IMG/VR virus record: IMGVR_UViG_3300045988_180522
DNA from: a virus
DNA length: 64,000 nucleotides
Direction: 5' to 3' (one strand)
The notes below the pieces were generated by a model. The model had not been told where the DNA came from. It did no database searches and saw only the letters and a program-made list of their open reading frames with translations. Positions 1 through 64,000 of the stretch are shown in pieces. The position numbers and the translations under genes are program-made. How positions within the stretch are numbered: the stretch's first letter is position 1; every line of letters starts with the position of its first letter.

Positions 1-4
1 ATTT

Positions 5-3000
5 ATGGAAGAGAATCAGATAGATGTGGTACAGTTCGACTCTGCTGTAAAAGTAGGGATACAGGGGGCTATAGATATCCCCCAGGGCCTGGAGGAGGAT
101 AATGTTTATGATCTGCTGATGAAGGCCACAGGAATAAGTGAGGGGGAAGAAAATACGGATGTGATACATACTATAGATTATAATGACTATGGGGAACAGC
201 AGGAAAATCCGGAACACTTCCTTGATGCACAGGGACTGGTGGGAGTACAGATCAGAAGACTGATATCTGCTGATATGTCACCGGAAGCAAATATTAAAGT
301 AGGTGACAGAACAATACCATTTACTGAATGGATGAATGAATATAATGCCCTGAATGTAGAAAATGTGCTTCAATCATATATGGCTACAAGTGAGATATTC
401 AGCGATAAGGCCATACTGAGCAGGATTCTTACAGAAGAGGCCAGAGGAGGGGCAAACTATAGCAATGAGCTTGTAAAATCCCTGAAACTGAATAGTAACG
501 GGGAATTCAGGATTCCTCTGTATGATGAATCTATGTCTAATAAGGTACAGCCTTTGCTGAACAGTATTATCAAGAACAGGATTACAAGACAAAAAATAAA
601 GGGGGGAGCCTGTGTACAGGTAAGTAATTACGGGCTTACAGATTCCCTGAATATAGTATTCGAAGGGGAAGGAAAAGACAGACATATCAAATATATTGAA
701 TGTTATATGCCATGGTATTCCAGAACACTGGTAGACGGAATGATGAAGGAAGGCTCACATGTACTGGATATCAGTAAAATACCTGATAGTATGAGAAAGA
801 TTATAGGATACAGGATCCCTACAGAGGATAAGTATTCTATGCTTCCGCTTTATATAAAAGGATTCCTTCCCCAACAGAGTGGAGGGGCTATTATGCTTCC
901 GTCCGATATTACTACAATCACAGGTAGTGACTTTGACGTAGATAAGATGTACCTTATGATTCCTGCATTCAGTGTCAGGGAAAAGCTTGACAGAAAAGCT
1001 GTTAAAAGGGACCTCAAAGAAAGATACAAGAGTATGAAGGACTATAATAACCAGATGGATATAGTCCTGGATGAGATAGTAAATGGAAAGATAGCCTTTA
1101 GTGAGGACTCCTTTGAGATGCAGGTGTATGATCATATCATGGATAACTATGATATATATCATACAAAATATGTTGATGCCGTAAAATACAATGATAACCT
1201 GTCGCCGAAGGAAAATGGTACTGATGCCAGGAATAACAGGATCATAGAACTGATGTGGGGTATACTTACGAATCCTGAGACAGCATTTAAGATGTTAAAT
1301 CCGCAAGGATTTGATAAGATCAAGGAGGCTGCAAGGGTAGCTGTCCTGCTTAAGACAGGAATAAGCCGTGAAGCTCTGAGAAAAGAACTGGGGAATGATC
1401 TTGTCTCAGGACTGAAAAACCTGAGTGTCAGAGAGCTGGATAACATGGTAGAGAAATATAAGATTCCGTATGATCCTTTAAGCCCTCTGACACAGATAGA
1501 GTTCCATAAGAATAATATGACAGGTCTCGGAATGGTTGGGATATATGCAAATCATAATACCCATCATGCCATATCACAATTCACAGATGTGTCTCTGAAT
1601 CCTGTGAATGGGGCCTTTCCTCTGTTAGGACATACTCTCACATCATTACACAGTCAGAAAGCTTTGGATGGTACCTATATAAGCAGGAATGTGTCAGGAT
1701 TTCTGGCTGCTTCTGTGGATAATGCTAAGGACCCTGTCCTGGAGGATTTAAATCAGAATACTTTTACATCTGATGCTTCCATGCTGTTATCAAGGCTCGG
1801 ATACTCAGCATTTCAGGTATCACTGATAATGAATCAGCCTATAGTCAGGGAAATGGCTGATGAATATATCAGGGCCTCCAGGACCGGGGAGGGACGCATG
1901 GATGTAGTAAACAGGATCAGCAATGACTGGATAAAGAGTGCTGACATAAAGAATCCTTCGAAGCTGAATATCAGTGATATTACAGAGGAAGAACTAATAT
2001 ACAATATTATGCAGTCGGTTCTTCCTGCTGATAAAAGATCTGCTTCATATGTAAGGAAACAGGCAGAATTTTCTAAGCTGTTCTCAAAGATAATGAATAC
2101 TGCTGAGGCCCTTGGAATGCTTGTAAGGGCTTCAAGATCAGACACACAGTCAGGAAGTGCCGGACCTTATATTGCTGATACCGAGATAAAGCTGAGAAAT
2201 ATTACATTACTCAGGGAGAAGATAGACTCAGGAAAATTTCCTCTTGATAACGCTGACTTTCTTAAAGATATACCAGTACTGGATGAAGATTCTTTAAGAA
2301 GAGATATACTGAACAGTAAAGTACCTATATTGCAGGCATTTTATACTCTCGGGATATTCAGTACAGGTAATATACTGTCAAGATATATGCCTCACCATCA
2401 GGATAATTTCAGGCAGGTTGTAAACAGTGTCGAATCCATGACTAAGACAGGGAGACTGAATAAGAAGACCCTGAAAACATTATATTCGGATCTGTTTACC
2501 TATATAATGAGTAAGACAGAGTTCTTTAATGAAAAATACAGAAAGGACTTTATCATGAACTTTCCTAACAGATTCAGTAATATAGTCAGTTCTGATCCTG
2601 AGATAGGTAATCTGGGATTTATAAAAGCTCTGAAGACAGATAAACCCTTTGAGAATTCAGATCTGTCAGTTCTTGGTATCTCCGGTGTAGGCAGGCTTAA
2701 TACTACTATGAAAGAGAATTTTTCACGGGACTGGGCCAACCTTCTTTATATGAATAATCCTTCTGCCAACAGACTTGCCCTTGATCTGTTCAGGTATGGT
2801 TATTTCAGGGGAGGATTCGGGTTCAGTCCTTCATCTTATATGCATCTGGCTCCTGTGGTACTTATAGAGAATATCCCCGGGTATATAGAGGCAGAGAGAG
2901 GGATTCTGGGATCTGAAGATGATTATTCTGCGTTTGTTACCCAGTTTGTCCGCAACCATCTGTCCAATAAGCTGCTGGTTCCTCAGACACTGGAGGGAAA

Positions 3001-3484
3001 TATAAAATTCACCGATAATAAGGGGGAATTCCTTAATACTGTACCCCTCAATACCAGGGATAAGATTACAGGAGATGATATGGGTATGGTGAAGGAGATA
3101 ATCAGGGATAAAAATAAGGTCAGGTATATATTCATGGACTTCATATCCAAGGAAAATAGTTCAGGTGATATAGCCTACTACAAACTGTCTGGTGATGGTA
3201 CATCCTATGACCGTATACAGCCACTGGGAGCAGATGGTATGTTCCCTGAGTACTCCTATGGAATAAATGGGGAAGTAATGTCTTCAACTGTTTCTGAAAT
3301 AGCCGACCTCCTGGACCTGAACAATTCGGAATATCAGGAAGATATGGATGACAGGAACTATAATCCATTATCCCAGCCGGAGGAAACCTATGAGAAAGTG
3401 TTACAGACAGAGAATAACAGATCTGAAATCATGAGATATGAACCAGTTGAGGTAATTACTTCAGATAATAAAAAGTTGTGTTAA
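5..3484 (+). CDS. Giant virion RNA-polymerase-like protein, C-terminal 1159 aa (5' end lies outside window)
   Basis: The open frame runs from the window edge. GSDFDVDKM at nt 923-949 (DFDVD at 929-943) resembles the NADFDGDQM metal-binding Asp-triad motif of multisubunit RNAP beta', as carried by the giant RNAP-like proteins of crAss-like phages. I recognised no other motif by eye. Confidence 0.5.
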   Translation: MEENQIDVVQFDSAVKVGIQGAIDIPQGLEEDNVYDLLMKATGISEGEENTDVIHTIDYNDYGEQQENPEHFLDAQGLVGVQIRRLISADMSPEANIKVGDRTIPFTEWMNEYNALNVENVLQSYMATSEIFSDKAILSRILTEEARGGANYSNELVKSLKLNSNGEFRIPLYDESMSNKVQPLLNSIIKNRITRQKIKGGACVQVSNYGLTDSLNIVFEGEGKDRHIKYIECYMPWYSRTLVDGMMKEGSHVLDISKIPDSMRKIIGYRIPTEDKYSMLPLYIKGFLPQQSGGAIMLPSDITTITGSDFDVDKMYLMIPAFSVREKLDRKAVKRDLKERYKSMKDYNNQMDIVLDEIVNGKIAFSEDSFEMQVYDHIMDNYDIYHTKYVDAVKYNDNLSPKENGTDARNNRIIELMWGILTNPETAFKMLNPQGFDKIKEAARVAVLLKTGISREALRKELGNDLVSGLKNLSVRELDNMVEKYKIPYDPLSPLTQIEFHKNNMTGLGMVGIYANHNTHHAISQFTDVSLNPVNGAFPLLGHTLTSLHSQKALDGTYISRNVSGFLAASVDNAKDPVLEDLNQNTFTSDASMLLSRLGYSAFQVSLIMNQPIVREMADEYIRASRTGEGRMDVVNRISNDWIKSADIKNPSKLNISDITEEELIYNIMQSVLPADKRSASYVRKQAEFSKLFSKIMNTAEALGMLVRASRSDTQSGSAGPYIADTEIKLRNITLLREKIDSGKFPLDNADFLKDIPVLDEDSLRRDILNSKVPILQAFYTLGIFSTGNILSRYMPHHQDNFRQVVNSVESMTKTGRLNKKTLKTLYSDLFTYIMSKTEFFNEKYRKDFIMNFPNRFSNIVSSDPEIGNLGFIKALKTDKPFENSDLSVLGISGVGRLNTTMKENFSRDWANLLYMNNPSANRLALDLFRYGYFRGGFGFSPSSYMHLAPVVLIENIPGYIEAERGILGSEDDYSAFVTQFVRNHLSNKLLVPQTLEGNIKFTDNKGEFLNTVPLNTRDKITGDDMGMVKEIIRDKNKVRYIFMDFISKENSSGDIAYYKLSGDGTSYDRIQPLGADGMFPEYSYGINGEVMSSTVSEIADLLDLNNSEYQEDMDDRNYNPLSQPEETYEKVLQTENNRSEIMRYEPVEVITSDNKKLC

Positions 3485-3485
3485 T

Positions 3486-6400
3486 ATGGCTTTAAGTTGT
3501 GCAATAATCCCGACTATCAAGGATAGTACAGGGAAAGAAAGAGAAAGTACATTATTTAAGGATCTGTTGAAGTATACAGGCTATAACAGGCCTGTTACGA
3601 AGGATATATACAGCCGGGTAAAAAATCCGGCTTTCACAGAAGATACAAAATCTGTACTCAGTTTTGATGATCTGGGGGAACCTACCATATCCTCACTGTA
3701 TGAGAAAGCAGGATTGGATAAGCTTCTGGATAAAGGAGCCGTAATGAAGGAAATGAAAAGGGGCCTGGAGGCTGTGGATTCAGAAGGAAGGGAGAGAGAA
3801 TTTGAAAGAAGGGAATATGATTCACTGATAAGAAGGGTAAATAAATTTAACAGGGAAAATCCTTTCAGAAGGGATTATGTGGCCGATGTTATGCCTGTAG
3901 AAGGAGGAACTCTGAAAATTACTGTAGAACCCAGAACAGAGCAGAATAAAGACAGGGAAGCAATTCTTGGGTATGATGAAGCCCTTAATAACAGACTGAG
4001 GGATATTATGGCGGAAGCAGGGGTTACATATGGGACCCTTACAGAACTTGAAGAGAGAAGAGGATTAACAGGTATTACTGATTTCAGTGTTGCAAGAGAT
4101 GCTGCCACAGGAATAGCAGAATTGATAAGAATTGCCAGAGGAGAAAAGGGACAGGCCGCATTACCTGAGGAATTTGCACACTTTGCACTGGCTGCATTAG
4201 GAAACAATCCACTGGCTGTGAGACTTATAAACCTGTCTTCTGATCCTGATATACAGAAAAGTGTATTCGGAGACCAGTTTGATAATTACAGGACAGTCTA
4301 TAAAAATGACAGTAGTATGATGGCTAAGGAGGCAGCCGGGAAATTACTGGCAAAACATCTCCTTAAGGGAGAAAAAACTGAAGGCCCGTATAAATCTCTT
4401 ATAGACCGTGTTATAAGTGCTGTAAAGAATTTATTCAGTAAGATCACTTCTTCAAAGATAGAACAGGCCATCATTGAAGCTGACAGGGAAGCAGGAGCTT
4501 TGGCAGGGAAAATCCTTACAGGAGAAATGAATAAGGAGATGAAACTGGAGAATATATCAGAAAGCAGTCAGTTCTACTCTCTGTCCGAAAAGGTGGATAA
4601 GGAGATTCCTGTAATCCAGAGAATTATAAACAGTGAGATTAAAAGACTTGCTATATATAAGAGGAGAAATCCCAATGACAAGCTTACGAGGGACCAGCTG
4701 TTACTTATAGATAACCTTGAAAGGTCAAGGGATGCCCATATGGAAAAGAAAGGTATTTTCCTGTTTATGAAGAATGCTTTAAACTACATGAAAGAAGCTG
4801 ATAAGGCCCTTAATGACCTGAACAGGGACAGTACTCTTACTACGAAGGATAAAGCATCAGGACTGAGAGATCTGAGGGAAACTATCAGTTCCTATAACAC
4901 GCTGATACAATATATACAGGATGATATCTCTCAGGAAGAGATAGGAGGAGAAGAGGCGGAGTATACCAGTGAGATGAAAGCTTATATAAATGAGCTGTCA
5001 GGGATTTCCGGTAAGGTATTCTCTAAATACAGAAAAATGGCTATAGCCTTGTTTACTGAAACTATGAGACCCGTTATAGGTGATAAGATAGTAGTCCCTA
5101 TAGGAAAGTTCAGGGATAGGGAGTACACTCTTGAAGAGCTGATAGCTTCTTCTGACTCAGATATATCAGTATTCAGCAGATGGCTTGACAGTATGGCAGA
5201 TAGCTCTGACATTATACATCAGGGAATAGACCGTATAGTAAAGAGACAGAGGGACAAAGCCAGAAAGAAGACTATTGAGTACCAGAAGGAGCTTGTCAGG
5301 GAGGGACTTATACTGGAACAATCCGGAACTAAGGGATTTGATTTCATGTTCAAGAAGGATAAGAATGGTAATCTCACAGGAAAGTATATTACAGAGGCAG
5401 ATCAGGATAAGTATTCAGAGGCTAAAAAGAAAATGTATTCCAGCCTTCATGAGAAGTATAAGGAGACCCGGTTCGGAATAAATAAAAAAGCTTACTGGGA
5501 TGAAGTGAATGCCTGGTATGACCAGAATACTGACATAGTAGGGGATACAAGAGTTCCTAAATTATCCATATATGGTGATCCGGACTTTAAGAAAATGACT
5601 GCTCCGCAGAGAAGATTTTATGATAAGGTAATGGAGATAAAAGCAGATCTTGACAGCATGCTTCCTGAAGGAGTGACCAGTATAGATAATGCTGTTCAGA
5701 TACGTAAGGATCTTGTGGAAAGGATACAAAATGCTTCAGGGGTAAAAGGAGGGGTCCGGGAGGTGGTAAAAAGTATCAAGGATTCTTTTGTCTCCCGTGT
5801 TGATGACACTGGCTTCTCCAGGACCCTTATTGATTCAGGAGGAAACGAGATACAGGAATTACCTATATATTATGTCAGTAAACTTGAAGATCCTTCACAG
5901 ATATCTACAGATGTGGTATCCACACTGTCTGCATATGCTTCTATGGCTCTGGATTATAATTATATGGGAGAGATACTGGACGAGATAGAAATAGGAAGGG
6001 ATGTACTGTATGAAAGGGAAATACAGCAGACAAAAGGAGGTAATCCTGTAATGGAATCATTCAGATCTGCCGGAAGGGAAGTGGTAAATAAACTGACAAA
6101 AAGGGGCCGGGGGGTGACTAATTTCACAGGAAGGCTGGACGACTATTTCCAGATGCAGGTATATGGAAAATATATGAATGATGAGGGGGACGTACTGGGA
6201 GTAAGCCTTGCTAAGCTGGCCAACAATATAAACAGGTATACATCTGCAAATAATCTCGGACTTAACCTGCTTGCAGGTATATCCAATGTTACCACAGGAT
6301 CTGTGATGATGAATATAGAATCCTTTACAGGTGAGTTCTTTGGAGCTAAGGATACAGCTACGGCAGACAGAAAATATATGAAGCTCCTGCCTGAACACCT

Positions 6401-7481
6401 GGCTGGTATAGGTAACAGGGTAAAGACAGACAAGCTGTCCCTGTGGGATGAGTACTTTGATGTAATGCAGGACTTTGATGAGAAGGTATATGACACAGGA
6501 TTCAACAGGAGAAACTGGTTTACAAAGCTGTTGGGATCGAATGCTGTATTTTTTATAAACACAGCAGGAGAACACTGGATGCAGAACAGAACATCGATGG
6601 CTCTGGCTAATAAGATAAAGGTAAAGGATGAAAGAGGTAATACTATACCATTATTCGATGCTTATGAAGTAGTCACTGAGAAGAAGGATGGAAAAACCGT
6701 AAAGGCATTCCTGAGGCTGAAGAAAGGGATTACAAAGGAAGACGGGACAAAATGGACTGAGGAAGATGAATTCAATTTCAAACAGAAGGCAGCTGCTATA
6801 AACCAGGGAATGCATGGTATTTATAATAAGGCTGACAGGTCTGCCATACAGAAACTGGCAGTAGGAAGACTGGCTATGCTGTACAGGAAATGGATCAGAC
6901 CTAACTATATGAAAAGATTTAAGGCGGCACGGTATAATATGGACCTGGGCCAGTGGACACAGGGGTATTACAATACTGCATTCGGGTTTATATATACTCT
7001 GATGAAGGATCTCAGAAGAATGCAGTTTCATCTGGCAGCACATTACCAGGAGCTTACAAAAGAGGAGAAATATAATCTGAGAAGGGCTGCTATAGAGGTA
7101 GGGCACTTTATAGGACTGGTAGCCTTCCTGGGTCTTATGGACTGGGAAGATGATAAGGAAAGACCCTGGCATATGCAGATGCTTGAATACCAGTCAAGGA
7201 GGTTATATACAGAACTGGGTGCCCAGATTCCCGGATTACAGATGATTGAAGAAGCTGGTAAAATTCTGAAACAGCCTGCCGCAGGTATAAATACTATTCA
7301 GAATATTATCAACACATTCAAGATAGTGATGCCGGGATCACTGGAAGAGATACAAACAGGAAGATATAAGGGATATACGAGAGCTGAGAAGTATTTACTT
7401 GAACTTATTCCTATGAGAAGGACTGTTATGAATGCTCTGAATCCTGATGAGACACTGGCTTTCTTTAAGTCTTCGTGGTAG
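3486..7481 (+). CDS. Large virion-associated protein (1331 aa), function unknown (possible RNAP-associated or cargo protein)
   Basis: A 4-kb ORF starts 1 nt after the preceding stop and shares codon usage with its neighbours. No catalytic motif was recognised. Confidence 0.55.
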   Translation: MALSCAIIPTIKDSTGKERESTLFKDLLKYTGYNRPVTKDIYSRVKNPAFTEDTKSVLSFDDLGEPTISSLYEKAGLDKLLDKGAVMKEMKRGLEAVDSEGREREFERREYDSLIRRVNKFNRENPFRRDYVADVMPVEGGTLKITVEPRTEQNKDREAILGYDEALNNRLRDIMAEAGVTYGTLTELEERRGLTGITDFSVARDAATGIAELIRIARGEKGQAALPEEFAHFALAALGNNPLAVRLINLSSDPDIQKSVFGDQFDNYRTVYKNDSSMMAKEAAGKLLAKHLLKGEKTEGPYKSLIDRVISAVKNLFSKITSSKIEQAIIEADREAGALAGKILTGEMNKEMKLENISESSQFYSLSEKVDKEIPVIQRIINSEIKRLAIYKRRNPNDKLTRDQLLLIDNLERSRDAHMEKKGIFLFMKNALNYMKEADKALNDLNRDSTLTTKDKASGLRDLRETISSYNTLIQYIQDDISQEEIGGEEAEYTSEMKAYINELSGISGKVFSKYRKMAIALFTETMRPVIGDKIVVPIGKFRDREYTLEELIASSDSDISVFSRWLDSMADSSDIIHQGIDRIVKRQRDKARKKTIEYQKELVREGLILEQSGTKGFDFMFKKDKNGNLTGKYITEADQDKYSEAKKKMYSSLHEKYKETRFGINKKAYWDEVNAWYDQNTDIVGDTRVPKLSIYGDPDFKKMTAPQRRFYDKVMEIKADLDSMLPEGVTSIDNAVQIRKDLVERIQNASGVKGGVREVVKSIKDSFVSRVDDTGFSRTLIDSGGNEIQELPIYYVSKLEDPSQISTDVVSTLSAYASMALDYNYMGEILDEIEIGRDVLYEREIQQTKGGNPVMESFRSAGREVVNKLTKRGRGVTNFTGRLDDYFQMQVYGKYMNDEGDVLGVSLAKLANNINRYTSANNLGLNLLAGISNVTTGSVMMNIESFTGEFFGAKDTATADRKYMKLLPEHLAGIGNRVKTDKLSLWDEYFDVMQDFDEKVYDTGFNRRNWFTKLLGSNAVFFINTAGEHWMQNRTSMALANKIKVKDERGNTIPLFDAYEVVTEKKDGKTVKAFLRLKKGITKEDGTKWTEEDEFNFKQKAAAINQGMHGIYNKADRSAIQKLAVGRLAMLYRKWIRPNYMKRFKAARYNMDLGQWTQGYYNTAFGFIYTLMKDLRRMQFHLAAHYQELTKEEKYNLRRAAIEVGHFIGLVAFLGLMDWEDDKERPWHMQMLEYQSRRLYTELGAQIPGLQMIEEAGKILKQPAAGINTIQNIINTFKIVMPGSLEEIQTGRYKGYTRAEKYLLELIPMRRTVMNALNPDETLAFFKSSW

Positions 7482-7490
7482 AAATTTTTT

Positions 7491-7516
7491 GGCAGGAGAG
7501 AGAATCTCCTGCCTTA
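7491..7516. terminator. Bidirectional intrinsic terminator between convergent blocks
   Basis: GGCAGGAGA-GAGAA-TCTCCTGCC forms a 9-bp perfect stem. It is flanked by T6 upstream and T-rich sequence downstream, and sits exactly between the + strand gene ending at 7481 and the - strand gene ending at 7514. Confidence 0.6.
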
Positions 7517-8179
7517 TTCCTTACTAAGAATTTTAATTTTACAGTCATTCAGTTCTTTACTGAATATGGAAAAGGCCATAGAAATCTCTTTCGGATTCAT
7601 AGACGACACATCCATATCTGCCAGTCTTTTCATTAGCTGTACAGATATGTTTCTTACAGATACTATACATTGATCGTATACAGCATTCATACCTATATTT
7701 GAGGCCTCCTGGACCCTTTTGGCGTATTCCTGAGTCCTGTTTATTTCCAGTGATGATAACATATAGACCATAGTAATATTGGCCAGTACGTAGGACATAT
7801 GAGGTTTTACCTTGTCCAACTCTCTCTTCACCGAATAGAACAGTACCTTCAAATGTTTTCCGAATTCCTCATCAAAGTGTTCCAGCATATACGGAGTGTG
7901 CCTGTAGGCATATCCCCCCATCAGACTTCTTACTTTCGACCAATACAGACTGACATTGGAAATCATATTACATATATCCATCTTATTTTTCTGACGAAAA
8001 ATGCCGAGGCTTATACATCCTGATTTGATATCAGCTACATAGTTCCCTATTACATCTGCCAGGAACATATTACCATATACATAATTTGTCCGGATATCCT
8101 CACTAATAGCATCTGTGGCTTCTTTTATTATCTGAGTAGGTTTCATTTTTAATATCTTCATCAATTTTCCTAATAGCAC
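7514..8179 (-). CDS. Hypothetical protein (221 aa)
   Basis: Last ORF of the - strand block. No motif recognised. Confidence 0.5.
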   Translation of the reverse strand: MLLGKLMKILKMKPTQIIKEATDAISEDIRTNYVYGNMFLADVIGNYVADIKSGCISLGIFRQKNKMDICNMISNVSLYWSKVRSLMGGYAYRHTPYMLEHFDEEFGKHLKVLFYSVKRELDKVKPHMSYVLANITMVYMLSSLEINRTQEYAKRVQEASNIGMNAVYDQCIVSVRNISVQLMKRLADMDVSSMNPKEISMAFSIFSKELNDCKIKILSKE

Positions 8180-8328
8180 CTCTTAAGGAAAAAGAGTGGG
8201 CGAAACCACAGCCATTCTTGTCTACAGCTTCCCATACCACTCTTTTTTCCGGAGGATAATACCCAATGCAGTTTATATGGATACCTTTATAAGTATAATG
8301 ACCCTTACTGATTTTAATAAGATTCTTA

Positions 8329-9057
8329 TTATTTCTCATGTTCCTCCTTTACTTCAAGTAATAAGTAATCCCTATATAGATCAATAAAATGAGTTCCTAT
8401 GTAAAAAGCATCATCTCTTTTGCCACAACATAATTTAGGATCATAGGAGACACTGTATAAAGTATGACATATATCACCACATACAAGTTTACCTTTCTTC
8501 CACGTAAAAGATGGGTAAAATGCACATTGAGTACCAAGAGGGGTAAGCTTCCAATTATTGTTCAATATATTAGAGGCTTTATAGATCTGTATCAGTTTTA
8601 AACGTGCCAATCCAGATCTGTCATCACATTCTATATCAGGAACTGATCCTGTAATTTTACATGCATCCTCATAGGTCTTCACCAGTTCCTGGAAACTCAA
8701 TGTAAGTCTTTCTATTCCGAAGGTATCTTCAAGCTTTTTCTTAAATTCTCCGGATACACTTGAATAAATCATCCTAGCCTCTGATTCTGTTATTAGTAAT
8801 GTTTTCATCTCGTCGTTTCTTTCTAATCCTTTTAGGAATACGTAACCTATTTTAGAAGGGGAATAAACTCTCATGGGATCTATATGGGTTCCTAAATGTT
8901 GAACTCTGGATAATACCATCCATTGATCACTAGGGATACTCCCTTCATTTAACTCTTTAATGGCTTCATATATTTTAAGACAGTTTCTGGCGTCCTCTGA
9001 ATAGTCTGTCTCTAATTGCTTTAATAATCGGTCCTTTAGTTCACTCATAGTCTTCAA
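8329..9057 (-). CDS. Hypothetical protein (242 aa)
   Basis: ORF in the - strand block. No motif recognised. Confidence 0.55.
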   Translation of the reverse strand: MKTMSELKDRLLKQLETDYSEDARNCLKIYEAIKELNEGSIPSDQWMVLSRVQHLGTHIDPMRVYSPSKIGYVFLKGLERNDEMKTLLITESEARMIYSSVSGEFKKKLEDTFGIERLTLSFQELVKTYEDACKITGSVPDIECDDRSGLARLKLIQIYKASNILNNNWKLTPLGTQCAFYPSFTWKKGKLVCGDICHTLYSVSYDPKLCCGKRDDAFYIGTHFIDLYRDYLLLEVKEEHEK

Positions 9058-9185
9058 TTTTATTCATGCCATACTACCCTAATAGTATCAATATAATCAT
9101 CTTTATCTGCACTCTCCATAGCTTCTTCCCTTGTATTGTAGATACACCGGGCTGACACTATTCCAGCATTCCTATATATATTAAC

Positions 9186-9869
9186 CTATCCTTCATGTTC
9201 TTCCAGAGGCATCACAAGGTCTATATTACGAATATTACCTCTCAAGTATTCACCTTTATCGGAAAAGTAATATGCAGCCTCATATATTGAGTTATCTGCA
9301 TTTTCAACCAGGGCTATTATAGGATAATCACACAATGTTTTAGCATTAAAACAAATAATCCTTGCTTTGCGCCCATCTCTTGTGCATACGGGCTTACCTG
9401 CCTTGGCTGCTTCAAGGTCAAAGGGTTTCAAATTAGACTTAGATGGTTCTCTATCAAAGAAACAATCATAATGTTGTATTTTCTTTTCTTCCATATCTTC
9501 TTTGTTTTGTTTTATTTCTACCCAAAATCCATTATCATCACAAATACCTTCTATATAACTATTTTTACAACATGCTTTATTTGGAACATTAAAAACACAT
9601 TCTTTACAAGAATTATTATCAGAAGTAAGTTTTTGAAATATTCTACCTTTTACAGTAATAAGCTCTCCTATCTTTTCAAGTTTTTTGAAGATAACAGATT
9701 TATGGTCTGTTCTTAAAGAACAATGGCAATTTCCAAAATTGGTACTTCCAATAGTGGTAATGTTCTTGCAAACAGTATCATAGTAAAAGCTACAATTTCT
9801 GCAAGTACCTCCTACGCACTGATACCACTCGCCATTAACTTGCTTTATTTCTCCTATTTTCCATTCCAT
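9186..9869 (-). CDS. Cys-rich hypothetical protein (227 aa)
   Basis: Contains several C-x2-C and CC pairs (CRNCSFYYDTVC, CKECVFNVPNKACC), suggesting zinc binding. Function unknown. Confidence 0.5.
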   Translation of the reverse strand: MEWKIGEIKQVNGEWYQCVGGTCRNCSFYYDTVCKNITTIGSTNFGNCHCSLRTDHKSVIFKKLEKIGELITVKGRIFQKLTSDNNSCKECVFNVPNKACCKNSYIEGICDDNGFWVEIKQNKEDMEEKKIQHYDCFFDREPSKSNLKPFDLEAAKAGKPVCTRDGRKARIICFNAKTLCDYPIIALVENADNSIYEAAYYFSDKGEYLRGNIRNIDLVMPLEEHEG

Positions 9870-9872
9870 AAC

Positions 9873-10019
9873 TTAAGCAATATAGATTTTTACCGTATTT
9901 TCGCCCTCTTCTACCGTATGAATATCATAAGTAATTGTTTGAGGGTCTTCACATTCTATTACTTTCGACTTATCTTCTACCTTGAGAAGTTCATCAATTA
10001 ATTCCTGTACTGTTATCAT
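9873..10019 (-). CDS. Small hypothetical protein (48 aa) below the ORF-track size cutoff
   Basis: Translates as MITVQELIDELLKVEDKSKVIECEDPQTITYDIHTVEEGENTVKIYIA. It fills an otherwise empty 270-nt gap in a densely packed block. Confidence 0.3.
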   Translation of the reverse strand: MITVQELIDELLKVEDKSKVIECEDPQTITYDIHTVEEGENTVKIYIA

Positions 10020-10139
10020 GTTTAACTTTAAGTTTACCACATTTCTTACATATCAATAACACCCTATCACAAGTAGTATATTTTGTAATATGAGATATTT
10101 GCCACTCATGACAACAAAATAATTTCTTTAGCCACATCT

Positions 10140-10382
10140 TCATAGCTCTTTAAATTCTTTTTCTAATGCTTCAATTTTAGAATCAATGTATGCAAGAGTT
10201 CTATTCTTTAACTCTTTGAAGTCGATTAGAGAAGTTGTAATTACATATTTATGATTTCCATCCCAAATTTCTGTTCCAGAACAAAAACTCGTAGCACCTT
10301 CCCAAATATCCTTCTCATTTCTTAACTCCTCTAACTCCTCTTGAATTGTCTTAGCTCTACTGAATGTATATATATCCATCAC
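10140..10382 (-). CDS. Hypothetical protein (80 aa)
   Basis: ORF with a 4-nt ATGA overlap with the upstream gene. Confidence 0.5.
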   Translation of the reverse strand: MMDIYTFSRAKTIQEELEELRNEKDIWEGATSFCSGTEIWDGNHKYVITTSLIDFKELKNRTLAYIDSKIEALEKEFKEL

Positions 10383-10852
10383 AATAAAATTTTAGCTGTT
10401 TCACATAAATCTCTAAAGCAATTGAGAAATTCTTTTGCCATTTCTAAGATTGGGAAAGAAAGAGTACAACTACCCCAAAAATTACCACTTGCTAATCTGA
10501 CTTTATTTGTATCAAGGTCATATTTAATTACATAAGTAATAGAATGACTATTAGGTTGTTCCCAATCACCTACCCATGCTTTCCTCAACTGTCTTAATTG
10601 CATAAGAGCTAAGAATGCTTCTGCTTCTTGTTTAGAAGTACACCAATTCTTTTGGATTCTTGTGTCACAATTTCCAAATGTTGTGTGGTATTTTCCGGTG
10701 CTATTAATATAACACTCATTAACCCTTACAGGATAATTTTCACAAAATTCCTTCCAAGTTCTTGGCTTATCATTCTTCTTCCCTTTTACTATGTATGTGT
10801 CCCCATCTTTGATGAGTTCACAATTGTCTGGTATTTGAATCTTTACTTCCAT
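10379..10852 (-). CDS. Paralog family A member 1 (157 aa), unknown function
   Basis: Aligns along its full length with the 13851-14321 product. Shared motifs are IxIPDxxELIKxG, TWEEFC, EAEAxLALxQLxxLRKAW and CFRDL. Confidence 0.6.
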   Translation of the reverse strand: MEVKIQIPDNCELIKDGDTYIVKGKKNDKPRTWKEFCENYPVRVNECYINSTGKYHTTFGNCDTRIQKNWCTSKQEAEAFLALMQLRQLRKAWVGDWEQPNSHSITYVIKYDLDTNKVRLASGNFWGSCTLSFPILEMAKEFLNCFRDLCETAKILL

Positions 10853-10993
10853 AATTAATGATTACTATTAGTTTTTGAATAATTCTTTGATATACACCAA
10901 AAATCTTCATCATAAATTTCTACTCTATTATAATATGGTTTAAATTTGTTATTTTCTTTTGTTTCCATATTCTTTAGTGTTATTTTTCATTTA

Positions 10994-11377
10994 CTATATA
11001 ATTTCAGGCGCTTTCATCCAATGAGTGACCCCATAGACTACCTCTCCGGAGCAAGAAGTATACCATAATTTTTCCTCTTTTACATAGTAAGCTATATTTA
11101 CTCCTCTTCCATATTCATTTGTCACAATACAATTAAAGTCATCTTCTGGTAATCTTTCTGTAACCCTGACCCATGAAGATTCTGTATGTTCATCTGCCTG
11201 TTCGAGTATCAGTCTTTTGGGTTCTTTATCCGTCCATTTGACATATTTAAACTCCTTCATATAACAACTAAGTGGTGATTTCTCCTGTACATCATCACTA
11301 TCCCAGTTATGTTCCTTTTTTACGGGCTTATTCTTGTAAACCCATAAACAGTCATCTTCATCTCTGGCTATCCACAT
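10994..11377 (-). CDS. DUF551-like phage protein (127 aa)
   Basis: The WVRVTERLPEDDFNCIV segment matches the W-x-V-x-ERLPE core typical of DUF551 prophage proteins. Confidence 0.45.
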   Translation of the reverse strand: MWIARDEDDCLWVYKNKPVKKEHNWDSDDVQEKSPLSCYMKEFKYVKWTDKEPKRLILEQADEHTESSWVRVTERLPEDDFNCIVTNEYGRGVNIAYYVKEEKLWYTSCSGEVVYGVTHWMKAPEII

Positions 11378-11423
11378 AATATTGTTATTTAGTTATTAAT
11401 AACTTAGGCTCTTTGTCTTCCCT

Positions 11424-11663
11424 TCAATCCTTCTTTAATTCTATAGATTCATCATTCCAAGTTAAATCTTTACCTGTAAGTTTCTTGATAGAACCCTTAG
11501 GTAAAATAATCCCAGTATCTTCGTTATCATACTCACTACTGTTCTCATCACTCCAATATTCAGGTTCCCATAATTTACAACGTGATGTATCAGGGTCTTT
11601 TCTAAAGGGTCTAAAAGCAAATATACTTTCACTGCCATTTTTATTTACTGCTACAAATGCCAT
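11424..11663 (-). CDS. Hypothetical protein (79 aa)
   Basis: ORF in the - strand block. Confidence 0.4.
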   Translation of the reverse strand: MAFVAVNKNGSESIFAFRPFRKDPDTSRCKLWEPEYWSDENSSEYDNEDTGIILPKGSIKKLTGKDLTWNDESIELKKD

Positions 11664-11666
11664 AAC

Positions 11667-11867
11667 TTATAATTTATAATAATTAGTATCACATCTTACA
11701 ACTTCACCATTCTCATAGATTTGGTTTACTTCTACTCTCACTTTACCATGAATATAATCTTCTATAGTAGGTGTAATTATAGTATTGATTAACATTCCTA
11801 AGAAAATAGATAACAATAGAATTGCAAGTGCTGATGATATTCTAATATCTCTATCTTCCTGTGTCAT
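11667..11867 (-). CDS. Small membrane protein (66 aa)
   Basis: Has a single hydrophobic helix (ALAILLLSIFLGMLINTII). Confidence 0.4.
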   Translation of the reverse strand: MTQEDRDIRISSALAILLLSIFLGMLINTIITPTIEDYIHGKVRVEVNQIYENGEVVRCDTNYYKL

Positions 11868-12039
11868 AACTTTTTACTTAAGTATTCAAACTAAAATTAT
11901 ACCAAAACATACTTCCACAATCACAACATCTACAGTTAACTCCAGATGTAAAATACCCTACTTCATAATGGTAGGATCCACAATAAGGACATCTACATAA
12001 ATTTACCGTATACATTTCTATCTATTTTTTTTAACTTTA

Positions 12040-12981
12040 TTAATATTGTAAGTCAAGAATATTATTCTCATTCCAAGAGAGAGAAATATCCCCGCTTACA
12101 AGACATTTAAATGTATTTATCTTCCTGTTCCTGATATCATTTTCGCAGATCTGGTCTGAAACTTTACTTCCCAGATTCCAGTTAATAATAATAGGACACT
12201 TAGCTGGAATTAAAAGATACCTGACAAATCCCAGCGTGTCCTTATTATCTATAATAGTATACGAATCTTTATATGCCTCTATCAGACTTGTGAACAGAGA
12301 TATATACTGCTTATCGGAGAGGATTAAATGGGTTCCCTTATTTTTGGTATTAACAGAGAAACTATCCTTTGGTATAATATTACTTATCCTGATCTCATCC
12401 ACAAAACTTATTTTACGTATGTGGTCAGTCAGTGAATTTATAGTATCCAGATTCCCTCTCCATATATTCGTATTAACTCTTACTTTTATAGCCGGATTAT
12501 AATATTTAATGGTATTGTAAATTCTTCTTAAGTCCTTCAGTGTGATAAAGTCCTCATTATGAAAGGATATATTTATACCCTGTATCCCTATATCCTCTCT
12601 TACAAGCTCCTTTATGAATGCTTCGTTATCTTTTAGTCTTATCCCATTAGTAGTCAGTCTGACCATATTCAATCCGGTATCAAGTCTTAGTGTAGATATG
12701 AACCCTAATATATTCGGATGCAGCAAAGGCTCTCCCCCAAGTAAAATAGCTTCTTTTATATTATACTTTTCAACCAGGTATCTGATATTACCTAAGGCTT
12801 TACCACAAGGCAAATCAAGGGATCTGTCTGTCTCTGAATTTATACAATAGGCACAATTACACTGACATTTATTTGTGACTACAATGCTTAGGTAAGCATT
12901 ATCGGATACTAATCCTATATCAGTAGGATAGTACCTGTTTTGCTTAAATATTTCAAGTGAATCTATTTGGATTATACTCAT
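12040..12981 (-). CDS. Radical SAM enzyme (313 aa)
   Basis: Carries a CQCNCAYC cluster (Cx3Cx2C followed by N, as in activase-type radical SAM enzymes) and a GGEPLL SAM-binding glycine motif. A few C-terminal Cys residues leave a partial auxiliary cluster possible. Confidence 0.7.
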   Translation of the reverse strand: MSIIQIDSLEIFKQNRYYPTDIGLVSDNAYLSIVVTNKCQCNCAYCINSETDRSLDLPCGKALGNIRYLVEKYNIKEAILLGGEPLLHPNILGFISTLRLDTGLNMVRLTTNGIRLKDNEAFIKELVREDIGIQGINISFHNEDFITLKDLRRIYNTIKYYNPAIKVRVNTNIWRGNLDTINSLTDHIRKISFVDEIRISNIIPKDSFSVNTKNKGTHLILSDKQYISLFTSLIEAYKDSYTIIDNKDTLGFVRYLLIPAKCPIIINWNLGSKVSDQICENDIRNRKINTFKCLVSGDISLSWNENNILDLQY

Positions 12982-13014
12982 TTTTTTTCTCCTTTTCTTT
13001 TACCTATATCCTGT

Positions 13015-13398
13015 TTATACCTTAGCCTCACCGACATCTAAATATTCATAATGTACCATCCAGTATCTGCCATCTTTCAGAGGGAACAGAAAATAGCCGA
13101 AATGGCAGTACTTAAATACTGTCTTTTTATCAACAAAACAATGAAAATTATCTTCGTCATTGTCGCCTTCCCTTTTTAAGAAAAGGTCGGGCCTCCCTCT
13201 TACTGCACAGTAAGTATCTCCGTGTAATGTATATTTTTCAACGTATACATATCCAGAGTGCTCCTTAGTATCTGCATACTCCAGATATCCGGATATTTTG
13301 TCAAACGGGTAGTCAATATTACTTTTCACGTAAGAAACGGCTTCTGAGAATTCCTTTATCATAGCCTCCTTTTTTATATAGTCTTCAATATATCCCAT
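13015..13398 (-). CDS. Hypothetical protein (127 aa)
   Basis: ORF in the - strand block. Confidence 0.5.
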   Translation of the reverse strand: MGYIEDYIKKEAMIKEFSEAVSYVKSNIDYPFDKISGYLEYADTKEHSGYVYVEKYTLHGDTYCAVRGRPDLFLKREGDNDEDNFHCFVDKKTVFKYCHFGYFLFPLKDGRYWMVHYEYLDVGEAKV

Positions 13399-13425
13399 GT
13401 TATCAGTCCTCCTTCGTCATAATTT

Positions 13426-13854
13426 CTATTTTTTAAGTAAATTATTTTCAGCAAGATAACAAAGCATTTCATAGGCGGCTTCTAGTAACGTATCCCCATA
13501 AATTGGAGTGGAAAGTTTACTTCCGTCACTATCCTCAGTAGTCCCATAGTATACTCCCCACTCATCTATACATCTTTCTATTCTAAGAGAAAATACTTCA
13601 TTTGATCTAGAGGATACCCTGGGAGGGATAACATTCAATAAATCTTGGAGGGTAAAAGTTGGAATCACTTCATAAGACATAAATCCAATTACCTGAAACT
13701 CTTTCTGTAGACTAAGAAACCACTCTCCTGTAGAATCGTCGTCAATTTTACATCCATGACAATGACGTGTCCAATATAAAGTAGCTTCGCTAGTATCAAT
13801 ATCTAAGTCTTTTAGATGTTTCATTTGATCTATTGATAAAACCTGATCTCTCAT
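13426..13854 (-). CDS. Hypothetical protein (142 aa)
   Basis: ORF with a 4-nt overlap with the next gene. Confidence 0.5.
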   Translation of the reverse strand: MRDQVLSIDQMKHLKDLDIDTSEATLYWTRHCHGCKIDDDSTGEWFLSLQKEFQVIGFMSYEVIPTFTLQDLLNVIPPRVSSRSNEVFSLRIERCIDEWGVYYGTTEDSDGSKLSTPIYGDTLLEAAYEMLCYLAENNLLKK

Positions 13855-14321
13855 GCTAAAAATCTATTGGCTATATTTAATAAATCTCTAAAGCATTCCA
13901 TAAATTGCGTTGCCATACTTTTAGATGGGAACGTAAGAGTATGACAGTATACATAACGTGATATAAATGATACTGTTAATTCTCCATCTATCGTACTTTG
14001 GATATAATAAATATTCGCGCATGTTTTCTCTGGATCCCATTCACCTATCCAAGCTTTTCGTAACCTTATCAGTTGAATAAGAGCTAATGTGGCTTCTGCT
14101 TCTACTTCTGATGCATGTAAATTTCTATCCCCATAAGGAGTTCTGCCTTTATTCTCTCTTAAATTTATTTTTGAATCATAACCTATAAAATACTCCTGTC
14201 TAATAGGTGTTCTATTACAAAATTCTTCCCAAGTTTTAGGTATTACCCGACAAATTTTATAGATATTTCCTTCTTTTATAAGTTCTGAATCATCAGGAAT
14301 TTCAATAGTTATTACTTTCAT
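13851..14321 (-). CDS. Paralog family A member 2 (156 aa), unknown function
   Basis: Full-length similarity to the 10379-10852 product, sharing the same conserved blocks. Confidence 0.6.
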   Translation of the reverse strand: MKVITIEIPDDSELIKEGNIYKICRVIPKTWEEFCNRTPIRQEYFIGYDSKINLRENKGRTPYGDRNLHASEVEAEATLALIQLIRLRKAWIGEWDPEKTCANIYYIQSTIDGELTVSFISRYVYCHTLTFPSKSMATQFMECFRDLLNIANRFLA

Positions 14322-14328
14322 ATACTTT

Positions 14329-14592
14329 CTATTTTATAATTTCATACTCATCCGGGTGGAACATATAACATGTTCCTAATCCCATTACACTTATACCCAC
14401 CCGATATTCTCCATCATCTACGCAAGATTCATCCTGGAACACTAATAGTCCTCCTCTATGGAAATCAGGATGACATTCCACATTATCCTTTATTCTGACT
14501 TTTGTTCCCGCTGGATATTTATAAATATCAGGTCTGTCTTGTTTTCTCACTTTCTCTTTCATTTTTCCTAAATTTAATGTATTTATATACAC
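14329..14592 (-). CDS. Hypothetical protein (87 aa)
   Basis: ORF in the - strand block. Confidence 0.45.
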   Translation of the reverse strand: MYINTLNLGKMKEKVRKQDRPDIYKYPAGTKVRIKDNVECHPDFHRGGLLVFQDESCVDDGEYRVGISVMGLGTCYMFHPDEYEIIK

Positions 14593-14808
14593 CTCCCCCG
14601 GGCCGGGAGGTGGATAATTTATAGGGAAATCTTTCTACTGAAATTACTGTATAACTTTTATAAATCCATACATAGTAAATAAAAATCCTACTGTAGAGAG
14701 TATTCCTCCCCAGATCTTGAAGAATGAAAAATCATCATAATCCTCATCTGATTTGTAAAAAGTTACCCCTATTATAAATAAAACTACTCCTATTAATATT
14801 GCCATGAT

Positions 14809-15036
14809 TCATATTTGTATATAAGACTCTCCTATCGTCCATCCCTGATCCTTTAATTCCTCCAGAACAGGCCTTATGGACTCAAGGGCCTCTTCTGTTG
14901 TATAGTCTTCAGGGAGGACAGATGTTACCTCCCTGAAAGCTTCAATAACTACAGTTATTTTCTGTTTTTTTGTCATATTCTGATTCCACGGTGCTGCATG
15001 ATCATAATCAGATCCTATAGGACAATTTTCACTCAT
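14809..15036 (-). CDS. Hypothetical protein (75 aa)
   Basis: ORF in the - strand block. Confidence 0.4.
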   Translation of the reverse strand: MSENCPIGSDYDHAAPWNQNMTKKQKITVVIEAFREVTSVLPEDYTTEEALESIRPVLEELKDQGWTIGESYIQI

Positions 15037-15068
15037 ATTGTTTTGTTTCTTTTAGTAACCATACTTTG

Positions 15069-15386
15069 TCACTCATATTCATTATTAATATCAGAACACA
15101 ATTGTCTTATTTTTCTTTCAATTTCCAGTAACCGACTATCTGACATTTGTCTTGCTCTTAGAAGAATAGTACCCATATTCTCTCTTAAAGCATCTCCGAT
15201 ACATCTTATAGCCATACCTGTACTATTTGCCAGCTGACCGTGATATGTAAAAGATATCTCATTAGGGTTTACCTTAAGAATATCCGATTTTTCAGCTTCC
15301 TGATACTCCTCTATCAGCTTCCTGAGATTTTCTATATCTCTTCCAAAGTTTCTTTCTTTCATAATTACACTTATTAATGAATCCAT
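15069..15386 (-). CDS. Hypothetical protein (105 aa)
   Basis: Its start codon overlaps the predicted PolA stop (ATGGATTCATTAA). Confidence 0.5.
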   Translation of the reverse strand: MDSLISVIMKERNFGRDIENLRKLIEEYQEAEKSDILKVNPNEISFTYHGQLANSTGMAIRCIGDALRENMGTILLRARQMSDSRLLEIERKIRQLCSDINNEYE

Positions 15387-15517
15387 CTGTCTCCAATATT
15401 GACATCCACATCTATATGCAGTACAGATGTAAACAGATCACCTGCTTCTCTCATACACTTGGTCAGCAGGTCTGAAGCTTCCTGTACTATATCCTTTGAA
15501 GCTCCTATGTTTACCTC
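15374..15517 (-). CDS. polA: DNA polymerase A, predicted terminal exon 4 (47 aa, C-terminal tail)
   Basis: The - strand frame EVNIGASKDIVQEASDLLTKCMREAGDLFTSVLHIDVDVNIGDRWIH* aligns with the extreme C-terminus of Pol I (EVHKDDVDAVAKQ...LLVEVGSGENWDQAH*). The segment has no start codon of its own and is preceded by AUG-G, giving a possible 3' splice site after G at 15518. Confidence 0.5.
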   Translation of the reverse strand, partial: EVNIGASKDIVQEASDLLTKCMREAGDLFTSVLHIDVDVNIGDRWIH

Positions 15518-16443
15518 CATTTTGTGTTACGAATATATCGATTCCATATATTCTCTTATCCTTTCAGATAAGGCCGGACTATCTCTTATAAAGAAATTTC
15601 TCTCCATATACATCCGAGTTTTACTCCGGACATACTATTAATTTCTTTACCTGTGCGTTTCAATTCCTCTTGGAACTTACACCATTTCTGGTTAGTCTCT
15701 GAGCTCCACCTCTTATAGGAATAACAATTTAATGGGTATCTTGACAGTATATCAGACAAAATCTTAGCTCCTTTATATTTTTTGATCCTTAGATAATAGA
15801 AAATTCTTCCATCCTTTTTTCTTTCAACCTCGATCTCAGGGAATACTCCTATCCTGTTAAAAAATGGGATAAAAACCTGTTCCTGATCCTCCCTGCTAAA
15901 TCTATGAGTACTGATATTATAGTACATCTCATTTTTATGAAGGGATCCATTATCATATATCCATAGAGCTATTCCTAAGTCATCTATTTTATCCATAGCA
16001 TCTTTAAGACTAAGAGACCTTATAGAAGGCAGTATACGGCAGGACCTGGACCTCATACAATATATACTGGTCCTTGAATATCCGTTTTCTTCTACAAAAG
16101 TCTTACTCTTAAACAAATCTCCCAGTAATTGTGATTTGAAGTCTATATACTCCTCATACTTACAATTAGTACAGTAATAGGTGCTATTACTATTTGATGT
16201 ATATATACCTCCATCACCGATCTTTGCTGTCAAAAACACCTGTAATTGTTCTCTACTTAGAGAGTAAAGTTGCTGATTTTCCATTATTGTAGATTTATAG
16301 TATCGTACAAATATAGATAATATTATCAAGCATTCAACAGACATTTCTGTCTGTTTGTAGCTATTATCTCTTTAGGAGTTCCCAGCAGTTAACACAGTTT
16401 TACTACGACAAGGTTTTTTAGGTCCATCGTAGGGTGTTATATA
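15518..16443 (-). mobile_element. Putative group I intron 3 in polA (carries LAGLIDADG HEG)
   Basis: It lies between a Pol motif-C exon ending ...GAG UUU (U at -1) and a terminal exon preceded by ...AAAAUG (terminal G). The flanking frames are both Pol-homologous. The P1-P9 structure was not verified. Confidence 0.4.
15586..16344 (-). CDS. LAGLIDADG homing endonuclease (double motif), inside PolA intervening sequence 3
   Basis: Two LAGLIDADG-type motifs are present, FLTAKIGDGGIY and LGIALWIYDNGSL. The likely start is the internal Met at 16284 (MENQQLYSLSREQLQVFL...). Confidence 0.6.
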   Translation of the reverse strand: MSVECLIILSIFVRYYKSTIMENQQLYSLSREQLQVFLTAKIGDGGIYTSNSNSTYYCTNCKYEEYIDFKSQLLGDLFKSKTFVEENGYSRTSIYCMRSRSCRILPSIRSLSLKDAMDKIDDLGIALWIYDNGSLHKNEMYYNISTHRFSREDQEQVFIPFFNRIGVFPEIEVERKKDGRIFYYLRIKKYKGAKILSDILSRYPLNCYSYKRWSSETNQKWCKFQEELKRTGKEINSMSGVKLGCIWREISL

Positions 16444-16539
16444 AAACTCCACTTTATCATACAGCCATCCTCTGCTCCTGCATTCTCTGAACATATTGAT
16501 CAATGCGAATCTAAGTATCTGAGCTCCGGTGCCTTGTAT
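16444..16539 (-). CDS. polA: DNA polymerase A, predicted exon 3 (32 aa: O-helix end to motif C)
   Basis: The frame IQGTGAQILRFALINMFRECRSRGWLYDKVEF aligns with Pol I MQGTAADIIKRAMIAV...QVHDELVF. It has no ATG and begins immediately after the HNH ORF stop. Motif C reads YDK instead of HDE. Confidence 0.5.
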
Positions 16540-17561
16540 CGTATTTATTAATAATTATTTAATATGTAATTTGCAAATGATTTTAAATCTTCTACGGATG
16601 CGTTCTGTTTCATAGAATTAGCTAGCTTGGAAATAACCTGAACATTGCCTTTTACATATCCTTTATCAGGATCTATTCTATCTAAAGATATAGAATAGTC
16701 AGATCCTCCTAGCACACCAACAATAAAAGGTTTCCCAAGTATAGGGCATCTGTCAGGAATATAAATATCCTCAGGAGTAAGATTAAATTCAATATTATAC
16801 ATAGAGGCCCTCTTTCTGGCATTATTTAATAATGACATAATCTTACCACGTTCAGACTGCTGATATTTTACATCAATCCTCTTTAGATGTTCTGCATAGT
16901 CAGGATTATGAGTTTTTCTTATTTTCTTATTTATGTTAGATCTTAAGATAGTAATCTCTCTATTCGGACATCTTTGTACTCTCTTCACAGCACAAGGTTT
17001 ACAGACAGAATTTATTCTTCTTCTCTTTTTACTATAAGACCACCCAAATTCAGATAATGGAAGAAATCTATGACATTCATTACACCATTTTAAAGATGGA
17101 TCTGACGATCTTACATAATGGCCTCTAGGATTATAGGAAATTCCATTTTCCTCTGCTAGCCTCTTTAATCTCTCTACTTTCTGATTGTATACTCTTTCTT
17201 TTACGCATTCCTTACATACTACCTTATTAGTAGAGTAGAATTCAGAACTATCCTTTTCTTTTCCACAAATTTTGCAAATCATATCTATTATATTTTCTTT
17301 TCACAAACATAATAAGATATATACACAAAAGCAAATTATTAATTATCATTTTCATGATAGATCGGACTATATCATCTCCCTTCTCTTTTTAGAGGATGGG
17401 GAGTGGGATGCTGTGGGCTCATCGTAATGTCCCTAGTCTCTGAACCTTCCTCAGTCTTCCCTGAGGCTCGGCTGCTGATTATCATACAGTTTTCTGCTTA
17501 GATTCCCAGCAATTCTTCCCATTATTCAAGCAATATTCCTATTGCAGGCTGCATACATTCT
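16540..17561 (-). mobile_element. Putative group I intron 2 in polA (carries HNH HEG)
   Basis: Pol homology in exon 2 stops at ...AEKFSVNYC (UGU, U at -1) and resumes at IQGTGAQ after ...AAAUACG. The 243-nt 5' non-ORF segment is GC-richer than its surroundings and contains hairpins (CCUCAGGGAAGACUGAGG). Confidence 0.4.
16548..17282 (-). CDS. HNH-family homing endonuclease-like protein with N-terminal zinc ribbons (244 aa), inside PolA intervening sequence 2
   Basis: CKICG...CKEC and CNEC...CKPC Cys pairs form the N-terminal zinc ribbons. The C-terminal SLDRIDPDKGYVKGNVQVISKLAN resembles the HNH_3-type phage homing endonuclease core. Confidence 0.45.
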   Translation of the reverse strand: MICKICGKEKDSSEFYSTNKVVCKECVKERVYNQKVERLKRLAEENGISYNPRGHYVRSSDPSLKWCNECHRFLPLSEFGWSYSKKRRRINSVCKPCAVKRVQRCPNREITILRSNINKKIRKTHNPDYAEHLKRIDVKYQQSERGKIMSLLNNARKRASMYNIEFNLTPEDIYIPDRCPILGKPFIVGVLGGSDYSISLDRIDPDKGYVKGNVQVISKLANSMKQNASVEDLKSFANYILNNY

Positions 17562-18062
17562 ACAGTAGTTCACCGAAAATTTCTCAGCTTCCGACTTTCT
17601 TTTAAAGTAGTGTCTTACCTTTTTCACCATATCTCTCTCCTCCTGGTCCCTGGGGGACTTCTTTCCGGATCTGTCCTTTGGTATCTCTCTGTACTTGTTC
17701 CAGAATTCCTCTGTAAAGCTTTCTTTCAGCTCACACAGATCATCGAAATCATAGATATGGGCTCTGTGTCCGGTCTTAGGATTTATAATTACATATCCCA
17801 GTCTCATAACTTCCTCTTTCCTCATATTCTGCCACGCTATAAGCCCTTTGAAACCAGATCTGTACCTGTTATCCAGTTCCTTTGCTCTTTCTTCAGAGAG
17901 ACCGAAGTTCTGCATAAGGGTAGTCCATCCTCCCAGATAATTCCACAGGAACTCATACTTCTTTGCTGTATCTCTAAGATCACTGTGATATTTCTTAATA
18001 TCTGCCGTGGACAGGCCTTCCAGTTCTTTGAATACCATCCGGCCAGTCAGTGAGTGCATCAT
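17526..18062 (-). CDS. polA: DNA polymerase A exon 2 ORF (motif B / O-helix region); Pol-homologous part predicted at 17562-18056
   Basis: HSLTGRMVFKELEGLSTADIKKYHSDLRDTAKKYEFLWNYLGG aligns with Pol I DIHRATAAEVFG...RRSAKAINFGLIYG. LSEERAKELDNRYRSGFKGLIAWQNMRKEEVMRLGYVIINPKTGHRAHIY aligns with [48 protein letters not shown]. The C-terminal 12 residues (YCRMYAACNRNIA) have no Pol counterpart and are taken as intron read-through. Confidence 0.7.
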   Translation of the reverse strand: MMHSLTGRMVFKELEGLSTADIKKYHSDLRDTAKKYEFLWNYLGGWTTLMQNFGLSEERAKELDNRYRSGFKGLIAWQNMRKEEVMRLGYVIINPKTGHRAHIYDFDDLCELKESFTEEFWNKYREIPKDRSGKKSPRDQEERDMVKKVRHYFKRKSEAEKFSVNYCRMYAACNRNIA

Positions 18063-19162
18063 ATTTTGTTATCCCAAAGGCTTTTTATCCTCTGGTTCTA
18101 TAAGTACTGGTAACCTCCTTATAGTTCGGCATATATTTTCACCCTCTTTAAGAGGGGCTGAGAACTCGTGGGCTGTTATATTTATTCAAGCCTATGCTCT
18201 ACAATACTTATAACCCTATTCGCAATGTTATAAGTTATCTCGGTGTTGAATAAGTTACGCTTTCTTGAAAGAAAAATAGTAGCATCTTTATACAAGAAAT
18301 CATATATACATTTCTTTACCTTATCAGAAGCATTTATAATTACTTTCCAATAATCGGTAGTTTTTCCTTGAATATGATATATTCTATATGAGAAATTTTT
18401 AAACCAACCCATTATCTGCTTCATAAAATGTTCTGAATTAAACACAAATTCAACAATACTACATCCCACATGGCCGTCTCCATCAAAGAAGCCTCTTATA
18501 AAATGTCTCCACAATTCCTCAGGTATAGAATCTTCAGGAATATAAAAACTTTTGTCTAAAGTTTTTAGTGGTCTGATATTATACTTAGCTCCTAATGTAT
18601 CGAACATATGTTCAGAAGTCCATTGTAATGTGTAACAAGGTTTTTTCTTTCTGTTATGAGTGTAATTTTTAACTAGTAATGAAGAATCAGGACATATATT
18701 ACTATGTAATGCTTCTATAGCTTCCTTGTCATCTATAGTATTATTAAATGCTATCCTTTTCGTATAGTGTAAATTCCTCTTTTCTAATCTACAACACCCA
18801 TCTGCTACTAAAAATCCAAGTAAGTAGGCTTTCAGTTCGGAATCTATATTATCAAAGAAATAGTCGTTAATTCTAAGTCCTCTTCTATCAAACTTAATAT
18901 TATAGTACTTAAAACAATCACTTACTCTTTGGGAAGAAATACCAAACCGACTTCCTATTTCTCTCTGATTTTTACCTTCTCTCATCATTTGACAGGCTAT
19001 TTCTATGTCAAATCTCTCTAAGCACTCTTTTTTAGTCATTTTATTTATCTATGGCAGTTATTAACTATGCAATAGTATAAATAAAAATCACCATTACCAT
19101 ATTTTTCACCGATTTTTCTCAGTTTTTTACTATATATTACTATATAGGGAGACATGCAATCT
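18057..19162 (-). mobile_element. Putative group I intron 1 in polA (carries LAGLIDADG HEG)
   Basis: This 1.1-kb insertion lies between polymerase motif A and motif B. Exon 1 has a stop and exon 2 sits in a different arrangement, so it is not an in-frame intein. A canonical U/G boundary choice (after GAU of ...EGSGD, before CAC of HSLTG) yields EGSGDHSLTGRMVF, matching Pol I EGKDIHRATAAEVF. The flanking non-ORF segments are 123 nt and 125 nt. Confidence 0.4.
18182..19039 (-). CDS. LAGLIDADG homing endonuclease (double motif) with N-terminal HTH, inside PolA intervening sequence 1
   Basis: Two LAGLIDADG-type motifs are present, YLLGFLVADGCC and FIRGFFDGDGHV. The N-terminal REIGSRFGISSQRVSDCF looks like a helix-turn-helix. 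Confidence 0.75.
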   Translation of the reverse strand: MTKKECLERFDIEIACQMMREGKNQREIGSRFGISSQRVSDCFKYYNIKFDRRGLRINDYFFDNIDSELKAYLLGFLVADGCCRLEKRNLHYTKRIAFNNTIDDKEAIEALHSNICPDSSLLVKNYTHNRKKKPCYTLQWTSEHMFDTLGAKYNIRPLKTLDKSFYIPEDSIPEELWRHFIRGFFDGDGHVGCSIVEFVFNSEHFMKQIMGWFKNFSYRIYHIQGKTTDYWKVIINASDKVKKCIYDFLYKDATIFLSRKRNLFNTEITYNIANRVISIVEHRLE

Positions 19163-20653
19163 ATCTCCACTTCCTTCCAGGAACTCACTGATCATAGCCT
19201 CATCCCTTGAAGCATCAGCCATAAGAACAGACTCTTCCCCTTTAACATCCTGTGATATCCACAGCCATCCCTCCCTTGGAATGAAGCATGATCTGGTTCT
19301 TTCATTCTTAGGAAGATTCAAAAGGTTCGGGTCTGTGGAACTGAATCTGGTGGTATCTGTTCCAAGCTGATGATAATTAGTATAGACCCTCCCGGTCCGG
19401 GGGTGGATATTTTCAAGGAATTTAGGCCCGTAAGTACTGACTACTTTCTCCAGTTTCTTGTATTTACAGTAGAGATCTACAATTTTATGGATATACCTCT
19501 GCGGCTTTATTTTCTTGGCATCACAGGTCTTTTTAAATCCTGTGGGACTATCCTTGTCTTCTACCATAACATCACATCCCAGCTCCTCCAGCAGAGGGAT
19601 TACCTGTCCTGAACTGGACCAGTTGATATCACATACATATCTTTCGGATTCATGAAACATATCGTACTGAGGATCCTCATAGATGTACGGATATTGCGAC
19701 ATTCTCTCATAGGCTATTTTCCTGTATTCCAGATTCCCGTCCTTAACTACCTTGTCCAGATCCGGCCTCCTCTTAAGTCTTTTCCTTTTTACAGGAACAG
19801 TCTTTCCTTTTACTTTCTTTGTCTTGTTGGAATCCTGGACATTGTTTGTAACCCATTCTTTCTGTTCCTCTTTGGACATGGAATAAGGATCGAAATAAAG
19901 GATTTTCCCCGGAGACGGATGTTCCAGTGAATATTCTATTACAGCCTTATTAAGAGCTTCTACAGACTCCTTAAGATCCCTCATATCATCTTCCGCCTTC
20001 TCCATCCATTTTTCCCGGCTTACAATCACTCCGCACCATTCCATATAAGACAGAGGGGCAATAGTCATTCCTTCTATAGCAGCAGCAGTATACAAATCCT
20101 GTCTTCTAAGCTCCTCTTCCTGCTTATCAGCTATCATAAGAAGATATTTCACATCATCACATGCATACACTATTACCTCAGGAGTAAGGCCTCTGGAAGC
20201 TATCTCCGTACGTACGGACTTATCCATACTGACTCCTGCATATCTGTGGGCCAGTCCCTGTAAACTTGCTGAAGGATAAGAAGGGTACCCTAGATATATC
20301 AGCTGTTCATTCAGGAACAGGTCATACATATTCATAATACATATTCTGTGATTATGCAGGTATTTGGCATCAAACTTACCATTAACTACTATAAACTGTA
20401 TGTCCTCAGATTCCAGCAACTCCTTATATAGTTGTATATCAATAGTATAAGTGTCAACAAGGATTTGTATATCAAAGTTTCCAAACTGTATACACCTGAT
20501 ATTCCCTGAATGACAGTCCAGTGAAGTAGTCTCAGTATCGAATCCTATTCTTTTCATACTGCGGAGGATATCCAGGGATTTCTCCACAGACATCCTCCCG
20601 TATTTATCAGAGGTTCCGAACAGGTCAGTATTATTACTTACTACATACCTCAT
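19130..20653 (-). CDS. polA: DNA polymerase A exon 1 ORF: 3'-5' exonuclease domain plus polymerase palm through motif A (507 aa ORF; splice donor predicted at 19163)
   Basis: GFDTETTSLD matches the Exo I motif. TTRFSSTDPNLLNLP aligns with TGRLSSSDPNLQNIP, and DVKGEESVLMADASRDEAMISEFLEGSGD aligns with [28 protein letters not shown] (motif A). The ORF terminates 3 residues after the DIH-equivalent. Confidence 0.8.
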   Translation of the reverse strand: MRYVVSNNTDLFGTSDKYGRMSVEKSLDILRSMKRIGFDTETTSLDCHSGNIRCIQFGNFDIQILVDTYTIDIQLYKELLESEDIQFIVVNGKFDAKYLHNHRICIMNMYDLFLNEQLIYLGYPSYPSASLQGLAHRYAGVSMDKSVRTEIASRGLTPEVIVYACDDVKYLLMIADKQEEELRRQDLYTAAAIEGMTIAPLSYMEWCGVIVSREKWMEKAEDDMRDLKESVEALNKAVIEYSLEHPSPGKILYFDPYSMSKEEQKEWVTNNVQDSNKTKKVKGKTVPVKRKRLKRRPDLDKVVKDGNLEYRKIAYERMSQYPYIYEDPQYDMFHESERYVCDINWSSSGQVIPLLEELGCDVMVEDKDSPTGFKKTCDAKKIKPQRYIHKIVDLYCKYKKLEKVVSTYGPKFLENIHPRTGRVYTNYHQLGTDTTRFSSTDPNLLNLPKNERTRSCFIPREGWLWISQDVKGEESVLMADASRDEAMISEFLEGSGDRLHVSLYSNI

Positions 20654-21251
20654 TTTTTTTTATTTTATGCCATACTATATACTTATCAAAATCTATCTTC
20701 CACTTGTGCTTGTCGAAGAATTCACTTCCGAGGATTCCTGTAACATTAAGGCCCTCCCTGTTGCTGAACTCTCTCAGTCCTTTCAGGTCTGAGACCAGAA
20801 AGTCCTCATTGAATTCCATATTCCTGATATTAAATCTGACCTGCATACCATAGGAATCCATAATAGCTCCGTTCCCCACCTGTATCTTATCTCCTTCGGC
20901 TATTGTCTTCCCTTTCAGCTTATCCTTTATAGTATACAGGAATTGAATATCAAGGCAGTTCTGGTGAGCTCCGGAATCCAGAAGGAACCTGCATTTCTTA
21001 CCATACAGGTGAACAATGATCATCGGAGTCTTTGTCCTTTCGAAATAATCCTCAAAAGAGAAAAACTCCCATTCTTTTGTATTCTCATTGTTCCTGTTCA
21101 GATCCCTTGAGATTCTCAGGGTAATAAGATATACCGGCCACAATGCCAGTAATAAAAATGCCAGACATACCATCCCCATATTACCTCCTTCCGGTGGAGC
21201 CGAATCCTCCTCTGGACTCATTTCCCAGATGTTGTACTTCCACAAACTCAA
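20634..21251 (-). CDS. Membrane-anchored retropepsin-like aspartic protease (205 aa)
   Basis: Has an N-terminal TM helix ([19 protein letters not shown]) followed by [13 protein letters not shown], which carries the D-S/T-G-A aspartyl protease signature. Confidence 0.5.
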
Positions 21252-21389
21252 TTTTCTTTGTGAACAACCACTTTATCTTCTGCCATGGTGTTGCAAACTG
21301 GTTAGGCTGTATCCTGAACTGTGCTATCCAGTCCCCTTTTTTATCTATATACATCTCTGTTCTGGCAGAATGCAGTTTGTATCTTATTT

Positions 21390-22418
21390 TCATATTACAT
21401 TAATGTTAGTAATTTCTCTTCTGTAATTATTTACATATGTGTCATAGGAATAGTTGAATATTCCTGTACTGATATGCCATCGGCATTCCCTATACAGCCG
21501 TACCCATCCCTTGTATACTGTGCCTTTATCGTCCACAAATCCGTTTGTATTCAGTGACATCCTGAAATCCCACTGTATAGGGCCGGGAGAGCTGGTATTA
21601 ATAGTGATGAAGGAGAATACAGGGTCTACAGTATATTCCCTGAAATCAGGATCCTTCTCTATAATACTCTTCAACCCTTGTACATACATGCAGGCCTGGA
21701 TGTAATACCCGTACCTGGTTACAGAGTCAGGGAAATATTCTTCCCATTTTCCTGTAGTTTTCAGGTCATAGATCTTTATGGTTTTCCTGATATGGTTGAC
21801 GATGATAAGGTCAGGCATAAATTTATACTCACCGACATGTTTCACATTGGCTATAAACTTCAGCTGGGTAAACATTTCTGTTTCTCCGTTGTTACTGCAA
21901 CGGGGATATACAGGGCTGTCAAGGAGTATCTCGGAAGCTCTCAGCAATGACTCATACTGATCTACTGACAGTATCTTCTTTCCCTCAGTCAGCAGGCTGT
22001 AATACTTCCCCGCAGACTTTACTATCTTATCCACCCTAGTGTCATCCTTCCAGTTAGTTTGATAGTCATGCATATTTGCAGCAGTGACAATAACCTGTTT
22101 CGGGATTGAATCCAGTGCTTTACCCGGAAAGGCATTGTGAATGGAATCTGCTATACTTTTAAGTTTGTCTCCCGGCATATCACAGTCGGCCAGGAAAGAA
22201 AAGTTCTTCCTGATGTATACAGGGCCTTCAAATACTATTCTGTCCATCAATGCCCCTCTCTCCAGATACCTGTCTGTATCCGTATCATGGTCAAGGTATT
22301 TCTTTATAGCCTGAGGTCCTTCCCTGTTGTAGGCACTGAGCATTGAATAGGATATCAGATCCATAGATCTGTATTCCTCATCTGTTATATTTTTTGACAG
22401 GTCTTTAAAGCTTTTCAT
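21390..22418 (-). CDS. PD-(D/E)xK family nuclease (342 aa), putative recombination exonuclease
   Basis: [10 protein letters not shown]...[10 protein letters not shown] supplies the D...(E/D)xK motifs II/III in RecB/Cas4/YqaJ-like spacing. Confidence 0.4.
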
Positions 22419-22633
22419 ACTAATTGTTTTAAAATGTGTTCAGCTCTGTCCAGGGCATCCATATCCACACTGATATGCAGATCAGGATTCCTGTTGAATT
22501 TCTCTCTGATCAGGCTGATAATATTGATTACGGTCTCATATTCCCTGTTTTTCAGGGAATCCACTGATGCTCTCAGGTAATTTACTGGCATTGACTGTAT
22601 CAGGCTGATGATTTTCCGTTCTTCTTCATTCAT
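22415..22633 (-). CDS. Hypothetical protein (72 aa)
   Basis: ORF with ATGA coupling at both ends. Confidence 0.45.
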   Translation of the reverse strand: MNEEERKIISLIQSMPVNYLRASVDSLKNREYETVINIISLIREKFNRNPDLHISVDMDALDRAEHILKQLV

Positions 22634-23124
22634 GTCTTCATTTTGTTTTTAATTTCTTCAATACACTTCTTCATGCTGTGTACCGTCGTTACTTCAAAAA
22701 ACCTCACCTCCAGGCCCTGATGGTCTGATTTGTTCAGGTAATCTATAAACAGTTTTCTCTTTACAGGGTATACATCATTCCTGAATCCTTTTACCTCTAT
22801 AATATCCAGAACATTACCATGCCTGTATACAAAATCAGGGGTATATGTAAGGTCACGGAGTTTCCTGATATCAGGCTGAAAGACAGCTGCCTGTCCTCTT
22901 CTGCTGTATGTACTCCATACCTGTACATTATCAGGGTAGTCCCCTTTCATGAGTATTATCTTTTCAGGCTCATACTCCAGTCTTATTCCTTCTCTCAGGG
23001 CATACCTGTACATATTCAGTTCAGCCTTCGACTTAAACTGTATACCATCGAAGAATCCGGGGGTGGCATTTTTAATCTTCCTGTTCTTATCAGAATGGGA
23101 GATCGTCTGTTTCTTCTTCATCAT
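22630..23124 (-). CDS. DUF1064-type PD-(D/E)xK nuclease (164 aa)
   Basis: GIQFKSKAELNMYRYAL, YTPDFVY, DIIEVKG and KRKLFIDYL match the conserved DUF1064 blocks (F-D-S-K-x-E-A-R-R-Y, Y-x-A-D-F, V-E-D-V-K-G). Confidence 0.55.
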   Translation of the reverse strand: MMKKKQTISHSDKNRKIKNATPGFFDGIQFKSKAELNMYRYALREGIRLEYEPEKIILMKGDYPDNVQVWSTYSRRGQAAVFQPDIRKLRDLTYTPDFVYRHGNVLDIIEVKGFRNDVYPVKRKLFIDYLNKSDHQGLEVRFFEVTTVHSMKKCIEEIKNKMKT

Positions 23125-23803
23125 ATTCAGGTAATAACCATTTGAATTCAGTCCCCATATTCTCCTTCATGAACCTGTTTATCCTGGCAAACGGATCATC
23201 TGTCATTCTGGTATTACTACGGGCAAAATAAGCAGGATGTTCACATTTCAGTATACATGCCGCATTCTGCACTGCCGGAATGAAGGAGGCTGCCTGAGCC
23301 CCGAAGAACAGCCATATTACATCTGTTCTGTCGGAAGAAAACATTCTGATAAAGGTATCTGTAAATTCCCTCCAGGCAGCCTGATGGCTACCCGGGGAAT
23401 TTACCTTTACAGTAAGGGCTGAATTTATCATCAGTATTCCCTGAGACACCCATGACTCAAGAGTGGGATCGAATCTGGCTTCATCAGAAGGCCTGTAAGA
23501 AGAGATCTCAGGATGCAGGATACATTCCTTCAGTATCTTTAAAGAAGGACTTAAATCTTCGGATTTGGTACCTTCTTTATTGCCGAACAATATTCCCGTA
23601 GCTACTCCTTTTTGAGGGTAGGGATCCTGTCCCACTATAACAAGCCAGGTCCTGGAGGGGTCTGTAAGATGAAAGGCACGGAATACCTTATCTATTTCCG
23701 GACACATATTATCTGTATCCTTATCTATAGATGTGAGGGTATTCATGAGCACCTGTTCATTCATATAGACTCCCCATTTACCTAATAATTCATTTTTGAT
23801 CAT
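23090..23803 (-). CDS. ung: Uracil-DNA glycosylase, family 1 (UNG-like, 237 aa)
   Basis: VIVGQDPYPQKGVATGILF aligns with UNG V-I-L-GQDPYH-G-P-N-Q-A-H-G-L-C-F, INSALTVKVNSPGSH with NTVLTVRAGQANSH, and EHPAYFARS with HPSPLS. Motif A reads GQDPYP (His to Pro). Confidence 0.7.
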   Translation of the reverse strand: MIKNELLGKWGVYMNEQVLMNTLTSIDKDTDNMCPEIDKVFRAFHLTDPSRTWLVIVGQDPYPQKGVATGILFGNKEGTKSEDLSPSLKILKECILHPEISSYRPSDEARFDPTLESWVSQGILMINSALTVKVNSPGSHQAAWREFTDTFIRMFSSDRTDVIWLFFGAQAASFIPAVQNAACILKCEHPAYFARSNTRMTDDPFARINRFMKENMGTEFKWLLPEYDEEETDDLPF

Positions 23804-24365
23804 ACAATTGATTGATTATAACATTATAATTCTTACTGAGATACGCAGTTACAAACTGATCTGCATTCTCCAGAGCCTTCATCTTTACTGAAGGGGTCAC
23901 AACAGTATACTGTTCCTTATCGACAGCCTTTACAGAAAGAGTAGTATAGACGGAATGGATAGTGTATTCTAACGATACAGCTGTATTTATCAGTCTTGTC
24001 ATATCTGCTTTTGATAATACAGGAGCATCATAATTTATATAAATCTCTTTTTTATCAATAAAGACAGAGAGGATGACCTCCTTGTCATATATAGCTGTCC
24101 CTGCTATACACAGCATATTGGATCCTTTATACTGTAGTATGTATGGACTATTCCTACTACTACTTATAGTGTGTATAGCCTCCTTCAGAGATTTTGCCAC
24201 CATTATACGATCTATACATGGAATGTAGTACTTACCTTCATTGTTACCGACCTGTATCAGGTAATCATGCATATCGTTATTATTCGCATGATATACACGT
24301 ATTAGTGGAGAGGTGTTACAGTAAGCTCCATCCAGTATATTGCTTAATGTATACATTTCCATCAT
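23790..24365 (-). CDS. Hypothetical protein (191 aa), last gene of the Ubl-conjugation operon
   Basis: Has a 4-nt ATGA overlap with the E1-like gene. No motif recognised. Confidence 0.5.
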   Translation of the reverse strand: MMEMYTLSNILDGAYCNTSPLIRVYHANNNDMHDYLIQVGNNEGKYYIPCIDRIMVAKSLKEAIHTISSSRNSPYILQYKGSNMLCIAGTAIYDKEVILSVFIDKKEIYINYDAPVLSKADMTRLINTAVSLEYTIHSVYTTLSVKAVDKEQYTVVTPSVKMKALENADQFVTAYLSKNYNVIINQLYDQK

Positions 24366-25057
24366 TCGATAAATTTAGTGGTCATCAAAGGACCGTGATA
24401 CTCCATAAAGAAGGGGGCATATCTTTCCGACTGCATGTATACCTGACACAGCTTGTTGACAAATACATTGGCTATCATTCCTCCTATCTGCATAGCCATA
24501 AATGCAGTCTGTTTATAGGAGCAGATCTGTTCCTCAGCCTCTGCATCACTGAAAAGATACTGCTCTTCATATCTTTCCATATTCTCCTTCTCACTGCTTT
24601 CCATACATATAATCTGATACATTTCGGCACTTAGTCTGCCATCTATAAACACAGACTTACTTTTGCTATCAACATTACGTTTCCAGGCTTCATAAACTTC
24701 CCTTCTTGATTCCATATTATCAAGGCATGATATAACATGTCCTGAGAATACTTTGTTCCTGGTTACCCTCTCCCTGTAGCATCCTGTCCATGGTATAACC
24801 CTGAATGCCTCCAATACTCTCTTCATAGATACAGCCTTACTTTGTCCTATAAGACTATCGAAATACATCTGTCCGGCCATATTCTCAGGAGAAACTACAT
24901 CGGGGTCTATAAGATTCATACTCTTTACACCGAGCTTTCCTATAGCAAAAGAGGTCCAGCTTCCTATACCTCCGAGTCCTACAATATTCGCATGTTGGTA
25001 TTTTAACATTTCGAACCATACAGCCCCGGAGAATCTTTGTGTACAATTTTCATTCAT
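24362..25057 (-). CDS. E1-like ubiquitin-activating enzyme (ThiF/MoeB family, 231 aa)
   Basis: IVGLGGIGSWTSFAIGKLGVKSMNLIDPDVVSPENMAGQ aligns with the ThiF/MoeB Rossmann segment G-x-G-G-x-G...D-x-D-V-V-S-L-S-N-L-Q-R-Q. Further matches are GQSKAVSMKRVL to GQPKVESARDAL and VISCLDNMESRREVY to VLDCTDNVAVRNQLN. Confidence 0.8.
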   Translation of the reverse strand: MNENCTQRFSGAVWFEMLKYQHANIVGLGGIGSWTSFAIGKLGVKSMNLIDPDVVSPENMAGQMYFDSLIGQSKAVSMKRVLEAFRVIPWTGCYRERVTRNKVFSGHVISCLDNMESRREVYEAWKRNVDSKSKSVFIDGRLSAEMYQIICMESSEKENMERYEEQYLFSDAEAEEQICSYKQTAFMAMQIGGMIANVFVNKLCQVYMQSERYAPFFMEYHGPLMTTKFIE

Positions 25058-26070
25058 AATGTCTTCAATTTACTTTCAACTAATTCAAGGATAGGATCCA
25101 GACTGTCATCCTCATAATCACATATATACCTGATTACCTTTTCCAGGATCTCCTTCTTCTTATACTTAGGATCTATATCCTCCCACATCCTGTAGTACGG
25201 CGGATTACTGTCGGCCTCATCGATAAGTTCGGATACTATACTGTCTACATTATCCAGACGCAGGAATCCGGATAATACCTTACATACTCCTGTATCAATG
25301 TCATTGTTCTGGCAGGAAGCTCTTTGTATAATACCCTGTGATATATCGGTGCTTTTCATATAAGCTGAGGGCCGGTATGGTATAATACTCTTATAGTCCC
25401 GATGTTCAGAAAGCCAGTCTCTGTTTGCTGTCATACATGGTGCCTTACGTCTTGATATTTCCCTTGCCGTAGATAAGGGAGATTCAGGGAATTTAAGGAA
25501 GGATTTCGGATATTTTACATCCAGTGAGTAAGTCTCTATCTGAGTAGAGGTAAACTTCTTCTCACCTGTATATATGGTATTTCCGTCAGGATCTGTGTAT
25601 GATCCTTTCAAAGTACCATTATAAACTACTTTCCTTGTTATTCTGGCCTCGTAGGTATGACTTGAATCTACCACCAGTGACAGGAACCAGTTCTTTTCCT
25701 TCCCTTCACTTGCCAGGGTCTGCATATCTTCCCCTGAGAAGAAAGCCCCCATGCGGTGATGTGAGTGTATGAGCCCTATACTGCTGCCCTCAAGTTCATT
25801 ATCAGATATGAAAGCTGCTATGTACCTGTTAACATCATTACTGTCATATTGAGTATGTACGGATGTTCCTATATCAAGTATGAGAATATCCTTTACTACA
25901 GCGGAAATCTTTCCTTTTCTGTCTTTAATACTGTAAAACAAAACTCCTGACCACTCAGTGTCAGGAAGTTCGAAGATAGCCCAATCTATCTTATTCTGAA
26001 TGTCCCTGGGAATTTCTATATTTCCTATATTTCTCAGGGATTGCTCGTTCTGATGTATATTTTTCTGCAT
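25054..26070 (-). CDS. JAB/JAMM (MPN+) metalloprotease, deubiquitinase-like (338 aa)
   Basis: IHSHHRMGAFFSGEDM fits H-x-H-x7-S-x2-D exactly. A conserved Glu lies upstream (ELPDTEW). Confidence 0.8.
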   Translation of the reverse strand: MQKNIHQNEQSLRNIGNIEIPRDIQNKIDWAIFELPDTEWSGVLFYSIKDRKGKISAVVKDILILDIGTSVHTQYDSNDVNRYIAAFISDNELEGSSIGLIHSHHRMGAFFSGEDMQTLASEGKEKNWFLSLVVDSSHTYEARITRKVVYNGTLKGSYTDPDGNTIYTGEKKFTSTQIETYSLDVKYPKSFLKFPESPLSTAREISRRKAPCMTANRDWLSEHRDYKSIIPYRPSAYMKSTDISQGIIQRASCQNNDIDTGVCKVLSGFLRLDNVDSIVSELIDEADSNPPYYRMWEDIDPKYKKKEILEKVIRYICDYEDDSLDPILELVESKLKTL

Positions 26071-27112
26071 AAGCGGTTAATAAAGATTCAACAATATCGA
26101 CGAATACACTATACACCTTTGGTTGTATAAAGTATCGGAAATCGGGAATAATATCATCTTTCGGTTCTACACGGAGTCTTACAGGACTGCCTTTAAACAT
26201 GAACAGTATACGTTCAATATCCGGGTCAATGTCAGTTATTTCAGGTGCATTATACCTATATATATATCCGAAACTATCCTGAAATCCTCTATATAAGGGT
26301 ATATCCAAGTAACAGTCCTCAGCTAAATCTGATAATATAACTGCCAGTTCTTCCGGTGTATAACTGAGCTTTACCCTTCCGTCACATTCTGCAAGCTTTA
26401 TATTACCTGATACCAGAAAGGTTTTTACAAGATACTTTATATCCGGTATACTTACAGATACGTTACTTGTATCCGAATACTGTGTATATATAAGTCTGTC
26501 GGACTTTTCTATATTCAGATCTGCCATATACTGATAGGGGCCTCCGGATACAGACTCCACATGTATGTACTGATCCAGTAATACAGGAAGAGTCTCTGTA
26601 AATCCAGGTTCCCATATAGATTTCATAGTACTTATTACAGTACTCAGGGCTGTTTTCCCAAGACAACATGTCCTAAATGCCCCTGACAGGTCTAAGTTAC
26701 TGTGACAATGTGAATGGATATACCCTCTGCATGCCTCGATATATGAGTAGGTACCTCTGTTCATTCTTATGCCTTCTACGGACAGCATAAGGTTGTTAAA
26801 TGTAAGTTTGATATACAGATCCTTTATAGTATGCGTTTCTTCTACTTCATTCTGTATAATAACCTCCGGGCGGTATATAATAATTGTAAATGCTGGTGTG
26901 TTCAAACCTTCGCTATGTCTACTCAGTATCTCGTTTATGGCATCATCGAATGTGTCACATTTCTGTATAATATCTTCATACATAGAAAGTAATTTTATCC
27001 TTTCAGAACAGACATCCTCATCTACATACTCCTCCCCGAAATAATCATTAAAGGAGGAGAGGAGGCTATCGAATCTCCGATATACCTCCTCAATGGCCTC
27101 ATCTACTGTCAT
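25991..27112 (-). CDS. E2-like (UBC-fold) protein candidate (373 aa)
   Basis: HSNLDLSGAFRTCCLGKTALSTVISTMKSI aligns with the UBC active-site region HPNINSNGSICLDIL...TISKVLLSI. An HxN tripeptide, a Gly and the catalytic Cys are all at canonical spacing. Confidence 0.45.
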   Translation of the reverse strand: MTVDEAIEEVYRRFDSLLSSFNDYFGEEYVDEDVCSERIKLLSMYEDIIQKCDTFDDAINEILSRHSEGLNTPAFTIIIYRPEVIIQNEVEETHTIKDLYIKLTFNNLMLSVEGIRMNRGTYSYIEACRGYIHSHCHSNLDLSGAFRTCCLGKTALSTVISTMKSIWEPGFTETLPVLLDQYIHVESVSGGPYQYMADLNIEKSDRLIYTQYSDTSNVSVSIPDIKYLVKTFLVSGNIKLAECDGRVKLSYTPEELAVILSDLAEDCYLDIPLYRGFQDSFGYIYRYNAPEITDIDPDIERILFMFKGSPVRLRVEPKDDIIPDFRYFIQPKVYSVFVDIVESLLTAYAEKYTSERAIPEKYRKYRNSQGHSE

Positions 27113-27792
27113 CTCAGGTACTTAAGTTCTTCCTTCAATTCTGACAGAAGGTTTTCGGTTTCATTCTTCCTGACAGATCCCTCCCTGATACTATTAATGT
27201 CAGTATCACTCAGGATTCCCTTATTATACAGGCAATTCAGCAGGCTATCCAGTCTGGCTGCGGACCATACAGATTCTGTACCACAGGGTTCCGGCTTATT
27301 TTCTTCCTCTTTGTCCTTCTCCATAGTATCATACACTGCCTCCAGGACCTCCTCCTTCTTATCCTGTACCTTTTTCTTATTACCTGATGTACGTTCCATT
27401 TTTGTTATGAAGGCTGTAAGGTTATCACTTGATACCTGTGTGTAATTCCTTCCAAATTCTTTTTTCACATCCTCCTGTAAACCTCTTGAGACAATCATTT
27501 GGTTAATTTCTTTTCTGGATAATGTTCCGGAAGATACTTTCTTGTTCGGAGTCATTAGGATAATAGACAATTCACGTGTAGGATTCCCACGGAACATCAC
27601 AGTGTCAGGAAGAAGGCTCTGGTCATCCGTAAGCATAGTTCTTGATCTTCCTTCATGGAATTCCTTACCACTATAATTGATTCCGGCATTATCCAGCTCC
27701 CTTTTCAGTTCTCCAAGGGTTCCTGCTGTACTTTCAATCTGTTTTGCCCAGCTAACTGTCTCATCTGTAATTCTGATAATTCTACTTTCCAT
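27109..27792 (-). CDS. Candidate ubiquitin-like (beta-grasp) protein with C-terminal extension (227 aa)
   Basis: The N-terminal ~69 aa MESRIIRIT...TLGELKRELDNAGI...RTMLTDDQSLLPDTVMFRG follows the ubiquitin pattern (IFVKTLTGK...TIENVKAKIQDKEGI...[23 protein letters not shown]) and ends in RG before the extension. Confidence 0.3.
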   Translation of the reverse strand: MESRIIRITDETVSWAKQIESTAGTLGELKRELDNAGINYSGKEFHEGRSRTMLTDDQSLLPDTVMFRGNPTRELSIILMTPNKKVSSGTLSRKEINQMIVSRGLQEDVKKEFGRNYTQVSSDNLTAFITKMERTSGNKKKVQDKKEEVLEAVYDTMEKDKEEENKPEPCGTESVWSAARLDSLLNCLYNKGILSDTDINSIREGSVRKNETENLLSELKEELKYLR

Positions 27793-27817
27793 AATCTGAT
27801 TGTTTTAATATTGATTG

Positions 27818-28849
27818 TTAAAATGGTATATCATCCGGGTCCTGGGGGAGTCCTATCATATCCCTGAGTACCCGGGTGGCCAGTTTCCTTCCATGATTTT
27901 TTGTAAGGTCACTGGGATCTTTTGATTTGTATAAAGACGGGATTTCTATCTGATGCAGGCTATATTCATCACACAGCTTCTCAGAGTACATCCTGCCGTA
28001 ATTGATTTCCTTATTGAAATCATTGTCGAACAGCACATGTATATTTTCGAACCTTTGTTTCAGTGAAGATATAACATGAGGCTTAGGGACATATCCTTCA
28101 CCTTGCAGACTTGTCGAGGGTATACCTGTGCAACACCATACACACATGGCATCCTTCCGTGAGGAAGTGATTACCAGATGGTTTCCTCTTTCAGGAAGCA
28201 GTGTCCACAGGTCCCATACAGACCTGTCATGCTTGCTTATCCATTTAAGATGGTCACTGAAAGGCTGGTAAATCTTAATGGTAGGATTTCCGTCCTTGAA
28301 TTCAACATATACATAGGCATATTTATCGGCAGGCATAGAAGTAGTCTTTCCTTCCCTGATAAAGAATATGGTGCTGATAGGATAGGTATTCGAGATATCC
28401 AGAAACCACTTATCCACTCCCTGCTTTTCCCAGAACTCATAGTCATAGGGCCTCCAGTCTCTGGTTTTCACCCTGACATCCGACCCCTGGTGTGACAGAG
28501 GGGATCCCTGTTTTCCGGAAACAGATCCTGACAATTTTTTTTTGTCAGGAACCCTCCTGATATCAGACAAATCCCTGCATAACCTCCTGAATGCCTCCTG
28601 TGCAGTACAGGCCCACATCAGGCTCAGGAGATCCAGTACCCTGCCTGAATCTCCTCTTGCCTGGTCTTTGAACCTGATATGCCCGTCCATACCCTGAAAG
28701 ATGCTCAGTGAGGGTTTCCTGTCAGGTCTGTACGGCGCATTTATTATACATGGAAGTTCCGTGATTCCCAGGTAATATGAGATTATCTGAAATTCACTTG
28801 CTATTCTGTATAGACTGTTAAGATCATCAGGACGGGCAGTCAGTATCAT
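27818..28849 (-). CDS. Primase-like protein with TOPRIM-like segment (343 aa)
   Basis: HLVITSSRKDAM...IHVLFDNDFNKE resembles a TOPRIM acidic pair (DxD). Its position is adjacent to helicase/ATPase genes. Confidence 0.35.
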   Translation of the reverse strand: MILTARPDDLNSLYRIASEFQIISYYLGITELPCIINAPYRPDRKPSLSIFQGMDGHIRFKDQARGDSGRVLDLLSLMWACTAQEAFRRLCRDLSDIRRVPDKKKLSGSVSGKQGSPLSHQGSDVRVKTRDWRPYDYEFWEKQGVDKWFLDISNTYPISTIFFIREGKTTSMPADKYAYVYVEFKDGNPTIKIYQPFSDHLKWISKHDRSVWDLWTLLPERGNHLVITSSRKDAMCVWCCTGIPSTSLQGEGYVPKPHVISSLKQRFENIHVLFDNDFNKEINYGRMYSEKLCDEYSLHQIEIPSLYKSKDPSDLTKNHGRKLATRVLRDMIGLPQDPDDIPF

Positions 28850-28865
28850 ATTATGCTGTTTTTTT

Positions 28866-29729
28866 TTATTTTTTCACCCACTTTGATTTTACTTCTTCCA
28901 CTGTGGCGGCTTTTGTTTCAGGAGCCTTGAATGTGGTAGGAGTCTCTGTATATTCCTTAAACACTTCATCTCCGAACTCCACATTCTGGTACATTCCCGC
29001 TGCCTTACATCTGGTGATGTTATTCAGGATGAAAGAACAGTTACGGGCTGCTTTTCTGCCGAATTTAGCAGGGAAGAAAGTCTGATAGTTATTGTTGTTA
29101 CTGTCTTTCTGTACTCCGAACCACACCTTGGTACAGTTATCAGGGAACAGGGAAAGAGCTTCCACTACTTCTGAGACATCCCCGGAGAAATAGTCACCGA
29201 TTCTTTCCAGTTGCAGAAGTGCAGTTTCAGGATCTTCAATCTCCTTCCATTCCTTATCCTGCGTCATATACATACGGGAGGGCACATTCAGGTGGGTACG
29301 GATAAATTCCAGTAATGAATCCTCCCCTGAATAGGCCTGTCTTACCCCCTCAGGTGAGAAATTCATATTACCGGGGATAACACAGTTGTCATAGTCTTCC
29401 TGTGACAGCCATGCTGTTTCCCCGTAGGCATTTACGCACTGACACTTATTTCCGGCAGAATTGAGCCTTGCTGTATCCCTCAGGAAGAATTTCACAGGCA
29501 GGATATCCTCTACCCCTTCAATATCAGGCTTGGTATACAGGGTAATATTCACCCATCTCACACCATCCTTTTCCCCGGTATATACAGGTTCCTTATCAAC
29601 CTTCCACCCGAATTCCTTTTCCAGCTCGTCCTTTGAAGGATTTACCAGCAGCACCTTCACCGGAGCCACTCCGGTATATAACTTCCTTGATACAGATTCT
29701 TTCGACTCTTGTGCTTGTCCTATTTTCAT
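28866..29729 (-). CDS. Hypothetical protein (287 aa), possible ssDNA-binding protein by position
   Basis: Sits between the primase-like and ATPase genes. No motif recognised. Confidence 0.3.
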   Translation of the reverse strand: MKIGQAQESKESVSRKLYTGVAPVKVLLVNPSKDELEKEFGWKVDKEPVYTGEKDGVRWVNITLYTKPDIEGVEDILPVKFFLRDTARLNSAGNKCQCVNAYGETAWLSQEDYDNCVIPGNMNFSPEGVRQAYSGEDSLLEFIRTHLNVPSRMYMTQDKEWKEIEDPETALLQLERIGDYFSGDVSEVVEALSLFPDNCTKVWFGVQKDSNNNNYQTFFPAKFGRKAARNCSFILNNITRCKAAGMYQNVEFGDEVFKEYTETPTTFKAPETKAATVEEVKSKWVKK

Positions 29730-29748
29730 ATCTTCTTACTTTAAACTG

Positions 29749-30156
29749 TTAGTCTATTCTGATCCATTTTGATGCTACTGTTTCTTCTGAAGCCTGTTCT
29801 TTTTCCCCTGCTTCCGGCTCCTCCTTACTATTTTCTGTTTCTTCTGCCGGGGCTTCCTCTTTACTTTGTTCCTGTGGCTCTCCTTCTGTTTTATTCTCCA
29901 CCTCCCGGGCCTGGGGAGTGGGTGTTTTAAGCATTTCGAAGATCAGGGCTTCTACTTCATCGGTAAATTCATTTCCTGCAAATGCAATAATGGCCTTGTT
30001 AATAGAATCCATGCTTTTGACTACTTCTTCTTTCTCTGCCATCAGATCTTCAATCTTTTTGTTCAGGGAATCAATTTTGCGGCATAGTGGTTTCAAACCT
30101 AAAATCATTCTCTTAACCTGGGCTTTCTTATAAATACCCATTTTCTTTTCTTCCAT
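29749..30156 (-). CDS. Acidic coiled-coil protein (135 aa)
   Basis: Has a Glu-rich C-terminus and heptad-like N-terminus. Confidence 0.45.
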   Translation of the reverse strand: MEEKKMGIYKKAQVKRMILGLKPLCRKIDSLNKKIEDLMAEKEEVVKSMDSINKAIIAFAGNEFTDEVEALIFEMLKTPTPQAREVENKTEGEPQEQSKEEAPAEETENSKEEPEAGEKEQASEETVASKWIRID

Positions 30157-30215
30157 AATTTAAAGCTTTAAATAATTAATAATAAATATATAACTCTGAG
30201 TTATCTGAGTACAGT

Positions 30216-30893
30216 TTAATAATATTCCTCAATAGCCTTGAACACGATATTCAGGTCATTCGGGATGGTATCTTCTGAGAACATATCTTCCGGTGTCTTG
30301 GCAGGAATTTCCACTCCATTCAGTCTCATTTTGTGGGTATAGAATTTAAATTCCGGCTTTCCGTCTTTCCCGAATGAAGGGGAGCAATACAGGCAGATGG
30401 CCACTACCTCTAATGGATTATAGTGCTCATCCACCATCCGGCCCACAGTTTTACATTTCTTTCCTACTATGGCCTTGTCATTCACTACGTCATCATCATG
30501 CATCATCATACATACGATGAGGTCCCTGCGTGCATTCTCCACTGTTTCCATAATAGTCTGGAAGTGCAGTGCTATCTCCGTGAATTTCGAGTATCCCACC
30601 ACATTGACTTTCTGGAACAGTTCCTTCTCCATGATGTATCTGGCATCATCAATAATGATATATTTGATGTGCGGGCCTTCATCAGAAATGGTCTGTATAG
30701 TGGATGCTATACTATCCCATGCTGTCAGGTGAAGGAGGTTATCCTTGTCTTCCGAGAAGATTTTCTCCGATCCTCTGAATGGCAGTGGTTTGTTTGTCAC
30801 ATTAATAATTACCGTACTTTCCGGATTGAGGTTCTTTACTGACCGGGTTTTCCCGGACCCTGTAGGACCTACTACAATCATCATTTTTCCCAT
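30216..30893 (-). CDS. P-loop NTPase (225 aa), Sak4/AAA_24-like replication-recombination ATPase candidate
   Basis: Walker A is VGPTGSGKT and Walker B is YIIIDDA. Confidence 0.5.
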   Translation of the reverse strand: MGKMMIVVGPTGSGKTRSVKNLNPESTVIINVTNKPLPFRGSEKIFSEDKDNLLHLTAWDSIASTIQTISDEGPHIKYIIIDDARYIMEKELFQKVNVVGYSKFTEIALHFQTIMETVENARRDLIVCMMMHDDDVVNDKAIVGKKCKTVGRMVDEHYNPLEVVAICLYCSPSFGKDGKPEFKFYTHKMRLNGVEIPAKTPEDMFSEDTIPNDLNIVFKAIEEYY

Positions 30894-32107
30894 AACTGTT
30901 TTACTTTTTCAGATATTAAAAAACTCATTCTTCTTATTTTATACCATATACTTACCGGTGTTGATTTCCTCATGAAAGACAGCATTCCTGGCATGGAATC
31001 ATGGGCCTCCGCATACCTGTAGAAATCTTCCATTTCCTTTTCCTGAAAGGACTTGGGCATCTCGTCGAAGATGGATACAGCACCGTCGAACAGGAGTGGA
31101 AGTATTTCTCCTGTAGCATCCCCATCCCTGTCTTCAAGGACCTTCACAAACCTGGCATAATTTCTCAGACGTGATATGTCATATCCCTTGTATCCTGACA
31201 GTCCCATCTTAAATGGTGAGTATATCCCGAACAGCATATTCAGGTCCCTGCATATCTCCTTACTGTTACCAAGCCCTGCGGAAGTAGGTTCTCCCTTATT
31301 AAACTTAAAGGAATCCTTATCTTCTACAGACTGGGCCTGATGCTGTATGACAATAAAGGTATAGTTCAGCAGATCCCTTGCTGCAACAATATACTTCGAC
31401 AGCTTGTTTATATTCTGTCTCTCTGTAAACTCCCTTTCAATGGACAGGTTAGCCAGGTTATCTATAATAATTATCTCATAGATATCCTCATTATCAGGTT
31501 TATACCCTATTACTCCTTCCTGTTTCTCAGGATCCCTGAAGATATAATGCCCGTGTGCCAGAGCTCTCTCCTTTATAGCCTTATTGATACCTGTAGGATT
31601 CCTCTGGTCGGTAATATATTCTACTGTCTCCTCCCATTCTTCACATATATGCCTGAACTCATCGGATTCCATTACCTTCATAGCCTCATCCGGGAATCTC
31701 ACTCCTTTTCCCACACTCTTGGCCTGTCTGGGAGAATACCTCATAGATCCTCCTGATATCCTGTACAGGGCATGGCACATAAATTCCAGCATCTTATATG
31801 AAGGGCTCATCTCCAGGGTGAAATACATACAATGTATCTCAGGCCCGTTGTTTTCTATCATATCGAAGAAAGGCTCATACAGGAAGGTATAATCAGTCCA
31901 CTTTGATTTGGCTGATTTCTGGTTCCCCGTAATACCATAATACTTACCCTTCTCCTGGCCCGGGAAACATCCCCTGAATCTTTCATAAGGGAAAACTATA
32001 CAATTGGGATCTTCCCCTTGCAGGGATTCCCTGTTCTTTCGTATAGTCCCCATTACTGTTTCGTACAGACTCATTTCTTTCCCAGGGTTATGAATATGGT
32101 AAAACAC
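30881..32107 (-). CDS. DnaB-family (SF4) replicative helicase, RecA-like domain (408 aa)
   Basis: Walker A is YGITGNQKSAKSKW, Walker B is EIIIIDNLANL, and SAGLGNSKEICRDLNMLFGIY is the H4-type motif. Confidence 0.55.
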   Translation of the reverse strand: MFYHIHNPGKEMSLYETVMGTIRKNRESLQGEDPNCIVFPYERFRGCFPGQEKGKYYGITGNQKSAKSKWTDYTFLYEPFFDMIENNGPEIHCMYFTLEMSPSYKMLEFMCHALYRISGGSMRYSPRQAKSVGKGVRFPDEAMKVMESDEFRHICEEWEETVEYITDQRNPTGINKAIKERALAHGHYIFRDPEKQEGVIGYKPDNEDIYEIIIIDNLANLSIEREFTERQNINKLSKYIVAARDLLNYTFIVIQHQAQSVEDKDSFKFNKGEPTSAGLGNSKEICRDLNMLFGIYSPFKMGLSGYKGYDISRLRNYARFVKVLEDRDGDATGEILPLLFDGAVSIFDEMPKSFQEKEMEDFYRYAEAHDSMPGMLSFMRKSTPVSIWYKIRRMSFLISEKVKQLWEK

Positions 32108-32219
32108 AGAAAATCTATCCCCAGTGATACCAGTCTTTTATGAGGGAGGAGTTTCTTATCCCAGCAGATTCCTACTCCCAGCCCGATGTTTTTATGGGCC
32201 ATAAAATCAAATTCAAGTC

Positions 32220-32810
32220 TCATCTCAGTCTGTCTAAATGTGTTACTATTCTTTCATCTTTGTTCTCAATAAAATTCAATAAATCCGAAGAAGGTTCAGA
32301 TACTCCTCCTCCGAAGGATTTTTCCCTGAATATGAAGTACTTGAGAAGTTTCATCATATCATAGTTTCCTTCGAAGGATTTCACATATCTTTCCGTTGCT
32401 TCTTCTATCTCCTCATCACTGAATTCCCCGTATAATGAGAAGAATGTTTTAAGTCTTCTTTCTATCAGCTTTACTGAATCTGTCCAGTAATATCTTTTGC
32501 CGGATACTTCCTTGCATCCTCTGGGATATATTTCCTTGAGTCTTTTACAGAGAGGACCCAGATCCCTTTTCTTTATGGTCTCACTTTCCAGCAATATATC
32601 ATGGACAATATCACAGGCTTTATCCGGAAGAAACCATTCATCATCACCATCTCTTTTAAGGCTTAGCAGGCCCTTTTTTACCAGTTCATCCTTCAGTTTC
32701 ATAAACTGCGGAACAGTGTCAAAGGTAATAAGAATAAGGGCCTCTTCCAAGGTAAGCCCGTACATTTCACATGCTTTTTTCTTTAGTCTGATTTCTACTG
32801 TATTCATCAT
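32220..32810 (-). CDS. Hypothetical protein (196 aa)
   Basis: ORF with a 4-nt overlap with the SF2 helicase gene. Confidence 0.5.
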   Translation of the reverse strand: MMNTVEIRLKKKACEMYGLTLEEALILITFDTVPQFMKLKDELVKKGLLSLKRDGDDEWFLPDKACDIVHDILLESETIKKRDLGPLCKRLKEIYPRGCKEVSGKRYYWTDSVKLIERRLKTFFSLYGEFSDEEIEEATERYVKSFEGNYDMMKLLKYFIFREKSFGGGVSEPSSDLLNFIENKDERIVTHLDRLR

Positions 32811-33961
32811 ATCATCAATGTTTTAGCAGGTATTTTTATCTCATCGAGGGCTTTACGGAGATATTCTTCATCCTTTGTATTTTCAACATACAGAATATAT
32901 ACTTTAGGATCCTTTCCCCTCAGGCTCCTCCCTACTTTTTGCAGAAATCCCCTTATCTCTCCGTCCAGCTGTACTATAATACATACTTCTATGTCTGTCA
33001 GGTTCAGTCCTTCCTGAGCCATACCCACAGAATACAGGCAATTGGATTCCCTGTTATTGAACCTGTTTATGCTGTCCTGGGAATTATTCTTTTTTGAGTG
33101 TATGTCATTCCCGTGTCCCAGTGCTGCAGCCTGTTCAATACTTGAACAGAAGCATATGTACCTTCTGTTATCCAGGTTTTCCCTCTTTATAAGCTCCCTG
33201 ACAGCATCCGTCTTTATACTTCCCAGGAATCTTTTCCTTTCAGATCCTGCCTTCATCCACCTTATTCTCTGGTATTCCTGTCCTCCGTGTATATACATTC
33301 TTTTCAGCATCTCCACCTGTCTGTCCAGTCTTTCGTAGATCTGCTGTTCAGAGCATCTGACCTGTTTTTTCTCCTTTCCTTTTCCTGACGGCAGGTAAAC
33401 TGTATTTACAGGTTCACGCCCCAGGGCCAGGGGGGTGAGGATTATTTCAGGGAAGGGGACAAGGTTCCATTTTATAGCATCTTCAAGGGTTACAACGGAT
33501 TTTATTATCCTCGGAAACCTGTATTTTATACTGTTGAATATACTGTCTTTCAGGGTGGCTGTAAGACCCAGTACCCTGTAGGCATCTATATCCCACAGAC
33601 AATCCATCCTCTTTTCAGATCCTATGTGATGCATCTCATCCATGATAAGGAGGTCATATTCACCCTTACATTTGTGAATGGACTGGTAGCATTCCATCTT
33701 TATATCCATAAGCAGGGTCCCGGAGAGCCATTTGTCCATTTCCTCCTTCCAGTTCTGCCTGTGGGCAGTCTCAGCAATAAGGATAAGGACTTTCAGGGGG
33801 ATATCTATCCCGTCAGCCTTCTTCTCCCTTGCCAGCTCCTCCATAATGAGCAGGGAAGCCTTTGTCTTCCCTGTTCCTGTGGCCCATTCCAGTATAAGGA
33901 ACGGGTTATCCCTGGCAGTCTCCACTGCCATCTTCTGTAATTGTTCCTTTGTTGTTTTCAT
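32807..33961 (-). CDS. SF2 DExH-box helicase (384 aa)
   Basis: Motif I is WATGTGKT, motif II is LIMDEMHH, motif III is GLTATL and motif VI is QKVGRSLRG. Confidence 0.65.
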   Translation of the reverse strand: MKTTKEQLQKMAVETARDNPFLILEWATGTGKTKASLLIMEELAREKKADGIDIPLKVLILIAETAHRQNWKEEMDKWLSGTLLMDIKMECYQSIHKCKGEYDLLIMDEMHHIGSEKRMDCLWDIDAYRVLGLTATLKDSIFNSIKYRFPRIIKSVVTLEDAIKWNLVPFPEIILTPLALGREPVNTVYLPSGKGKEKKQVRCSEQQIYERLDRQVEMLKRMYIHGGQEYQRIRWMKAGSERKRFLGSIKTDAVRELIKRENLDNRRYICFCSSIEQAAALGHGNDIHSKKNNSQDSINRFNNRESNCLYSVGMAQEGLNLTDIEVCIIVQLDGEIRGFLQKVGRSLRGKDPKVYILYVENTKDEEYLRKALDEIKIPAKTLMI

Positions 33962-34472
33962 TTTTCTGACAGTGCTGTTTTTCCGATTTGTGTATTAACT
34001 CTGAGGCTATCTCTTTTACTTTGTCTGTTATATCCCTGTCATATACAGCCTTGCCCGGATCTATGGTCTTATGCATGTCGTACTGTACTTTAATTACTAC
34101 TTTCACAAGATCATCTATACCTACCAGATAGCCAGTATCTTCAGCGATTTCTGCAGCCAGTTCCTCCAGTTTATTAAGAATACAGTACTTCTCGTATGTT
34201 TCTTTGTTCAGTATAAAGGAAGGATAGTCTTTATCATTAGCCTCCATTAACTCATACAGTCCCCGGCCATTTTCTGAACACAGCAGTACAGGGACATACT
34301 GTATGAGGTTGTTATATGCTTCCACAGCTTCCTTTAATCTGTCTTTTACACACAGAAGATTTTCCTTAGTAATGTCTATATAGGAGAATTCTCCTTTCTC
34401 CAGATCTTCAGGAGTTATTTTTATAATGCAGTATTTCATAATGTATTGAAAAATAGTTTTATATTTCCCCAT
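33906..34472 (-). CDS. Hypothetical protein (188 aa)
   Basis: ORF in the - strand block. Confidence 0.45.
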   Translation of the reverse strand: MGKYKTIFQYIMKYCIIKITPEDLEKGEFSYIDITKENLLCVKDRLKEAVEAYNNLIQYVPVLLCSENGRGLYELMEANDKDYPSFILNKETYEKYCILNKLEELAAEIAEDTGYLVGIDDLVKVVIKVQYDMHKTIDPGKAVYDRDITDKVKEIASELIHKSEKQHCQKNENNKGTITEDGSGDCQG

Positions 34473-34807
34473 ATTTTAAGGTATACAGGAGCATTTGGGG
34501 ATATGGGGGTTATCTTCCTGTATCTCATACTTACCAGATAGTGTCTCCTTATATAGGCTACTTTTTTGAATCCCCTCCTGTTGTATATATCTATCCAGTA
34601 TGTTGAATTGCCTACAGGCATCAGTACCTTATGTTTTACCAGCAAAGTAGCAGTCTCACCGACATATCCCAGATCCTTTATAAGTTCCAGTAATTCCTTG
34701 TAAGTAATCTGTTGCAGTCCGTAAGCTTTAAATACTTCCTGTATTTTCCTGTATCCTATACCGGATTTAGGGAACCGGCTTTTCCTTGTTTTTTTTTCTT
34801 TATTCAT
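34436..34807 (-). CDS. Basic hypothetical protein (123 aa), possible DNA-binding
   Basis: The N-terminus is Lys/Arg-rich. Confidence 0.4.
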   Translation of the reverse strand: MNKEKKTRKSRFPKSGIGYRKIQEVFKAYGLQQITYKELLELIKDLGYVGETATLLVKHKVLMPVGNSTYWIDIYNRRGFKKVAYIRRHYLVSMRYRKITPISPNAPVYLKIWGNIKLFFNTL

Positions 34808-34834
34808 TGTTTCTCTGTTTCTTAATCCGACTAT

Positions 34835-35686
34835 TTATTCTGATAATTCATCCTCTCCAGGCCCTGATCTTCTGACAAGTTTTTCCTTGTATATGTCTGT
34901 TAGTTCACACAATACCTGCATTCTCGTGTCTGTATCATGTTTATCCCACCAGTAACCATCATATGATATACCGGACGGAGCAAATCTGTCCTTATTGAAT
35001 TCAGGGAAATAATAACTCAATAATGCGGGAACATTCGGTAGTAATGGTTTTATTCCCCTGTGATAGTAGAACTTCGGCCGGCACTGGAGTGCTTCTGTCA
35101 GAACCACGCACAACCCGTAATATGGTCCTGATTTCAGAATAGTTTTGGCGTCTCCTAAGACATCTATCTTTTCGGCTACAGTCATAGGGCAGGCAGGAGA
35201 GATAAAACCATATGGGTATTCGAAACTGTTTGTGTGAATGAGCAGACGGCTGAAATTATTGGAGTCCTCCTTCCACAAGTCTTTTAATGCAGAACCTCCG
35301 GGTAATAAATCATCCAGATCATATGCATAAGAATGTGTAACATCATAGCCCAGCATATCAGAATACTCTTTTCTGTAGCTGAGCTCGAAATCCTCCCATG
35401 ATCCGTCTGTAATACAGCGGGCGAGAATTTCTGTTATTTCTGATCTGTCAGCAGACTTAGTGAGAAATTTTACACAGTTTCTTGAGAAAACACTGATATC
35501 TTCAGGACTTGTCACTTCATTCATTAAAAGATTCCTGAAATTAACCAGCCTGATTCCCTCTATAAGCTGGGTACTCTCACCGCATCCATCCAGGTATAAT
35601 TCAACTGCTTTGTTAAAATCCGCTCTTCTCAGGGATTTCATAATTATGTTGTGAATAGCCCTGATTGTGTATAATATAGGTGACAT
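34835..35686 (-). CDS. Paralog family B member (283 aa)
   Basis: Shares the C-terminal block YFPEFNKDRF...GYWWDKHD...R...LCELTDIYKEK with the 36021-36881 and 36844-37629 products. Confidence 0.6.
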   Translation of the reverse strand: MSPILYTIRAIHNIIMKSLRRADFNKAVELYLDGCGESTQLIEGIRLVNFRNLLMNEVTSPEDISVFSRNCVKFLTKSADRSEITEILARCITDGSWEDFELSYRKEYSDMLGYDVTHSYAYDLDDLLPGGSALKDLWKEDSNNFSRLLIHTNSFEYPYGFISPACPMTVAEKIDVLGDAKTILKSGPYYGLCVVLTEALQCRPKFYYHRGIKPLLPNVPALLSYYFPEFNKDRFAPSGISYDGYWWDKHDTDTRMQVLCELTDIYKEKLVRRSGPGEDELSE

Positions 35687-35707
35687 TTCTTTAAGTATTA
35701 ATTTTAA

Positions 35708-36009
35708 TTATTTTTTACTATGTACTTTCTGTTCATATATGGATATCAGTGTATTGAAAGCTTCTATTCTTCTTTTACGGTCATATTCAGGCCACCAGTA
35801 CTCATTTGGTCCCTTATATCCAAGACCGAATGTGCCGGGGTTAAATTCCGGTTGAGAAGGCTGATAAGGTTTCTGGTAAACAAACCGTATATTCCCCTGT
35901 TGTCAGGAAGGTCCATAAGATCATACATGTCCAGAACCCGACCAGGATTATTGTTATATTCATCCAATAACCAGGTCATTAAAGGCCGTATTCTGTCTAT
36001 TATGTTCAT
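35708..36009 (-). pseudogene. Frameshifted or truncated family B paralog (C-terminal domain only)
   Basis: Frame A (MNIIDRIRPLMTW...LPDNRG) switches by -1 at ...AACAGGGGAAUA... into a frame encoding NIRFVYQKPYQPSQPEFNPGTFGLGYKGPNEYWWPEYDRKRRIEAFNTLISIYEQK*, which matches the family B C-terminal block. Confidence 0.5.
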
Positions 36010-36020
36010 AATAAAATGTT

Positions 36021-36881
36021 TTAGTATCTGTCTTGTGTATATAGTTTTATCAGTTTGTCAAAGGCAGCCAGTCTGGCCTTCCGGTTATTCAGATCCCACC
36101 AGTAACTGCATGTGGGCACGTACCTGCCTTTAATATACATACTGTTGAATTCATGGATATAGTCAGTTATTACTATGGGATCACTGTCATTATTGAATCC
36201 CTGACCGTAATGAAATAAAGGACAACATAGCAAAGCCAAACGCATACTCTTACACATCCCATTGGAATATTCTTCTGAATACAGTAATCTGGCATCTCTC
36301 AGAATATCTGCCTTGTTCATAAATCCGGGTATCCGTACAGACATCATATCATGTGACCTGCGTAAACATTGTAATATGTAATATGCCCGGTCTTTATTCT
36401 TAAGGCTGATAAAGCCAGCTTCACCAATACATAAAGGGATAGTATGGAATAAAGACTGATTAAAATCCTTTGGCAATCTTATACCTGTGCAGATCTGATA
36501 TGAATTTATTATACTGTCACACATTTTTTCATAGGTACTGTGAAAATCAGCGTTTAACAGGATGGATACAATGTCATAATAGTTGATAACATGATAGATG
36601 TAATTTATAATACACCTCATCCATTGTACGGCAGACAGACTATCATCCGATTTATTGAGATGAGGGATGAAATTCCTGTACCATAAGTTCTGATAAGGAG
36701 TATTATGACTGCTGACCATCTTTGATAACAGCTCATTCCCTGTCATACAGGTGCCGGGATCATCAATGTGAAGGTCATAAAGAAAGTTATACATATCTGT
36801 GATGTAATCCTTAATATTTTTGTCCATAGTAAAATAGTTGAAATTAATGTTCAGGATCTTTATATAAAGAAAGAAGATCAT
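36021..36881 (-). CDS. Paralog family B member (286 aa)
   Basis: Carries C-terminal CSYWWDLNNRKARLAAFDKLIKLY. Confidence 0.6.
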   Translation of the reverse strand: MIFFLYIKILNINFNYFTMDKNIKDYITDMYNFLYDLHIDDPGTCMTGNELLSKMVSSHNTPYQNLWYRNFIPHLNKSDDSLSAVQWMRCIINYIYHVINYYDIVSILLNADFHSTYEKMCDSIINSYQICTGIRLPKDFNQSLFHTIPLCIGEAGFISLKNKDRAYYILQCLRRSHDMMSVRIPGFMNKADILRDARLLYSEEYSNGMCKSMRLALLCCPLFHYGQGFNNDSDPIVITDYIHEFNSMYIKGRYVPTCSYWWDLNNRKARLAAFDKLIKLYTQDRY

Positions 36882-37629
36882 TAAAAGTCCTCAGCCTTGA
36901 TGACTTGTCAGATATAGGCCACCAGAAACTACCAGAATTTTTAATGTCACCGTATCTGTCATTGTTGAACTCAGGAAAATAATTATTTATATCAGGACTA
37001 TTGAAAAGTATCCCCTTGCCTGTACAGGCTTTCGGACATGATACAATCCCGCGGTTTAAAGAATAACACATGCCCTGGGATAAGGTACAGCCCTCATAAA
37101 TCTTCTTCGAGTCTTTCAGAATATTATACCTCTCCTGTCTCGTAAGATAAGTATGACTCACCAAATCATTACGGCCCACAAGAGCATTCATTATTATACA
37201 GTACCTCTCACTCGTACATTCACAGGAAAATTCATCAGCAGAAATGTTAAGGTAAAGAAGAGAGGAAGGTGAATAATCAGTGTGAGAGGGAAGGAGAATA
37301 CCTGTCACCTCACACCATGGCTTTCTGATACTGTCCGTGAATACCTTCCATGTACCAGCTATATCAGAAACACTCAGTATTAAAAGAACTTCATGCATGC
37401 TTAAACATGACCCTATATGACTGATAAGACGGTTTATCCAATCACAAGGCATAAGAGAAGAATTATCACCTGATAAGTGATGCAGAAGATTGTGAATAAA
37501 TACATATTCCGCACTGTTATCCGGAATCAGAAAACCTCCTGATATGTCATCCGGAGATAACTTCCTCTCAGGAGATTTATACATGCAGGTACGAAGATGT
37601 TTGTAAAGATGTTTGAAATACTCTTTCAT
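36844..37629 (-). CDS. Paralog family B member (261 aa), first gene of the - strand block
   Basis: Carries C-terminal YFPEFNNDRYGDIKNSGSFWWPISDKSSRLRTFNDLLSLYKD. Confidence 0.6.
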   Translation of the reverse strand: MKEYFKHLYKHLRTCMYKSPERKLSPDDISGGFLIPDNSAEYVFIHNLLHHLSGDNSSLMPCDWINRLISHIGSCLSMHEVLLILSVSDIAGTWKVFTDSIRKPWCEVTGILLPSHTDYSPSSLLYLNISADEFSCECTSERYCIIMNALVGRNDLVSHTYLTRQERYNILKDSKKIYEGCTLSQGMCYSLNRGIVSCPKACTGKGILFNSPDINNYFPEFNNDRYGDIKNSGSFWWPISDKSSRLRTFNDLLSLYKDPEH

Positions 37630-38078
37630 GATAAATGAATTTGATAAGAGTTAACAGTTAAGGAAATGTAACCCCGAAATTAAAGAATTTTATATAGTAT
37701 ATAAGGAGAATTTTTAGCAAAGTAATGTACTCTGAAACCCTAAGAATGATAAGGTTTGGGGAAGATAAAGAAGGAAAAAGACAGGGTAAAAACATGTACT
37801 TATATCATAATAGAAGGTGATAAAGGTATGAAAAATAGTAATAGGCAGAAAGTTAGGGAAGGGGGAGGAGGTTGATAATCAGGCACTTAGCCCACTTTTC
37901 ACTTTCATAATAACAGCTTCTCGGTTGTTTGCCTCTTACATATTTTCAGCCACTTCTTCAATTATTAGTACATAAGAACTTCCCATTTGCTACTCTGAGA
38001 CTTCATAAGAACAGGTGTTTTATATCCTTAGCATTTCCTTCTCATTCTTTTAGTACTTGAGTGCTTAAATAAACGAGT

Positions 38079-38110
38079 AAAAAAAAGGCAGTGAGCCGGA
38101 GCTTACTGCC
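38079..38110 (-). terminator. Intrinsic terminator of the 38139-38525 gene
   Basis: On the - strand it reads GGCAGUAAGC-UCCG-GCUCACUGCC followed by U8. Confidence 0.7.
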
Positions 38111-38138
38111 TTGATACTGTGTGATTTGGTGTTTTTTT

Positions 38139-38525
38139 TTAGTCTACTGTTAAGGTCAGAATAGGAGAATTTCCTTCCCCTTGATCATACAATGTATAGA
38201 TCTCCTCTCCTTCCACCTCAAACAACCCAATCATGGGTCTTGCCGGGGCTTTTCCAGTTTCAATGATATGCTGTTGCACCTTATTGGCAACAGCCCCTGT
38301 CACATTTCCATCCTCAGTTCTAAAGGACAGGAATAAATTAGGCTGGCCTGTAATCTCATTAATCTTCTGAGGGTTCGGAACTACATCCAATCCACCCTTC
38401 ACTTCGAACTCCTCCAGGAACTCCTCCACAGTCCATGATTTTTTACATACCTCATTAAAGGTCCGTCCGTCACGTACATTCACATTGCTTTTACTGCCTT
38501 TTGATTTTCTTACTAAAGTTGCCAT
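38139..38525 (-). CDS. Hypothetical protein (128 aa), monocistronic unit in the intergenic region
   Basis: ORF with its own downstream terminator and an unusual G/C-tract plus A-tract upstream region. Confidence 0.5.
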   Translation of the reverse strand: MATLVRKSKGSKSNVNVRDGRTFNEVCKKSWTVEEFLEEFEVKGGLDVVPNPQKINEITGQPNLFLSFRTEDGNVTGAVANKVQQHIIETGKAPARPMIGLFEVEGEEIYTLYDQGEGNSPILTLTVD

Positions 38526-38607
38526 AATTTGATAGTTTTAAATTGTTGAACATCAGCACAATGAACTCCGGGAATTCCATACCCCCAGTACTACCCACCA
38601 TGCCATA

Positions 38608-38740
38608 GGAGGGGGAGGGTTAGGGTGGTTATCTCCCTCCCCTACAAATAAAAATTAAAAAAAAAATTATCACCCCCTCCCACAAATAAAAAAAATAAAT
38701 TTTTTATCTCCCCCAATAAAAAAAATAATAAAAAAAATTT
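38608..38740. repeat. G-rich block followed by three ~37-bp degenerate tandem repeats (TATC-T/A-CCC-C-TCCC-ACAAATAAAAA...A8-10)
   Basis: GGAGGGGGAGGGTTAGGGTGG sits at 38609-38629. The repeat units start at about 38630, 38668 and 38705, each pairing a C-tract with a long A-tract. Confidence 0.6.
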
Positions 38741-39092
38741 CTGTTCTCTACAGCTTTCAGCTTCTCAGGTTATCATAGTTTTGACTTGTAGTATGGTAAG
38801 GTTGTGAAGAAAAGTTTGTATATATAACAGTAAGGCAAGTCTAAGGTAGTGAAGTATTTTTGGTATATTATAATATTCGGGCAGACTGATTTGGTTTACC
38901 TGTATATAAAGGAAAGGTCCCGTCTGGAATGAGATCAGGCGGGACTGTGGGAAAATGTGTGATTTTTGAAGTGTCCTGTGGTTATTGTAGCAGGTCCTCA
39001 GGACATGTGGTGTATTTATGAGTACTGCAAATATAGGTATTTTATTTCAATCTGCAAATACTTTGATGTAAGGGGGCCGGGAGATGGGATAA

Positions 39093-39425
39093 TTATGAGA
39101 CAGATCCCACAACAAACCATCTGAGTGTATTTGCTGCGGAGCCGTATTTATAGAGGGTCAGTATATTGGTGGATATTGCTCTTACATATGCTACATATGC
39201 TCCTTCATTGACAGGGTGTTGCACGCATACTACGGCATTATATACTCTGGCTAGTGTTTTTGGCAGTGTAACTGATACCTGTTGTGATCCTGATGACACT
39301 GATATGGATCCCCATTCTAAGCATATACCATTCGGTAGTACTGTATATCCGGTTCCTGTAGCTAATTGCTGAAACTGGTTTTGTACCAGTTTAGGTACGT
39401 CACTTGATGTAATAAATTCTGCCAT
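39093..39425 (-). CDS. Small beta-rich protein beginning MAEFIT (110 aa), gp53-like tail-fibre-associated C-terminal-domain type; paralog of the poly-G-interrupted gene at 59062-59396
   Basis: MAEFITSS...TGTGYTVLPNGICLEWGSISV parallels MAEFITEA...TGNMTAVVSFPKTF of the 59062/59148 pair. Confidence 0.5.
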   Translation of the reverse strand: MAEFITSSDVPKLVQNQFQQLATGTGYTVLPNGICLEWGSISVSSGSQQVSVTLPKTLARVYNAVVCVQHPVNEGAYVAYVRAISTNILTLYKYGSAANTLRWFVVGSVS

Positions 39426-39725
39426 AGTTACATATTGTTTATCAGGGGTCTAAAATAAAAAAAAACTCTGCATTTCAAAGTTTCTCTATTAATTATTCCA
39501 CCTCCTGGCCCACCGAGCGAAGCGAGGTTATAGAAACAGGGAAGGCAGGTTTATATCAGAGAGTTATTACTGTTGGTTATACCAGGATGAAATATAGTTA
39601 TATACTGAATAATTCCGGAATTTTATCAGGAAAGTTCTGTTAGGATAGAAAAGATAAGAAGGAACAGCTATTAAAATATAATGTAAGAATGTGATTGTTA
39701 AGAGGTTAGCTATATAAAGTTTTTA

Positions 39726-39776
39726 GGTATATCATATAGCTTGCTGGGTATATCCTGATGAAATCTTGGTATATCC
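39726..39776. promoter_or_regulatory. Three direct repeats GGTATATC(C/A) phased at exactly 21 bp (iteron-like)
   Basis: Copies lie at 39726, 39747 and 39768. Confidence 0.5.
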
Positions 39777-40061
39777 TAAAAGAGTCTAGGATTTTACCAG
39801 GAGATTCTAATTTTCTTAGATAAAGTCTATGATTTCACTAGGAAATATACTTATCAATTTTTGCGTATGTGAAGGATCCGGAGATAATTACATTTTTGTA
39901 GCTATTAGATACATCGTGTAATTATTGGCTACAAAAATGTATCTACAGTTCATATATAAATTAGAATTCTCAGATAGATAAAATAGGATATTAATAATTA
40001 GATAAGAATAAGGAAAATGAGAATATATGTCTTTGTATATCAAGCTGTTATATTAAAATAT

Positions 40062-40098
40062 AACTCACTATATAGTGTTTTCAACTCACTATATAGTG
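40062..40098. promoter_or_regulatory. Two copies of AACTCACTATATAGTG, each containing the perfect 12-bp palindrome CACTATATAGTG, centre-to-centre 21 bp (operator-like)
   Basis: Copies lie at 40062-40077 and 40083-40098, about 130 bp upstream of the first + strand late-block gene. Confidence 0.55.
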
Positions 40099-40225
40099 AG
40101 GAAGGCTTCTCATATAATGGTATAGGCTCACTTTTTTATTGAGAATATAGAATTTTTTTTCTTAATATTTTTGTTAGGATTACTTTTAAAACATATCTTT
40201 GTGCTTAGTATAACTAATAAATACA

Positions 40226-40741
40226 GTGAGAATGGAGACAAGAAAACAACTTGGAAGAAGGATAACAAGAGAGATCATAGATAATAATACTGGTGAAGTA
40301 CTTGTATCGGAAGATCTTGTAGTCAAAGTAGGAGATATAGATAAGTTTATAATGTTTTTTCTGACTAATAATGATTATTTCTATCACCTTACAGGCACTC
40401 AGATTAAGGTACTTTCTGTATTATGGAAGGAATCCACTTATAAGCAGGGAGATGAAGGGAATATAATCCATAATAATAAAAATTTAAAGACTTCTATAAA
40501 GAGTAAAATGCCATCTATAACAGATGGTATGATAGATAATGTATTCAGTACTCTTAGTAGGCAAAATGTGTTGATAAAAACATGTAAGGGTGAGTATATG
40601 CTGAATCCTGAATATTTTTTCAAGGGGAGACTAAGTGATAGGTCCAAATGCATTAAAAGGGTTGTGGAATTTGTTATTAAGCCTGAATCTATGAAATCCG
40701 TATCTGATGAGGAGTGTTTAAATCTGAATAGTGATCTCTGA
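40226..40741 (+). CDS. Hypothetical protein (171 aa), first gene of the + block; candidate DNA-binding regulator by position
   Basis: ORF immediately downstream of the palindromic operator-like sites. Confidence 0.4.
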   Translation: MRMETRKQLGRRITREIIDNNTGEVLVSEDLVVKVGDIDKFIMFFLTNNDYFYHLTGTQIKVLSVLWKESTYKQGDEGNIIHNNKNLKTSIKSKMPSITDGMIDNVFSTLSRQNVLIKTCKGEYMLNPEYFFKGRLSDRSKCIKRVVEFVIKPESMKSVSDEECLNLNSDL

Positions 40742-40793
40742 TATATAACGGATGTGAGTAGTAGAATGTTTTCTAAGTAATTAAAATTTAAAT

Positions 40794-42290
40794 ATGAAGG
40801 AAAGAGTAAACACAAAAGATGCAAGAGAGAAGCTTCTTGAAGGAGTAAGTATATTATCTGAGGCAGTATCACTGACCCTTGGTCCGTCAGGGAATACTGT
40901 GGTCATTACTGATGGGGACGGATCTCCTCATGTTACCAAGGATGGGGCTACTGTAGCACAGGCAGTGAGTGACCCTGATCCTGAGGTTAACTGTGGTATT
41001 GAGCTGGTAAGGCAGGCAGCCGTAAAGACAGCCAAGGAGGCAGGGGATGGTACTACCACTTCTACTGTACTGGCCAATGCTTTTATACATAATCTGAAGG
41101 ATTATGATCCTGTAGAAGCTTGTAAGGCGCTTGACTTCGTCACTTCGATGGTATCTGAGCTTATTTCACAGAAATCTGTAAAGATTGTAAGGAATATGGA
41201 TATGGTGGAAGGAGTGGCTACCATATCTGCAAACAATGATGGTACTATAGGCAGATATATCCGTGAAGCTTATGAGAAGACAGGGATGGGGGTGAATATT
41301 ATGCTTCTTGAAGGATTTGATGACAAGACTGTGGTATCTACCACAAAGGGGATAAAATTTGATAAGGGATATGAGTCTATAAGGTTTGTCAATAATCAGG
41401 ATAAGGGGGCCTTCGAGATATCAGACTGTGATGTGGTATTATTTGAGAATCCCCTGTGTGTATCTCAGGATATATTACAGGAGTACAGGCTTGATAAAGC
41501 TGTTCCTGTGCTCATCATAGGTCCTTCATTCTCAAGTGAGGTAATCAATTTCGGTATTTCTGCAAGAAGGTCAGGATATTCCGTATGTATGGTTCAGGCA
41601 GAGGGATGGGGGGATTCCCAGAGGGAGCATATCAGGGATATAGCAGCCCTTATATGTCCTGTATACAGTGAAGATATCAGCTATTACGGAAGGGTTGATA
41701 AGGTAATTGTCGATTCTATGTCTACTACCATCATAGGAGGCAAAGGCCATCCATCTTCTTATATTGCCAGCCTCCGGGCCCGGGCCGGAAACAGTGATGT
41801 GGAGGACCATAAGAACAGTCTTCTGGAAAGGGCATCTATACTGGAGAATGGTACTTGTTCCATTACTGTGGGAGCTAAGACTGAAGCAGAGCTGAAAGAG
41901 AAAATGGACAGGTATGATGATGCTGTGAGAGCTGTAAAATCAGCTGTAGAGGAAGGAGTATTGCCTGGAGGAGGAATTGCCCTGAGCAGAATTTCCGATG
42001 AGATCATGGAAAAAACGGAGACAGCAGGGGCCAGGAGGGATGCATTATTATGCTTGCATTCTGTAAGGGACAAGCTGTGTGAGATGTGTGGCATATCATG
42101 GTCATATGATGTAAATCAGGATTTCTTCACAGGATATGATTTCAGGAGAGGGAAAGAGGTGAACTGTCTGGAGGAAGGTATTCTGGATCCTGCAAAGGTA
42201 GAGAGGGTAGCTGTAGAGAATGCTGCCTCCGTAGCCAAGACTATTTTATCGACTAAATGTATAATCAATACCAGGGAGGACAGGTTATGA
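40794..42290 (+). CDS. groL: GroEL-family chaperonin (Cpn60), 498 aa
   Basis: LTLGPSGNTVVI aligns with VTLGPKGRNVVL, VTKDGATVAQAV with ITKDGVSVAREI, and AGDGTTTSTVLA with AGDGTTTATVLA. C-terminal LPGGGIALSR and GILDPAKVERVAVENAASVAKTILSTKC also match GroEL. It lacks the GGM tail. Confidence 0.85.
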   Translation: MKERVNTKDAREKLLEGVSILSEAVSLTLGPSGNTVVITDGDGSPHVTKDGATVAQAVSDPDPEVNCGIELVRQAAVKTAKEAGDGTTTSTVLANAFIHNLKDYDPVEACKALDFVTSMVSELISQKSVKIVRNMDMVEGVATISANNDGTIGRYIREAYEKTGMGVNIMLLEGFDDKTVVSTTKGIKFDKGYESIRFVNNQDKGAFEISDCDVVLFENPLCVSQDILQEYRLDKAVPVLIIGPSFSSEVINFGISARRSGYSVCMVQAEGWGDSQREHIRDIAALICPVYSEDISYYGRVDKVIVDSMSTTIIGGKGHPSSYIASLRARAGNSDVEDHKNSLLERASILENGTCSITVGAKTEAELKEKMDRYDDAVRAVKSAVEEGVLPGGGIALSRISDEIMEKTETAGARRDALLCLHSVRDKLCEMCGISWSYDVNQDFFTGYDFRRGKEVNCLEEGILDPAKVERVAVENAASVAKTILSTKCIINTREDRL

Positions 42291-42712
42291 AAAGGATAGT
42301 GAAAGTATTATTATGGATATGGCAGCTTCCCCAGAATGTACTCGGGATCCTGTTCATGCTCATTTTCTACAGGCCGTGGCACAGGCACTCTATAGCCTGT
42401 GTTGTGAAGGGTACTGCTGTAATCATACATTTTTTATGGTCGGAAAAGATGAAGGGAGGAGTAACTCTCGGTGAATATATATTTGTATATGGGAAAGACT
42501 TATATCATATAAGATCAGGATATACGGATATGGTAATAAAGCATGAATACGGTCATGTAAGGCAGTCCAGAATGCTTGGCCCCTTATATCTGATTGTCAT
42601 AGGTATTCCGTCATTACTGCATGCAGCAGTACATGACAGTCTGTGCAGGAATAAGGATTACAAGCATTTTTACACAGAAAAGTGGGCTGATAAGCTTGCC
42701 GGATTGAAATAA
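42287..42712 (+). CDS. Small membrane protein with HExxH zinc-metallopeptidase-like motif (141 aa)
   Basis: Its ATG overlaps the groL stop (ATGA). It has an N-terminal TM helix and KHEYGHVRQS. Confidence 0.45.
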   Translation: MKRIVKVLLWIWQLPQNVLGILFMLIFYRPWHRHSIACVVKGTAVIIHFLWSEKMKGGVTLGEYIFVYGKDLYHIRSGYTDMVIKHEYGHVRQSRMLGPLYLIVIGIPSLLHAAVHDSLCRNKDYKHFYTEKWADKLAGLK

Positions 42713-42787
42713 TCATTATATTTGCTGTGGATTTGTCATTTTCTATAAAAATCCATCATCTTGATTTATTTAAAAATATGTGAGTGA

Positions 42788-42818
42788 GCCACAGTCTTAT
42801 GACTGTGGTTTCATTTTT
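42788..42818 (+). terminator. Intrinsic terminator after the GroEL/HExxH operon
   Basis: GCCACAGTC-TTAT-GACTGTGGT forms a 9-bp stem followed by TTCATTTTT. Confidence 0.65.
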
Positions 42819-42912
42819 CCTCATATACTGTTATCCCGGTATAAATATTTTATTTATATTTGCATGTAGTAAATTGAATTAGTGATTAGTGGAGGGCCCT
42901 TAAGGGCTCTTT

Positions 42913-42985
42913 GGCCTGGTAACTCAATGCATAGAGTGACTCCGTCCTAAGGAGTAAGTTGCGGGTTGGAGTCCCGCCCGGGCCA
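42913..42985 (+). tRNA. tRNA-Arg (anticodon CCU), 73 nt
   Basis: By hand folding, the acceptor stem GGCCTGG pairs with CCGGGCC, the D stem ACTC with GAGT, and the anticodon stem ACTCC with GGAGT around loop GTCCTAA (U33, CCT, A37). The T stem GCGGG pairs with CCCGC around loop TTGGAGT, and the discriminator is A. The D-loop lacks GG and the T-loop has G56, consistent with a covarying C19-G56 pair. Confidence 0.7.
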
Positions 42986-43003
42986 CTGGTAAAAGTAAGA
43001 TAT

Positions 43004-43195
43004 ATGAAAGAGATGACTAAGGAAAAATGGATTATGTTTGTGGTTATAGTATCTGTACTTGCTATTATAGCCGGATTTGCAAAGTTATGTCCTTTCTGGG
43101 TTACCTTATCTGTGATCCTGTCCATGATCATAGGCTTTAATGCAGGATGGGTTTTCAGGAAATGGTATAGTGAAAATGTACACAATAATAAATAG
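43004..43195 (+). CDS. Small two-TM membrane protein (63 aa)
   Basis: MKEMTKEKWIMFVVIVSVLAIIAGFAKLCPFWVTLSVILSMIIGF. The longer ORF-track version (from 42959) would overlap the tRNA. Confidence 0.45.
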   Translation: MKEMTKEKWIMFVVIVSVLAIIAGFAKLCPFWVTLSVILSMIIGFNAGWVFRKWYSENVHNNK

Positions 43196-43203
43196 ATACA
43201 GTT

Positions 43204-43653
43204 ATGGAAATTATAGGAGACTTCGAACTGCCCGGAGATATAGAGAAATCCACCATCTCCCGGCCCTATGACATCAAAACATACCTCAACAGAATTGAAG
43301 GATACAAAACAAAGATCAAAAACCTCCACTGGTCTGTAAAGCTTCTCCCCTATATTGAGAAGAATGAGCTACATGAACATCTGGACGAACTTCTTGACCT
43401 GGTTTCTGACTATGAGGATGTGGTAGCAGAAAATTATATGGGAACTTTCGGGGTTCTTCCTCTTGGATTCCTTTCAGGTGTGCAGCCTGAAACAAATGAC
43501 CCTCTTGAACTTATTGATAAGATCAGGACAGATCTTGAAGGATTTCATTCTGCTTATTCTTCTGATCTGAAATACATAGGTATTATCAATGCTACTGAGG
43601 ATCTGTTACAGGAACTTCCGGTTAAAAAATACCTGATAGACCAATGCAAGTAG
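43204..43653 (+). CDS. Hypothetical protein (149 aa)
   Basis: ORF in the + strand block. Confidence 0.5.
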   Translation: MEIIGDFELPGDIEKSTISRPYDIKTYLNRIEGYKTKIKNLHWSVKLLPYIEKNELHEHLDELLDLVSDYEDVVAENYMGTFGVLPLGFLSGVQPETNDPLELIDKIRTDLEGFHSAYSSDLKYIGIINATEDLLQELPVKKYLIDQCK

Positions 43654-44039
43654 GATATCTGGAGGATACACGGTATATAATAGAATATGAAGTAGCTTCA
43701 AAGTCAAGGTACTACGGGGTGAAGTTGTCATATAAGGAGTCATGCACTGAACCTGTATCCTGTGAAGATCATGTTCTGTATACATGGACAATATACGCCA
43801 GTGTTCCGTATGACAGTACACAGAAAGTACCGGATTATAAAAAGCTCATGCCTGGTGATGTAAAGATAGAGGGAGATGTTGCAGTATGTGAACTTATACA
43901 GGTTACCACTGCCTGTGAGGGAACTGACACAGTATCTGCTTCTGACGGGACATACAGGTCCATACATCTTAATCTGAGAAGGGGTATAGACATGTACCTT
44001 GTAAACAGGCTGAAAAACTATGCGGGAATAAAGTACTAA
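43644..44039 (+). CDS. Hypothetical protein (131 aa)
   Basis: ORF followed by a terminator. Confidence 0.5.
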   Translation: MQVGYLEDTRYIIEYEVASKSRYYGVKLSYKESCTEPVSCEDHVLYTWTIYASVPYDSTQKVPDYKKLMPGDVKIEGDVAVCELIQVTTACEGTDTVSASDGTYRSIHLNLRRGIDMYLVNRLKNYAGIKY

Positions 44040-44064
44040 CCTTCATGATGTATAAATCTGACAG

Positions 44065-44095
44065 GAGCATAAAGATTTCTTTATGCTCTTGTTGT
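44065..44095 (+). terminator. Intrinsic terminator
   Basis: GAGCATAAAG-ATTT-CTTTATGCTC forms a 10-bp stem followed by TTGTTGT. Confidence 0.6.
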
Positions 44096-44141
44096 ATATA
44101 TTATTTATATGGTATATATTTGTGTGGTTAATCTATAGTAT

Positions 44142-44294
44142 ATGGATAAGAATATTTTATACAGGATAGTTGCTTTCGATACTCTGAGAGGCTTGGAAGA
44201 TTATCTTAACGCCAACAGTATTGACAGGGGATCTATTGTTTCGATACTTCCTAATGGAGGACAGTATATTCTTATATGGCTGAGGAACATATAA
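44142..44294 (+). CDS. Small hypothetical protein (50 aa)
   Basis: MDKNILYRIVAFDTLRGLEDYLNANSIDRGSIVSILPNGGQYILIWLRNI. Below the ORF-track size cutoff. Confidence 0.35.
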   Translation: MDKNILYRIVAFDTLRGLEDYLNANSIDRGSIVSILPNGGQYILIWLRNI

Positions 44295-44297
44295 ACT

Positions 44298-44513
44298 GTG
44301 GTTCTGATGGATACTGAAAATGAAGATAAGGTATATTATTGTGCCGGATGCCTGTCACTGGCTGTTGTGCAGTTTCAGGATCAGGATTATTGCCGTGACT
44401 GCGGAAGTGATGATATAAGGGTAGCCGGGATAGAAGAATGGGAAAAGTTATACAAGGATAAGTATCATAAATGTTTTATAAACCAAAAGAGAAATGAAGG
44501 AAGAAGAAGTTAA
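44298..44513 (+). CDS. Zinc-ribbon protein (71 aa)
   Basis: Has paired CxxC motifs, CAGC...CRDC. Confidence 0.45.
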   Translation: MVLMDTENEDKVYYCAGCLSLAVVQFQDQDYCRDCGSDDIRVAGIEEWEKLYKDKYHKCFINQKRNEGRRS

Positions 44514-44844
44514 AAAAGGTACTCCTGCACTTGGAGTAAGTAAGAAAATGTCATATGAGCAGATGGCTCAGCAGCTTAATACTGCACAGACTATTCTGGA
44601 TCAGCAGGCCGGGCAGTTCCGTGAATTGCAGAACAGATACAATATGGCAGTACGCCGTATTCAGGAACTTGAATACGGGAATGTAGCACTGCGTATCAAA
44701 ACATGTTTTGATGTGCTGGATCATGAATCTCATTTCAGTGTTGACTTTGTAAATGAGTGTGTGAAAGAAATCGAGGAAATTATGACCCCCAAGGCCCCGG
44801 AGGTGGAAGAAGAGGATAAGGAAAATCCGGATGCCGGGGAATAA
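44494..44844 (+). CDS. Hypothetical protein (116 aa)
   Basis: ORF in the + strand block. Confidence 0.45.
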   Translation: MKEEEVKKGTPALGVSKKMSYEQMAQQLNTAQTILDQQAGQFRELQNRYNMAVRRIQELEYGNVALRIKTCFDVLDHESHFSVDFVNECVKEIEEIMTPKAPEVEEEDKENPDAGE

Positions 44845-45217
44845 GAATATTCTCAGTATCCCTGTCAGGCCCCAGGATTTTTTCAGATCCTGGGTTGCTT
44901 TGACAAGGCCTGTACACAAGCTCACAGATACTGAATCGGAGGTATTTGCCTGTTTCCTTAAACACAGGCATGAGCTTAGTAAATCAATCAGTGACCCTGA
45001 CTTGCTGGATAAAGTACTTATGAGTGAGGATGTCAAGAAGAAAATCAGGGAGGAGTGCAATATCAAGGGCCCGCATTTTCAGATGGTCATGGTTAGAATA
45101 AGGAAGAAAAAAGTACTGGTAGGAGGGAAGTTTATAAGACTTCTGATTCCCAATCTTACCGATGAATCACAGCCTTTCGGGCTGACATTTGTTCTTGATA
45201 TACAAAATGCTGGATAA
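44831..45217 (+). CDS. Hypothetical protein (128 aa)
   Basis: ORF in the + strand block. Confidence 0.45.
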   Translation: MPGNKNILSIPVRPQDFFRSWVALTRPVHKLTDTESEVFACFLKHRHELSKSISDPDLLDKVLMSEDVKKKIREECNIKGPHFQMVMVRIRKKKVLVGGKFIRLLIPNLTDESQPFGLTFVLDIQNAG

Positions 45218-45524
45218 ATATATAAAAGAAGCATCGGAGAAATTCGGAGTTCCTGAAAAGGTAGTAAAGGCTGTATGTGATTCTGCTTGCAGGCTGGTTA
45301 AAAGGACTATGAGAGGAGTACATGCAAACCGTGTTCTTAGTGAGGAAGAATTCAGGGCACTCAAGCCATGTGTTAATTTCAGCGGTCTTGGAAAATTATA
45401 TATACCCTATACCAAGTATTCAAATATTAAATCACGCCGATTAGAAAAAGTAAAAAGATATCATGAAAGTATTAAAGAAAGTAACACCGAGATACACGAA
45501 GGTCCTGACCACAGCGAACATTGA
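45189..45524 (+). CDS. Hypothetical protein (111 aa)
   Basis: ORF in the + strand block. Confidence 0.4.
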   Translation: MFLIYKMLDKYIKEASEKFGVPEKVVKAVCDSACRLVKRTMRGVHANRVLSEEEFRALKPCVNFSGLGKLYIPYTKYSNIKSRRLEKVKRYHESIKESNTEIHEGPDHSEH

Positions 45525-45861
45525 AATCCAGAAAGCCTATTTTGCTGGTACGAATGTGGAGGATCCGGGTAAGACAATTACAGGTTATTCTTCTATTCAG
45601 AAAGTAGTAGCCTTAGGTCCGTCATGTACAGGATTGAAAGTAGGGGATCATGTGCTGATAGATTTTTCAAGATATGCCAGACCTGTACAGTCCCAGTCAC
45701 TCCGTAATCATGTGAAGGGGGAAGAATATTCTGTACAGATGTCTTTCAATATTCCGGTAATCATTCTTGATGGTGAGGAATACCTCGACCTCCAGGACAA
45801 TGACATCGTATATATTGTTGATGACTTTGAGGAAGTATCAGAATGTAAATGTGATGCATAA
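45463..45861 (+). CDS. GroES-like co-chaperonin (Cpn10 fold) candidate, 132 aa
   Basis: KVVALGPSC aligns with EVLAVGNGR, TGLKVGDHVLIDF with LDVKVGDIVIFND, and GEEYLDLQDNDIVYIV with NEEVLIMSESDILAIV. Confidence 0.45.
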   Translation: MKVLKKVTPRYTKVLTTANIEIQKAYFAGTNVEDPGKTITGYSSIQKVVALGPSCTGLKVGDHVLIDFSRYARPVQSQSLRNHVKGEEYSVQMSFNIPVIILDGEEYLDLQDNDIVYIVDDFEEVSECKCDA

Positions 45862-46421
45862 TGGAACTTGTCAGGTTTGAAAATTACGGTATTACCATAT
45901 CTCCGGAGGCCTTACTGATAAGGCCTCTTGCTGTATTATGGAAAAGGGATAAAAGTGTAGGAAAAGCAAAAGCCCTGCAAGAGATAGGGTATATTTATTT
46001 TATGTATGATCCTGCCTCGAACTACAGGATGGGAATACCTGATGAAGATGACAGGAAGGAAGAAATTCTCAGGGATTTAGGCCTCCCCCGGACCTGGAAG
46101 CCTGATAATGATGTACAGAAGGCTGTAGATTACTATATCAATATGCCTCATATGAATACAGAGGAAATAAATACACTGGATTCGTTTATGTCCCTTCTGA
46201 TTAAGATCAGGGACCAGTGTAAGAATATAGACTATACAGCATCGGATGATCCTATAAAGGCTATGAAGGATAGTATAGGTCTTATTAAACAGGTTCCGGA
46301 AGTAGTGGAATCCCTGTCAAAAACTAAAAAGTTAATACTGGCCTCTATAGAGGAAGAGGGCCGGAAGAGAGGTAAAACAATGAAAAAGATAGGAGAAGAT
46401 GGGTTCGGTAATTTCGTATGA
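45861..46421 (+). CDS. Hypothetical protein (186 aa)
   Basis: ORF in the + strand block. Confidence 0.45.
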   Translation: MELVRFENYGITISPEALLIRPLAVLWKRDKSVGKAKALQEIGYIYFMYDPASNYRMGIPDEDDRKEEILRDLGLPRTWKPDNDVQKAVDYYINMPHMNTEEINTLDSFMSLLIKIRDQCKNIDYTASDDPIKAMKDSIGLIKQVPEVVESLSKTKKLILASIEEEGRKRGKTMKKIGEDGFGNFV

Positions 46422-46719
46422 TGATCTCAGAAGGATGTCATTCGGGATCAACAGGTATCTTGATTCTATACGTGACAAAGCAGGGAGCCATGAGGAGAGC
46501 AGGATTTTCCTTGGATTTTCTTCATCTGTTAAAAAGGTGGGAGGGATCTCGCTTGGCAGGGAATATGTTATTTCTGTAATGTATAAGGGCCGGGAGGTGA
46601 GTAATATTATTACCAGGGATATGGATAGTGCTCCGGAACTGCTGGTGGAAAAGTTTATAGAACTCACACATGATGAGGATTTTATAAAGGAGGCTGTGTA
46701 TGGGAATAGTGATGAATAA
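46399..46719 (+). CDS. Hypothetical protein (106 aa), possible small terminase subunit by position
   Basis: Lies immediately upstream of and overlapping terL. Confidence 0.3.
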   Translation: MGSVISYDDLRRMSFGINRYLDSIRDKAGSHEESRIFLGFSSSVKKVGGISLGREYVISVMYKGREVSNIITRDMDSAPELLVEKFIELTHDEDFIKEAVYGNSDE

Positions 46720-48973
46720 ATATCAGACCCCTCTTTCTGATGATTTTATGATGTCCCTGAATGAAGAGGTAAGGGACTGGCTGCTGGAAAGCCTTAATAT
46801 TCAGTTTATAAAGAATCTGGTATCACCGGACAGGGAATTTGCTAAGGACAGGCCGAGGGACAAGAATGGAAGGATTATTGTAGATCTGTGTAATCCGCAT
46901 ATCCTGACTGATATGGATTATTTTCAGCCTACAGCAAATTATTACAGGGAACATGGTGTGCTGACAGGATTAAGGCCTAATTCGAACAGGAACTCAGAAT
47001 ACGGTAAATGGCTTGCTGAAGAGGTTAACAGATGCTGGTATGGGTATGTAAGGCCTAAGGATGGAGAGTGGGTTTCCGGTGATATGTATTTCTATCTCAA
47101 CTATTCTCCTATCATACAGAATATAATGGATGAGGAGACAGGAGTGTTTGACCGTATAATGGATTTCCCGAAGATGTGGGAGCTGATATATCTGAGGTCC
47201 CACTATCATTATCAGGCAAGATTCGGCGGGATATACAATGATTTTAAGAAAGGACAGCATGCCTTTGAGATAGCCAAGCGTGGTGCTTCAAAAAGTTATT
47301 ATATGGCATCTATACTTGCCAAGCTTATTATGCTTGGTGAGAACAGGAAGGCCTATAAGAATACCAGAGGGGTTATATATGCCACTGACAAGGAAAAACT
47401 GGTGAAGGACGGGACATTGAATAAATTTCTTGATATACTTGATTTCTGTGCTGAAAATACACAGTTTCCGACACAAAGGGTAGTAGATTCCCTTGATAAA
47501 ATGACGTGGGAGATGGGATATAAGGACCTTGATACTATGTCGAATAAAGGTACTGGTAACACAACCCTTGGTGTTGTAGTAGGGGATAAGTCGGGTAAAG
47601 GGCGTGGTAAGAGGGCTAACAGGCAGATATATGAAGAGATAGGTGAATTCCCGAATCTTCTTGACGTATATACTACCAACAGAAGGTCAGTAGAGGAAGG
47701 AGGTCACTCATTCGGCCAAAGTATTGGAGTAGGTACGGGCGGGTCTAAAGAGGCTAATTTTTCCGGATGTATGGAGATCATCTTCAATCCTGCCGGGTAC
47801 AATATATATGGTCTGCCTAATGTATTCGACAAGTCCGGAGGCTCTAAGAAATGTATCCTGTTTATGGGGGCCTATATGAACAGGGCAGGATGTTACAATA
47901 AGGACGGGGTGTCAGATGTTTCTAAAGCCCTCCTTGAGATCCTTGAGGAAAGGAGAGTCATAAAATACAACTCCTCCAGGTCCTCTACCCTTGACCAGGC
48001 TATTGCAGAAGACCCTATTACCATACAGGAGGCTATCCTTAAGAAAACTACCTCAGGATATCCTGTAGCTGCCCTTGCTGAGCAGTTACAGAAAATAGAT
48101 ACTACAGCAGGATATCTGGATAGCATATATGTAGGAGATCTTGTACAGGATGAGACAGGACAGCCTAAACTGGTTACAGGTCCGGAATATGTCCCTCTGA
48201 GAACCTTTCCTCATAAGGATAACAGACAACCTGGAGCTATAGAATTCCATGCTTTCCCTGTAAAAGGAGCTGATGGTAAAGTAATGAGTAACAGATATAT
48301 AGCCGGAGGAGATACTTTTGACGATGATTCATCAGATACTTTATCATTAGGTAGTATTTATGTACTTGACCTGTTTACTGATGAGATAGTATGTGAGTAT
48401 ACAGGAAGGGAGGATTTTGCAGACCAGTTCTATGAGAAGTGCAGGCTGATATGCTTATATTACAATGCCAGACTGAACTACGAGAACAATAAGAAGGGAT
48501 TATATACATACTTTTCCAAGATGCATTGTATCTATTTGCTTACAGAAGTTCTTGATTATCTTAAAAGTAAAGAGCCTGCAAAGGATCTTCACGGTAATAA
48601 GAGCCGTGGTACACAATCTACTGAACCAGTAAAATCTTACGGCCGTGACAGGATAAAGACATGGTTGTGTGCTCCTGTCCCCAGCCCTGATTCCACAGAT
48701 GAAAACCCCATCTCCAGGCCCCGGCTGTATACCCTGAGATCAAGGGCCCTTATACAGGAACTTATCCAATGGGATCCCAATGGCAACTATGACAGGCATG
48801 ATGCATTGCTTATGCTTATGCTGCTGAGGGAGGAGATGCTGAGACTTTCAAAGGGGGATGTAAAAGGAAGATTCAGGGAAAAGGATCCTCTGGACAGGTC
48901 AGGGGATAAATTTTTCTCCAGATATGATAAGATAGTGGAAGCCAGAAAGAAGCATCAGAAACATATATTGTGA
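46700..48973 (+). CDS. terL: Terminase large subunit (757 aa)
   Basis: Walker A-like FEIAKRGASKSYYMAS, an acidic-residue-rich C-terminal nuclease-like region, and position directly upstream of the portal gene. Confidence 0.6.
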   Translation: MGIVMNKYQTPLSDDFMMSLNEEVRDWLLESLNIQFIKNLVSPDREFAKDRPRDKNGRIIVDLCNPHILTDMDYFQPTANYYREHGVLTGLRPNSNRNSEYGKWLAEEVNRCWYGYVRPKDGEWVSGDMYFYLNYSPIIQNIMDEETGVFDRIMDFPKMWELIYLRSHYHYQARFGGIYNDFKKGQHAFEIAKRGASKSYYMASILAKLIMLGENRKAYKNTRGVIYATDKEKLVKDGTLNKFLDILDFCAENTQFPTQRVVDSLDKMTWEMGYKDLDTMSNKGTGNTTLGVVVGDKSGKGRGKRANRQIYEEIGEFPNLLDVYTTNRRSVEEGGHSFGQSIGVGTGGSKEANFSGCMEIIFNPAGYNIYGLPNVFDKSGGSKKCILFMGAYMNRAGCYNKDGVSDVSKALLEILEERRVIKYNSSRSSTLDQAIAEDPITIQEAILKKTTSGYPVAALAEQLQKIDTTAGYLDSIYVGDLVQDETGQPKLVTGPEYVPLRTFPHKDNRQPGAIEFHAFPVKGADGKVMSNRYIAGGDTFDDDSSDTLSLGSIYVLDLFTDEIVCEYTGREDFADQFYEKCRLICLYYNARLNYENNKKGLYTYFSKMHCIYLLTEVLDYLKSKEPAKDLHGNKSRGTQSTEPVKSYGRDRIKTWLCAPVPSPDSTDENPISRPRLYTLRSRALIQELIQWDPNGNYDRHDALLMLMLLREEMLRLSKGDVKGRFREKDPLDRSGDKFFSRYDKIVEARKKHQKHIL

Positions 48974-49073
48974 TTACTGATAATAATATATTATCTATAG
49001 GAACAACAACAATATTTGTGTCGTTGGTATTTAATGTTTAATGTTTTAGATTTGTAGGTATAACAAGTATACT

Positions 49074-51440
49074 ATGTATCAACTTAAGAATTTGCCGCCA
49101 CAGAAGCTCCCTTATACAAAGAAGACAAAGGAGTGGAGGAAGAAACATTTGGATTGGGCTGACAGGAAGTCATTTTTCAATGACAATTTTGTCCGCAAGT
49201 CCGTGATACATAAAATGATCAATTATGATCTTCTGAGAGGTAATCTGCATATGGGAGACCTTCAGATGATTATAAATCCTGATAATGTAGAGGCTGCCTA
49301 TATACCTGAAAAGATACAGCATTATCCTATCATGAATTCAAAGCTTGAGGTATTAAGAGGGGAGGAATATAAGAGAAGATTTGATTTCAGGGTAGTGGTT
49401 ACAGATCCTAACTCTATCAGTTTCAGGGAAGATCAGAAGAAAGAAGAGCTTTTCAGTGTCCTTCAGAGCATAATAGCCGATACCTCTGACAATGAGCAGC
49501 AGTTCAATGAAAGGGTCCAGGAGGCCAGTGATTATTATATGCATGAGTGGCAGGACCTCAGGGAAATAAGAGCCAATGCATTACTCAGGCATTATTATAA
49601 GGAGCTGGAATGTAGGGATAAATTCAATGACGGGATCATGGATGCCATGGCTGTCGGAGAAGAAATATATCAGTGTGAGATAGTATCAGGCGAGCCTGTG
49701 ATAAACAGGCTTAATCCTTTAAAGGTAAGGATATTCAGGAATGGATATTCAAACAGGGTAGAGGATGCTGATATGATAGTACTGGAAGACTTCTGGTCTC
49801 CGGGACGTATAATTGATTATTTTTATGATTCGCTGACAGAGGAAGATATAAACTATATAGAGAAAATCCCGTTCTCACCTGTTGAAGGAGACGATGATAT
49901 ACAGGGGATAGATGAAAGGGCAGGATTTATGTTCCTTCCTGATGAAGGAGGAGAAGCCTTCGGACAGGGAATAGTGCCTGACTCATCGGTATTCTTCGGG
50001 GAAATACCTGGCAGAAGTTCCATGTATTATGATCTGGCAGGTAATATAAGAGTACTCAGGGTATACTGGAAATCCAGAAGAAAGGTGAAAATGGTGACAT
50101 CATTCGATGAGAATGGTGATAAGGTGGTTACCTTCCAGAATGAAGATTATGTCATTTCGGAAGAACTGGGGGAGACAGAGAAGATCTTTTGGATAAACCA
50201 GGCTTGGGGAGGCACCAAGATAGGGAAAAATATATATGTGAATATGGGTCCTCTTCCTATACAGTTTTTTCGTATGTCAAATCCTTCAAGATGTCATTTC
50301 GGAATCATAGGGACTCTGTATAACCTGAATGATCATTCCCCGTTCTCTATGGTGGATATTATGAAGCCGTTCAACTACTTATATGATGCAGTATATGACA
50401 GGCTTGTAAAAGCTATATCATCATACTGGGGTACATTGTACGATCTTGACATGGCTCAGGTCCCGGAGGACTGGGATATAGATAAATGGCTGTATTTTGC
50501 CAAAGTATCCCATATAGCTGTAAAAAATAGCTTCAATGAAGGCTCGAAGGGGGCTGCTACAGGTAAGATCGCTGGTAACTACGCCAATAACAGCAGGGGT
50601 ATGATGTCTGCCGGGGATGGTAATTACATACAGCAACTGATCAATATACTGGAATATATCCCTGTCAAGATGTCTGAACTGATAGGTATATCAAGACAGA
50701 GGGAAGGTCAGATTGATAACAGGGAAACCGTAGGAGGAGTGGAAAGGTCTACCTTACAGTCGTCACATATTACAGAATGGCTGTTTATAAAGCATAACAG
50801 CCTGAAAAGGAGAGTACTGGAATGCCTTCTTGAACTGGCAAAAGCATGTGCCAGAGGGAGGACACTGAAATTCCCTTATCTGTTATCAGATAATTCACTG
50901 GCCATGTGTGAAATAGACGGGGATGAATTTGCTGAATCAGACTACGGACTGGTAGTGGATACTGACTCTGAAGTACTGGCTCAGAAGCTTGATGCTTTGG
51001 CTGCCAATGCTTTACAGCATAACAGGCTTGATTTTTCAACCATCATGAAAATATACACCTCACAGTCATTGGCTGATACCCAGAGGATGATAGAAAAGAA
51101 TGAGAAGGAGGTAAGAGACAGGGAGATGCAGGCACAGAGGGAGGCTAATGAGGTAAGGATGTCAGAGATAGAGAATGAATCAAGGATGCGTGAGGCAGAA
51201 CTTGCCCAGAAGCAGGAAGCTAACATACGTGATAATGAGACTAAGATACTTATTGCGGGAATGTCTTCCAATGAACAGGCCTCTCCCGGCCCAGGATCTG
51301 ATGAATTGCTGGAGAAAATAAGGCAGTTCAATGAAAAGATGAAGCTGGACAGAGAGAAACTGGCTCTTGACAAGACTAAGCATGATGATGATATAGCATT
51401 GAGAAAGAAGGAATTATCCTATAAAAATACTAAAAAATGA
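49074..51440 (+). CDS. Portal protein candidate (788 aa) with C-terminal coiled coil
   Basis: Size and position after terL support the call. The C-terminal Glu/Arg-rich heptads (EVRDREMQAQREANEVRMSEIENESRMREAELAQKQ) form a coiled coil. Confidence 0.5.
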   Translation: MYQLKNLPPQKLPYTKKTKEWRKKHLDWADRKSFFNDNFVRKSVIHKMINYDLLRGNLHMGDLQMIINPDNVEAAYIPEKIQHYPIMNSKLEVLRGEEYKRRFDFRVVVTDPNSISFREDQKKEELFSVLQSIIADTSDNEQQFNERVQEASDYYMHEWQDLREIRANALLRHYYKELECRDKFNDGIMDAMAVGEEIYQCEIVSGEPVINRLNPLKVRIFRNGYSNRVEDADMIVLEDFWSPGRIIDYFYDSLTEEDINYIEKIPFSPVEGDDDIQGIDERAGFMFLPDEGGEAFGQGIVPDSSVFFGEIPGRSSMYYDLAGNIRVLRVYWKSRRKVKMVTSFDENGDKVVTFQNEDYVISEELGETEKIFWINQAWGGTKIGKNIYVNMGPLPIQFFRMSNPSRCHFGIIGTLYNLNDHSPFSMVDIMKPFNYLYDAVYDRLVKAISSYWGTLYDLDMAQVPEDWDIDKWLYFAKVSHIAVKNSFNEGSKGAATGKIAGNYANNSRGMMSAGDGNYIQQLINILEYIPVKMSELIGISRQREGQIDNRETVGGVERSTLQSSHITEWLFIKHNSLKRRVLECLLELAKACARGRTLKFPYLLSDNSLAMCEIDGDEFAESDYGLVVDTDSEVLAQKLDALAANALQHNRLDFSTIMKIYTSQSLADTQRMIEKNEKEVRDREMQAQREANEVRMSEIENESRMREAELAQKQEANIRDNETKILIAGMSSNEQASPGPGSDELLEKIRQFNEKMKLDREKLALDKTKHDDDIALRKKELSYKNTKK

Positions 51441-52924
51441 CCAAACAGGATCTTGAACAGATAAGAAGGTATTTCCTCGAAAAAGGTATCAGGGACACTG
51501 ACCTGAAAAAGGCTAATGCACTGGATGGTACTGAGATATGGGGAGTTGTACAGGGAGGAAAATCAGTAAAGATATCCATGAAGGATATACTGGTATTCCT
51601 GAAGCCTTTGATGGATGAAAATGACGGACTGTTCTGCGGATTCCATACATCTGAGGAGAACCTGAAGGGGTTATATCCTACAGCTAAGGAAGGGGCATAT
51701 GCGTGGGTGATAACAGAGGAATTTCCTGATTACCCTGGAGAAGTATATACATACAGTCTGCTGCACGGATGGGTGGCTACTGGTGTAAAAGCTTCTGACA
51801 GTTCCAAGGTAGAGCTGGATGATTATATCAAGTCACAGGAGGTGGATGAGATCAGTAAATTACCTGATTATACAGCCTCCAGGGCTATTATGGATGGTTC
51901 CGGTAATATCATAGAAGATACATATGTAAGGAGGGATGAGCTGATAGACGGGGCTATAAAGGGAGATTCTTACCTCCCTGAATTTAATACCAGTGTATTT
52001 CTTATTACAAAGGAACAGGTACAATATCCAAGTTTCCTGAGGTCTACAATAAGGGCTATTTCAGGCACCGGATATGTAAGGGATACACTGGCTATGTTCG
52101 AGGTATACGGGCTTAATGAGGCCAGTCAGGAAACTCTGATACAGGCAAGTACAGAGTTACAGAATTCCCTTATGTTCGACATATCTGTGTCTAAGTATAA
52201 ACTGATCAGGGTTAAAATATTTCAGGACCTTAAGAAATCCATACTACTGTATACGCAGGATATTCCTGTAGTAAGGGACGGAATAGACGGGAAAAATGGA
52301 AAGGATGGAATAGATGGCACAAATGGCTCTGATGGTACTAATGGTACTGACGGTCAGACTCCGTATATAGGGAGTAATGGCAACTGGTGGATAGGGGATA
52401 AGGATCTTGGCATTCTTGCACAAGGGACTAATGGAGCTCCTGGAAAAGACGGAGCTACTCCTACAATTGAGATAAGTGACCATGACACATGGGTAATCAA
52501 TGGGGAGGATACAGGGAAGAGGACGAACGGGAGGCCCTACCTTCTTACAGCCAGAATATATAATAATACTAATATGGATATCCCGCTTAAAATAAACGGG
52601 TATAAGGATCCTAATTATTTAGACAGGGTTACGGTAGGAAGATACGACGATATGATACGTGTTCTTCTATATCCTTCCTCTTCTGTTACAGTTGAAAAAC
52701 TGTATATGAGAGTAATGAATAATGTATTTACTACTACATACCCAGTAATGGACTACAGGTATACCACATCTACTGTAACAAGTATAAAGCAGGAAAGGGA
52801 TTATGTGTCTATTGTTATACTGCTTGCAGATTTCAACGGAGATGCGAATTACCATGAAGAAAGAAGTGATCTTATGATATTCATACCATCACTGCTTGAT
52901 AGTGATTATTTCCGTACTTTATAG
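51437..52924 (+). CDS. Tail fibre protein with collagen-like G-X-Y repeats (495 aa)
   Basis: GIDGKNGKDGIDGTNGSDGTNGTDGQTPYIGSNGNWWIGDKDLG...GAPGKDGATPTI. Confidence 0.65.
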   Translation: MTKQDLEQIRRYFLEKGIRDTDLKKANALDGTEIWGVVQGGKSVKISMKDILVFLKPLMDENDGLFCGFHTSEENLKGLYPTAKEGAYAWVITEEFPDYPGEVYTYSLLHGWVATGVKASDSSKVELDDYIKSQEVDEISKLPDYTASRAIMDGSGNIIEDTYVRRDELIDGAIKGDSYLPEFNTSVFLITKEQVQYPSFLRSTIRAISGTGYVRDTLAMFEVYGLNEASQETLIQASTELQNSLMFDISVSKYKLIRVKIFQDLKKSILLYTQDIPVVRDGIDGKNGKDGIDGTNGSDGTNGTDGQTPYIGSNGNWWIGDKDLGILAQGTNGAPGKDGATPTIEISDHDTWVINGEDTGKRTNGRPYLLTARIYNNTNMDIPLKINGYKDPNYLDRVTVGRYDDMIRVLLYPSSSVTVEKLYMRVMNNVFTTTYPVMDYRYTTSTVTSIKQERDYVSIVILLADFNGDANYHEERSDLMIFIPSLLDSDYFRTL

Positions 52925-52927
52925 GCT

Positions 52928-54118
52928 ATGAAGAATATACAACAGTTACTGGCAAAGGATAAAGAATCAGGGGAGTGGATACATATATACCCACTGTCAT
53001 TTGTAGAGACTGTATATAATGGTGCTACAGGTGAAAGACTGGATAATATACTGTTCCATTTCAACTGTATTGCAGTTCCATATAAAGGGACTATATATGA
53101 TACCAGGAATTCTGTAAGGAAGCAATTCCGCAGGAAGGGTCTTGAGATTTCCTATATCATGACAGATGGTACCATAAAGATAGAAAGGTATACTGCCATG
53201 GTAGTAGACGACAGAAGCTGGGGAGACGATGAAAACTGGGAATCTGCCAGTAACAGGGATATTCCGAAAGGCAGTATTACCTCTGAATCTTTATCCAGAG
53301 AACTTCTTGAGTATCTTGAAGGTGTGGTAGGTCAGAAGGGAGATAAGGGGGATCCAGGTGATGACGGGGAGGCGGCTACAATATCTGTCGGCACTGTACA
53401 TACTGTACAGCCTAATGAAGAAGCTAAAGTGGTAAATTCAGGGACTCCGAACAAAGCTATGTTTGATTTCTGGATTCCCAGAGGAGTAAATGGCACCACC
53501 CCGGACCTGGAGGTTGGAAATGTTGAGACATTGGATCCTGGTACCGATGCCAGAGCTTCCATTACAGGACCTCTGGAATTTCCCAAACTGAATCTTTTTA
53601 TTCCTAGAGGGGATAAAGGGGATTTCTTTTTTATGGTATTGAATACGAACAGCATCTTTGTAGATGCTTTCGGAATACCTTATCCCGGTGAATTACATGC
53701 CACCATACGAAGGATAGACGGGTTTGGGGACCAGTCTGTAATTCCCTGTTATTACCAGATAGATGAAAGTCTTGACGGGGTGGACTTCCATACTGTATAC
53801 AGGTCAGGCTCCTCTCCTGAAAAGGAGATGACTCCTTTTAAACTTCCCGGCAATGATGAATGCCGCAGATGTTACATGATAAAGGCCTTCCTGGACCCCG
53901 GTTTTGACCTTGCCGTATCTGTTGAATACATATGGAGGGTAAAGGACGGGGAACCTAATACCCCTCAGGAGGTTATAGATATGCTTAAGGCTTATCTGAA
54001 AGAATCAGGAGCTAACCAGGTGGCTTTTATAACAGATGAAGGAGATCTTGTGGGAGGAGGCTCTTATGAGGAATTTGAAGAAGCAGTATTAAATGAATTA
54101 CCTGATGCATTAAAATAA
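52928..54118 (+). CDS. Tail fibre protein with short collagen-like segment (396 aa)
   Basis: GQKGDKGDPGDDGEAATISVGTVHTVQPNEEAKVVNSGTPNKAMFDFWIPRGVNGTTPDLEVGNVETLDPG. Confidence 0.6.
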   Translation: MKNIQQLLAKDKESGEWIHIYPLSFVETVYNGATGERLDNILFHFNCIAVPYKGTIYDTRNSVRKQFRRKGLEISYIMTDGTIKIERYTAMVVDDRSWGDDENWESASNRDIPKGSITSESLSRELLEYLEGVVGQKGDKGDPGDDGEAATISVGTVHTVQPNEEAKVVNSGTPNKAMFDFWIPRGVNGTTPDLEVGNVETLDPGTDARASITGPLEFPKLNLFIPRGDKGDFFFMVLNTNSIFVDAFGIPYPGELHATIRRIDGFGDQSVIPCYYQIDESLDGVDFHTVYRSGSSPEKEMTPFKLPGNDECRRCYMIKAFLDPGFDLAVSVEYIWRVKDGEPNTPQEVIDMLKAYLKESGANQVAFITDEGDLVGGGSYEEFEEAVLNELPDALK

Positions 54119-54125
54119 GACTGAG

Positions 54126-57100
54126 ATGGATAAAATCTTACAGCAAATAGGAACGTTTCTAGGAAGAAAATTCAGTAAAATATATACTATTTTCAACGAT
54201 AAGTATAATGAACTGGATAATAAAAAGGTAGACAAGGAGGAAGGTAAGGAGCTGATGCCTTCACCGGAAGGAGCTTCTGATACTGTATTTCTGTCTGAAA
54301 CAGGATGGAGAGAAGTGAACACAGATAAGATCAGGACTCATGTCATAAGCATTTCTATTCCTTTTGATTCTGCATGGGATTTTAATGGCGCACAGGAGAT
54401 TACCCTGGAAGAAGGTGATTATGACAGGGATGAGGCCGATTCATTTATATATGACTATTTCAGGTATAATAATCCAAATGTAGTAATAAGGAATACTAAT
54501 ACTACTACACAGTCTGCTCAAAAAGGTTATCATACTGTATGGAAGGTAGCCCTGGATACCATTGCAGAAGGAAGAGCTTTAAGACTTTATCTGGATATTC
54601 CTGAGAATCTGAGTTTTACCATGGCTCCTGAAAGAGATAGTGCCAGATTTACAAGATATTGTATTCTCCTCTATCTGTCTCAGGATGAAGGGAATCAGAC
54701 CTATACACTCAATAGTATAGGAATACTTCCGAATGGTACTGACAGTTTCATCCCAAGGAAATACCTGGATGGTAAGTTAAGTGACATTACAAGTTCTTAT
54801 CTGCCATTATCCGGAGGATTGATGACTGGTAATATAGCTTTCCCTGATGGTAAGGGACTTGGATCTGCTGTCGGCCAGTCTGATTTACTGGTAAGGAGCG
54901 GGAATATTGTAAAGCTTGGATCTGCCGGATTTTCTGCCAGATTATATGCTGAAAATCCTGTTGTCCGTGAGGGCCAGGAGGGGATGTTTACAATGTATGA
55001 CACTTCGAATCTGGATATAGATAAGCCGTTTGTAACTGATCTGTGGGCTGTATATGATGCAGAAGGTAAAAATACCCAGAGTATAGCTGTAGATTTGTAT
55101 AATCCTGTTGCTAAGTCAGCGACTAAGGTATACAGGGAATTACTGCCTGTCACTGATACGAATATGGGTCTTATAACTCCCTACTATAAGTCAACTTTAG
55201 ATGGATTAATAGGTCCATCCGGGAATAAATTAAATATTTATGGCACACCTTCTTCTGCGTGGATGATAGGCTCTGTAGGGCCTGTATTGAAGAATTCAGG
55301 AGGTATATTTGAGCTGCGTAATAATATAGATAATGCCTATACTGACCTTATCCTCAATAATATTACAATTAAGGGTAATGTTACCCAGGAAGGGTCATCA
55401 TTCATAACAGAAGCTGAGACTGTAGAAGTATCCGATAATATTCTTCTTTTAAACAGAGGGGAGGTAGGATCCGGGGTTACAAAGGGAATTTCAGGTATAC
55501 AGGTAGATCGGGGAGCCCTTACTGATTATCAGTTTATATTCGACGAATCTGATGACAGGTTCAAGGTAGGGGTAGAAGGGGATTTATGGCCTGTGATGTT
55601 AAGGAACAATGAATCTGATCTTAGTGATAAGTTCTTCCTGTCATGGGATGCTTCCCTTAAAAGAGCAGTAACTACGAATGTTGTTCCTGAAACAGGGCTT
55701 CTCTTTTCAGGTGGAGTAAGTAATCACCCTGAATATGATATTACTGTAGCAGCAACTGGTAGTGGTAGTATTGGATTCGGTGCTTTACAAGCGAACACCC
55801 CATGGTCATGTACAATAGGATATAATTTAAATACCAGAGATGTGCCAAGTGCTGATATTCTGGACTTTGCCACATCATTGAATGCTTACAGGTATGATAA
55901 GCCTTCCGTATTAAACATGATATATTTTGATACCTATCTTAGCCCTAACAGTATAGAGCCATACGGAACCAGTAGTATATCACTGACTACAGGATCCGGT
56001 GATGATCTTATACATACTAAAGGAGGTCAGAATTATATCATCTATGATTCCAGTAATCTGAATATAGAAGAACTAGCTACTAAGGACGACATATCAGGCT
56101 TAGGTACTGTATACTATCCTTATAGTGGCAGAGGTCATATGACTATAGGAGCAGATGGGAGACCTATATTAGCTAATAACCAAGGAATACTATTTAATAC
56201 AACATCTGATGCTGTTGAAGGAATATACGTAACTACTAATGGCCATTTAATTATTGGAGGTTCTAAATTTAATAATATTCCTGTAGATATTTATAATGAC
56301 CTGAGTATAGCCAGAATTCTTGACAGAGCTACTAATTTTTCTCTTCTTGTATTCAGTAACGGAGGTACTGAGGATTCACAGTACACTCATATAGGAGCTG
56401 AACACGGAACTACGAGAATAAGATCAGGATTATTTAATTTAGTACATGATAGGGGAGGTACGTTATATACAGTATTTGACGGATATAATTTTTCCAGGAA
56501 TCTTGATACTATAAGCATAAATAGTTCATTTAACCATCTTCCAATGATGGCAGCTCAAATAAAAAGTGGTGATGCTACTACTGATAGAGGATATCCTATA
56601 CAAGAGGCAGGATCTCTCGTTGTTATTCCGGGAACATATCATGGATCTAGTCAAATTTATGGTACATATAGTACTAATAGGTGGTTTGTGAGAGGAGGAT
56701 CTAATTCTTTGGAAGATCCTACAGCACATACATCTTGGAAAGAATTAGCTACTACGAATCATTTGAGTAATTATTTGCCTCTGACTGGTGGTACTATGAC
56801 TGGGAATATAATGTTCCCTACTTCGGAAGTTTATATAGTACAGACTCTTGCATCAACATCAAATTATGGTGCTCCTATTAGATGGATGGTAGGTAATGAA
56901 ACAAGGGCTATGATAGGATATCATACTACAGGAGGAGATGGCACTGCTGGAGCTATAATAATAACTCCTACAAATCCAGGGAGTTCTCCTTGGGAGAATG
57001 GTAATGGGTTATTTTTAGACAGAAATAAGATTTACTTTAATGGACAGGAATTAGCTAAAGTATCTCAAATTCCTTCTACATCTGATTTTTTACCATTATC

Positions 57101-58280
57101 TGGAGGGACTCTTACTGGAGAGTTAACTGTTCCAAGAATTAACACAGGTCATATAGAAAGTATAGATGGTAATGCTCTACTAACCTACCGTCAAGCTGGA
57201 ATTACTGGAGTAACTAATGAACAAGTAGGAGTTGGTACCATAGCAAATCAAATGATACTGCGATCAAATAATACTAATTTAATGCACTACAAAAATGGTA
57301 CACAATATACTATTTTAGATACGTCTAACATAGCATCATTGACTATCCAATTCAACGGATCTACTAATACTACCTATGCTCCTAATGCAGCTAAAACTGT
57401 AAATATCACTCCTGCTGCTATTGGGGCAGCTGCTTCCAGTCATACACATACAACACTTCAAGGGACTTATACAGGTTCTGGAGGGTCTCAGCCACCAAGT
57501 TATGTTACAGCAGGAACACTAAGAGCTAATATGATGTATTATAATATGTCCGGAAGTCCTTATTGTGACTGGTTAATGATGGATACATATACCGGATCTG
57601 ATGTGCCTTATGTCACTATGATAGGGGTGACAAAGACTGCAACTCCAAGAGCTTTTATTGCTTCTGGTCCTAAAGGTAATGCAAGTACCAGTTCCTGGGT
57701 AAGAAAAGAACTTGCCACTGTAGATGCTATTCCGACAACTATGGCGTGGGGTAGTATTACAGGAAAACCATCATTTGCTACCGTAGCTACATCCGGAAGT
57801 TATAATGATTTAAGTAACAGGCCTTCTATTCCAAGTGCTGAGACAGCTGCTACTATTATGTCAAAAATTAACTCCCAGTCTGAAATTACTTTCAGTAAAC
57901 ACGTAGTATGTTCAGCCGGAGCAGGTACTTCTTCTACATCTGATATCAGATTTAAGAACAATATCACCCCCCTGGCCCCTGTATTGTCACATGTTCTTGG
58001 ATCACCCGGATTCTTCTATACATGGAAGGATGAGGATGAAGTACTGATAGGGACATCGGCTCAGTATTGGGAAGGCAGGATTACAGAGCTTGTAAGGGAG
58101 ATAAATGATGAGGATAAAACCAAAACATTCTCCTATGAGAGATACACTGTTATATTACAGGAAGCTCTTAAAGAGGAACATATGCTAAGAGAAACAGAGA
58201 AGGAAGAGTATAGAAAAGAGATTTGTTCTCTGAGAGAGGAATTGGAAGATTTGAAAAGACTAATACAGAAACTGTTATGA
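54126..58280 (+). CDS. Large tail fibre or spike (1384 aa) with C-terminal peptidase-S74-type intramolecular chaperone domain
   Basis: The C-terminal SSTSDIRFKNNITPL...GSPGFFYTWKDE carries the S-D-x-R-x-K auto-proteolytic motif of endosialidase-type chaperone domains and is followed by a coiled coil. Confidence 0.65.
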   Translation: MDKILQQIGTFLGRKFSKIYTIFNDKYNELDNKKVDKEEGKELMPSPEGASDTVFLSETGWREVNTDKIRTHVISISIPFDSAWDFNGAQEITLEEGDYDRDEADSFIYDYFRYNNPNVVIRNTNTTTQSAQKGYHTVWKVALDTIAEGRALRLYLDIPENLSFTMAPERDSARFTRYCILLYLSQDEGNQTYTLNSIGILPNGTDSFIPRKYLDGKLSDITSSYLPLSGGLMTGNIAFPDGKGLGSAVGQSDLLVRSGNIVKLGSAGFSARLYAENPVVREGQEGMFTMYDTSNLDIDKPFVTDLWAVYDAEGKNTQSIAVDLYNPVAKSATKVYRELLPVTDTNMGLITPYYKSTLDGLIGPSGNKLNIYGTPSSAWMIGSVGPVLKNSGGIFELRNNIDNAYTDLILNNITIKGNVTQEGSSFITEAETVEVSDNILLLNRGEVGSGVTKGISGIQVDRGALTDYQFIFDESDDRFKVGVEGDLWPVMLRNNESDLSDKFFLSWDASLKRAVTTNVVPETGLLFSGGVSNHPEYDITVAATGSGSIGFGALQANTPWSCTIGYNLNTRDVPSADILDFATSLNAYRYDKPSVLNMIYFDTYLSPNSIEPYGTSSISLTTGSGDDLIHTKGGQNYIIYDSSNLNIEELATKDDISGLGTVYYPYSGRGHMTIGADGRPILANNQGILFNTTSDAVEGIYVTTNGHLIIGGSKFNNIPVDIYNDLSIARILDRATNFSLLVFSNGGTEDSQYTHIGAEHGTTRIRSGLFNLVHDRGGTLYTVFDGYNFSRNLDTISINSSFNHLPMMAAQIKSGDATTDRGYPIQEAGSLVVIPGTYHGSSQIYGTYSTNRWFVRGGSNSLEDPTAHTSWKELATTNHLSNYLPLTGGTMTGNIMFPTSEVYIVQTLASTSNYGAPIRWMVGNETRAMIGYHTTGGDGTAGAIIITPTNPGSSPWENGNGLFLDRNKIYFNGQELAKVSQIPSTSDFLPLSGGTLTGELTVPRINTGHIESIDGNALLTYRQAGITGVTNEQVGVGTIANQMILRSNNTNLMHYKNGTQYTILDTSNIASLTIQFNGSTNTTYAPNAAKTVNITPAAIGAAASSHTHTTLQGTYTGSGGSQPPSYVTAGTLRANMMYYNMSGSPYCDWLMMDTYTGSDVPYVTMIGVTKTATPRAFIASGPKGNASTSSWVRKELATVDAIPTTMAWGSITGKPSFATVATSGSYNDLSNRPSIPSAETAATIMSKINSQSEITFSKHVVCSAGAGTSSTSDIRFKNNITPLAPVLSHVLGSPGFFYTWKDEDEVLIGTSAQYWEGRITELVREINDEDKTKTFSYERYTVILQEALKEEHMLRETEKEEYRKEICSLREELEDLKRLIQKLL

Positions 58281-59062
58281 GCAAGGAATTTCTGACTGTC
58301 AGGGATGCTTCCAATAAACTGGGACTTCCGGGCAGTACAAACACATATACCTTTATAACAAAAGGAGCAGCTATTACTGCCGGAGCGGATCCTGATCTTC
58401 TCACCGGATACGGATATAATGATTTTCCTGTGGATGATGATATTCAGATAGGATCGACTCTCCTTCTCAGGTATGATGGTCCTACAAATACTTTTACTCA
58501 GGGAGCTATAGGTGCCACAAAAAAAGGTACTATTACAGCAGGGAGTCTGGGAGCAACATTTGCTGTGAATGCAGGATATAACATAGATAAAATTACTACT
58601 GATGATATTAGTAAGACTTGGTCTACTTTCAGACTGTTTTTTCGAGGTCAGATAACAGGCCCTTCTGATATCAGCTTGCCTAATTTTTATCCGATGTGCT
58701 CTATCTTAGCATATTATGGTGGTACTGACAGAACTTGTGGTATAAATGTCATTAGAAAGAGTGACGGAACATGGTGGGTTACATTCAGAGTAATAAACGA
58801 TTCAACTGCTACCGCATACCTGACTATAGACCTGTTTCAACTTCCTAGTGCCACACAAGGATTTACTGCTATAGTAGATTTAAAAAGTGATGGTAATATA
58901 TATCATAATTCATCCTATTCAGATAATAGTGCAGGAGTAGTATATAATACAAACGGATCTATAACAAATATGAAAAATCAGCAAGTTATATTAGGAGGAT
59001 GGAGTTTTTCCAATCCGGCGATGATAGTAAATGAGTTTAAAATAGAAACATTTGATAAGTAA
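58277..59062 (+). CDS. Tail fibre-associated protein (261 aa; start moved to the ATG overlapping the upstream stop)
   Basis: Forms an ATGA overlap at 58277-58280. The sequence is beta-rich and Thr/Gly-rich. Confidence 0.5.
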   Translation: MSKEFLTVRDASNKLGLPGSTNTYTFITKGAAITAGADPDLLTGYGYNDFPVDDDIQIGSTLLLRYDGPTNTFTQGAIGATKKGTITAGSLGATFAVNAGYNIDKITTDDISKTWSTFRLFFRGQITGPSDISLPNFYPMCSILAYYGGTDRTCGINVIRKSDGTWWVTFRVINDSTATAYLTIDLFQLPSATQGFTAIVDLKSDGNIYHNSSYSDNSAGVVYNTNGSITNMKNQQVILGGWSFSNPAMIVNEFKIETFDK

Positions 59063-59396
59063 TGGCAGAATTTATTACAGAAGCTAATTTAAATAGTTTG
59101 TTTACCAAAACAGCTCCTACAAAAGCAGATACTATTCAGGGGGGGGGATGTTGATACAGTCAGGACTTAGTAACTTTAATACTGGTAATATGACTGCAGT
59201 AGTATCTTTTCCGAAAACATTTCCTACCAAGTGCTGTATGGTACAACTTACTCCTAACAACTATTACGGCCACTGGGCCAAAGGAGATGTTCTAACTATC
59301 AAATCTTTCTCAAATTCCTCACTTACAGTGGAATTAGTAGGAACTGCTCCGGTAAGTAACAGAAATGAGTTTTTCTGGCTGGCAATAGGATATTAA
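59062..59396 (+). pseudogene. MAEFIT-family gp53-like gene interrupted by a G9 homopolymer (two ORFs, 59062-59154 and 59148-59396)
   Basis: MAEFITEANLNSLFTKTAPTKADTIQGGGC* ends 2 codons after a G9 run (59139-59147). The downstream ORF MLIQSGLSNFNTGNMTAVVSFPKTF... is in the -1 frame. G10 or G7 would fuse them into a ~112-aa protein colinear with the intact paralog at 39093-39425. Confidence 0.55.
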
Positions 59397-59424
59397 CAGC
59401 TTAAACACTTTAAATCAGATAGCT

Positions 59425-59838
59425 ATGACAATGACAGGAATTGACTTTAAAATGCGGAGAGGCCTTATATGGCTCTCAGAAAATGGTAAGGATATCAGGG
59501 AATCCGTTGAAGAGATCCTTACTGAGGCAAAATCTGCGAATGCTGAACTTACGCAGATCACAGGATCTTTGGCATCTGTAGGAGCAGATGTGGCAGAAAT
59601 TGCCAGTACTGCCACTGATACCAAGGATAATACAGACACCATGAAGGCTTCACTGACTTCACTGGATACTAAGGCTGAGCAGACCAATACGAAACTGGAT
59701 ACTGTTATTTCAAAACTTGATACCTTGAATACCAGTATCACATCCCTGGCTGCCAAAATAGAAGCTGTTACTTCTGCTGTAAATACTCAGGGGGCAGCTA
59801 TTGTGTCTGCTATACAGAGTACAGGAGGGGGAGCGTAG
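59425..59838 (+). CDS. Coiled-coil protein (137 aa)
   Basis: Ala/Thr/Ser-rich heptads. Confidence 0.45.
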   Translation: MTMTGIDFKMRRGLIWLSENGKDIRESVEEILTEAKSANAELTQITGSLASVGADVAEIASTATDTKDNTDTMKASLTSLDTKAEQTNTKLDTVISKLDTLNTSITSLAAKIEAVTSAVNTQGAAIVSAIQSTGGGA

Positions 59839-59914
59839 GACATAAAATCTGTTTAGATTTATTTGTTATATCTGTGTAATGTATTATATTTGTCATAATA
59901 AATAAATGTGATAT

Positions 59915-60532
59915 ATGTCTGTCAGCTCTAAAATACTGGTAATATTTCTGGTTCTTACAGGACTTATAGCTGTTATAGCTGTCAAGGATCATAAGATAAA
60001 GAAATTATCAGATGCTGTTTCGAGGCAGGAGGTTAACCTGAAGGCTTATGATTCAGAGAACAGTTTACTGAAATCTGAGAACAGGGCTTTCAAATATACT
60101 ATACAGGAGTATAAATACAGACATGATTCTGTTCTGTTTAAGCTTCGTCAGATCCAGGAGGAGCTGGGAATAAAGGATTCGAAGCTTAAACAGGTTCAGT
60201 ACTTGCTGACACAGTCTGCACGTATTGATACTGTTTTTATGGCAGATACAATATTTAGTGATAGTTTCGTCGAAGCTGACACTGTGATAGGTGATAAGTG
60301 GTTTTCTGTAAGATTAGGATTACATTATCCTAATCTTATTTCAGTATCCCCTTCATTTGTAAGTGAACTGAGTATATTTACAAGTGCCAGAAAAGAGACT
60401 ATTAATAAAAGGAAGAAGTTTTTCCTATGGAGATTATTTCAGAAAAAACATACTGTTCTCATCACAGATATATATGACAGTAATCCATATTCCTCTGTTA
60501 AGAAAAGTAAGTTTATAGAAATAGTTGACTAA
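59915..60532 (+). CDS. N-terminally membrane-anchored coiled-coil protein (205 aa), spanin-like candidate
   Basis: TM helix ILVIFLVLTGLIAVIAV followed by coiled coil. Confidence 0.4.
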   Translation: MSVSSKILVIFLVLTGLIAVIAVKDHKIKKLSDAVSRQEVNLKAYDSENSLLKSENRAFKYTIQEYKYRHDSVLFKLRQIQEELGIKDSKLKQVQYLLTQSARIDTVFMADTIFSDSFVEADTVIGDKWFSVRLGLHYPNLISVSPSFVSELSIFTSARKETINKRKKFFLWRLFQKKHTVLITDIYDSNPYSSVKKSKFIEIVD

Positions 60533-60537
60533 CCTGT

Positions 60538-60984
60538 ATGTGTACAAGAAAAGAATTATATCAGATAATGGTTATGGAAACTGAAGTTACTTTAGCTCTC
60601 ATAGGATTTGCTACTTCTATCACCTCAGGAATTATTTCCTACAGGGCAGGGAAGGGGTCCAGGAGACGGGATAATGCAGAGGCATCGGCGGCTGAATATG
60701 AGTCCCTGAATAAAATGAGGGAATTCTATACTCAGACACTTGAAGCCGTAAATTCCCGTATGGAAGAACTGAGTGCCCATGACAAGAACAGCCGTAAGAA
60801 GAAATATATTCTCAGGTCTATTATAGACTGGCTGTCAGGAATTGCTTGTAAGGACACCCACTGTGATAAGAGAGTTTCCCTGTCACAGACTGAGATCGAT
60901 GCTATTACTAATGAATCCAGTATAGTAGAATTTAATATCAAACAGGATGGAGATAAAAGTAGAGAGGACATTTCTGGGCAGTGA
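60538..60984 (+). CDS. N-terminally membrane-anchored protein (148 aa), lysis-module candidate
   Basis: TM helix TLALIGFATSITSGIISY. Confidence 0.4.
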   Translation: MCTRKELYQIMVMETEVTLALIGFATSITSGIISYRAGKGSRRRDNAEASAAEYESLNKMREFYTQTLEAVNSRMEELSAHDKNSRKKKYILRSIIDWLSGIACKDTHCDKRVSLSQTEIDAITNESSIVEFNIKQDGDKSREDISGQ

Positions 60985-61360
60985 TTACACTGTAGGGAAA
61001 ATGTATATTGACGGTGAATATTTCAGTGATACCCTGGAGGATACTGTACGTGACCTTACAAAGGAAAAGAAAGTATATGGTAAGACGGCTATTCCTGCCG
61101 GAAGGTATGAGGTAATACTCAATTATTCCCCAAAGTTTAAGAAAGAGTTGCCGAGGCTCCTTAATGTCCCTCATTTCGACGGGATTCTTATTCACAGCGG
61201 TGTCACCCCTGAGCATACTGAAGGGTGTATCCTTATAGGTGAAAACAAGGTAAAAGGACAGGTTCTTAATGGCAGGTATTATCAGCAGGTTCTGGTAGAC
61301 AGGTTTGCCAAAGAGAGACAGGAAGGCAAGAAATCATATATCACTATTACAAATGGGTAA
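60947..61360 (+). CDS. Putative cell-wall-acting enzyme with His...Cys (YkuD-like) motif, 137 aa (alternative start at 61001)
   Basis: FDGILIHSGVTPEHTEGCILIG places a His upstream of a Gly-Cys pair, as in L,D-transpeptidase-fold catalytic sites. It follows two membrane proteins. Confidence 0.3.
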   Translation: MEIKVERTFLGSDYTVGKMYIDGEYFSDTLEDTVRDLTKEKKVYGKTAIPAGRYEVILNYSPKFKKELPRLLNVPHFDGILIHSGVTPEHTEGCILIGENKVKGQVLNGRYYQQVLVDRFAKERQEGKKSYITITNG

Positions 61361-61522
61361 TACAATAATTGTCAGATGCAGCTGGCATTACCAGCCTTTC
61401 ATATCAGAAGTAAGATTACGTGAATTAGCTGGCCTTGAATATCTATGGTAAAAGTATTATATGTAAAAGCTGCCGGATGCAGGAGAAGGGTCCCTCCTGT
61501 CCATACCTGTAAGATAAGGTAG

Positions 61523-61550
61523 CCACCCAGGGCCAGGAGAGTGGATTTTT
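61523..61550 (+). terminator. Weak intrinsic terminator candidate
   Basis: Imperfect CCACCCAGGGCCAGGAGAGTGG stem followed by ATTTTT. A second hairpin, CAGGAG-AAGGGTCC-CTCCTG, lies just upstream. Confidence 0.3.
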
Positions 61551-61670
61551 AGAAGAAATTGTTTAATTTAAAATTGAAATATTATGGGAAGACCATCAAC
61601 ACCAAAAGGAAAAGCCGGATATACTCCTAAAGGAAGAAATGCCGGAAAGAAAAAGAAAGAAAAGTGATAT

Positions 61671-62084
61671 ATGGATAAGGTGATGTTATACAAACTGGAG
61701 CTTATTTGTGTAAAGATAACTCCTATCCTTGTTTCTGCATTATATCTTCTGAATATCATCATGGATTATTGTGATCTTCGTAGTGATATATTAGATTATA
61801 TAGCAGGAACATCACTTCTCGCCACTATTCCTATGTATGTATCATCCTATGCCTTCAGATTCTGTAAGTATCATAGGATGTTCATACATTATATAGTGGT
61901 AAATAATATTATCACTATGATAGATGATTTAGTCTATATTCCTGTTTCTGATGCTGCTATGTTCAGTTTATTTCTTATAGTGGCTGGTATATTCATGTAT
62001 TTGGTATTATATTATCATATGAAATATGGCGATCGAAAAGTTTCTTTCCCTTCTTGCTACACATCTAAGAAATGTGGCAGATAA
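61671..62084 (+). CDS. Multi-pass membrane protein (137 aa), holin-like candidate
   Basis: Three or four hydrophobic helices. Confidence 0.4.
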   Translation: MDKVMLYKLELICVKITPILVSALYLLNIIMDYCDLRSDILDYIAGTSLLATIPMYVSSYAFRFCKYHRMFIHYIVVNNIITMIDDLVYIPVSDAAMFSLFLIVAGIFMYLVLYYHMKYGDRKVSFPSCYTSKKCGR

Positions 62085-62106
62085 TATTGAAGCAGGAAAT
62101 TCAAAT

Positions 62107-62370
62107 ATGTCTGAGGAAGAAGCTGTTTCCTTACTTGAGAATATACGCCGGGTTACTGACAGGGAAGAGATCATGAGTAAATATGAGGCATGCAGGTATC
62201 TGAATGTGGGCAGGAGTACATTTGATGGCTATGTAAGATCCGGTGAATTGCCGAGAGGTGTCAGGAAGCCGGGTTTTAAGAATATATTATTCCTGAAGAA
62301 AGACCTTGATCTTTTTATAAAGAAGAAAAGGGAAAAACATAATAAAAAAGACAGTAGCATCTGTTTATGA
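62107..62370 (+). CDS. Excisionase/AlpA-family helix-turn-helix DNA-binding protein (87 aa from the internal Met)
   Basis: YLNVGRSTFDGYVRSGELPRGVRKPGFKNILF matches the Xis/AlpA-type HTH_17 pattern. Confidence 0.5.
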   Translation: MSEEEAVSLLENIRRVTDREEIMSKYEACRYLNVGRSTFDGYVRSGELPRGVRKPGFKNILFLKKDLDLFIKKKREKHNKKDSSICL

Positions 62371-62617
62371 CGCAGAATTTTTACTATTTTTGCTATGTAA
62401 ACAGTAAGAGAGAGAGTGCTCTGCCTGTGGTGAGGACAGAAGTAGTCTGGCCGGGTAACCATATAGATCATAAGTAGTAACCATTTTTTCTGCATTAGGG
62501 TTGACTATTTTGATTTCCTGAGATCAGTTTTATTTCTCTTCTTTCCGTAAAGCAGAGCACATAACATAAGCAGACAGCCATTTTTACTGACCATAATTGT
62601 ATATTAGATTGTTGGAG

Positions 62618-62650
62618 GAGTCCGGTAAAAACCGGACTCTATTCTTTTTA
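62618..62650 (+). terminator. Intrinsic terminator
   Basis: GAGTCCGGT-AAAAA-CCGGACTC forms a 9-bp stem followed by TATTCTTTTTA. Confidence 0.65.
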
Positions 62651-62801
62651 TATACCCGGCATCAAGACACCATCGTAACTTCCTCATTATTAAACTCCTT
62701 CTCCTGGCCCTGGCAATGTTATGTTCAGAAAGTTCCCTGTAGTACATTTGGGTATAGATAGCTATCTGATATAACATTTAATCCTAAAAATTTATCCTGT
62801 T

Positions 62802-63638
62802 ATGGAAATTATTGAAAAAGAAAAAGTAAAAGAAGTTCCTGCTGACTACTTCTGTGATAAGTATGGCCGCAGGGAAGACGACTATTATTATGGTCGCAGG
62901 AATGTCAATGGTAAAGCCAATGCGGCATTATCATTAGGCATCGTAGGTACTGTTCTCGGCGGACTGGCCTTATGGGGAAGGAACAGAGTAGGTGCCGGAG
63001 TATTCGGTGGGTCATCAGTTCCTGCAAATGTAAATATCAACGGAGTTGATGCCATGAATGGGTACAGCACTACAGGAACCAGATGTTCAGGTCCGAATGC
63101 CTGGGAAGCATGGCAGAAAGGATGCGAGGACACCCTGGCTTTACAGAAAGGATTATATGACTGGGCCCTGGTACAGCAAAATCAAAGGTTCCAGGACAGG
63201 CAGACACTGGATTCAGAGTTTTTCAGCCTTTACAAATCACAGGTAGATGCTGACTTCGGATTGTACAAATCCACCCGTGACGGATTTGACATCCTCAATA
63301 ACAAGCAGATTGATATTGCATTCAATCTGTACAAGAATTCCCGTGACCAGTATGATGATCTGGCCAAACAGATCTCAGATCTCAGGGCCCATGTTGCTGT
63401 AACCGATGCAGTACGTCCTTATCAGGACAAGCTCCTGCAATGCGAAATTAACAGTGCCAAAACACTGGGAGCCTTCGAGGATGAAAGGATTATCAACCTG
63501 ATTTACAGGCTTGACTGTCGTAACATTAAGGGTATCAACTGTTTGCCTACTGAACCTACAGTTACTGGATTACCTTCCAATAATCCCTGCTGCTGCCAGA
63601 GACAGACTACCACTACCCCTGCCCCGTCAGCAGAATAA
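62802..63638 (+). CDS. Hypothetical membrane-associated protein (278 aa)
   Basis: One TM segment (ALSLGIVGTVLGGLALW) and a Cys-rich C-terminus (NNPCCCQRQ). Confidence 0.5.
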   Translation: MEIIEKEKVKEVPADYFCDKYGRREDDYYYGRRNVNGKANAALSLGIVGTVLGGLALWGRNRVGAGVFGGSSVPANVNINGVDAMNGYSTTGTRCSGPNAWEAWQKGCEDTLALQKGLYDWALVQQNQRFQDRQTLDSEFFSLYKSQVDADFGLYKSTRDGFDILNNKQIDIAFNLYKNSRDQYDDLAKQISDLRAHVAVTDAVRPYQDKLLQCEINSAKTLGAFEDERIINLIYRLDCRNIKGINCLPTEPTVTGLPSNNPCCCQRQTTTTPAPSAE

Positions 63639-63698
63639 CAGACAAAACAAAACAGGGGACTCCGGGTCCCCTGATTTAACACTTAAACATTAAAAGAT

Positions 63699-64000
63699 AT
63701 GATCCCACAACCTACAAATAACATATTTCTCGGAGGAGATCCTCTTCTCAACACTTCGTCACTGGATGCTCAGATCAGTGCTCTCAAGGATCTTGCACAA
63801 AGATATGAAGCTGCCAGACAACAGATGCCACAATCCACTCTCCAGGCCCCTCCTCAGCAACAGGTAAAGCAGAGATTATTATGGGACGAGATAGATTCTG
63901 AAATCAGCCCTATGACTGATGAGCAGAAATCAAGACTGTTCAATGATGAGGACTATGCCACCAATTACAATATTCTACAGTCTATGGTACAAACCGAACT
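63699..64000 (+). CDS. Hypothetical protein, 5' part only (runs off the window end)
   Basis: ATG at 63699 opens a frame that remains open to nt 64000 (MIPQPTNNIFLGGDPLL...). Confidence 0.35.
   Translation, partial: MIPQPTNNIFLGGDPLLNTSSLDAQISALKDLAQRYEAARQQMPQSTLQAPPQQQVKQRLLWDEIDSEISPMTDEQKSRLFNDEDYATNYNILQSMVQTE

Follow-up and report, generated by a model that had tools for sequence, protein, structure and literature searches.

Gene architecture and the series of alleles

We analyzed a family-A DNA polymerase (PolA) gene on the minus strand (20653..15374) of the window, a 64,000-nucleotide stretch of DNA from a crAss-like gut phage. The gene consists of four colinear PolA pieces with three ORF-bearing inserts between them (I1-I3; Table 1), an arrangement that a first-pass annotation had proposed and that the ORFs and homologues bear out. 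As it had also stated, the first piece, read as an ORF (20653..19130), closes at a stop codon. In-frame stops lie within 10-17 codons past each 5' splice site, which PMC2504315 gives as typical of phage group I introns. The PolA homologues P0001-P0014 contain PF01612 and PF00476, and the nearest annotated PolA relatives are those of crAss001, IAS virus and cr111_1.

Uninterrupted polA homologues, which the first-pass annotation had proposed to seek in related phages, were found. This intron-less allele (L002/L003; protein P0001, 272 member sequences) has 98-99% DNA identity and places every insert boundary to ±1 nt. At these boundaries every 5' exon ends in U and every intron in G, as had been proposed. 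Junction 2 (VNYC/IQGTGAQ) and the 47-codon C-terminal tail had been placed exactly. Junction 1, previously read as EGSGD/HSLTGR, is EGSGD/MHSLTGR, and junction 3, previously put at YDKVEF/EVNIGASKD, is EFYITPYD/EVNIGASKD; one and six codons, respectively, had been lost. Exon 3 consequently has 38 codons rather than 32, and the predicted spliced polymerase has 748 aa rather than about 741. It aligns gap-free with the uninterrupted P0001 (99.3% identity over 726 aa), and its exon DNA is free of frameshifts and stops. The Asp-Glu pair of motif C is divided, with Asp on exon 3 and Glu on exon 4. No start codon was found at the 5' end of exon 3, whose frame opens directly after the intron 2 endonuclease stop. 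The same had been claimed for exon 4, but an in-frame ATG (15520..15518) directly precedes it; ATGATG (18062/18059) stands at the start of exon 2, and at both exons the first ATG is formed by the final three intron bases.

The allele in the window carries all three introns, each with an endonuclease gene. An independent assembly, L122, has only I1 and I3, while Dulem virus 41, to which the window DNA is 97.8% identical, lacks I3 and has an ORF-less I2 along with an I1 that has lost most of its endonuclease gene; L002/L003 have no introns at all. I2 is missing with exact boundaries in both L122 and L002. Because near-identical genomes have three, two (in two different combinations) or no introns, each intron must be gained or lost independently.

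Table 1. Exons, introns, RNA elements and endonuclease ORFs of the polymerase gene, in window positions
Feature	Position	Strand	Remarks
PolA exon 1	19163..20653	-	497 codons; 3'-5' exonuclease domain to motif A, end ...EGSGD; from ORF list, boundary from intron-less allele L002
Intron 1 (I1), group I	18060..19162	-	1103 nt; boundaries via intron-less allele
I1 P1	19168-19163/19153-19148	-	GGAGAU/GUCUCC, U.G at splice site
I1 P10	19158-19154/18059-18055	-	
I1 P2	19147-19130	-	
I1 P3	19122-19116/18164-18158	-	
I1 P4	19112-19107/18245-18240	-	
I1 P6	18235-18206	-	
I1 P7	18199-18193/18133-18128	-	
I1 P7.1	18192-18171	-	
I1 P8	18156-18142	-	
I1 P9	18124-18098	-	
I1 P9.1	18095-18074	-	
I1 omega-G	18060	-	
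I1 homing endonuclease ORF, LAGLIDADG	18182..19039	-	285 aa, inserted in L5
PolA exon 2	17562..18059	-	166 codons; MHSLTGR..., motif B/O-helix, ...SVNYC
Intron 2 (I2), group I, IA-type with P7.1/P7.2	16540..17561	-	1022 nt; boundaries via intron-less allele
I2 P1	17565-17562/17552-17549	-	
I2 P10	17557-17553/16539-16535	-	
I2 terminal hairpin	17337-17331/16574-16568	-	AAUUUGC/GCAAAUU; encloses the ORF
I2 omega-G	16540	-	
I2 endonuclease ORF, HNH/endonuclease VII-like	16548..17282	-	244 aa; ends 8 nt short of 3' splice site
PolA exon 3	16426..16539	-	38 codons; IQGTGAQ...EFYITPYD; last residue is the motif C aspartate
Intron 3 (I3), group I, IA-type	15518..16425	-	908 nt; boundaries via intron-less allele
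I3 P1	16432-16426/16409-16403	-	CUACGAU/GUCGUAG
I3 P10	16414-16410/15517-15513	-	
I3 P3	16397-16392/15656-15651	-	
I3 P4	16387-16383/16275-16271	-	
I3 P5	16377-16375/16282-16280	-	extension P5a-c 16368-16316
I3 P6	16263-16259/15713-15709	-	
I3 P7	15699-15693/15581-15576	-	
I3 P7.1	15692-15681	-	
I3 P7.2	15677-15662	-	
I3 P8	15635-15608	-	
I3 P9	15572-15555	-	
I3 P9.1	15553-15531	-	
I3 omega-G	15518	-	
I3 homing endonuclease ORF, LAGLIDADG	15586..16287	-	233 aa from ATG 16287; 252 aa from upstream ATG 16344
PolA exon 4	15374..15517	-	47 codons + stop; EVNIGASKD...GDRWIH

RNA structure and endonuclease genes of the introns

The three introns share the features of group I elements: in P1, a G pairs with the U at the 5' exon end; the last intron base is a G; a 5-bp P10 is possible immediately 5' to the P1 guide; and a bulged A in P7 adjoins a G:C pair. 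A lack of P1/P10 pairing potential had been named beforehand as an argument against splicing; this argument falls away, because each of the three permits a P1 with its U.G wobble and an adjoining 5-bp P10. The window copy has every helix intact. Compensatory changes between the window and L122 (in P5b, G:C in one and A:U in the other) indicate continuing selection on structure.

The Rfam scan with Intron_gpI (RF00028) that had been suggested recovered I2 at 71.7 bits (gathering score 50, E = 3e-16) with the full model covered; the match (17571..17343) starts in exon 2 with the 5' strand of P1 and continues through P1-P9. At E<=10, the same model gave no match to the window's I1 or I3. It also missed the Dulem virus 41 copy of I1, which is nearly ORF-less, and 16 loci with the I1-family motif, several of which have aligned ORF-less copies. 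Because Rfam misses both introns, the group I assignment of I1 and I3 is based on the structural model and on covariation, which in both cases exceeded every shuffled and slid control.

The I1 family has 119 instances in IMG/VR. Across 37 of its sequences, 85.6% of cells were paired (33-44% in slid controls), and the covariation score was 0.512, compared with 0.15 for shuffled and 0.07-0.14 for slid controls. Helices P3, P4, P6, P7.1, P9 and P9.1 were paired at 88-100%, with compensatory changes in 36/40 of those pairs, while P1, P2 and P8 of this family, like P6 and P8 of I3, aligned poorly in MAFFT (41-71% paired). For I3, 18 sequences drawn from only three or four lineages gave 90.9% paired cells (34-47% when slid) and 20 pairs changed on both sides (0-4 in slid controls). 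Three lineages show covariation between its P10 and the 3' exon (ACCUU/GAGGU, AUUUU/GAAAU and AUCUU/GAGAU), and I3 contains the canonical R/S elements UCAGAGACUA ... AGAUAGUCC. In the ORF-less I2 of Dulem virus 41, the terminal stem is compensated (AAUUCGC/GCGAAUU).

The LAGLIDADG ORFs recognized earlier in inserts 1 and 3 were confirmed by matches to LAGLIDADG_3 (Pfam, 8.3e-10) and phrog_4645 (PHROG, 4e-41) for I1 and to LAGLIDADG_2 (Pfam, 6.9e-6) for I3. The HNH identity proposed for the I2 ORF agrees with its PHROG matches (endonuclease, 2e-30; endonuclease VII, 9.5e-27; HNH, 3.5e-10), but no Pfam match was obtained even at E<=10. It had been foreseen that core elements must overlap the ORFs, and they do. 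The final ~20 codons of the I1 ORF overlap P4', P6, J6/7, the 5' strand of P7 and P7.1, and the end of the I2 ORF falls in the 3' strand of the terminal hairpin. The I3 ORF spans P5', P4', P6, P7, P7.1, P7.2, P3' and P8, stopping 4 nt ahead of the 3' strand of P7; it takes up the greater part of the core's 3' half and could interfere with folding.

Splicing and competing explanations

Every test made favors the view that three group I introns are removed by RNA splicing, and the boundaries from the intron-less allele, the P1/P10 pairings, the Rfam match of I2 and the covariation of I1 and I3 support the earlier proposal that splicing best explains the gene, as judged from sequence and structural models. 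We consider it very probable that this is a family-A polymerase gene with three independent group I introns, each encoding its own homing endonuclease, and a 748-aa spliced product. The whole gene would be transcribed into one pre-mRNA, in which each intron would fold into a group I ribozyme, with the 5' exon held by P1 and its U.G wobble and the 3' exon aligned by P10. A guanosine at the P7 G:C pair beside the bulged A would attack the 5' splice site, and the intron's terminal G would then replace it, leading to exon ligation and an mRNA for the full polymerase. The endonucleases (HNH/endonuclease VII-like for I2, LAGLIDADG for the other two introns) presumably cut intron-less alleles of co-infecting relatives, and repair would copy the intron in. 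Such homing would explain why close relatives either have a given intron or lack it exactly.

Some T4-like phage genes have been reported to be split by free-standing endonuclease genes, and the polymerase might likewise be translated as separate fragments that assemble without RNA splicing after endonuclease insertions. The in-frame ATGs directly 5' of exons 2 and 4 would suit such translation, as would the three separate "polymerase/primase" CDSs annotated for Dulem virus 41 in GenBank. However, exon 3 would have to be translated without a start codon, fragment 1 would end in a 10-residue non-homologous tail, and separate polypeptides would bear the Asp and the Glu of motif C. Moreover, the P1, P10, omega-G and covariation-supported cores of all three inserts are not required by a free-standing endonuclease gene, and we regard separate translation as highly improbable. 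Inteins, in which LAGLIDADG endonucleases are also known, were rejected because of the early stops past each 5' junction and because no in-frame fusion joins the ORFs to the exons; group II introns were rejected on the absence of a reverse-transcriptase ORF and of any Rfam group II match at E<=10. Either identity has a negligible probability.

It is quite improbable, too, that at least one insert (for example I3, or I1 and I3) no longer splices, leaving a polymerase that is a pseudogene or relies on a helper. The missing Rfam matches of I1 and I3, the heavy ORF-core overlap in I3 and the endonuclease loss in Dulem virus 41, which shows that such elements decay, are compatible with such a state. 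Against it stand the undamaged exons, 98-99% identical to the intact allele, the intact helices and the P5b compensatory change, as well as the recurrence of the I1 and I3 arrangement in L122 and the 145 member sequences of the I1-truncated protein type P0002. LAGLIDADG proteins serve as maturases for some organellar group I introns, and I1 and/or I3 could require theirs for splicing. Yutin et al. (PMC7886860) label a LAGLIDADG protein "intron-encoded endonuclease maturase". Yet I1 is kept in Dulem virus 41 despite the deletion of its ORF, and about half of the measurable I1-family copies (given as 59/82) are ORF-less. Because such copies exist, I1 RNA can persist without the protein, and we consider this dependence unlikely.

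Comparison with known phage introns

Multi-intron phage genes, including those of crAss-like phages, have already been published, and the group I introns described here are a well-supported further example. HNH-endonuclease group I introns occur in the family-A polymerase genes of SPO1 (I-HmuI), SP82, Bastille (I-BasI), Pf-WMP3 (I-PfoP3I), phiI/W31 and phiL7 (PMC3428280). As in our phage, their IA-type ribozymes carry an endonuclease ORF and are inserted at highly conserved catalytic motifs, with an in-frame stop shortly past the 5' splice site; those genes have one intron each with an HNH endonuclease, whereas here there are three and two of the endonucleases are LAGLIDADG. This 2012 paper (PMC3428280) lists three polymerase intron sites, 674, 676 and 881, and I3, at motif C (D/E), lies at or adjoining the phiI/W31 site "881" (E. 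coli numbering). The insertion site in PolA of the crAss-like phage cr128_1 is identical to that of I3. I1 and I2 are located at what we take to be about D732/I733 and P847/M848, neither of them among the three listed sites.

Three group I introns that are self-splicing and lie within one protein-coding gene were described for orf142 of Staphylococcus phage Twort (Landthaler & Shub 1999, as cited in PMC6669764). That gene and host are different, and by this citation splicing was shown experimentally there, whereas we infer it here. Within the assemblage of our phage, Yutin et al. 2021 (PMC7886860) found crAss-like phages to be rich in introns and inteins, with core genes divided into four or five pieces by group I introns that carry LAGLIDADG endonucleases and others. 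They detected introns via endonuclease domains and chiefly in the Delta and Zeta groups (MCP, PolB, primase), whereas the present gene is PolA and its RNA structures, exact boundaries and allele series have been worked out.

The intron of the joined terL CDS of Lactobacillus phage JCL1032 belongs to the I1 family, and PMC6669764 cites the introns of JCL1032 as self-splicing. This terminase intron and its relatives in Staphylococcus, Clostridium and Leptolyngbya phages are 72-77% identical to the 3' half of I1 and have helices P3-P9.1 all in common with it, with compensatory changes. They differ from I1 in host genes and P1 guide sequences, and many copies are ORF-less. The Leptolyngbya phage copy, like I1, lies in a DNA polymerase gene and adjoins a LAGLIDADG ORF.

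Insert boundaries in the polymerase gene

In the region 20653..15374 (minus strand), a family-A DNA polymerase gene lies in four colinear segments, separated by three inserts (I1, I2, and I3) with one long ORF each (ORF1, ORF2, and ORF3). Using the spliced protein of the first-pass annotation as a query, we identified an uninterrupted polymerase of 726 aa (P0001), 98% identical, which represents 272 member sequences. A shorter protein of 507 aa (P0002; 145 members), named as the polymerase/primase of Dulem virus 41, corresponds to the ORF of segment 1 and has its short read-through tail as well. The window shares 97.8% DNA identity with Dulem virus 41 (PP511520; 92.9 kb, circular, lemur faeces), and the closest annotated polymerase relatives in tblastn were those of the crAss-like phages crAss001, IAS virus, and cr111_1, at 33-44% amino acid identity.

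Two contigs encoding P0001, L002 (92.5 kb) and L003, could be aligned to the window as four exactly abutting blocks, 98-99% identical. This alignment confirmed in substance the earlier description of colinear minus-strand segments with three endonuclease-bearing inserts, and the contigs supply the uninterrupted polA of related phages that had been proposed as a check. One base per junction was ambiguous, and the boundary was set by the sole choice with a 5' exon ending in U and an insert ending in G. Judged by the intron-less allele, the second junction of the first-pass annotation was correct, whereas the first was one codon short and the third six codons short. The corrected spliced product is predicted to be 748 aa, instead of about 741 aa, and is 99.3% identical to P0001 over 726 residues with no gaps. 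P0001 carries PF01612 and PF00476, that is, 3'-5' exonuclease and DNA_pol_A domains, and the spliced product is colinear over its full length with homologues at 37-50% identity, which identifies it as a family-A DNA polymerase. The Asp-Glu pair of motif C, where homologues read xHDE, is split by I3.

Coordinates of the features discussed (window positions unless another contig is named; arrows mark exon junctions)
Feature	Position	Strand	Details
Alignment block 1, L002/L003 vs window	20666..19162		
Alignment block 2, L002/L003 vs window	18059..17561		
Alignment block 3, L002/L003 vs window	16539..16425		
Alignment block 4, L002/L003 vs window	15517..15200		
I1	19162..18060	-	1103 nt; boundary from intron-less allele; junction EGSGD↓MHSLTGR; predicted ligated RNA GGAGAU↓AUGCAC; P1 GGAGAU/GUCUCC; P10 UGCAU/AUGCA; omega-G 18060
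ORF1	19039..18182	-	Pfam LAGLIDADG_3 8.3e-10, 39.2 bits (cut-off 22.5); phrog_4645 'endonuclease' 4e-41
I2	17561..16540	-	1022 nt; boundary from intron-less allele; junction VNYC↓IQGTGAQ; predicted ligated RNA ACUACUGU↓AUACAAGG; P1 CUGU/GCAG; P10 UGUAU/AUACA; omega-G 16540
RF00028 match in I2	17571..17343		full model
ORF2	17282..16548	-	PHROG endonuclease 2e-30, endonuclease VII 9.5e-27, HNH endonuclease 3.5e-10
I3	16425..15518	-	908 nt; boundary from intron-less allele; junction EFYITPYD↓EVNIGASKD; predicted ligated RNA CCCUACGAU↓GAGGUAAAC; P1 CUACGAU/GUCGUAG; P10 ACCUU/GAGGU; omega-G 15518
ORF3	16287..15586	-	Pfam LAGLIDADG_2 6.9e-6, 26.5 bits (cut-off 25)
I3 R element	15702..15693		UCAGAGACUA
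Terminal AUG of I1	18062..18060		
Terminal AUG of I3	15520..15518		
I3 site, window exons	16434..16426 + 15517..15509		CCCTACGAT↓GAGGTAAA(C/T), …PYD↓EVN
Empty I3 site, Dulem virus 41	L001 5785..5800		CCCTATGAT↓GAAGCGGAT, …PYD↓EAD
Aspartyl protease ORF (retropepsin-like)	20634..21251	-	205 aa; Pfam Asp_protease_2, 6e-6
IS605 OrfB/TnpB (Cas12f-like) ORF	L002 1205..2503		(-); 432 aa
IS605 OrfB/TnpB (Cas12f-like) ORF	L003 13..1311		432 aa
tRNA-Arg(CCU)	42913..42986	+	Rfam 55.4 bits; ARAGORN

L002 and L003 have no introns, but their polymerase gene is flanked at its 5' end by another kind of mobile element, an IS605 OrfB/TnpB ORF located just upstream; the called polymerase P0001 begins at residue 23 of the window protein. 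In the window, the aspartyl protease ORF, whose counterpart in Dulem virus 41 is listed as a 'retropepsin-like protein', overlaps the polymerase start codon by 20 nt. The single tRNA gene is not a suppressor tRNA.

RNA structures of the three inserts and their families

I2 was matched by RF00028 (Intron_gpI) with 71.7 bits, above the gathering score of 50 (E = 3e-16). The ORF-less I2 of Dulem virus 41 gave the same score, and P2-P9 were recovered in its MFE fold. A terminal hairpin holds ORF2 in its loop. The hairpin stem differs by a compensatory change between the window (AAUUUGC/GCAAAUU) and Dulem virus 41 (AAUUCGC/GCGAAUU). Because the 3' strand of this hairpin falls inside the last codons of ORF2, the ORF extends to 8 nt from the splice site. 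The Rfam scan suggested earlier thus succeeded for I2, whereas neither I1 nor I3 was matched by RF00028 at E<=10 in the window region; the remaining Rfam matches at this threshold (bxd_4, mir-1233, and SNORD43) were attributable to chance.

The three inserts share the splice-site features of group I introns. The last nucleotide of each 5' exon is a U that forms a U.G wobble with the internal guide sequence in P1, each insert ends in omega-G, and P10 comprises 5 bp in all three, with its guide directly 5' of the P1 guide. That P1 and P10 could be drawn at every insert supports the splicing interpretation of the first-pass annotation; the P1 it gave for junction 3 (GGAGUUU/GAACUCC) is superseded, because the intron-less allele shifts that junction by 18 nt. 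P10 of I3 covaries with the 3' exon in three lineages, the other two having AUUUU/GAAAU and AUCUU/GAGAU. The guanosine-binding site in P7, a G:C pair beside a bulged nucleotide, reads G(A)GACUA/UAGUCC in I2 and I3 and G(A)GCAUA/UAUGCC in I1. A conserved P3-P9 core with a P3/P7 pseudoknot was supported by covariation for I1 and I3 and by the Rfam alignment and MFE fold for I2. P7 itself gave no covariation evidence in the I1 and I3 families because it is invariant, partly through the search pattern.

In blastn, the 3' 190 nt of I1 showed 72-77% identity to stretches in Lactobacillus phage JCL1032 (terminase), Leptolyngbya phage Lbo-JY46 (DNA polymerase plus LAGLIDADG ORF), Staphylococcus phages SA2 and 6ec, and Clostridium phage CPQ4. 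The JCL1032 stretch fills the gap between two pieces of a joined terL CDS; PMC6669764 cites this intron as self-splicing and credits JCL1032 with two group I introns proven to self-splice (Riipinen & Alatossava 2004). In the Lbo-JY46 locus (L005 741..1688), a LAGLIDADG ORF and the 3' half of an I1-type intron come after the cyanophage DNA polymerase gene, so the I1 family has entered the polymerase gene of an unrelated phage as well. Using a pattern of conserved boxes, we found at least 119 IMG/VR stretches of this family (L011-L129), spread over terminase, tape-measure, and polymerase genes and marked by P7 GAGCAUA/UAUGCC and conserved CACGAG and GAUAACA boxes. The spacing between the P4 strands was measurable in 82 copies, 59 of which were ORF-less.

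We counted the hand-drawn group I structure in an alignment of 36 unique ORF-less family copies and the Dulem virus 41 I1. Overall, 85.6% of cells were paired, compared with 65% in shuffled and 33-44% in slid controls, and the covariation score was 0.512, compared with 0.15 in shuffles and 0.07-0.14 in slid controls. Pairing was 98.8% in P3, where all 7 pairs had both-side changes, 100% in P4 and P7, 88% in P6, 93% in P7.1, 98.7% in P9, and 97.6% in P9.1; P1, P2, and P8, which MAFFT aligns poorly, were 47-71% paired. In the window, L5 contains ORF1, the final ~20 codons of which overlap P4', P6, J6/7, the 5' strand of P7, and P7.1. Of 16 loci carrying the I1-family motif, several of them ORF-less, RF00028 detected none at E<=1, and the nearly ORF-less I1 of Dulem virus 41 was also unmatched at that threshold. 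The I1-related intron of CPQ4 scored below the threshold (39 bits, E = 8e-7); it alone scored, and the JCL1032, Leptolyngbya, Staphylococcus, cr128_1, and MT835492 loci were unmatched. The result for the 16 tested loci suggests that the I1 family is absent from standard covariance-model annotation.

I3 is homologous from end to end (66-67% identity) to inserts in the PolA genes of crAss-like phage cr128_1 and MT835492, which occupy the same TPYD↓E site. A motif search of IMG/VR yielded 19 further stretches, two of them incomplete; all 17 complete copies retained the ORF, and no ORF-less I3 was found among them. I3 has a canonical R element inside ORF3 and a canonical S element (AGAUAGUCC) just past its end. 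The model includes P1, P3, P4, P5, P6, P7, P7.1, P7.2, P8, P9, and P9.1, with a P5a-c extension of P5; both this extension and P9 end in GAAA loops. Two candidate pairings were rejected: ACUAU near 16300 as the 5' strand of P7 would leave this helix without a G:C pair beside a bulge, and the R element in fact lies at 15702..15693; CUCC (16378)/GGAG (15707), suggested by RNAalifold as P4 or P6, conflicts with the helix order and the cr128_1 sequence.

In an alignment of 18 I3-family sequences, representing only three or four lineages, 90.9% of cells were paired, compared with 34-47% in slid controls, and both-side changes occurred in 20 pairs, compared with 0-4. Pairing reached 100% in P3, P4, P5, P5a, P7, and P9 and 99.3% in P9.1, while the aligner mis-registered P5b, P6, and P8. 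Even between the window and its close relative L122, P5b shows a G:C to A:U double change. In cr128_1 (L009 about 2235..2245; window 16287..16280), the window start AUGGA corresponds to AUAGG, so that the ORF AUG is lost together with a compensatory P5 change (UCC:GGA to CCU:AGG). The annotated I3 ORF of cr128_1 begins further upstream, within the P5 extension.

ORF3 begins in the P5 extension and spans P5', P4', P6, P7, P7.1, P7.2, P3', and P8. ORFs that overlap the core have been described for some bacterial group I introns (PMC3984707). Since ORF3 covers nearly all of the ribozyme's 3' half, its translation and the folding of I3 may exclude each other, and one might speculate, with some doubt, that this acts as a built-in switch.

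Allele series and competing explanations

Four allele states were observed among near-identical genomes. The window allele carries I1, I2, and I3, each with an ORF; L122, an independent 80-kb IMG/VR contig, carries I1 and I3 but joins 17561 directly to 16539 and thus lacks I2; Dulem virus 41 has I1 with a ~140-nt ORF remnant and an ORF-less I2 of 278 nt, and lacks I3; and L002 and L003 have none. Each insert is therefore an independent unit, gained or lost exactly at its boundaries, and the ORFs can disappear while the flanking non-coding intron parts stay. These alleles have 0, 2, 2, and 3 introns, with the endonuclease gene retained, deleted, or absent; occurring among genomes 97-99% identical, they offer a compact natural snapshot of the homing-intron cycle of gain, decay, and loss in a gut phage population.

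ORF1 and ORF3 exceed the curated cut-offs of LAGLIDADG domain families and are predicted to encode LAGLIDADG homing endonucleases, which would cut the intron-less allele at or near the insertion site; what is seen at these sites is presence/absence polymorphism. ORF2 matched no Pfam family even at E<=10. Intron-less L002 shares the exon sequence of the window at the I3 site, and the empty site of Dulem virus 41 differs. Co-conversion could account for this clustering of exon differences, as could variation of the target site that confers resistance to the endonuclease.

Separate translation of the polymerase pieces would find its sole support in the in-frame ATGs preceding exons 2 and 4, formed by the final three nucleotides of I1 and I3, respectively. 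This reading fails, however, because exon 3 lacks a start codon and motif C is split. A decayed polymerase gene is unlikely, given that exons and helices are intact and that the same arrangement recurs in an independent assembly. An assembly artefact was ruled out by the elements common to the independent assemblies of Dulem virus 41 and L122.

In-frame stops occur 10, 11, and 17 codons past the three 5' junctions, so the inserts are not in-frame, stop-free insertions, and inteins are excluded. Group II introns are excluded as well: no reverse transcriptase is present, the ORFs are LAGLIDADG or HNH-like, and no Rfam group II model matched at E<=10 in the window region. We infer that the polymerase gene very probably contains three splicing group I introns; in a less probable variant of this reading, I1 or I3 would depend on a maturase.

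Known systems and annotation

Group I introns with endonuclease genes are well documented in phage family-A polymerase genes, including those of SPO1, SP82, Bastille, Pf-WMP3, phiI/W31, and phiL7 (PMC3428280). Numbered as in E. coli, their sites are 674, 676, and 881, and I3 lies at or adjoining site 881. Three introns in one phage gene are cited for Twort in PMC6669764, and Yutin et al. (2021, PMC7886860) describe crAss-like phages in which group I introns divide core genes into four or five parts. The present analysis leaves the understanding of how homing introns work unchanged; it adds exact boundaries, RNA models for two Rfam-invisible introns, the four-state allele series, and a corrected annotation of Dulem virus 41.

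The standard Rfam model misses two of the three introns, so the intron content of gut-phage genomes is probably under-called. We tentatively raise the possibility that I1-type RNAs form a large phage group I clade unseen by RF00028, in which case group I introns in phage metagenomes would be systematically under-counted. GenBank lists three separate 'polymerase/primase' CDSs in Dulem virus 41; the polymerase of this virus and of the window phage should be annotated as a single spliced 748-aa gene.

The terminal AUGs of I1 and I3 each share the reading frame of the exon that follows, and in Dulem virus 41 the I2 copy has GUAUG at its 3' end (L001 5674..5676). These AUGs may be a coincidence or may let downstream exons be translated to some extent from unspliced transcripts, and they mislead ORF callers (MMHSL..., MEVNIG...).

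Follow-up and report, generated by a model that had tools for sequence, protein, structure and literature searches.

Chaperonins of the GroEL type, co-chaperonin lids of the GroES type, and genomes that encode both are already documented among bacteriophages; paired viral GroEL and GroES genes, as well as viral GroES proteins that lack the roof hairpin, have been described (Marine et al. 2017, PMC5649160). T4 gp31 and many other viral GroES proteins are without this hairpin, and in the virioplankton survey viral co-chaperonins commonly lack the roof or have polar residues substituted into the loop tripeptide (PMC5649160). From ΦcrAss001 onward, the crAss-like orthologues of the lid discussed here have gone by the label 'putative 10kDa chaperonin'. 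The pair described below is a further example of a known arrangement, with little that is new in kind; a paper discussing the pairing of GroEL and lid in crAss-like phages was not found in the literature searched.

The window, i.e., the whole stretch of 64,000 nucleotides that was analyzed, comes from a crAss-like (Steigviridae-type) gut phage that is essentially the same as Dulem virus 41, to which it is about 99% identical. The features of interest are collected in Table 1. The groL and cpn10-like ORFs are separated by 3,172 nt, which hold nine or so genes and one tRNA; in ΦcrAss001, cr126_1 and cr111_1, large tRNA arrays occupy the position of this tRNA. The RepL-like protein matches Pfam RepL (1.2e-5, 25.3 bits, cutoff 20.3), and its gene is labelled 'replication protein' in PP511520.1. 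The Dps-like protein matches the ΦcrAss001 Gp7 region at 8e-15 (tblastn), and two terminator-like hairpins stand between groL and the cpn10-like gene, so that a shared transcript of the two genes is not required; the second hairpin separates the Dps-like block from the block with the cpn10-like gene. The HU-like ORF and the beginning of the cpn10-like gene overlap. The chaperonin genes had been placed ahead of the packaging and portal genes on the basis of the sequence alone, and TerL and portal indeed lie downstream on the same strand.

Table 1. Features of the plus-strand block around the two chaperonin genes, in window coordinates
Feature	Position	Strand	Remarks
RepL-like protein	40226..40741	+	First gene of plus-strand block, directly 5' of groL
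GroEL-like chaperonin, 498 aa	40794..42290	+	Pfam, PHROG, PDB and NCBIfam comparisons, residue table
Small HExGH protein, 141 aa from ATGA-overlapping start	42287..42712	+	Homologue of ΦcrAss001 Gp4
Terminator-like hairpin, 11-bp stem	42786..42811	+	3' of HExGH gene; consensus match only
tRNA-Arg (CCT)	42913..42986	+	Site where relatives hold large tRNA arrays
Dps-like protein	43204..43653	+	Homologue of ΦcrAss001 Gp7; weak Pfam DUF5856 and NCBIfam Dps matches
Terminator-like hairpin, 16-bp stem	44059..44094	+	Consensus match only
Homologue of ΦcrAss001 Gp13 (VpsT-like regulator)	44831..45217	+	tblastn 45% identity, 4e-31
Homologue of ΦcrAss001 Gp14 (HU-like)	45189..45524	+	tblastn 1.4e-7
Cpn10/GroES-family protein, 132 aa	45463..45861	+	Orthologue of ΦcrAss001 Gp15 'putative 10kDa chaperonin'
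Gp16-like protein, 186 aa	45861..46421	+	PHROG 16390, function unknown
Large terminase subunit (TerL), 757 aa	46700..48973	+	PHROG 6681, 6.5e-79
Portal	49074..51440	+	3' of TerL

The groL product is a divergent, fast-evolved group I chaperonin of the canonical type. It matches Pfam PF00118 Cpn60_TCP1 with 133.9 bits (9e-39; gathering cutoff 34.3) and PHROG 5725 'chaperonin groEL' at 1.1e-102, and its residues 5-491 align to residues 6-524 of a solved GroEL, PDB 8wuw_A (E 1.5e-76), across all three domains, equatorial, intermediate and apical. NCBIfam GroEL models give 308-317 bits, under their equivalog and subfamily cutoffs of 352-582, which marks the protein as a divergent member of the family rather than a cellular GroEL equivalog. 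Its cellular homologues reach at most about 38% identity, so the gene was not recently captured; in Dulem virus 41 it is already annotated as 'GroEL protein' (XCD04890.1, PP511520.1). Comparison with the E. coli GroEL sequence, which is identical to PDB 4pkn_G, shows conservation of T30, L31, G32, P33, K51, D52, G53, D87-T91, I150, S151, D398, G415, G416 and D495. The GDGTTT motif reported earlier is there, and together with D52, D87, D398, G415/G416 and D495 it indicates, at the level of residues, an intact nucleotide-binding and catalytic site; the GroEL identity proposed from the open reading frame is thus borne out by the profile and structure matches and by the equivalents of D87 and D398. 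N479-A481 have diverged to D-F-R in a gap-rich region of the alignment.

Other parts of the molecule have changed more. In all, 51 E. coli GroEL positions are absent, and the GGM tail is missing, as the sequence-only reading had observed, the chain ending in ...CIINTREDRL. In the inter-ring contact set (K105, A109, R452, E461, S463 and V464), K105 is deleted and A109D, R452D, E461S and V464Y are found; these ring-ring contact residues are not conserved. Of the hydrophobic apical positions at which GroEL contacts GroES and substrate, Y199, F204 and L234 are unchanged and L259I and V263I are conservative, while Y203R, L237Y and V264S alter the groove, and two residues are deleted in helix H and one after helix I.

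The 132-aa protein belongs to the Cpn10/GroES family as a divergent member, an assignment made at the level of the family from sequence and fold together. The profile checks that had been suggested gave a clear Cpn60_TCP1 match for the groL product; for Cpn10 they failed with the 132-aa protein on its own, which matched no Cpn10 model in the Pfam search, and succeeded at the family level. The protein itself reaches only Pfam ADH_N (GroES-like domain), at E 0.0037, which is below the model cutoff, whereas 21 of 116 family members match Pfam Cpn10 directly (best 9.8e-8). A profile of the family finds Cpn10/GroES proteins as its best PDB matches (1.3e-4 to 2e-3), over GroES residues 2-96. The GroES-like motifs noted in the first reading exist, but were quoted there as they stand in GroES; in the 132-aa protein they read VVALGP, LKVGDHVLIDF and DGEEYLDLQDNDIVYIV. 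A structure model supports the GroES beta-barrel. Thus, the two points on which that reading had staked its case, the fold of this protein and the ATPase residues of the groL product, both came out in its favour. The annotation of the Gp15 family, formerly tentative, has solid fold-level support from the predicted structure, and a name can now be given to a gene that is 'hypothetical' in Dulem virus 41, cr108_1, phi14:2 and others.

In detail, the lid lacks the roof hairpin, with a nine-residue deletion relative to GroES 46-56. About 25 aa (residues ~69-97) are inserted, and the C-terminal tail is acidic, two features absent from GroES. The loop at residues ~22-44 is 3-4 residues longer than the GroES loop; its pLDDT of about 90 in the structure model means that it is not flagged as disordered. 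Across the Gp15 family this loop, at the position of the GroES mobile loop, is variable and rich in indels. At the position of GroES G24-I25-V26 many family members have G-[LI]-[IV]-D; the window lid has G-T-N-V-E-D, with one hydrophobic residue only where GroES has I-V-L.

Might a protein so modified serve a purpose outside chaperonins, say in packaging or in assembly, alongside the tightly linked Gp16-like protein? In 89 of 90 loci the Gp16-like gene accompanies the cpn10-like gene; it invariably follows directly downstream, with its start overlapping the cpn10-like stop in the window (TAATG), and stands directly upstream of TerL; the insertion and acidic tail, and the missing Cpn10 match of the protein itself, would also suit a GroES-like fold put to another use. 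We consider this improbable, because in both sequence and structure the best matches are to true co-chaperonins over the full GroES length, including the elements of the heptamer interface (the N-terminal Pro strand, the C-terminal strand, and the motifs AVG and KVGD), and because Cpn10 itself is reached by other members of the family.

The lid gene is widespread. In tblastn searches it matches annotated genes in 52 phage records at 30-42% identity, 79 IMG/VR loci contain it, and its position in the order HU-like, Gp15, Gp16-like, TerL, portal is conserved; the block in the window is orthologous to and syntenic with ΦcrAss001 Gp13 to Gp20. The chaperonin is much less so: of 57 informative viral loci from IMG/VR, 17 have GroEL on the upstream side of the lid gene and 40 have none. 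At 90% identity there are 29 GroEL-minus and 6 GroEL-plus lid clusters, and even at 50% identity no cluster has members of both kinds, which points to stable retention. Between about one sixth and one third of the Steigviridae-type lineages have the lid together with a fast-evolving GroEL of their own; the pair also occurs in cr111_1, where both genes are annotated, in cr108_1 and in the cultured Cellulophaga phage phi14:2. The earlier proposal of a dedicated pair that replaces reliance on the host is not borne out by this distribution, given how many phages have the lid gene and no GroEL. In crAss-like phages of this kind the function of the lid cannot depend on a phage GroEL, and the lid would have to act on host GroEL, on the model of T4 gp31.

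The same distribution raises the question of whether the two proteins of the window cooperate at all. It may be that the lid acts on host GroEL only, and the phage GroEL uses host GroES or no lid. The lid is conserved whether or not a phage GroEL is present; the Cpn10-like loops of GroEL-plus phages do not differ systematically from those of GroEL-minus phages, and thus give no sign of the lid co-adapting to phage GroEL; the phage GroEL has a remodelled apical groove and has lost its inter-ring contacts; terminator-like hairpins stand between the two genes; and lid-independent phage chaperonins, such as EL gp146, are known (PMC5649160). Nevertheless, this chaperonin is of the canonical bacterial type and not of the EL/OBP type. 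Its match to bacterial GroEL is far better than those to EL gp146 (1.4e-31) and OBP (4.5e-15), which places it with the lid-dependent type and rules out the co-chaperonin-independent EL/OBP/AR9 type as its closest kin. Most groove positions are still hydrophobic, and in every GroEL-plus lineage the GroEL and lid genes share a strand, with GroEL 1.3-3.2 kb upstream. On this evidence we regard separate action of the two proteins as rather unlikely.

The gene next to groL offers another potential partner. The sequence-only reading was correct that the HExxH gene is joined to groL by an ATGA overlap (ATG 42287-42289, TGA 42288-42290); an alternative ATG lies at 42257. The product contains HEYGH, and the HExGH motif is invariant in nine aligned homologues, as are, residue by residue, H86, E87, G89, H90, Q93, S94, H112 and E131. 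By hydropathy, residues 8-26 and 97-115 are candidate membrane segments, and these features make the protein a putative minimal zincin that contains two hydrophobic stretches. It has no match in Pfam, NCBIfam, PHROG or PDB. A chaperone-protease module made of this protein and the phage GroEL would fit the overlap, the invariant motif, and the same groL/HExGH adjacency in a 44%-identical relative (L003). However, homologues occur in 25 loci, some without GroEL, and among the GroEL-less phages are ΦcrAss001 (Gp4), cr126_1 and those of DAC15 type; in other GroEL-plus lineages, namely cr108_1-type and L043-L046/L064-type loci, the gene is 2-6 kb away from GroEL, and no peptidase family is detectable for the protein. 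The HExGH protein was accordingly rejected as a GroEL partner, and such a module is very improbable.

The explanation that we favour, with fair rather than strong confidence, is that the Gp15-type lid caps a GroEL ring for phage late proteins, and that the phage GroEL, where present, probably shares this lid. The deleted roof hairpin and the longer loop speak for this, as does the glycine at the GroES G24-I25-V26 position, which hydrophobic residues follow in many family members though only one does in the window lid. We infer that the Cpn10-like protein would form a heptameric lid, whose loop may bind an ATP-state GroEL ring at its apical domains and thereby close a folding cage for late proteins, with expression presumably timed to match; the obvious client would be the ~53-kDa major capsid protein, annotated with 481 aa. 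The absent hairpin and the longer loop would be the same two adaptations by which T4 gp31 enlarges the cage. The lid is the conserved component, and would act on host GroEL in relatives that lack a phage GroEL, while the lineage of the window, with its own GroEL and probably the same lid, may gain chaperonin capacity or freedom from host GroEL. A broader proposition, which we advance tentatively and with some doubt, is that the Gp15 family constitutes a specialised lid of the gp31 kind, which retools Bacteroidota GroEL for the capsid protein in the most abundant group of human-gut phages, that lineages like this one add a complete host-independent chaperonin, possibly single-ring because its ring-ring contact residues are not conserved, and that GroEL, patchily present, has been lost or gained repeatedly according to how well the phage is served by host GroEL.

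Among known systems, T4, unlike the phage studied here, encodes no GroEL, and gp31 lacks the ~25-aa insertion of the crAss lid; at 11% identity, the two lids are not of the same sequence family. The virioplankton phages have GroEL followed by a GroES-type gene, as in the window, but the two are described as an operon (PMC5649160), and here they are 3.2 kb apart. EL gp146, OBP gp246 and AR9 gp228 share with the window GroEL the missing Gly-Met tail and the altered ring-ring contacts; the window protein differs from the EL gp146/OBP type in being nearer to bacterial GroEL and in having a lid encoded in the same genome. The same gene block is found in cr111_1 (Lahndsivirus rarus, MT774387.1), with 'chaperonin GroEL' and 'putative 10kDa chaperonin' both annotated and the order GroEL, VpsT-like, HU, 10kDa chaperonin, Gp16-like, terminase as in the window. 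The two GroEL proteins, however, share only about 29% identity, and the cr111_1 gene follows a Dps gene and a tRNA array, whereas the window GroEL precedes the HExGH gene; the gap between GroEL and lid is 1.3 kb. ΦcrAss001 (MH675552.1) has in Gp15 an orthologous lid with the same placement relative to HU, Gp16, TerL and portal; unlike the window phage, it has no GroEL within the 22 kb examined, so its lid must work with host GroEL. Among the GroEL matches there is no cultured crAss-like phage of Bacteroides with the lid gene. A cultured member of the crAss order with both genes is phi14:2 (Akihdevirus balticus), from a marine host, with a tail-less GroEL of 490 aa (g105), 30% identical to that of the window, and a 129-aa lid homologue (g096) that is annotated as hypothetical and lies directly upstream of g095 and terminase. 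As ΦcrAss001, with the lid only, and phi14:2, with lid and GroEL, can both be cultured, they provide a ready comparison for the folding of the capsid protein.

The gene content and order of the window are those of crAss-like phages, of the Steigviridae type: genes for an HExGH protein (Gp4 in the numbering of phage ΦcrAss001), a Dps-like protein (Gp7), a VpsT-like protein (Gp13), an HU-like protein (Gp14), the 132-aa protein (Gp15) and a Gp16-like protein precede those for TerL (Gp19) and the portal (Gp20). Positions 40000-46699 match the end of Dulem virus 41 (PP511520.1) at 99% identity; this circular genome of 92,940 bp comes from lemur faeces, and its record labels the 498-aa gene (groL) 'GroEL protein' and the 132-aa gene (the lid gene) 'hypothetical protein' (XCD04917.1). 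A sequence-only reading of the window had placed both ORFs exactly; both lie on the plus strand, and the TerL and portal genes come after them as it had said.

Coordinates of chaperonin genes and other features in the window
Feature	Coordinates	Strand	Size	Remark
Large ORF	5-3484	+	1159 aa	start of window
Large ORF	3486-7481	+	1331 aa	start of window
Gene-poor stretch	38525-40226		~1.7 kb	strand switch
groL	40794-42290	+	498 aa	ORF
HExGH gene	42287-42712	+	141 aa	Gp4 homologue
Intergenic hairpin	42786-42811	+	11-bp stem	terminator-like
tRNA-Arg (CCT)	42913-42986			single; between HExGH and Dps-like genes
Listed ORF	42959-43195		78 aa	overlaps tRNA-Arg
Intergenic hairpin	44059-44094	+	16-bp stem	terminator-like
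Lid gene	45463-45861	+	132 aa	ORF
Gp16-like gene	45861-46421		186 aa	ATG overlaps lid TAA (TAATG, 45859-45863)
TerL	46700-48973		757 aa	downstream of lid gene; Gp19 position
Portal	49074-51440			after TerL; Gp20 position

The window opens with two very large ORFs. Minus-strand genes stop at 38525 and the plus-strand block begins at 40226; the gene-poor stretch between them is possibly a replication or regulatory region, because a RepL-like gene follows directly. TerL, 757 aa long in the window, has 1119 aa in Dulem virus 41, a GenBank isolate of the same phage (locus L002, 1-3360), where 362 aa are inserted in frame between window residues 345 and 346 with flanks 100% identical; the insertion looks like an intein that one isolate has and the other lacks. 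TerL of one relative (L010) has 1167 aa, with a weak LAGLIDADG match. The lid gene and the overlapping Gp16-like gene occur together in 89 of 90 loci. The Gp16-like gene and the next gene, of 106 aa, lie at a place where one could look for a small terminase subunit, and family searches with either protein gave no match.

The groL product had been called an unambiguous GroEL homologue, and profile searches bear this out: it matches Pfam Cpn60_TCP1 over the gathering score (9e-39), the PHROG 'chaperonin groEL' (1.1e-102) and, with residues 5-491, bacterial GroEL structures (1.5e-76). NCBIfam GroEL models are matched at ~1e-94, yet with 308-317 bits, under the curated cutoffs of 352-582, so that the protein is a divergent family member and no equivalog of cellular GroEL. 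Alignment with E. coli GroEL (identical to 4pkn_G) finds all ATP, Mg and catalytic positions conserved (T30-P33, K51-G53, D87-T91, I150, S151, D398, G415, G416, D495), including the two key ATPase aspartates, D87 and D398, on which the initial assignment hung; the hinge glycines are conserved as well. The GGM tail is absent, as had been noticed: 51 residues of E. coli GroEL are missing, among them the entire C-terminal tail, GGM repeats included, and some short apical-domain segments. Within the apical groove, Y199, S201, F204 and L234 are unchanged, L259I and V263I are conservative, and Y203R, L237Y and V264S are substitutions. Ring-ring contacts are unconserved (K105 deleted; A109D, R452D, E461S, V464Y). 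Judged by its residues, this is a GroEL of canonical type that looks catalytically competent. In a collection of 5.8 billion proteins, the only homologues above ~38% identity form a small clade of phage proteins, 497-507 aa in length (P0004-P0010), which are 43-99% identical to the window's GroEL; the gene is not a recent capture from a host.

Assignment of the 132-aa protein as GroES-like holds at the level of the family. By itself, the protein gave only sub-threshold ADH 'GroES-like domain' matches (ADH_N in Pfam) when searched against Pfam, PHROGs, NCBIfam and PDB, and a word-indexed search found three relatives only; an exhaustive profile search recovered 279 representative clusters of 120-160-aa proteins. 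Pfam Cpn10 is matched by 21 of 116 family members (best 9.8e-8), and the family profile finds M. tuberculosis Cpn10 (1.3e-4) and E. coli GroES (2.6e-4) as top PDB matches, across GroES residues 2-96. An AF2 model built from a 115-sequence alignment has pLDDT 90.9 and pTM 0.79, and its Foldseek matches among viral models are mostly named co-chaperonin, GroES or Cpn10; a poor model from a 4-sequence alignment (pLDDT 45.5) was discarded. Family profile and predicted fold together show that the protein is a true Cpn10-fold homologue. The lid family shares with GroES the N-terminal Pro strand, the Q-x-V-x-A-V-G and K-V-G-D motifs and the C-terminal strand. It differs in a loop longer by 3-4 residues, in the absence of the roof hairpin, in a hairpin insertion of ~25 aa (residues 69-97 of the window protein, tip pLDDT ~67) and in an acidic tail. 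At the position of GroES G24-I25-V26-L27 many members have G-[LI]-[IV]-D, and the window protein has N-V-E-D, preceded by G29-T30. Polar residues in the loop tripeptide are reported for many viral GroES proteins, and so is the lack of a roof (PMC5649160).

A tblastn search with the 132-aa protein found 52 phage records, every one crAss-like, most of which label the gene 'putative 10kDa chaperonin [phiCrAss001]'; ΦcrAss001 Gp15 occupies the same genomic position. The cultured Bacteroides crAss-like phages that bear it (ΦcrAss001, DAC15/17, PhiCrAssBcn1-25) were all absent from the GroEL matches, which among Bacteroides phages comprise only six unrelated ones of 167-179 kb. A 12-sequence lid alignment located the gene in 79 IMG/VR loci, 57 of them informative (6 kb or more of sequence upstream); in 17 of these 57, a GroEL-like gene of 490-520 aa, without GGM tail, precedes the lid gene on its strand by 1.3-3.2 kb. 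Clustered at 90% identity, the lids form 6 clusters with phage GroEL, 29 without and 9 undetermined, with no mixed cluster even at 50% identity; contigs of the closest metagenomic homologues are too short to show the presence of GroEL. The lid is thus conserved irrespective of a phage-encoded GroEL, and the proposal of a dedicated phage pair in place of reliance on the host is, as worded, not supported by these counts.

GroELs of separate lineages are 28-35% identical to each other and take differing positions in the gene block. Neighbor-joining trees of TerL and GroEL scatter the GroEL-bearing lineages over several places and divide the crAss GroELs among 3-5 long branches, which do not form a group apart from cellular GroELs; these trees are crude, and fit one old gain with losses as well as several gains.

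The reported ATGA overlap of the groL stop with the next start, at 42287-42290, is real, and the next ORF contains HEYGH. Its product, with two hydrophobic segments, belongs to a conserved crAss family (ΦcrAss001 Gp4) in which HExGH, Q93-S94, H112 and E131 are invariant; it had no match among Pfam, NCBIfam, PHROG or PDB profiles, and no hit at E <= 1 bore out the 'DUF4157' note on ΦcrAss001 Gp4. A 44%-identical relative (L003) has the same adjacency. Since the gene also occurs in phages without GroEL, and kilobases away from GroEL in other lineages, the coupling is specific to the window lineage. In one homologue (L017 6450-6854, IMGVR_UViG_3300045988_124835), in-frame stops align with conserved Gln (W-V-W-*-I-L-*-N-L against W-I-W-Q-L-P-Q-N-L), which fits stop-to-Gln recoding. 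Such recoding is known in some crAss-like phages.

By conserved synteny the lid gene sits beside packaging and head genes, and the lid may close GroEL rings for the folding of late proteins, for example the 481-aa MCP. With no roof on its dome and with the longer loop, it could provide a larger cage, as T4 gp31 does. Relatives without GroEL would have to use the lid with host GroEL, and in the window phage its own GroEL probably shares the same lid. The main rival, that phage GroEL and lid act separately, seems to us less likely. Bearing on it, the two terminator-like hairpins would divide the block into three parts, groL-HExGH, tRNA-Dps-p131 and a unit with the lid gene, and because they and the tRNA-Arg intervene, co-transcription of groL and lid is not assured; lid loops compared between phages with and without GroEL for co-adaptation had no systematic difference. 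On the other side, the phage GroEL resembles bacterial GroEL far more closely than it does the phage chaperonins that act without a lid, EL gp146 (1.4e-31) and OBP (4.5e-15). Where the window has one tRNA-Arg, ΦcrAss001, cr126_1 and cr111_1 have arrays of ~15-25 tRNAs.

Phage GroELs, phages with GroES only and phages in which GroEL is followed by GroES are already documented (PMC5649160). A literature search on chaperonins or GroEL in crAss-like phages turned up no paper discussing the GroEL-lid pair, and GroEL goes unmentioned in the Dulem virus paper. The cultured Cellulophaga phage phi14:2 has GroEL g105 and, directly upstream of g095 and TerL, a 129-aa g096 that matches the lid-family profile (29.5 bits) and the lid model (Foldseek 5.7e-6). 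In classified crAss-like phages, cr108_1 (Pipoluvirus) has GroEL annotated and the lid labelled 'hypothetical', and the pair is already annotated in cr111_1 (Lahndsivirus), GroEL and lid both.

Follow-up and report, generated by a model that had tools for sequence, protein, structure and literature searches.

Among the tail genes of the viral DNA analyzed here (IMG/VR record IMGVR_UViG_3300045988_180522; the whole stretch of 64,000 nt is further called the window), a small gene is interrupted by a run of nine guanines, which raises the question of whether it represents a sequencing artefact, a decaying remnant, a gene expressed through a shift of the reading frame, or a reversible genetic switch operated by the length of the run. 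The features involved are as follows, with the basis of each assignment in brackets:

54126-58280, plus strand: tail fibre of 1384 aa with a C-terminal Peptidase_S74 (intramolecular chaperone) domain (ORF and Pfam)
58277-59062, plus strand: upstream gene of 261 aa with the related N-terminal motif MSKEFLT (ORF reading)
59062-59154, plus strand: ORF1, the 5' part of the split gene, 30 codons (N-terminal motif M-A-E-F-I-T)
59139-59147, plus strand: G9 homopolymer, the putatively hypermutable tract (sequence reading, uniqueness in the window, G5-G12 at the same site in relatives)
59148-59396, plus strand: ORF2, the 3' part of the split gene, 82 codons in the -1 frame (whole Gp53-like_C/pyocin-fibre foot-like beta domain)
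39093-39425, minus strand: intact paralog of 110 aa with a MAEFIT start, the same domain order and no homopolymer (ORF reading, Pfam and BLASTP)

The split as first described, i.e., a 30-codon ORF separated by the G9 run from an 82-codon ORF in the -1 frame, was confirmed by the coordinates: the offset between the two starts (59148-59062 = 86) places ORF2 in the -1 (+2) frame relative to ORF1. ORF1 starts with an ATG that overlaps the stop codon ending the 261-aa gene (TAATG, 59060-59064), and its reading frame enters the tract and terminates two codons past it (GGA TGT TGA), resulting in a 30-aa peptide, MAEFITEANLNSLFTKTAPTKADTIQGGGC. In the fused gene of 111 codons the run begins at the third base of codon 26. 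According to the frame arithmetic, the two parts would be fused by a tract of G7 or G10, as the initial annotation had stated, and likewise by G13, so that the G9 of the window needs either one nucleotide more or two fewer, and both of the OFF frames hit a stop within 2 or 7 codons. The fused product has 111 aa with the junction peptide ADTIQGGGMLIQSGLSNFNTGNMTAVVSFPK, in which the tract codes for a glycine linker (GGG codons) joining the N-terminal motif region to the foot domain.

The tract stands out in its own genome. It is the only run of at least seven G or C in the 64-kb window, where the base composition would predict 0.02 runs of at least nine G. A run of nine A (20653-20661) at the junction of two minus-strand ORFs was rejected as a second split gene, as it looks like an ordinary A-rich gene start with overlapping ORFs. 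No other gene disrupted at a homopolymer was found within the window, which is a first point against the trivial explanation of the split as a homopolymer sequencing or assembly error in a true genome that has an in-frame G10.

The gene order at the locus (portal, two fibre-like proteins, the 1384-aa fibre, the 261-aa gene and the split gene) agreed with the earlier placement of the split gene right after the fibre genes, with the stop codon of one gene overlapping the start codon of the next both between the fibre and the 261-aa gene and between the latter and the split gene. The motif M-[AS]-x-E-F-[IL]-T opens the 261-aa gene as well. This gene is a variable cassette, in place of which Dulem virus 41 and others have a 351-aa form; the 261-aa gene had no Pfam or PHROG match, and its product is probably a further fibre or tip protein from this operon. 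In the relatives, the fibres preceding this cassette end in the same C-terminal coiled coil as the 1384-aa fibre.

The portal protein encoded in the window was 56-57% identical to those of the Bacteroides phages DAC15/DAC17, Kehishuvirus and the PhiCrAssBcn isolates (57% to DAC15), which identifies the window, as judged from this similarity, as part of a crAss-like phage. The nearest deposited genome, the circular 92.9-kb Dulem virus 41 found in lemur faeces, was about 98% identical at the locus. A search for the gene in 185,579 bacterial and archaeal genomes gave no match, hence neither a prophage copy nor a clue to the host was obtained by that route, and the hosts are presumed to be Bacteroidales on the basis of the similarity to the Bacteroides phages. 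The phage encodes a family-A DNA polymerase.

The intact paralog is located in the AT-rich region separating the leftward from the rightward gene blocks. It had been described as colinear with the fused product and as having an identical MAEFIT start, which was borne out by an uninterrupted 110-aa ORF, a BLASTP match to the fused product with 29% identity over 58 aa (E 0.002) and an end-to-end alignment of the focal and paralog families with M1, E3, F4, T6, G35, G94, W106 and G110 being invariant. The gp53-like domain proposed for both proteins was found in both: the fused product matched the Pfam family PF21882 (Gp53-like_C) with 49.6 bits against a gathering cut-off of 24.9, and the paralog scored 22.7 bits, i.e., below this cut-off, although two clusters of its own family have a precomputed PF21882 match. 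That family comprises 39 clusters of uniform length, and the paralog is conserved in Dulem virus 41 at 95.5%.

In the profile search, the PF21882 match of the fused product (E 5.7e-13) covered the profile positions 4-84 of 84 and spanned residues 28-111; therefore, the whole domain is contained in ORF2 and the G run lies just before it. The PHROG matches of the fused product were to the ends of tail fibre proteins (tail-fibre families). Structure prediction with AF2 was performed for P0001, a homologue 95% identical to the fused product. A poor model (pLDDT 50) was obtained with 29 close homologues only, while addition of the paralog family increased this value to 77 (mean pLDDT 76.7 with an alignment of 87 homologues). 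In the model, a beta sandwich is preceded by a short helix at the N-terminus, and its top Foldseek matches were the C-terminal foot of the R2/R1 pyocin fibre (6CT8, 6CL6, 6CXB, 6CL5) and gp53 of phage AP22 (4MTM), with a probability of 1.00 and TM values of 0.62-0.71 for 6CT8, 6CL6, 6CXB and 4MTM (E 4e-6 for 6CT8), despite a sequence identity to these structures of only 16-19%. When the sequences of solved structures were searched with the profile of the family, only chance matches to antibodies were returned, and a protein search with the two-family profile gave no further distant relatives.

In domain family and predicted fold, the product thus agrees with the R-type pyocin foot and AP22 gp53, the match comprising a short helical segment and then the beta-sandwich foot. 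In those particles the foot forms the distal end of the fibre, in contrast to the product here, which is a free-standing protein of 111 aa and not the end of a 700-aa fibre. From the moderate-confidence model, it looks like a distal fibre tip made as a separate small unit, and the domain together with the fold similarity to fibre tips suggests that it would act as a receptor-binding foot in the virion. Of the two functions offered initially, receptor binding or capping of the fibre, the fold points to the former and gives no support to the latter.

Viral and metagenome collections were scanned for relatives of the locus by exact pattern and with protein guidance, and the encoding contigs were looked up. 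The approximately 40 records obtained in this way represent about 30 distinct loci, mainly from assemblies of the human gut and also from lemur gut. The G run was present at the same position in each of them, with lengths of 5, 7, 8, 9, 10, 11 or 12, and, in a diverged clade, G9 followed by A was found at the focal linker. Six of the 24 non-redundant loci were in frame, 11 needed one base fewer, and seven, including the window, needed one base more. Dulem virus 41, with flanks hardly different from those of the window, has a G12 tract and the same two ORFs, annotated as two CDSs; the glycine count of a further protein, P0079, suggests a run of about G14. All these lengths represent an assembly consensus, which for Illumina reads at G9-G12 may be off by one, so that the variation is possibly inflated. 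The in-frame (ON) fraction was about 25% among the DNA-sampled loci and about 60% by a rough manual tally of contigs per protein cluster, both samples being biased in different ways and neither being relied on.

The turnover of the tract could be followed among close relatives. Contigs from seven different samples encoding a 100% identical ORF2 protein had either G9 or G11: one of them, ERZ28601313 scaffold_21 (sample SAMEA104142448), was identical to the window over 3249 bp and reads G9, and, apart from it, three contigs from different samples had G9 and three others G11. The same tract length was found in records with identical flanks (some of which are one contig in two collections) and in a pair with 0.19% divergence, and the lengths differed already at 0.7-0.8% divergence of the 2-3 kb flanks. 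This comparison of assemblies indicates that the tract mutates faster than its flanks.

These data also bear on the possibility of a sequencing error. Short-read platforms are prone to errors in long G runs, the in-frame G10 is only one base away, and the closest in-frame relative (locus L006) carries precisely G10, with flanks differing by 1.9% from those of the window. However, a spread from G5 to G12 far exceeds an error of plus or minus one base, matching lengths are read in independent assemblies of one strain or of nearly identical strains, and three further contigs from different samples have G9 and three others G11; the contig identical over 3249 bp also reads G9, although it is weak as independent support since it may be the window's own source. 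An artefactual split of an intact gene is, therefore, quite improbable. The caveat of a homopolymer sequencing error, raised from the beginning, is set aside for the family by the length spread and the matching independent assemblies, and retained only in the sense that an error of plus or minus one might affect the window's own assembly.

If the gene were out of use after a frameshift in a mutation-prone run, its 3' part would be expected to decay. The allele of the window is indeed out of frame, and a few relatives carry additional damage: a second 1-nt deletion in ORF2 of the G5 allele L017, and a TGA at a Trp codon together with a 3' frameshift in L016. The second frameshift of L017 is as expected once a tract has become too short to switch back. 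In contrast to what neutral decay predicts, the dN/dS of ORF2 was 0.08-0.14 at a dS of 0.6-0.8 between the two main clades, with pairs of OFF alleles included (the window versus L009, L010, L012 and L014; dS about 0.7), ORF2 had its full 82 codons in nearly all OFF loci, and its protein was 100% identical across many samples. The dN/dS of ORF1 was about 0.1-0.3, calculated from few sites. Both halves of the gene are thus, by these substitution rates, under purifying selection, and a decaying pseudogene is a highly improbable explanation of the locus.

The conserved ORF2 could in principle be a gene of its own, starting from the ATG at 59148. This was ruled out, as the codon directly after the run is ATG only in the clade of the window and ATA or TTG elsewhere, including many relatives; ORF2, therefore, lacks a conserved start of its own. 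Most of the protein clusters in the public collection were fused proteins of 110-113 aa with GG, GGG or GGGG at the junction, and the in-frame homologues share the N-terminal start of ORF1; the remaining clusters were either ORF2-only calls of 81-82 aa or had starts in another frame.

Codon choice in the linker was informative as well. The share of GGG among the glycine codons in the long ORFs of the window was 21%, and the only two other Gly-Gly-Gly tripeptides in these ORFs are encoded as GGA GGA GGC and GGA GGA GGA. In the neighboring 361-aa gene of larger relatives, a Gly6 linker is encoded by GGTGGAGGTGGAGGTGGA (GGT GGA GGT GGA GGT GGA) in two genomes and by a G9 run in another, and the focal linker had at least five consecutive Gs in every locus seen. 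As judged from this codon usage, the protein sequence does not require a homopolymer.

A different route to the full-length protein would be recoding, either by stuttering of RNA polymerase on the G run or by a ribosomal -1 slip on G GGG GGG, which would provide the protein at a set level from any tract length and make the genomic length of little consequence. The slippery heptamer is present in the run, and at least nine identical bases in a row match X XXY YYZ perfectly and could plausibly make a polymerase slip, albeit any long homopolymer trivially contains such a heptamer. Recoding would also be consistent with the 0-frame stop just two codons past the tract and with the strong purifying selection on ORF2 despite about two thirds of the assembled genomes being out of frame; the latter, however, is already accounted for by rapid switching at the DNA level. 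Moreover, nearly identical genomes have the in-frame state or either of the two OFF frames, which leaves no single direction for a programmed shift, and many natural alleles are plainly in frame. No frameshift-stimulating RNA structure was found in the region 59130-59260: the 130 nt around and after the tract folded no better than shuffled sequence (MFE -28.7 versus a shuffle mean of -27.9 kcal/mol, z = -0.24, for pseudoknot-free structures). Programmed translational frameshifting, which had been listed initially as an option, is thus not supported as a fixed mechanism, given the non-conserved frame relation and the lack of a conspicuous downstream structure, and recoding as the main expression route, transcriptional stuttering included, is unlikely. 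Some leaky expression from the OFF alleles through transcriptional or ribosomal slippage may nevertheless take place.

The combination of a hypermutable tract, the occurrence of all three frames, fast turnover and a conserved product fits a contingency locus, and the locus probably is a reversible poly-G switch on a small fibre-tip gene, with the window representing an OFF allele. The initial proposal of slipped-strand phase variation is, therefore, favored by the comparative data, i.e., by the conserved position of the run, its length range of G5-G12, the three frames, a change faster than that of the flanks and purifying selection. The switch would operate on one gene, whose product of about 111 aa begins with an M-A-(K/N)-E-F-I-T segment that includes a short helix and continues through a Gly2-5 linker into a foot similar to that of the pyocins and AP22 gp53. 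During replication of the phage DNA, slipped-strand mispairing would add or remove Gs in the run, presumably by the phage's own family-A DNA polymerase, and each change of length would decide whether the foot domain is read in the frame of the start codon. Within this clade, tracts of G7, G10 and G13 would represent the ON state and all other lengths the OFF state, and the G9 of the window, as read, would give only the 30-aa peptide. A phage population would then hold a standing mixture of ON and OFF genomes, and virions with or without the accessory receptor-binding tip, the outcome being bet-hedging on adsorption or host range. From the comparisons above, we infer that the length changes by replication slippage, that this is reversible within populations, and that the product is built into the virion and binds a receptor; high-frequency reversible switching within one population, in particular, is suggested by differences between assemblies. 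At the ON proportion of about 25% among the DNA-sampled loci, most of the assembled genomes would be without the protein unless transcriptional or translational slippage rescues it.

In larger relatives with contigs of 145-165 kb, the gene was found as part of an array, in which a fibre of approximately 795 aa is followed by four to six genes starting with MAEF/YL/IT or MSKD/EFLT. A second G run was present there in a neighboring 110-aa MAEFLT gene, with lengths of G6-G11 and both ON and OFF forms, and a third one at or before the start of a 351-364 aa gene. Two natural chimeras (L048/P0083 and L016/P0079) combined the N-terminus of one gene with the focal foot domain, joined exactly at the G run with the intervening DNA deleted; therefore, recombination between an N-terminal and a tip module also seems to use the runs as joints. 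A docking peptide common to these genes may, as a hypothesis, be seen in the shared N-terminal motif. As a tentative and rather speculative extension, crAss-like phages might possess a small set of poly-G switches placed at the joints between the docking peptide (M-A/S-x-E-F-I/L-T) and the foot, which would provide combinatorial and reversible specificity against the phase-variable capsules of Bacteroides and shuffle the modules as well. In that case, the two or three tracts of the 145-165 kb relatives would allow independent ON/OFF switching of several tips.

The crAss-like phages belong to the most abundant gut viruses of humans and persist there beside Bacteroides with continually switching capsules. 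If true, a switch of this reversible, mutational kind acting on a receptor-binding tip would be a phage-side counterpart to the phase variation of the host. On the practical side, automated gene calling breaks the gene into two in about half of the public assemblies, where homopolymer-aware annotation would recover it, and the state of the tract is worth recording when crAss-like phages are compared or used.

The closest functional analogy is found in the Campylobacter phages (Fletchervirus), whose receptor-binding protein genes contain hypermutable poly-G tracts and are phase-variable (Sorensen et al., 2021, Cell Rep 35:109214, as presented in PMC10579305 and PMC10877375). According to these accounts, the two systems have in common a long poly-G in a tail-fibre/receptor-binding gene, a frame shifted by its length and mixed populations, which in the present case would follow from the differences between assemblies. 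A tblastn search of 50,697 phage records with the fused protein gave no match in Campylobacter phages and only detected Dulem virus 41 and, weakly, a Pseudomonas phage fibre, indicating from this comparison a resemblance in mechanism and not in ancestry. In contrast to the Campylobacter phages, the locus described here belongs to a crAss-like phage with presumed Bacteroidales hosts and is known from sequence alone, and its tract is positioned exactly between a shared N-terminal motif and a swappable foot, where it also appears to serve as a recombination joint. Poly-G phase variation is not known from the Bacteroidales themselves.

Repeat contingency loci with reversible frameshifts caused by polymerase slippage have also been described in T2/T4 and other phages and proposed to serve bet-hedging (Gomez, Barrick and Waters, 2025 preprint, PMC12633550). 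The repeats considered in that work are runs of at least six bases, which occur across all gene classes and are under-represented in tail-fibre genes (0.77x). The present locus, compared to those, consists of one G run of far greater length (up to 12-14) that diverged phages have retained in a fibre-tip gene.

The same apparent purpose, to vary the distal part of the tail that binds the receptor, reversibly or rapidly and within a single phage lineage, is served by the invertible fibre segments G of Mu and C of P1, which depend on site-specific inversion, and by the diversity-generating retroelement of the Bordetella phage BPP-1, which depends on reverse-transcriptase mutagenesis. Their mechanism, in contrast, is not replication slippage, and neither an invertase nor a reverse transcriptase was seen near the locus.

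The lambda G/GT-type tail assembly chaperones are expressed through a -1 frameshift with a conserved offset and a slippery site, both products being needed. They resemble the split gene in having two overlapping tail-region ORFs joined by a slippery run; at the present locus, however, the offset varies, many alleles are in frame, and the product is a fibre-tip domain and not a chaperone.

No report of poly-G or homopolymer switching in crAss-like phages was found in the literature searched. Hence, the mechanism as such is known from other phages, and what is new here is its probable occurrence in the crAss-like group, in an unrelated protein, with an unusually long and conserved run placed at the joint of two modules.

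The larger relatives of the phage, 145-165 kb contigs (L009-L016 and L048), carried four to six small genes arranged in an array, downstream of a fibre gene of about 795 codons. The array was located about 400-2100 nt 3' of the split fibre-tip gene. The products of all array genes in these contigs started with either MAEF/YL/IT or MSKD/EFLT, and this common beginning suggests that the array represents a family of interchangeable tips sharing one N-terminal peptide. Natural chimeras were present in two of the contigs (L048, 1501-1842; L016, about 5940-6240), in which an N-terminus originating from either the 361-aa gene or a short MENMIYK ORF was joined to the foot domain of the split gene. The joint coincided exactly with a G run, and about 1.2 kb had been lost by deletion. 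A different combination was found in protein P0101, where the N-terminus of the MSKEFLT gene, the direct upstream neighbor of the split gene, was followed by the 30 C-terminal residues of the fibre-tip protein.

The foot-domain ORF of the L016 chimera had a TGA at codon 43 (about 6126), while all other relatives had the Trp codon TGG at this place, and it also contained a frameshift near the 3' end. This could reflect either decay of a deleted or chimeric allele or a phage reading TGA as Trp.

Variable G runs in the relatives were not limited to the split gene. A second one, with lengths of G6, G7, G8 and G11, was found in the 110-aa MAEFLT gene (contig positions: L026, 6025; L028, 1964; L031, 1987; L011, 957), whose product was either intact (110-111 aa) or truncated (93-94 aa), and a third, G7-G10, was located at or before the start of a 351-364 aa gene.

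In the window, the family-A DNA polymerase (17526-20653, minus strand) appeared to be split, possibly by an intron, an intein or the insertion of a free-standing endonuclease.

Features of the DNA polymerase region
17526-18062, minus strand, later part of the polymerase domain
18182-19039, minus strand, LAGLIDADG homing-endonuclease-like ORF between the polymerase parts
19130-20653, minus strand, exonuclease together with the initial part of the polymerase domain
20634-21251, minus strand, aspartyl-protease-like ORF overlapping the polymerase ORF start

An A9 run (20653-20661, in the interval 20634-20661, minus strand) was present exactly at the latter overlap; it was rejected as a mark of a split gene, since the sequence resembles that of a normal gene start rich in A.

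A gene-poor, AT-rich region (37600-40300) separated the leftward from the rightward gene block; it contained most of the A/T runs of 8-10 in the window and could harbor an origin or regulatory sites.

Repeats in the AT-rich region
38629-38732, three tandem repeats of 33-38 nt each (TTATCTCCCTCCCCTACAAATAAAAA...)
40062-40100, perfect 16-nt repeat, also palindrome-forming (CTCACTATATAGTGAG)

Other genes of the window included those for a radical SAM protein (12040-12981, minus strand) and tRNA-Arg(CCT) (42913-42986, plus strand). The GroEL-like chaperonin gene (40794-42290) had 33-36% identity to the chaperonins of Flavobacterium, Vibrio and Bacteroides phages. On the basis of its portal (49074-51440), with 56-57% identity to Bacteroides phages DAC15/17 and PhiCrAss isolates, the source of the window is a crAss-like phage.
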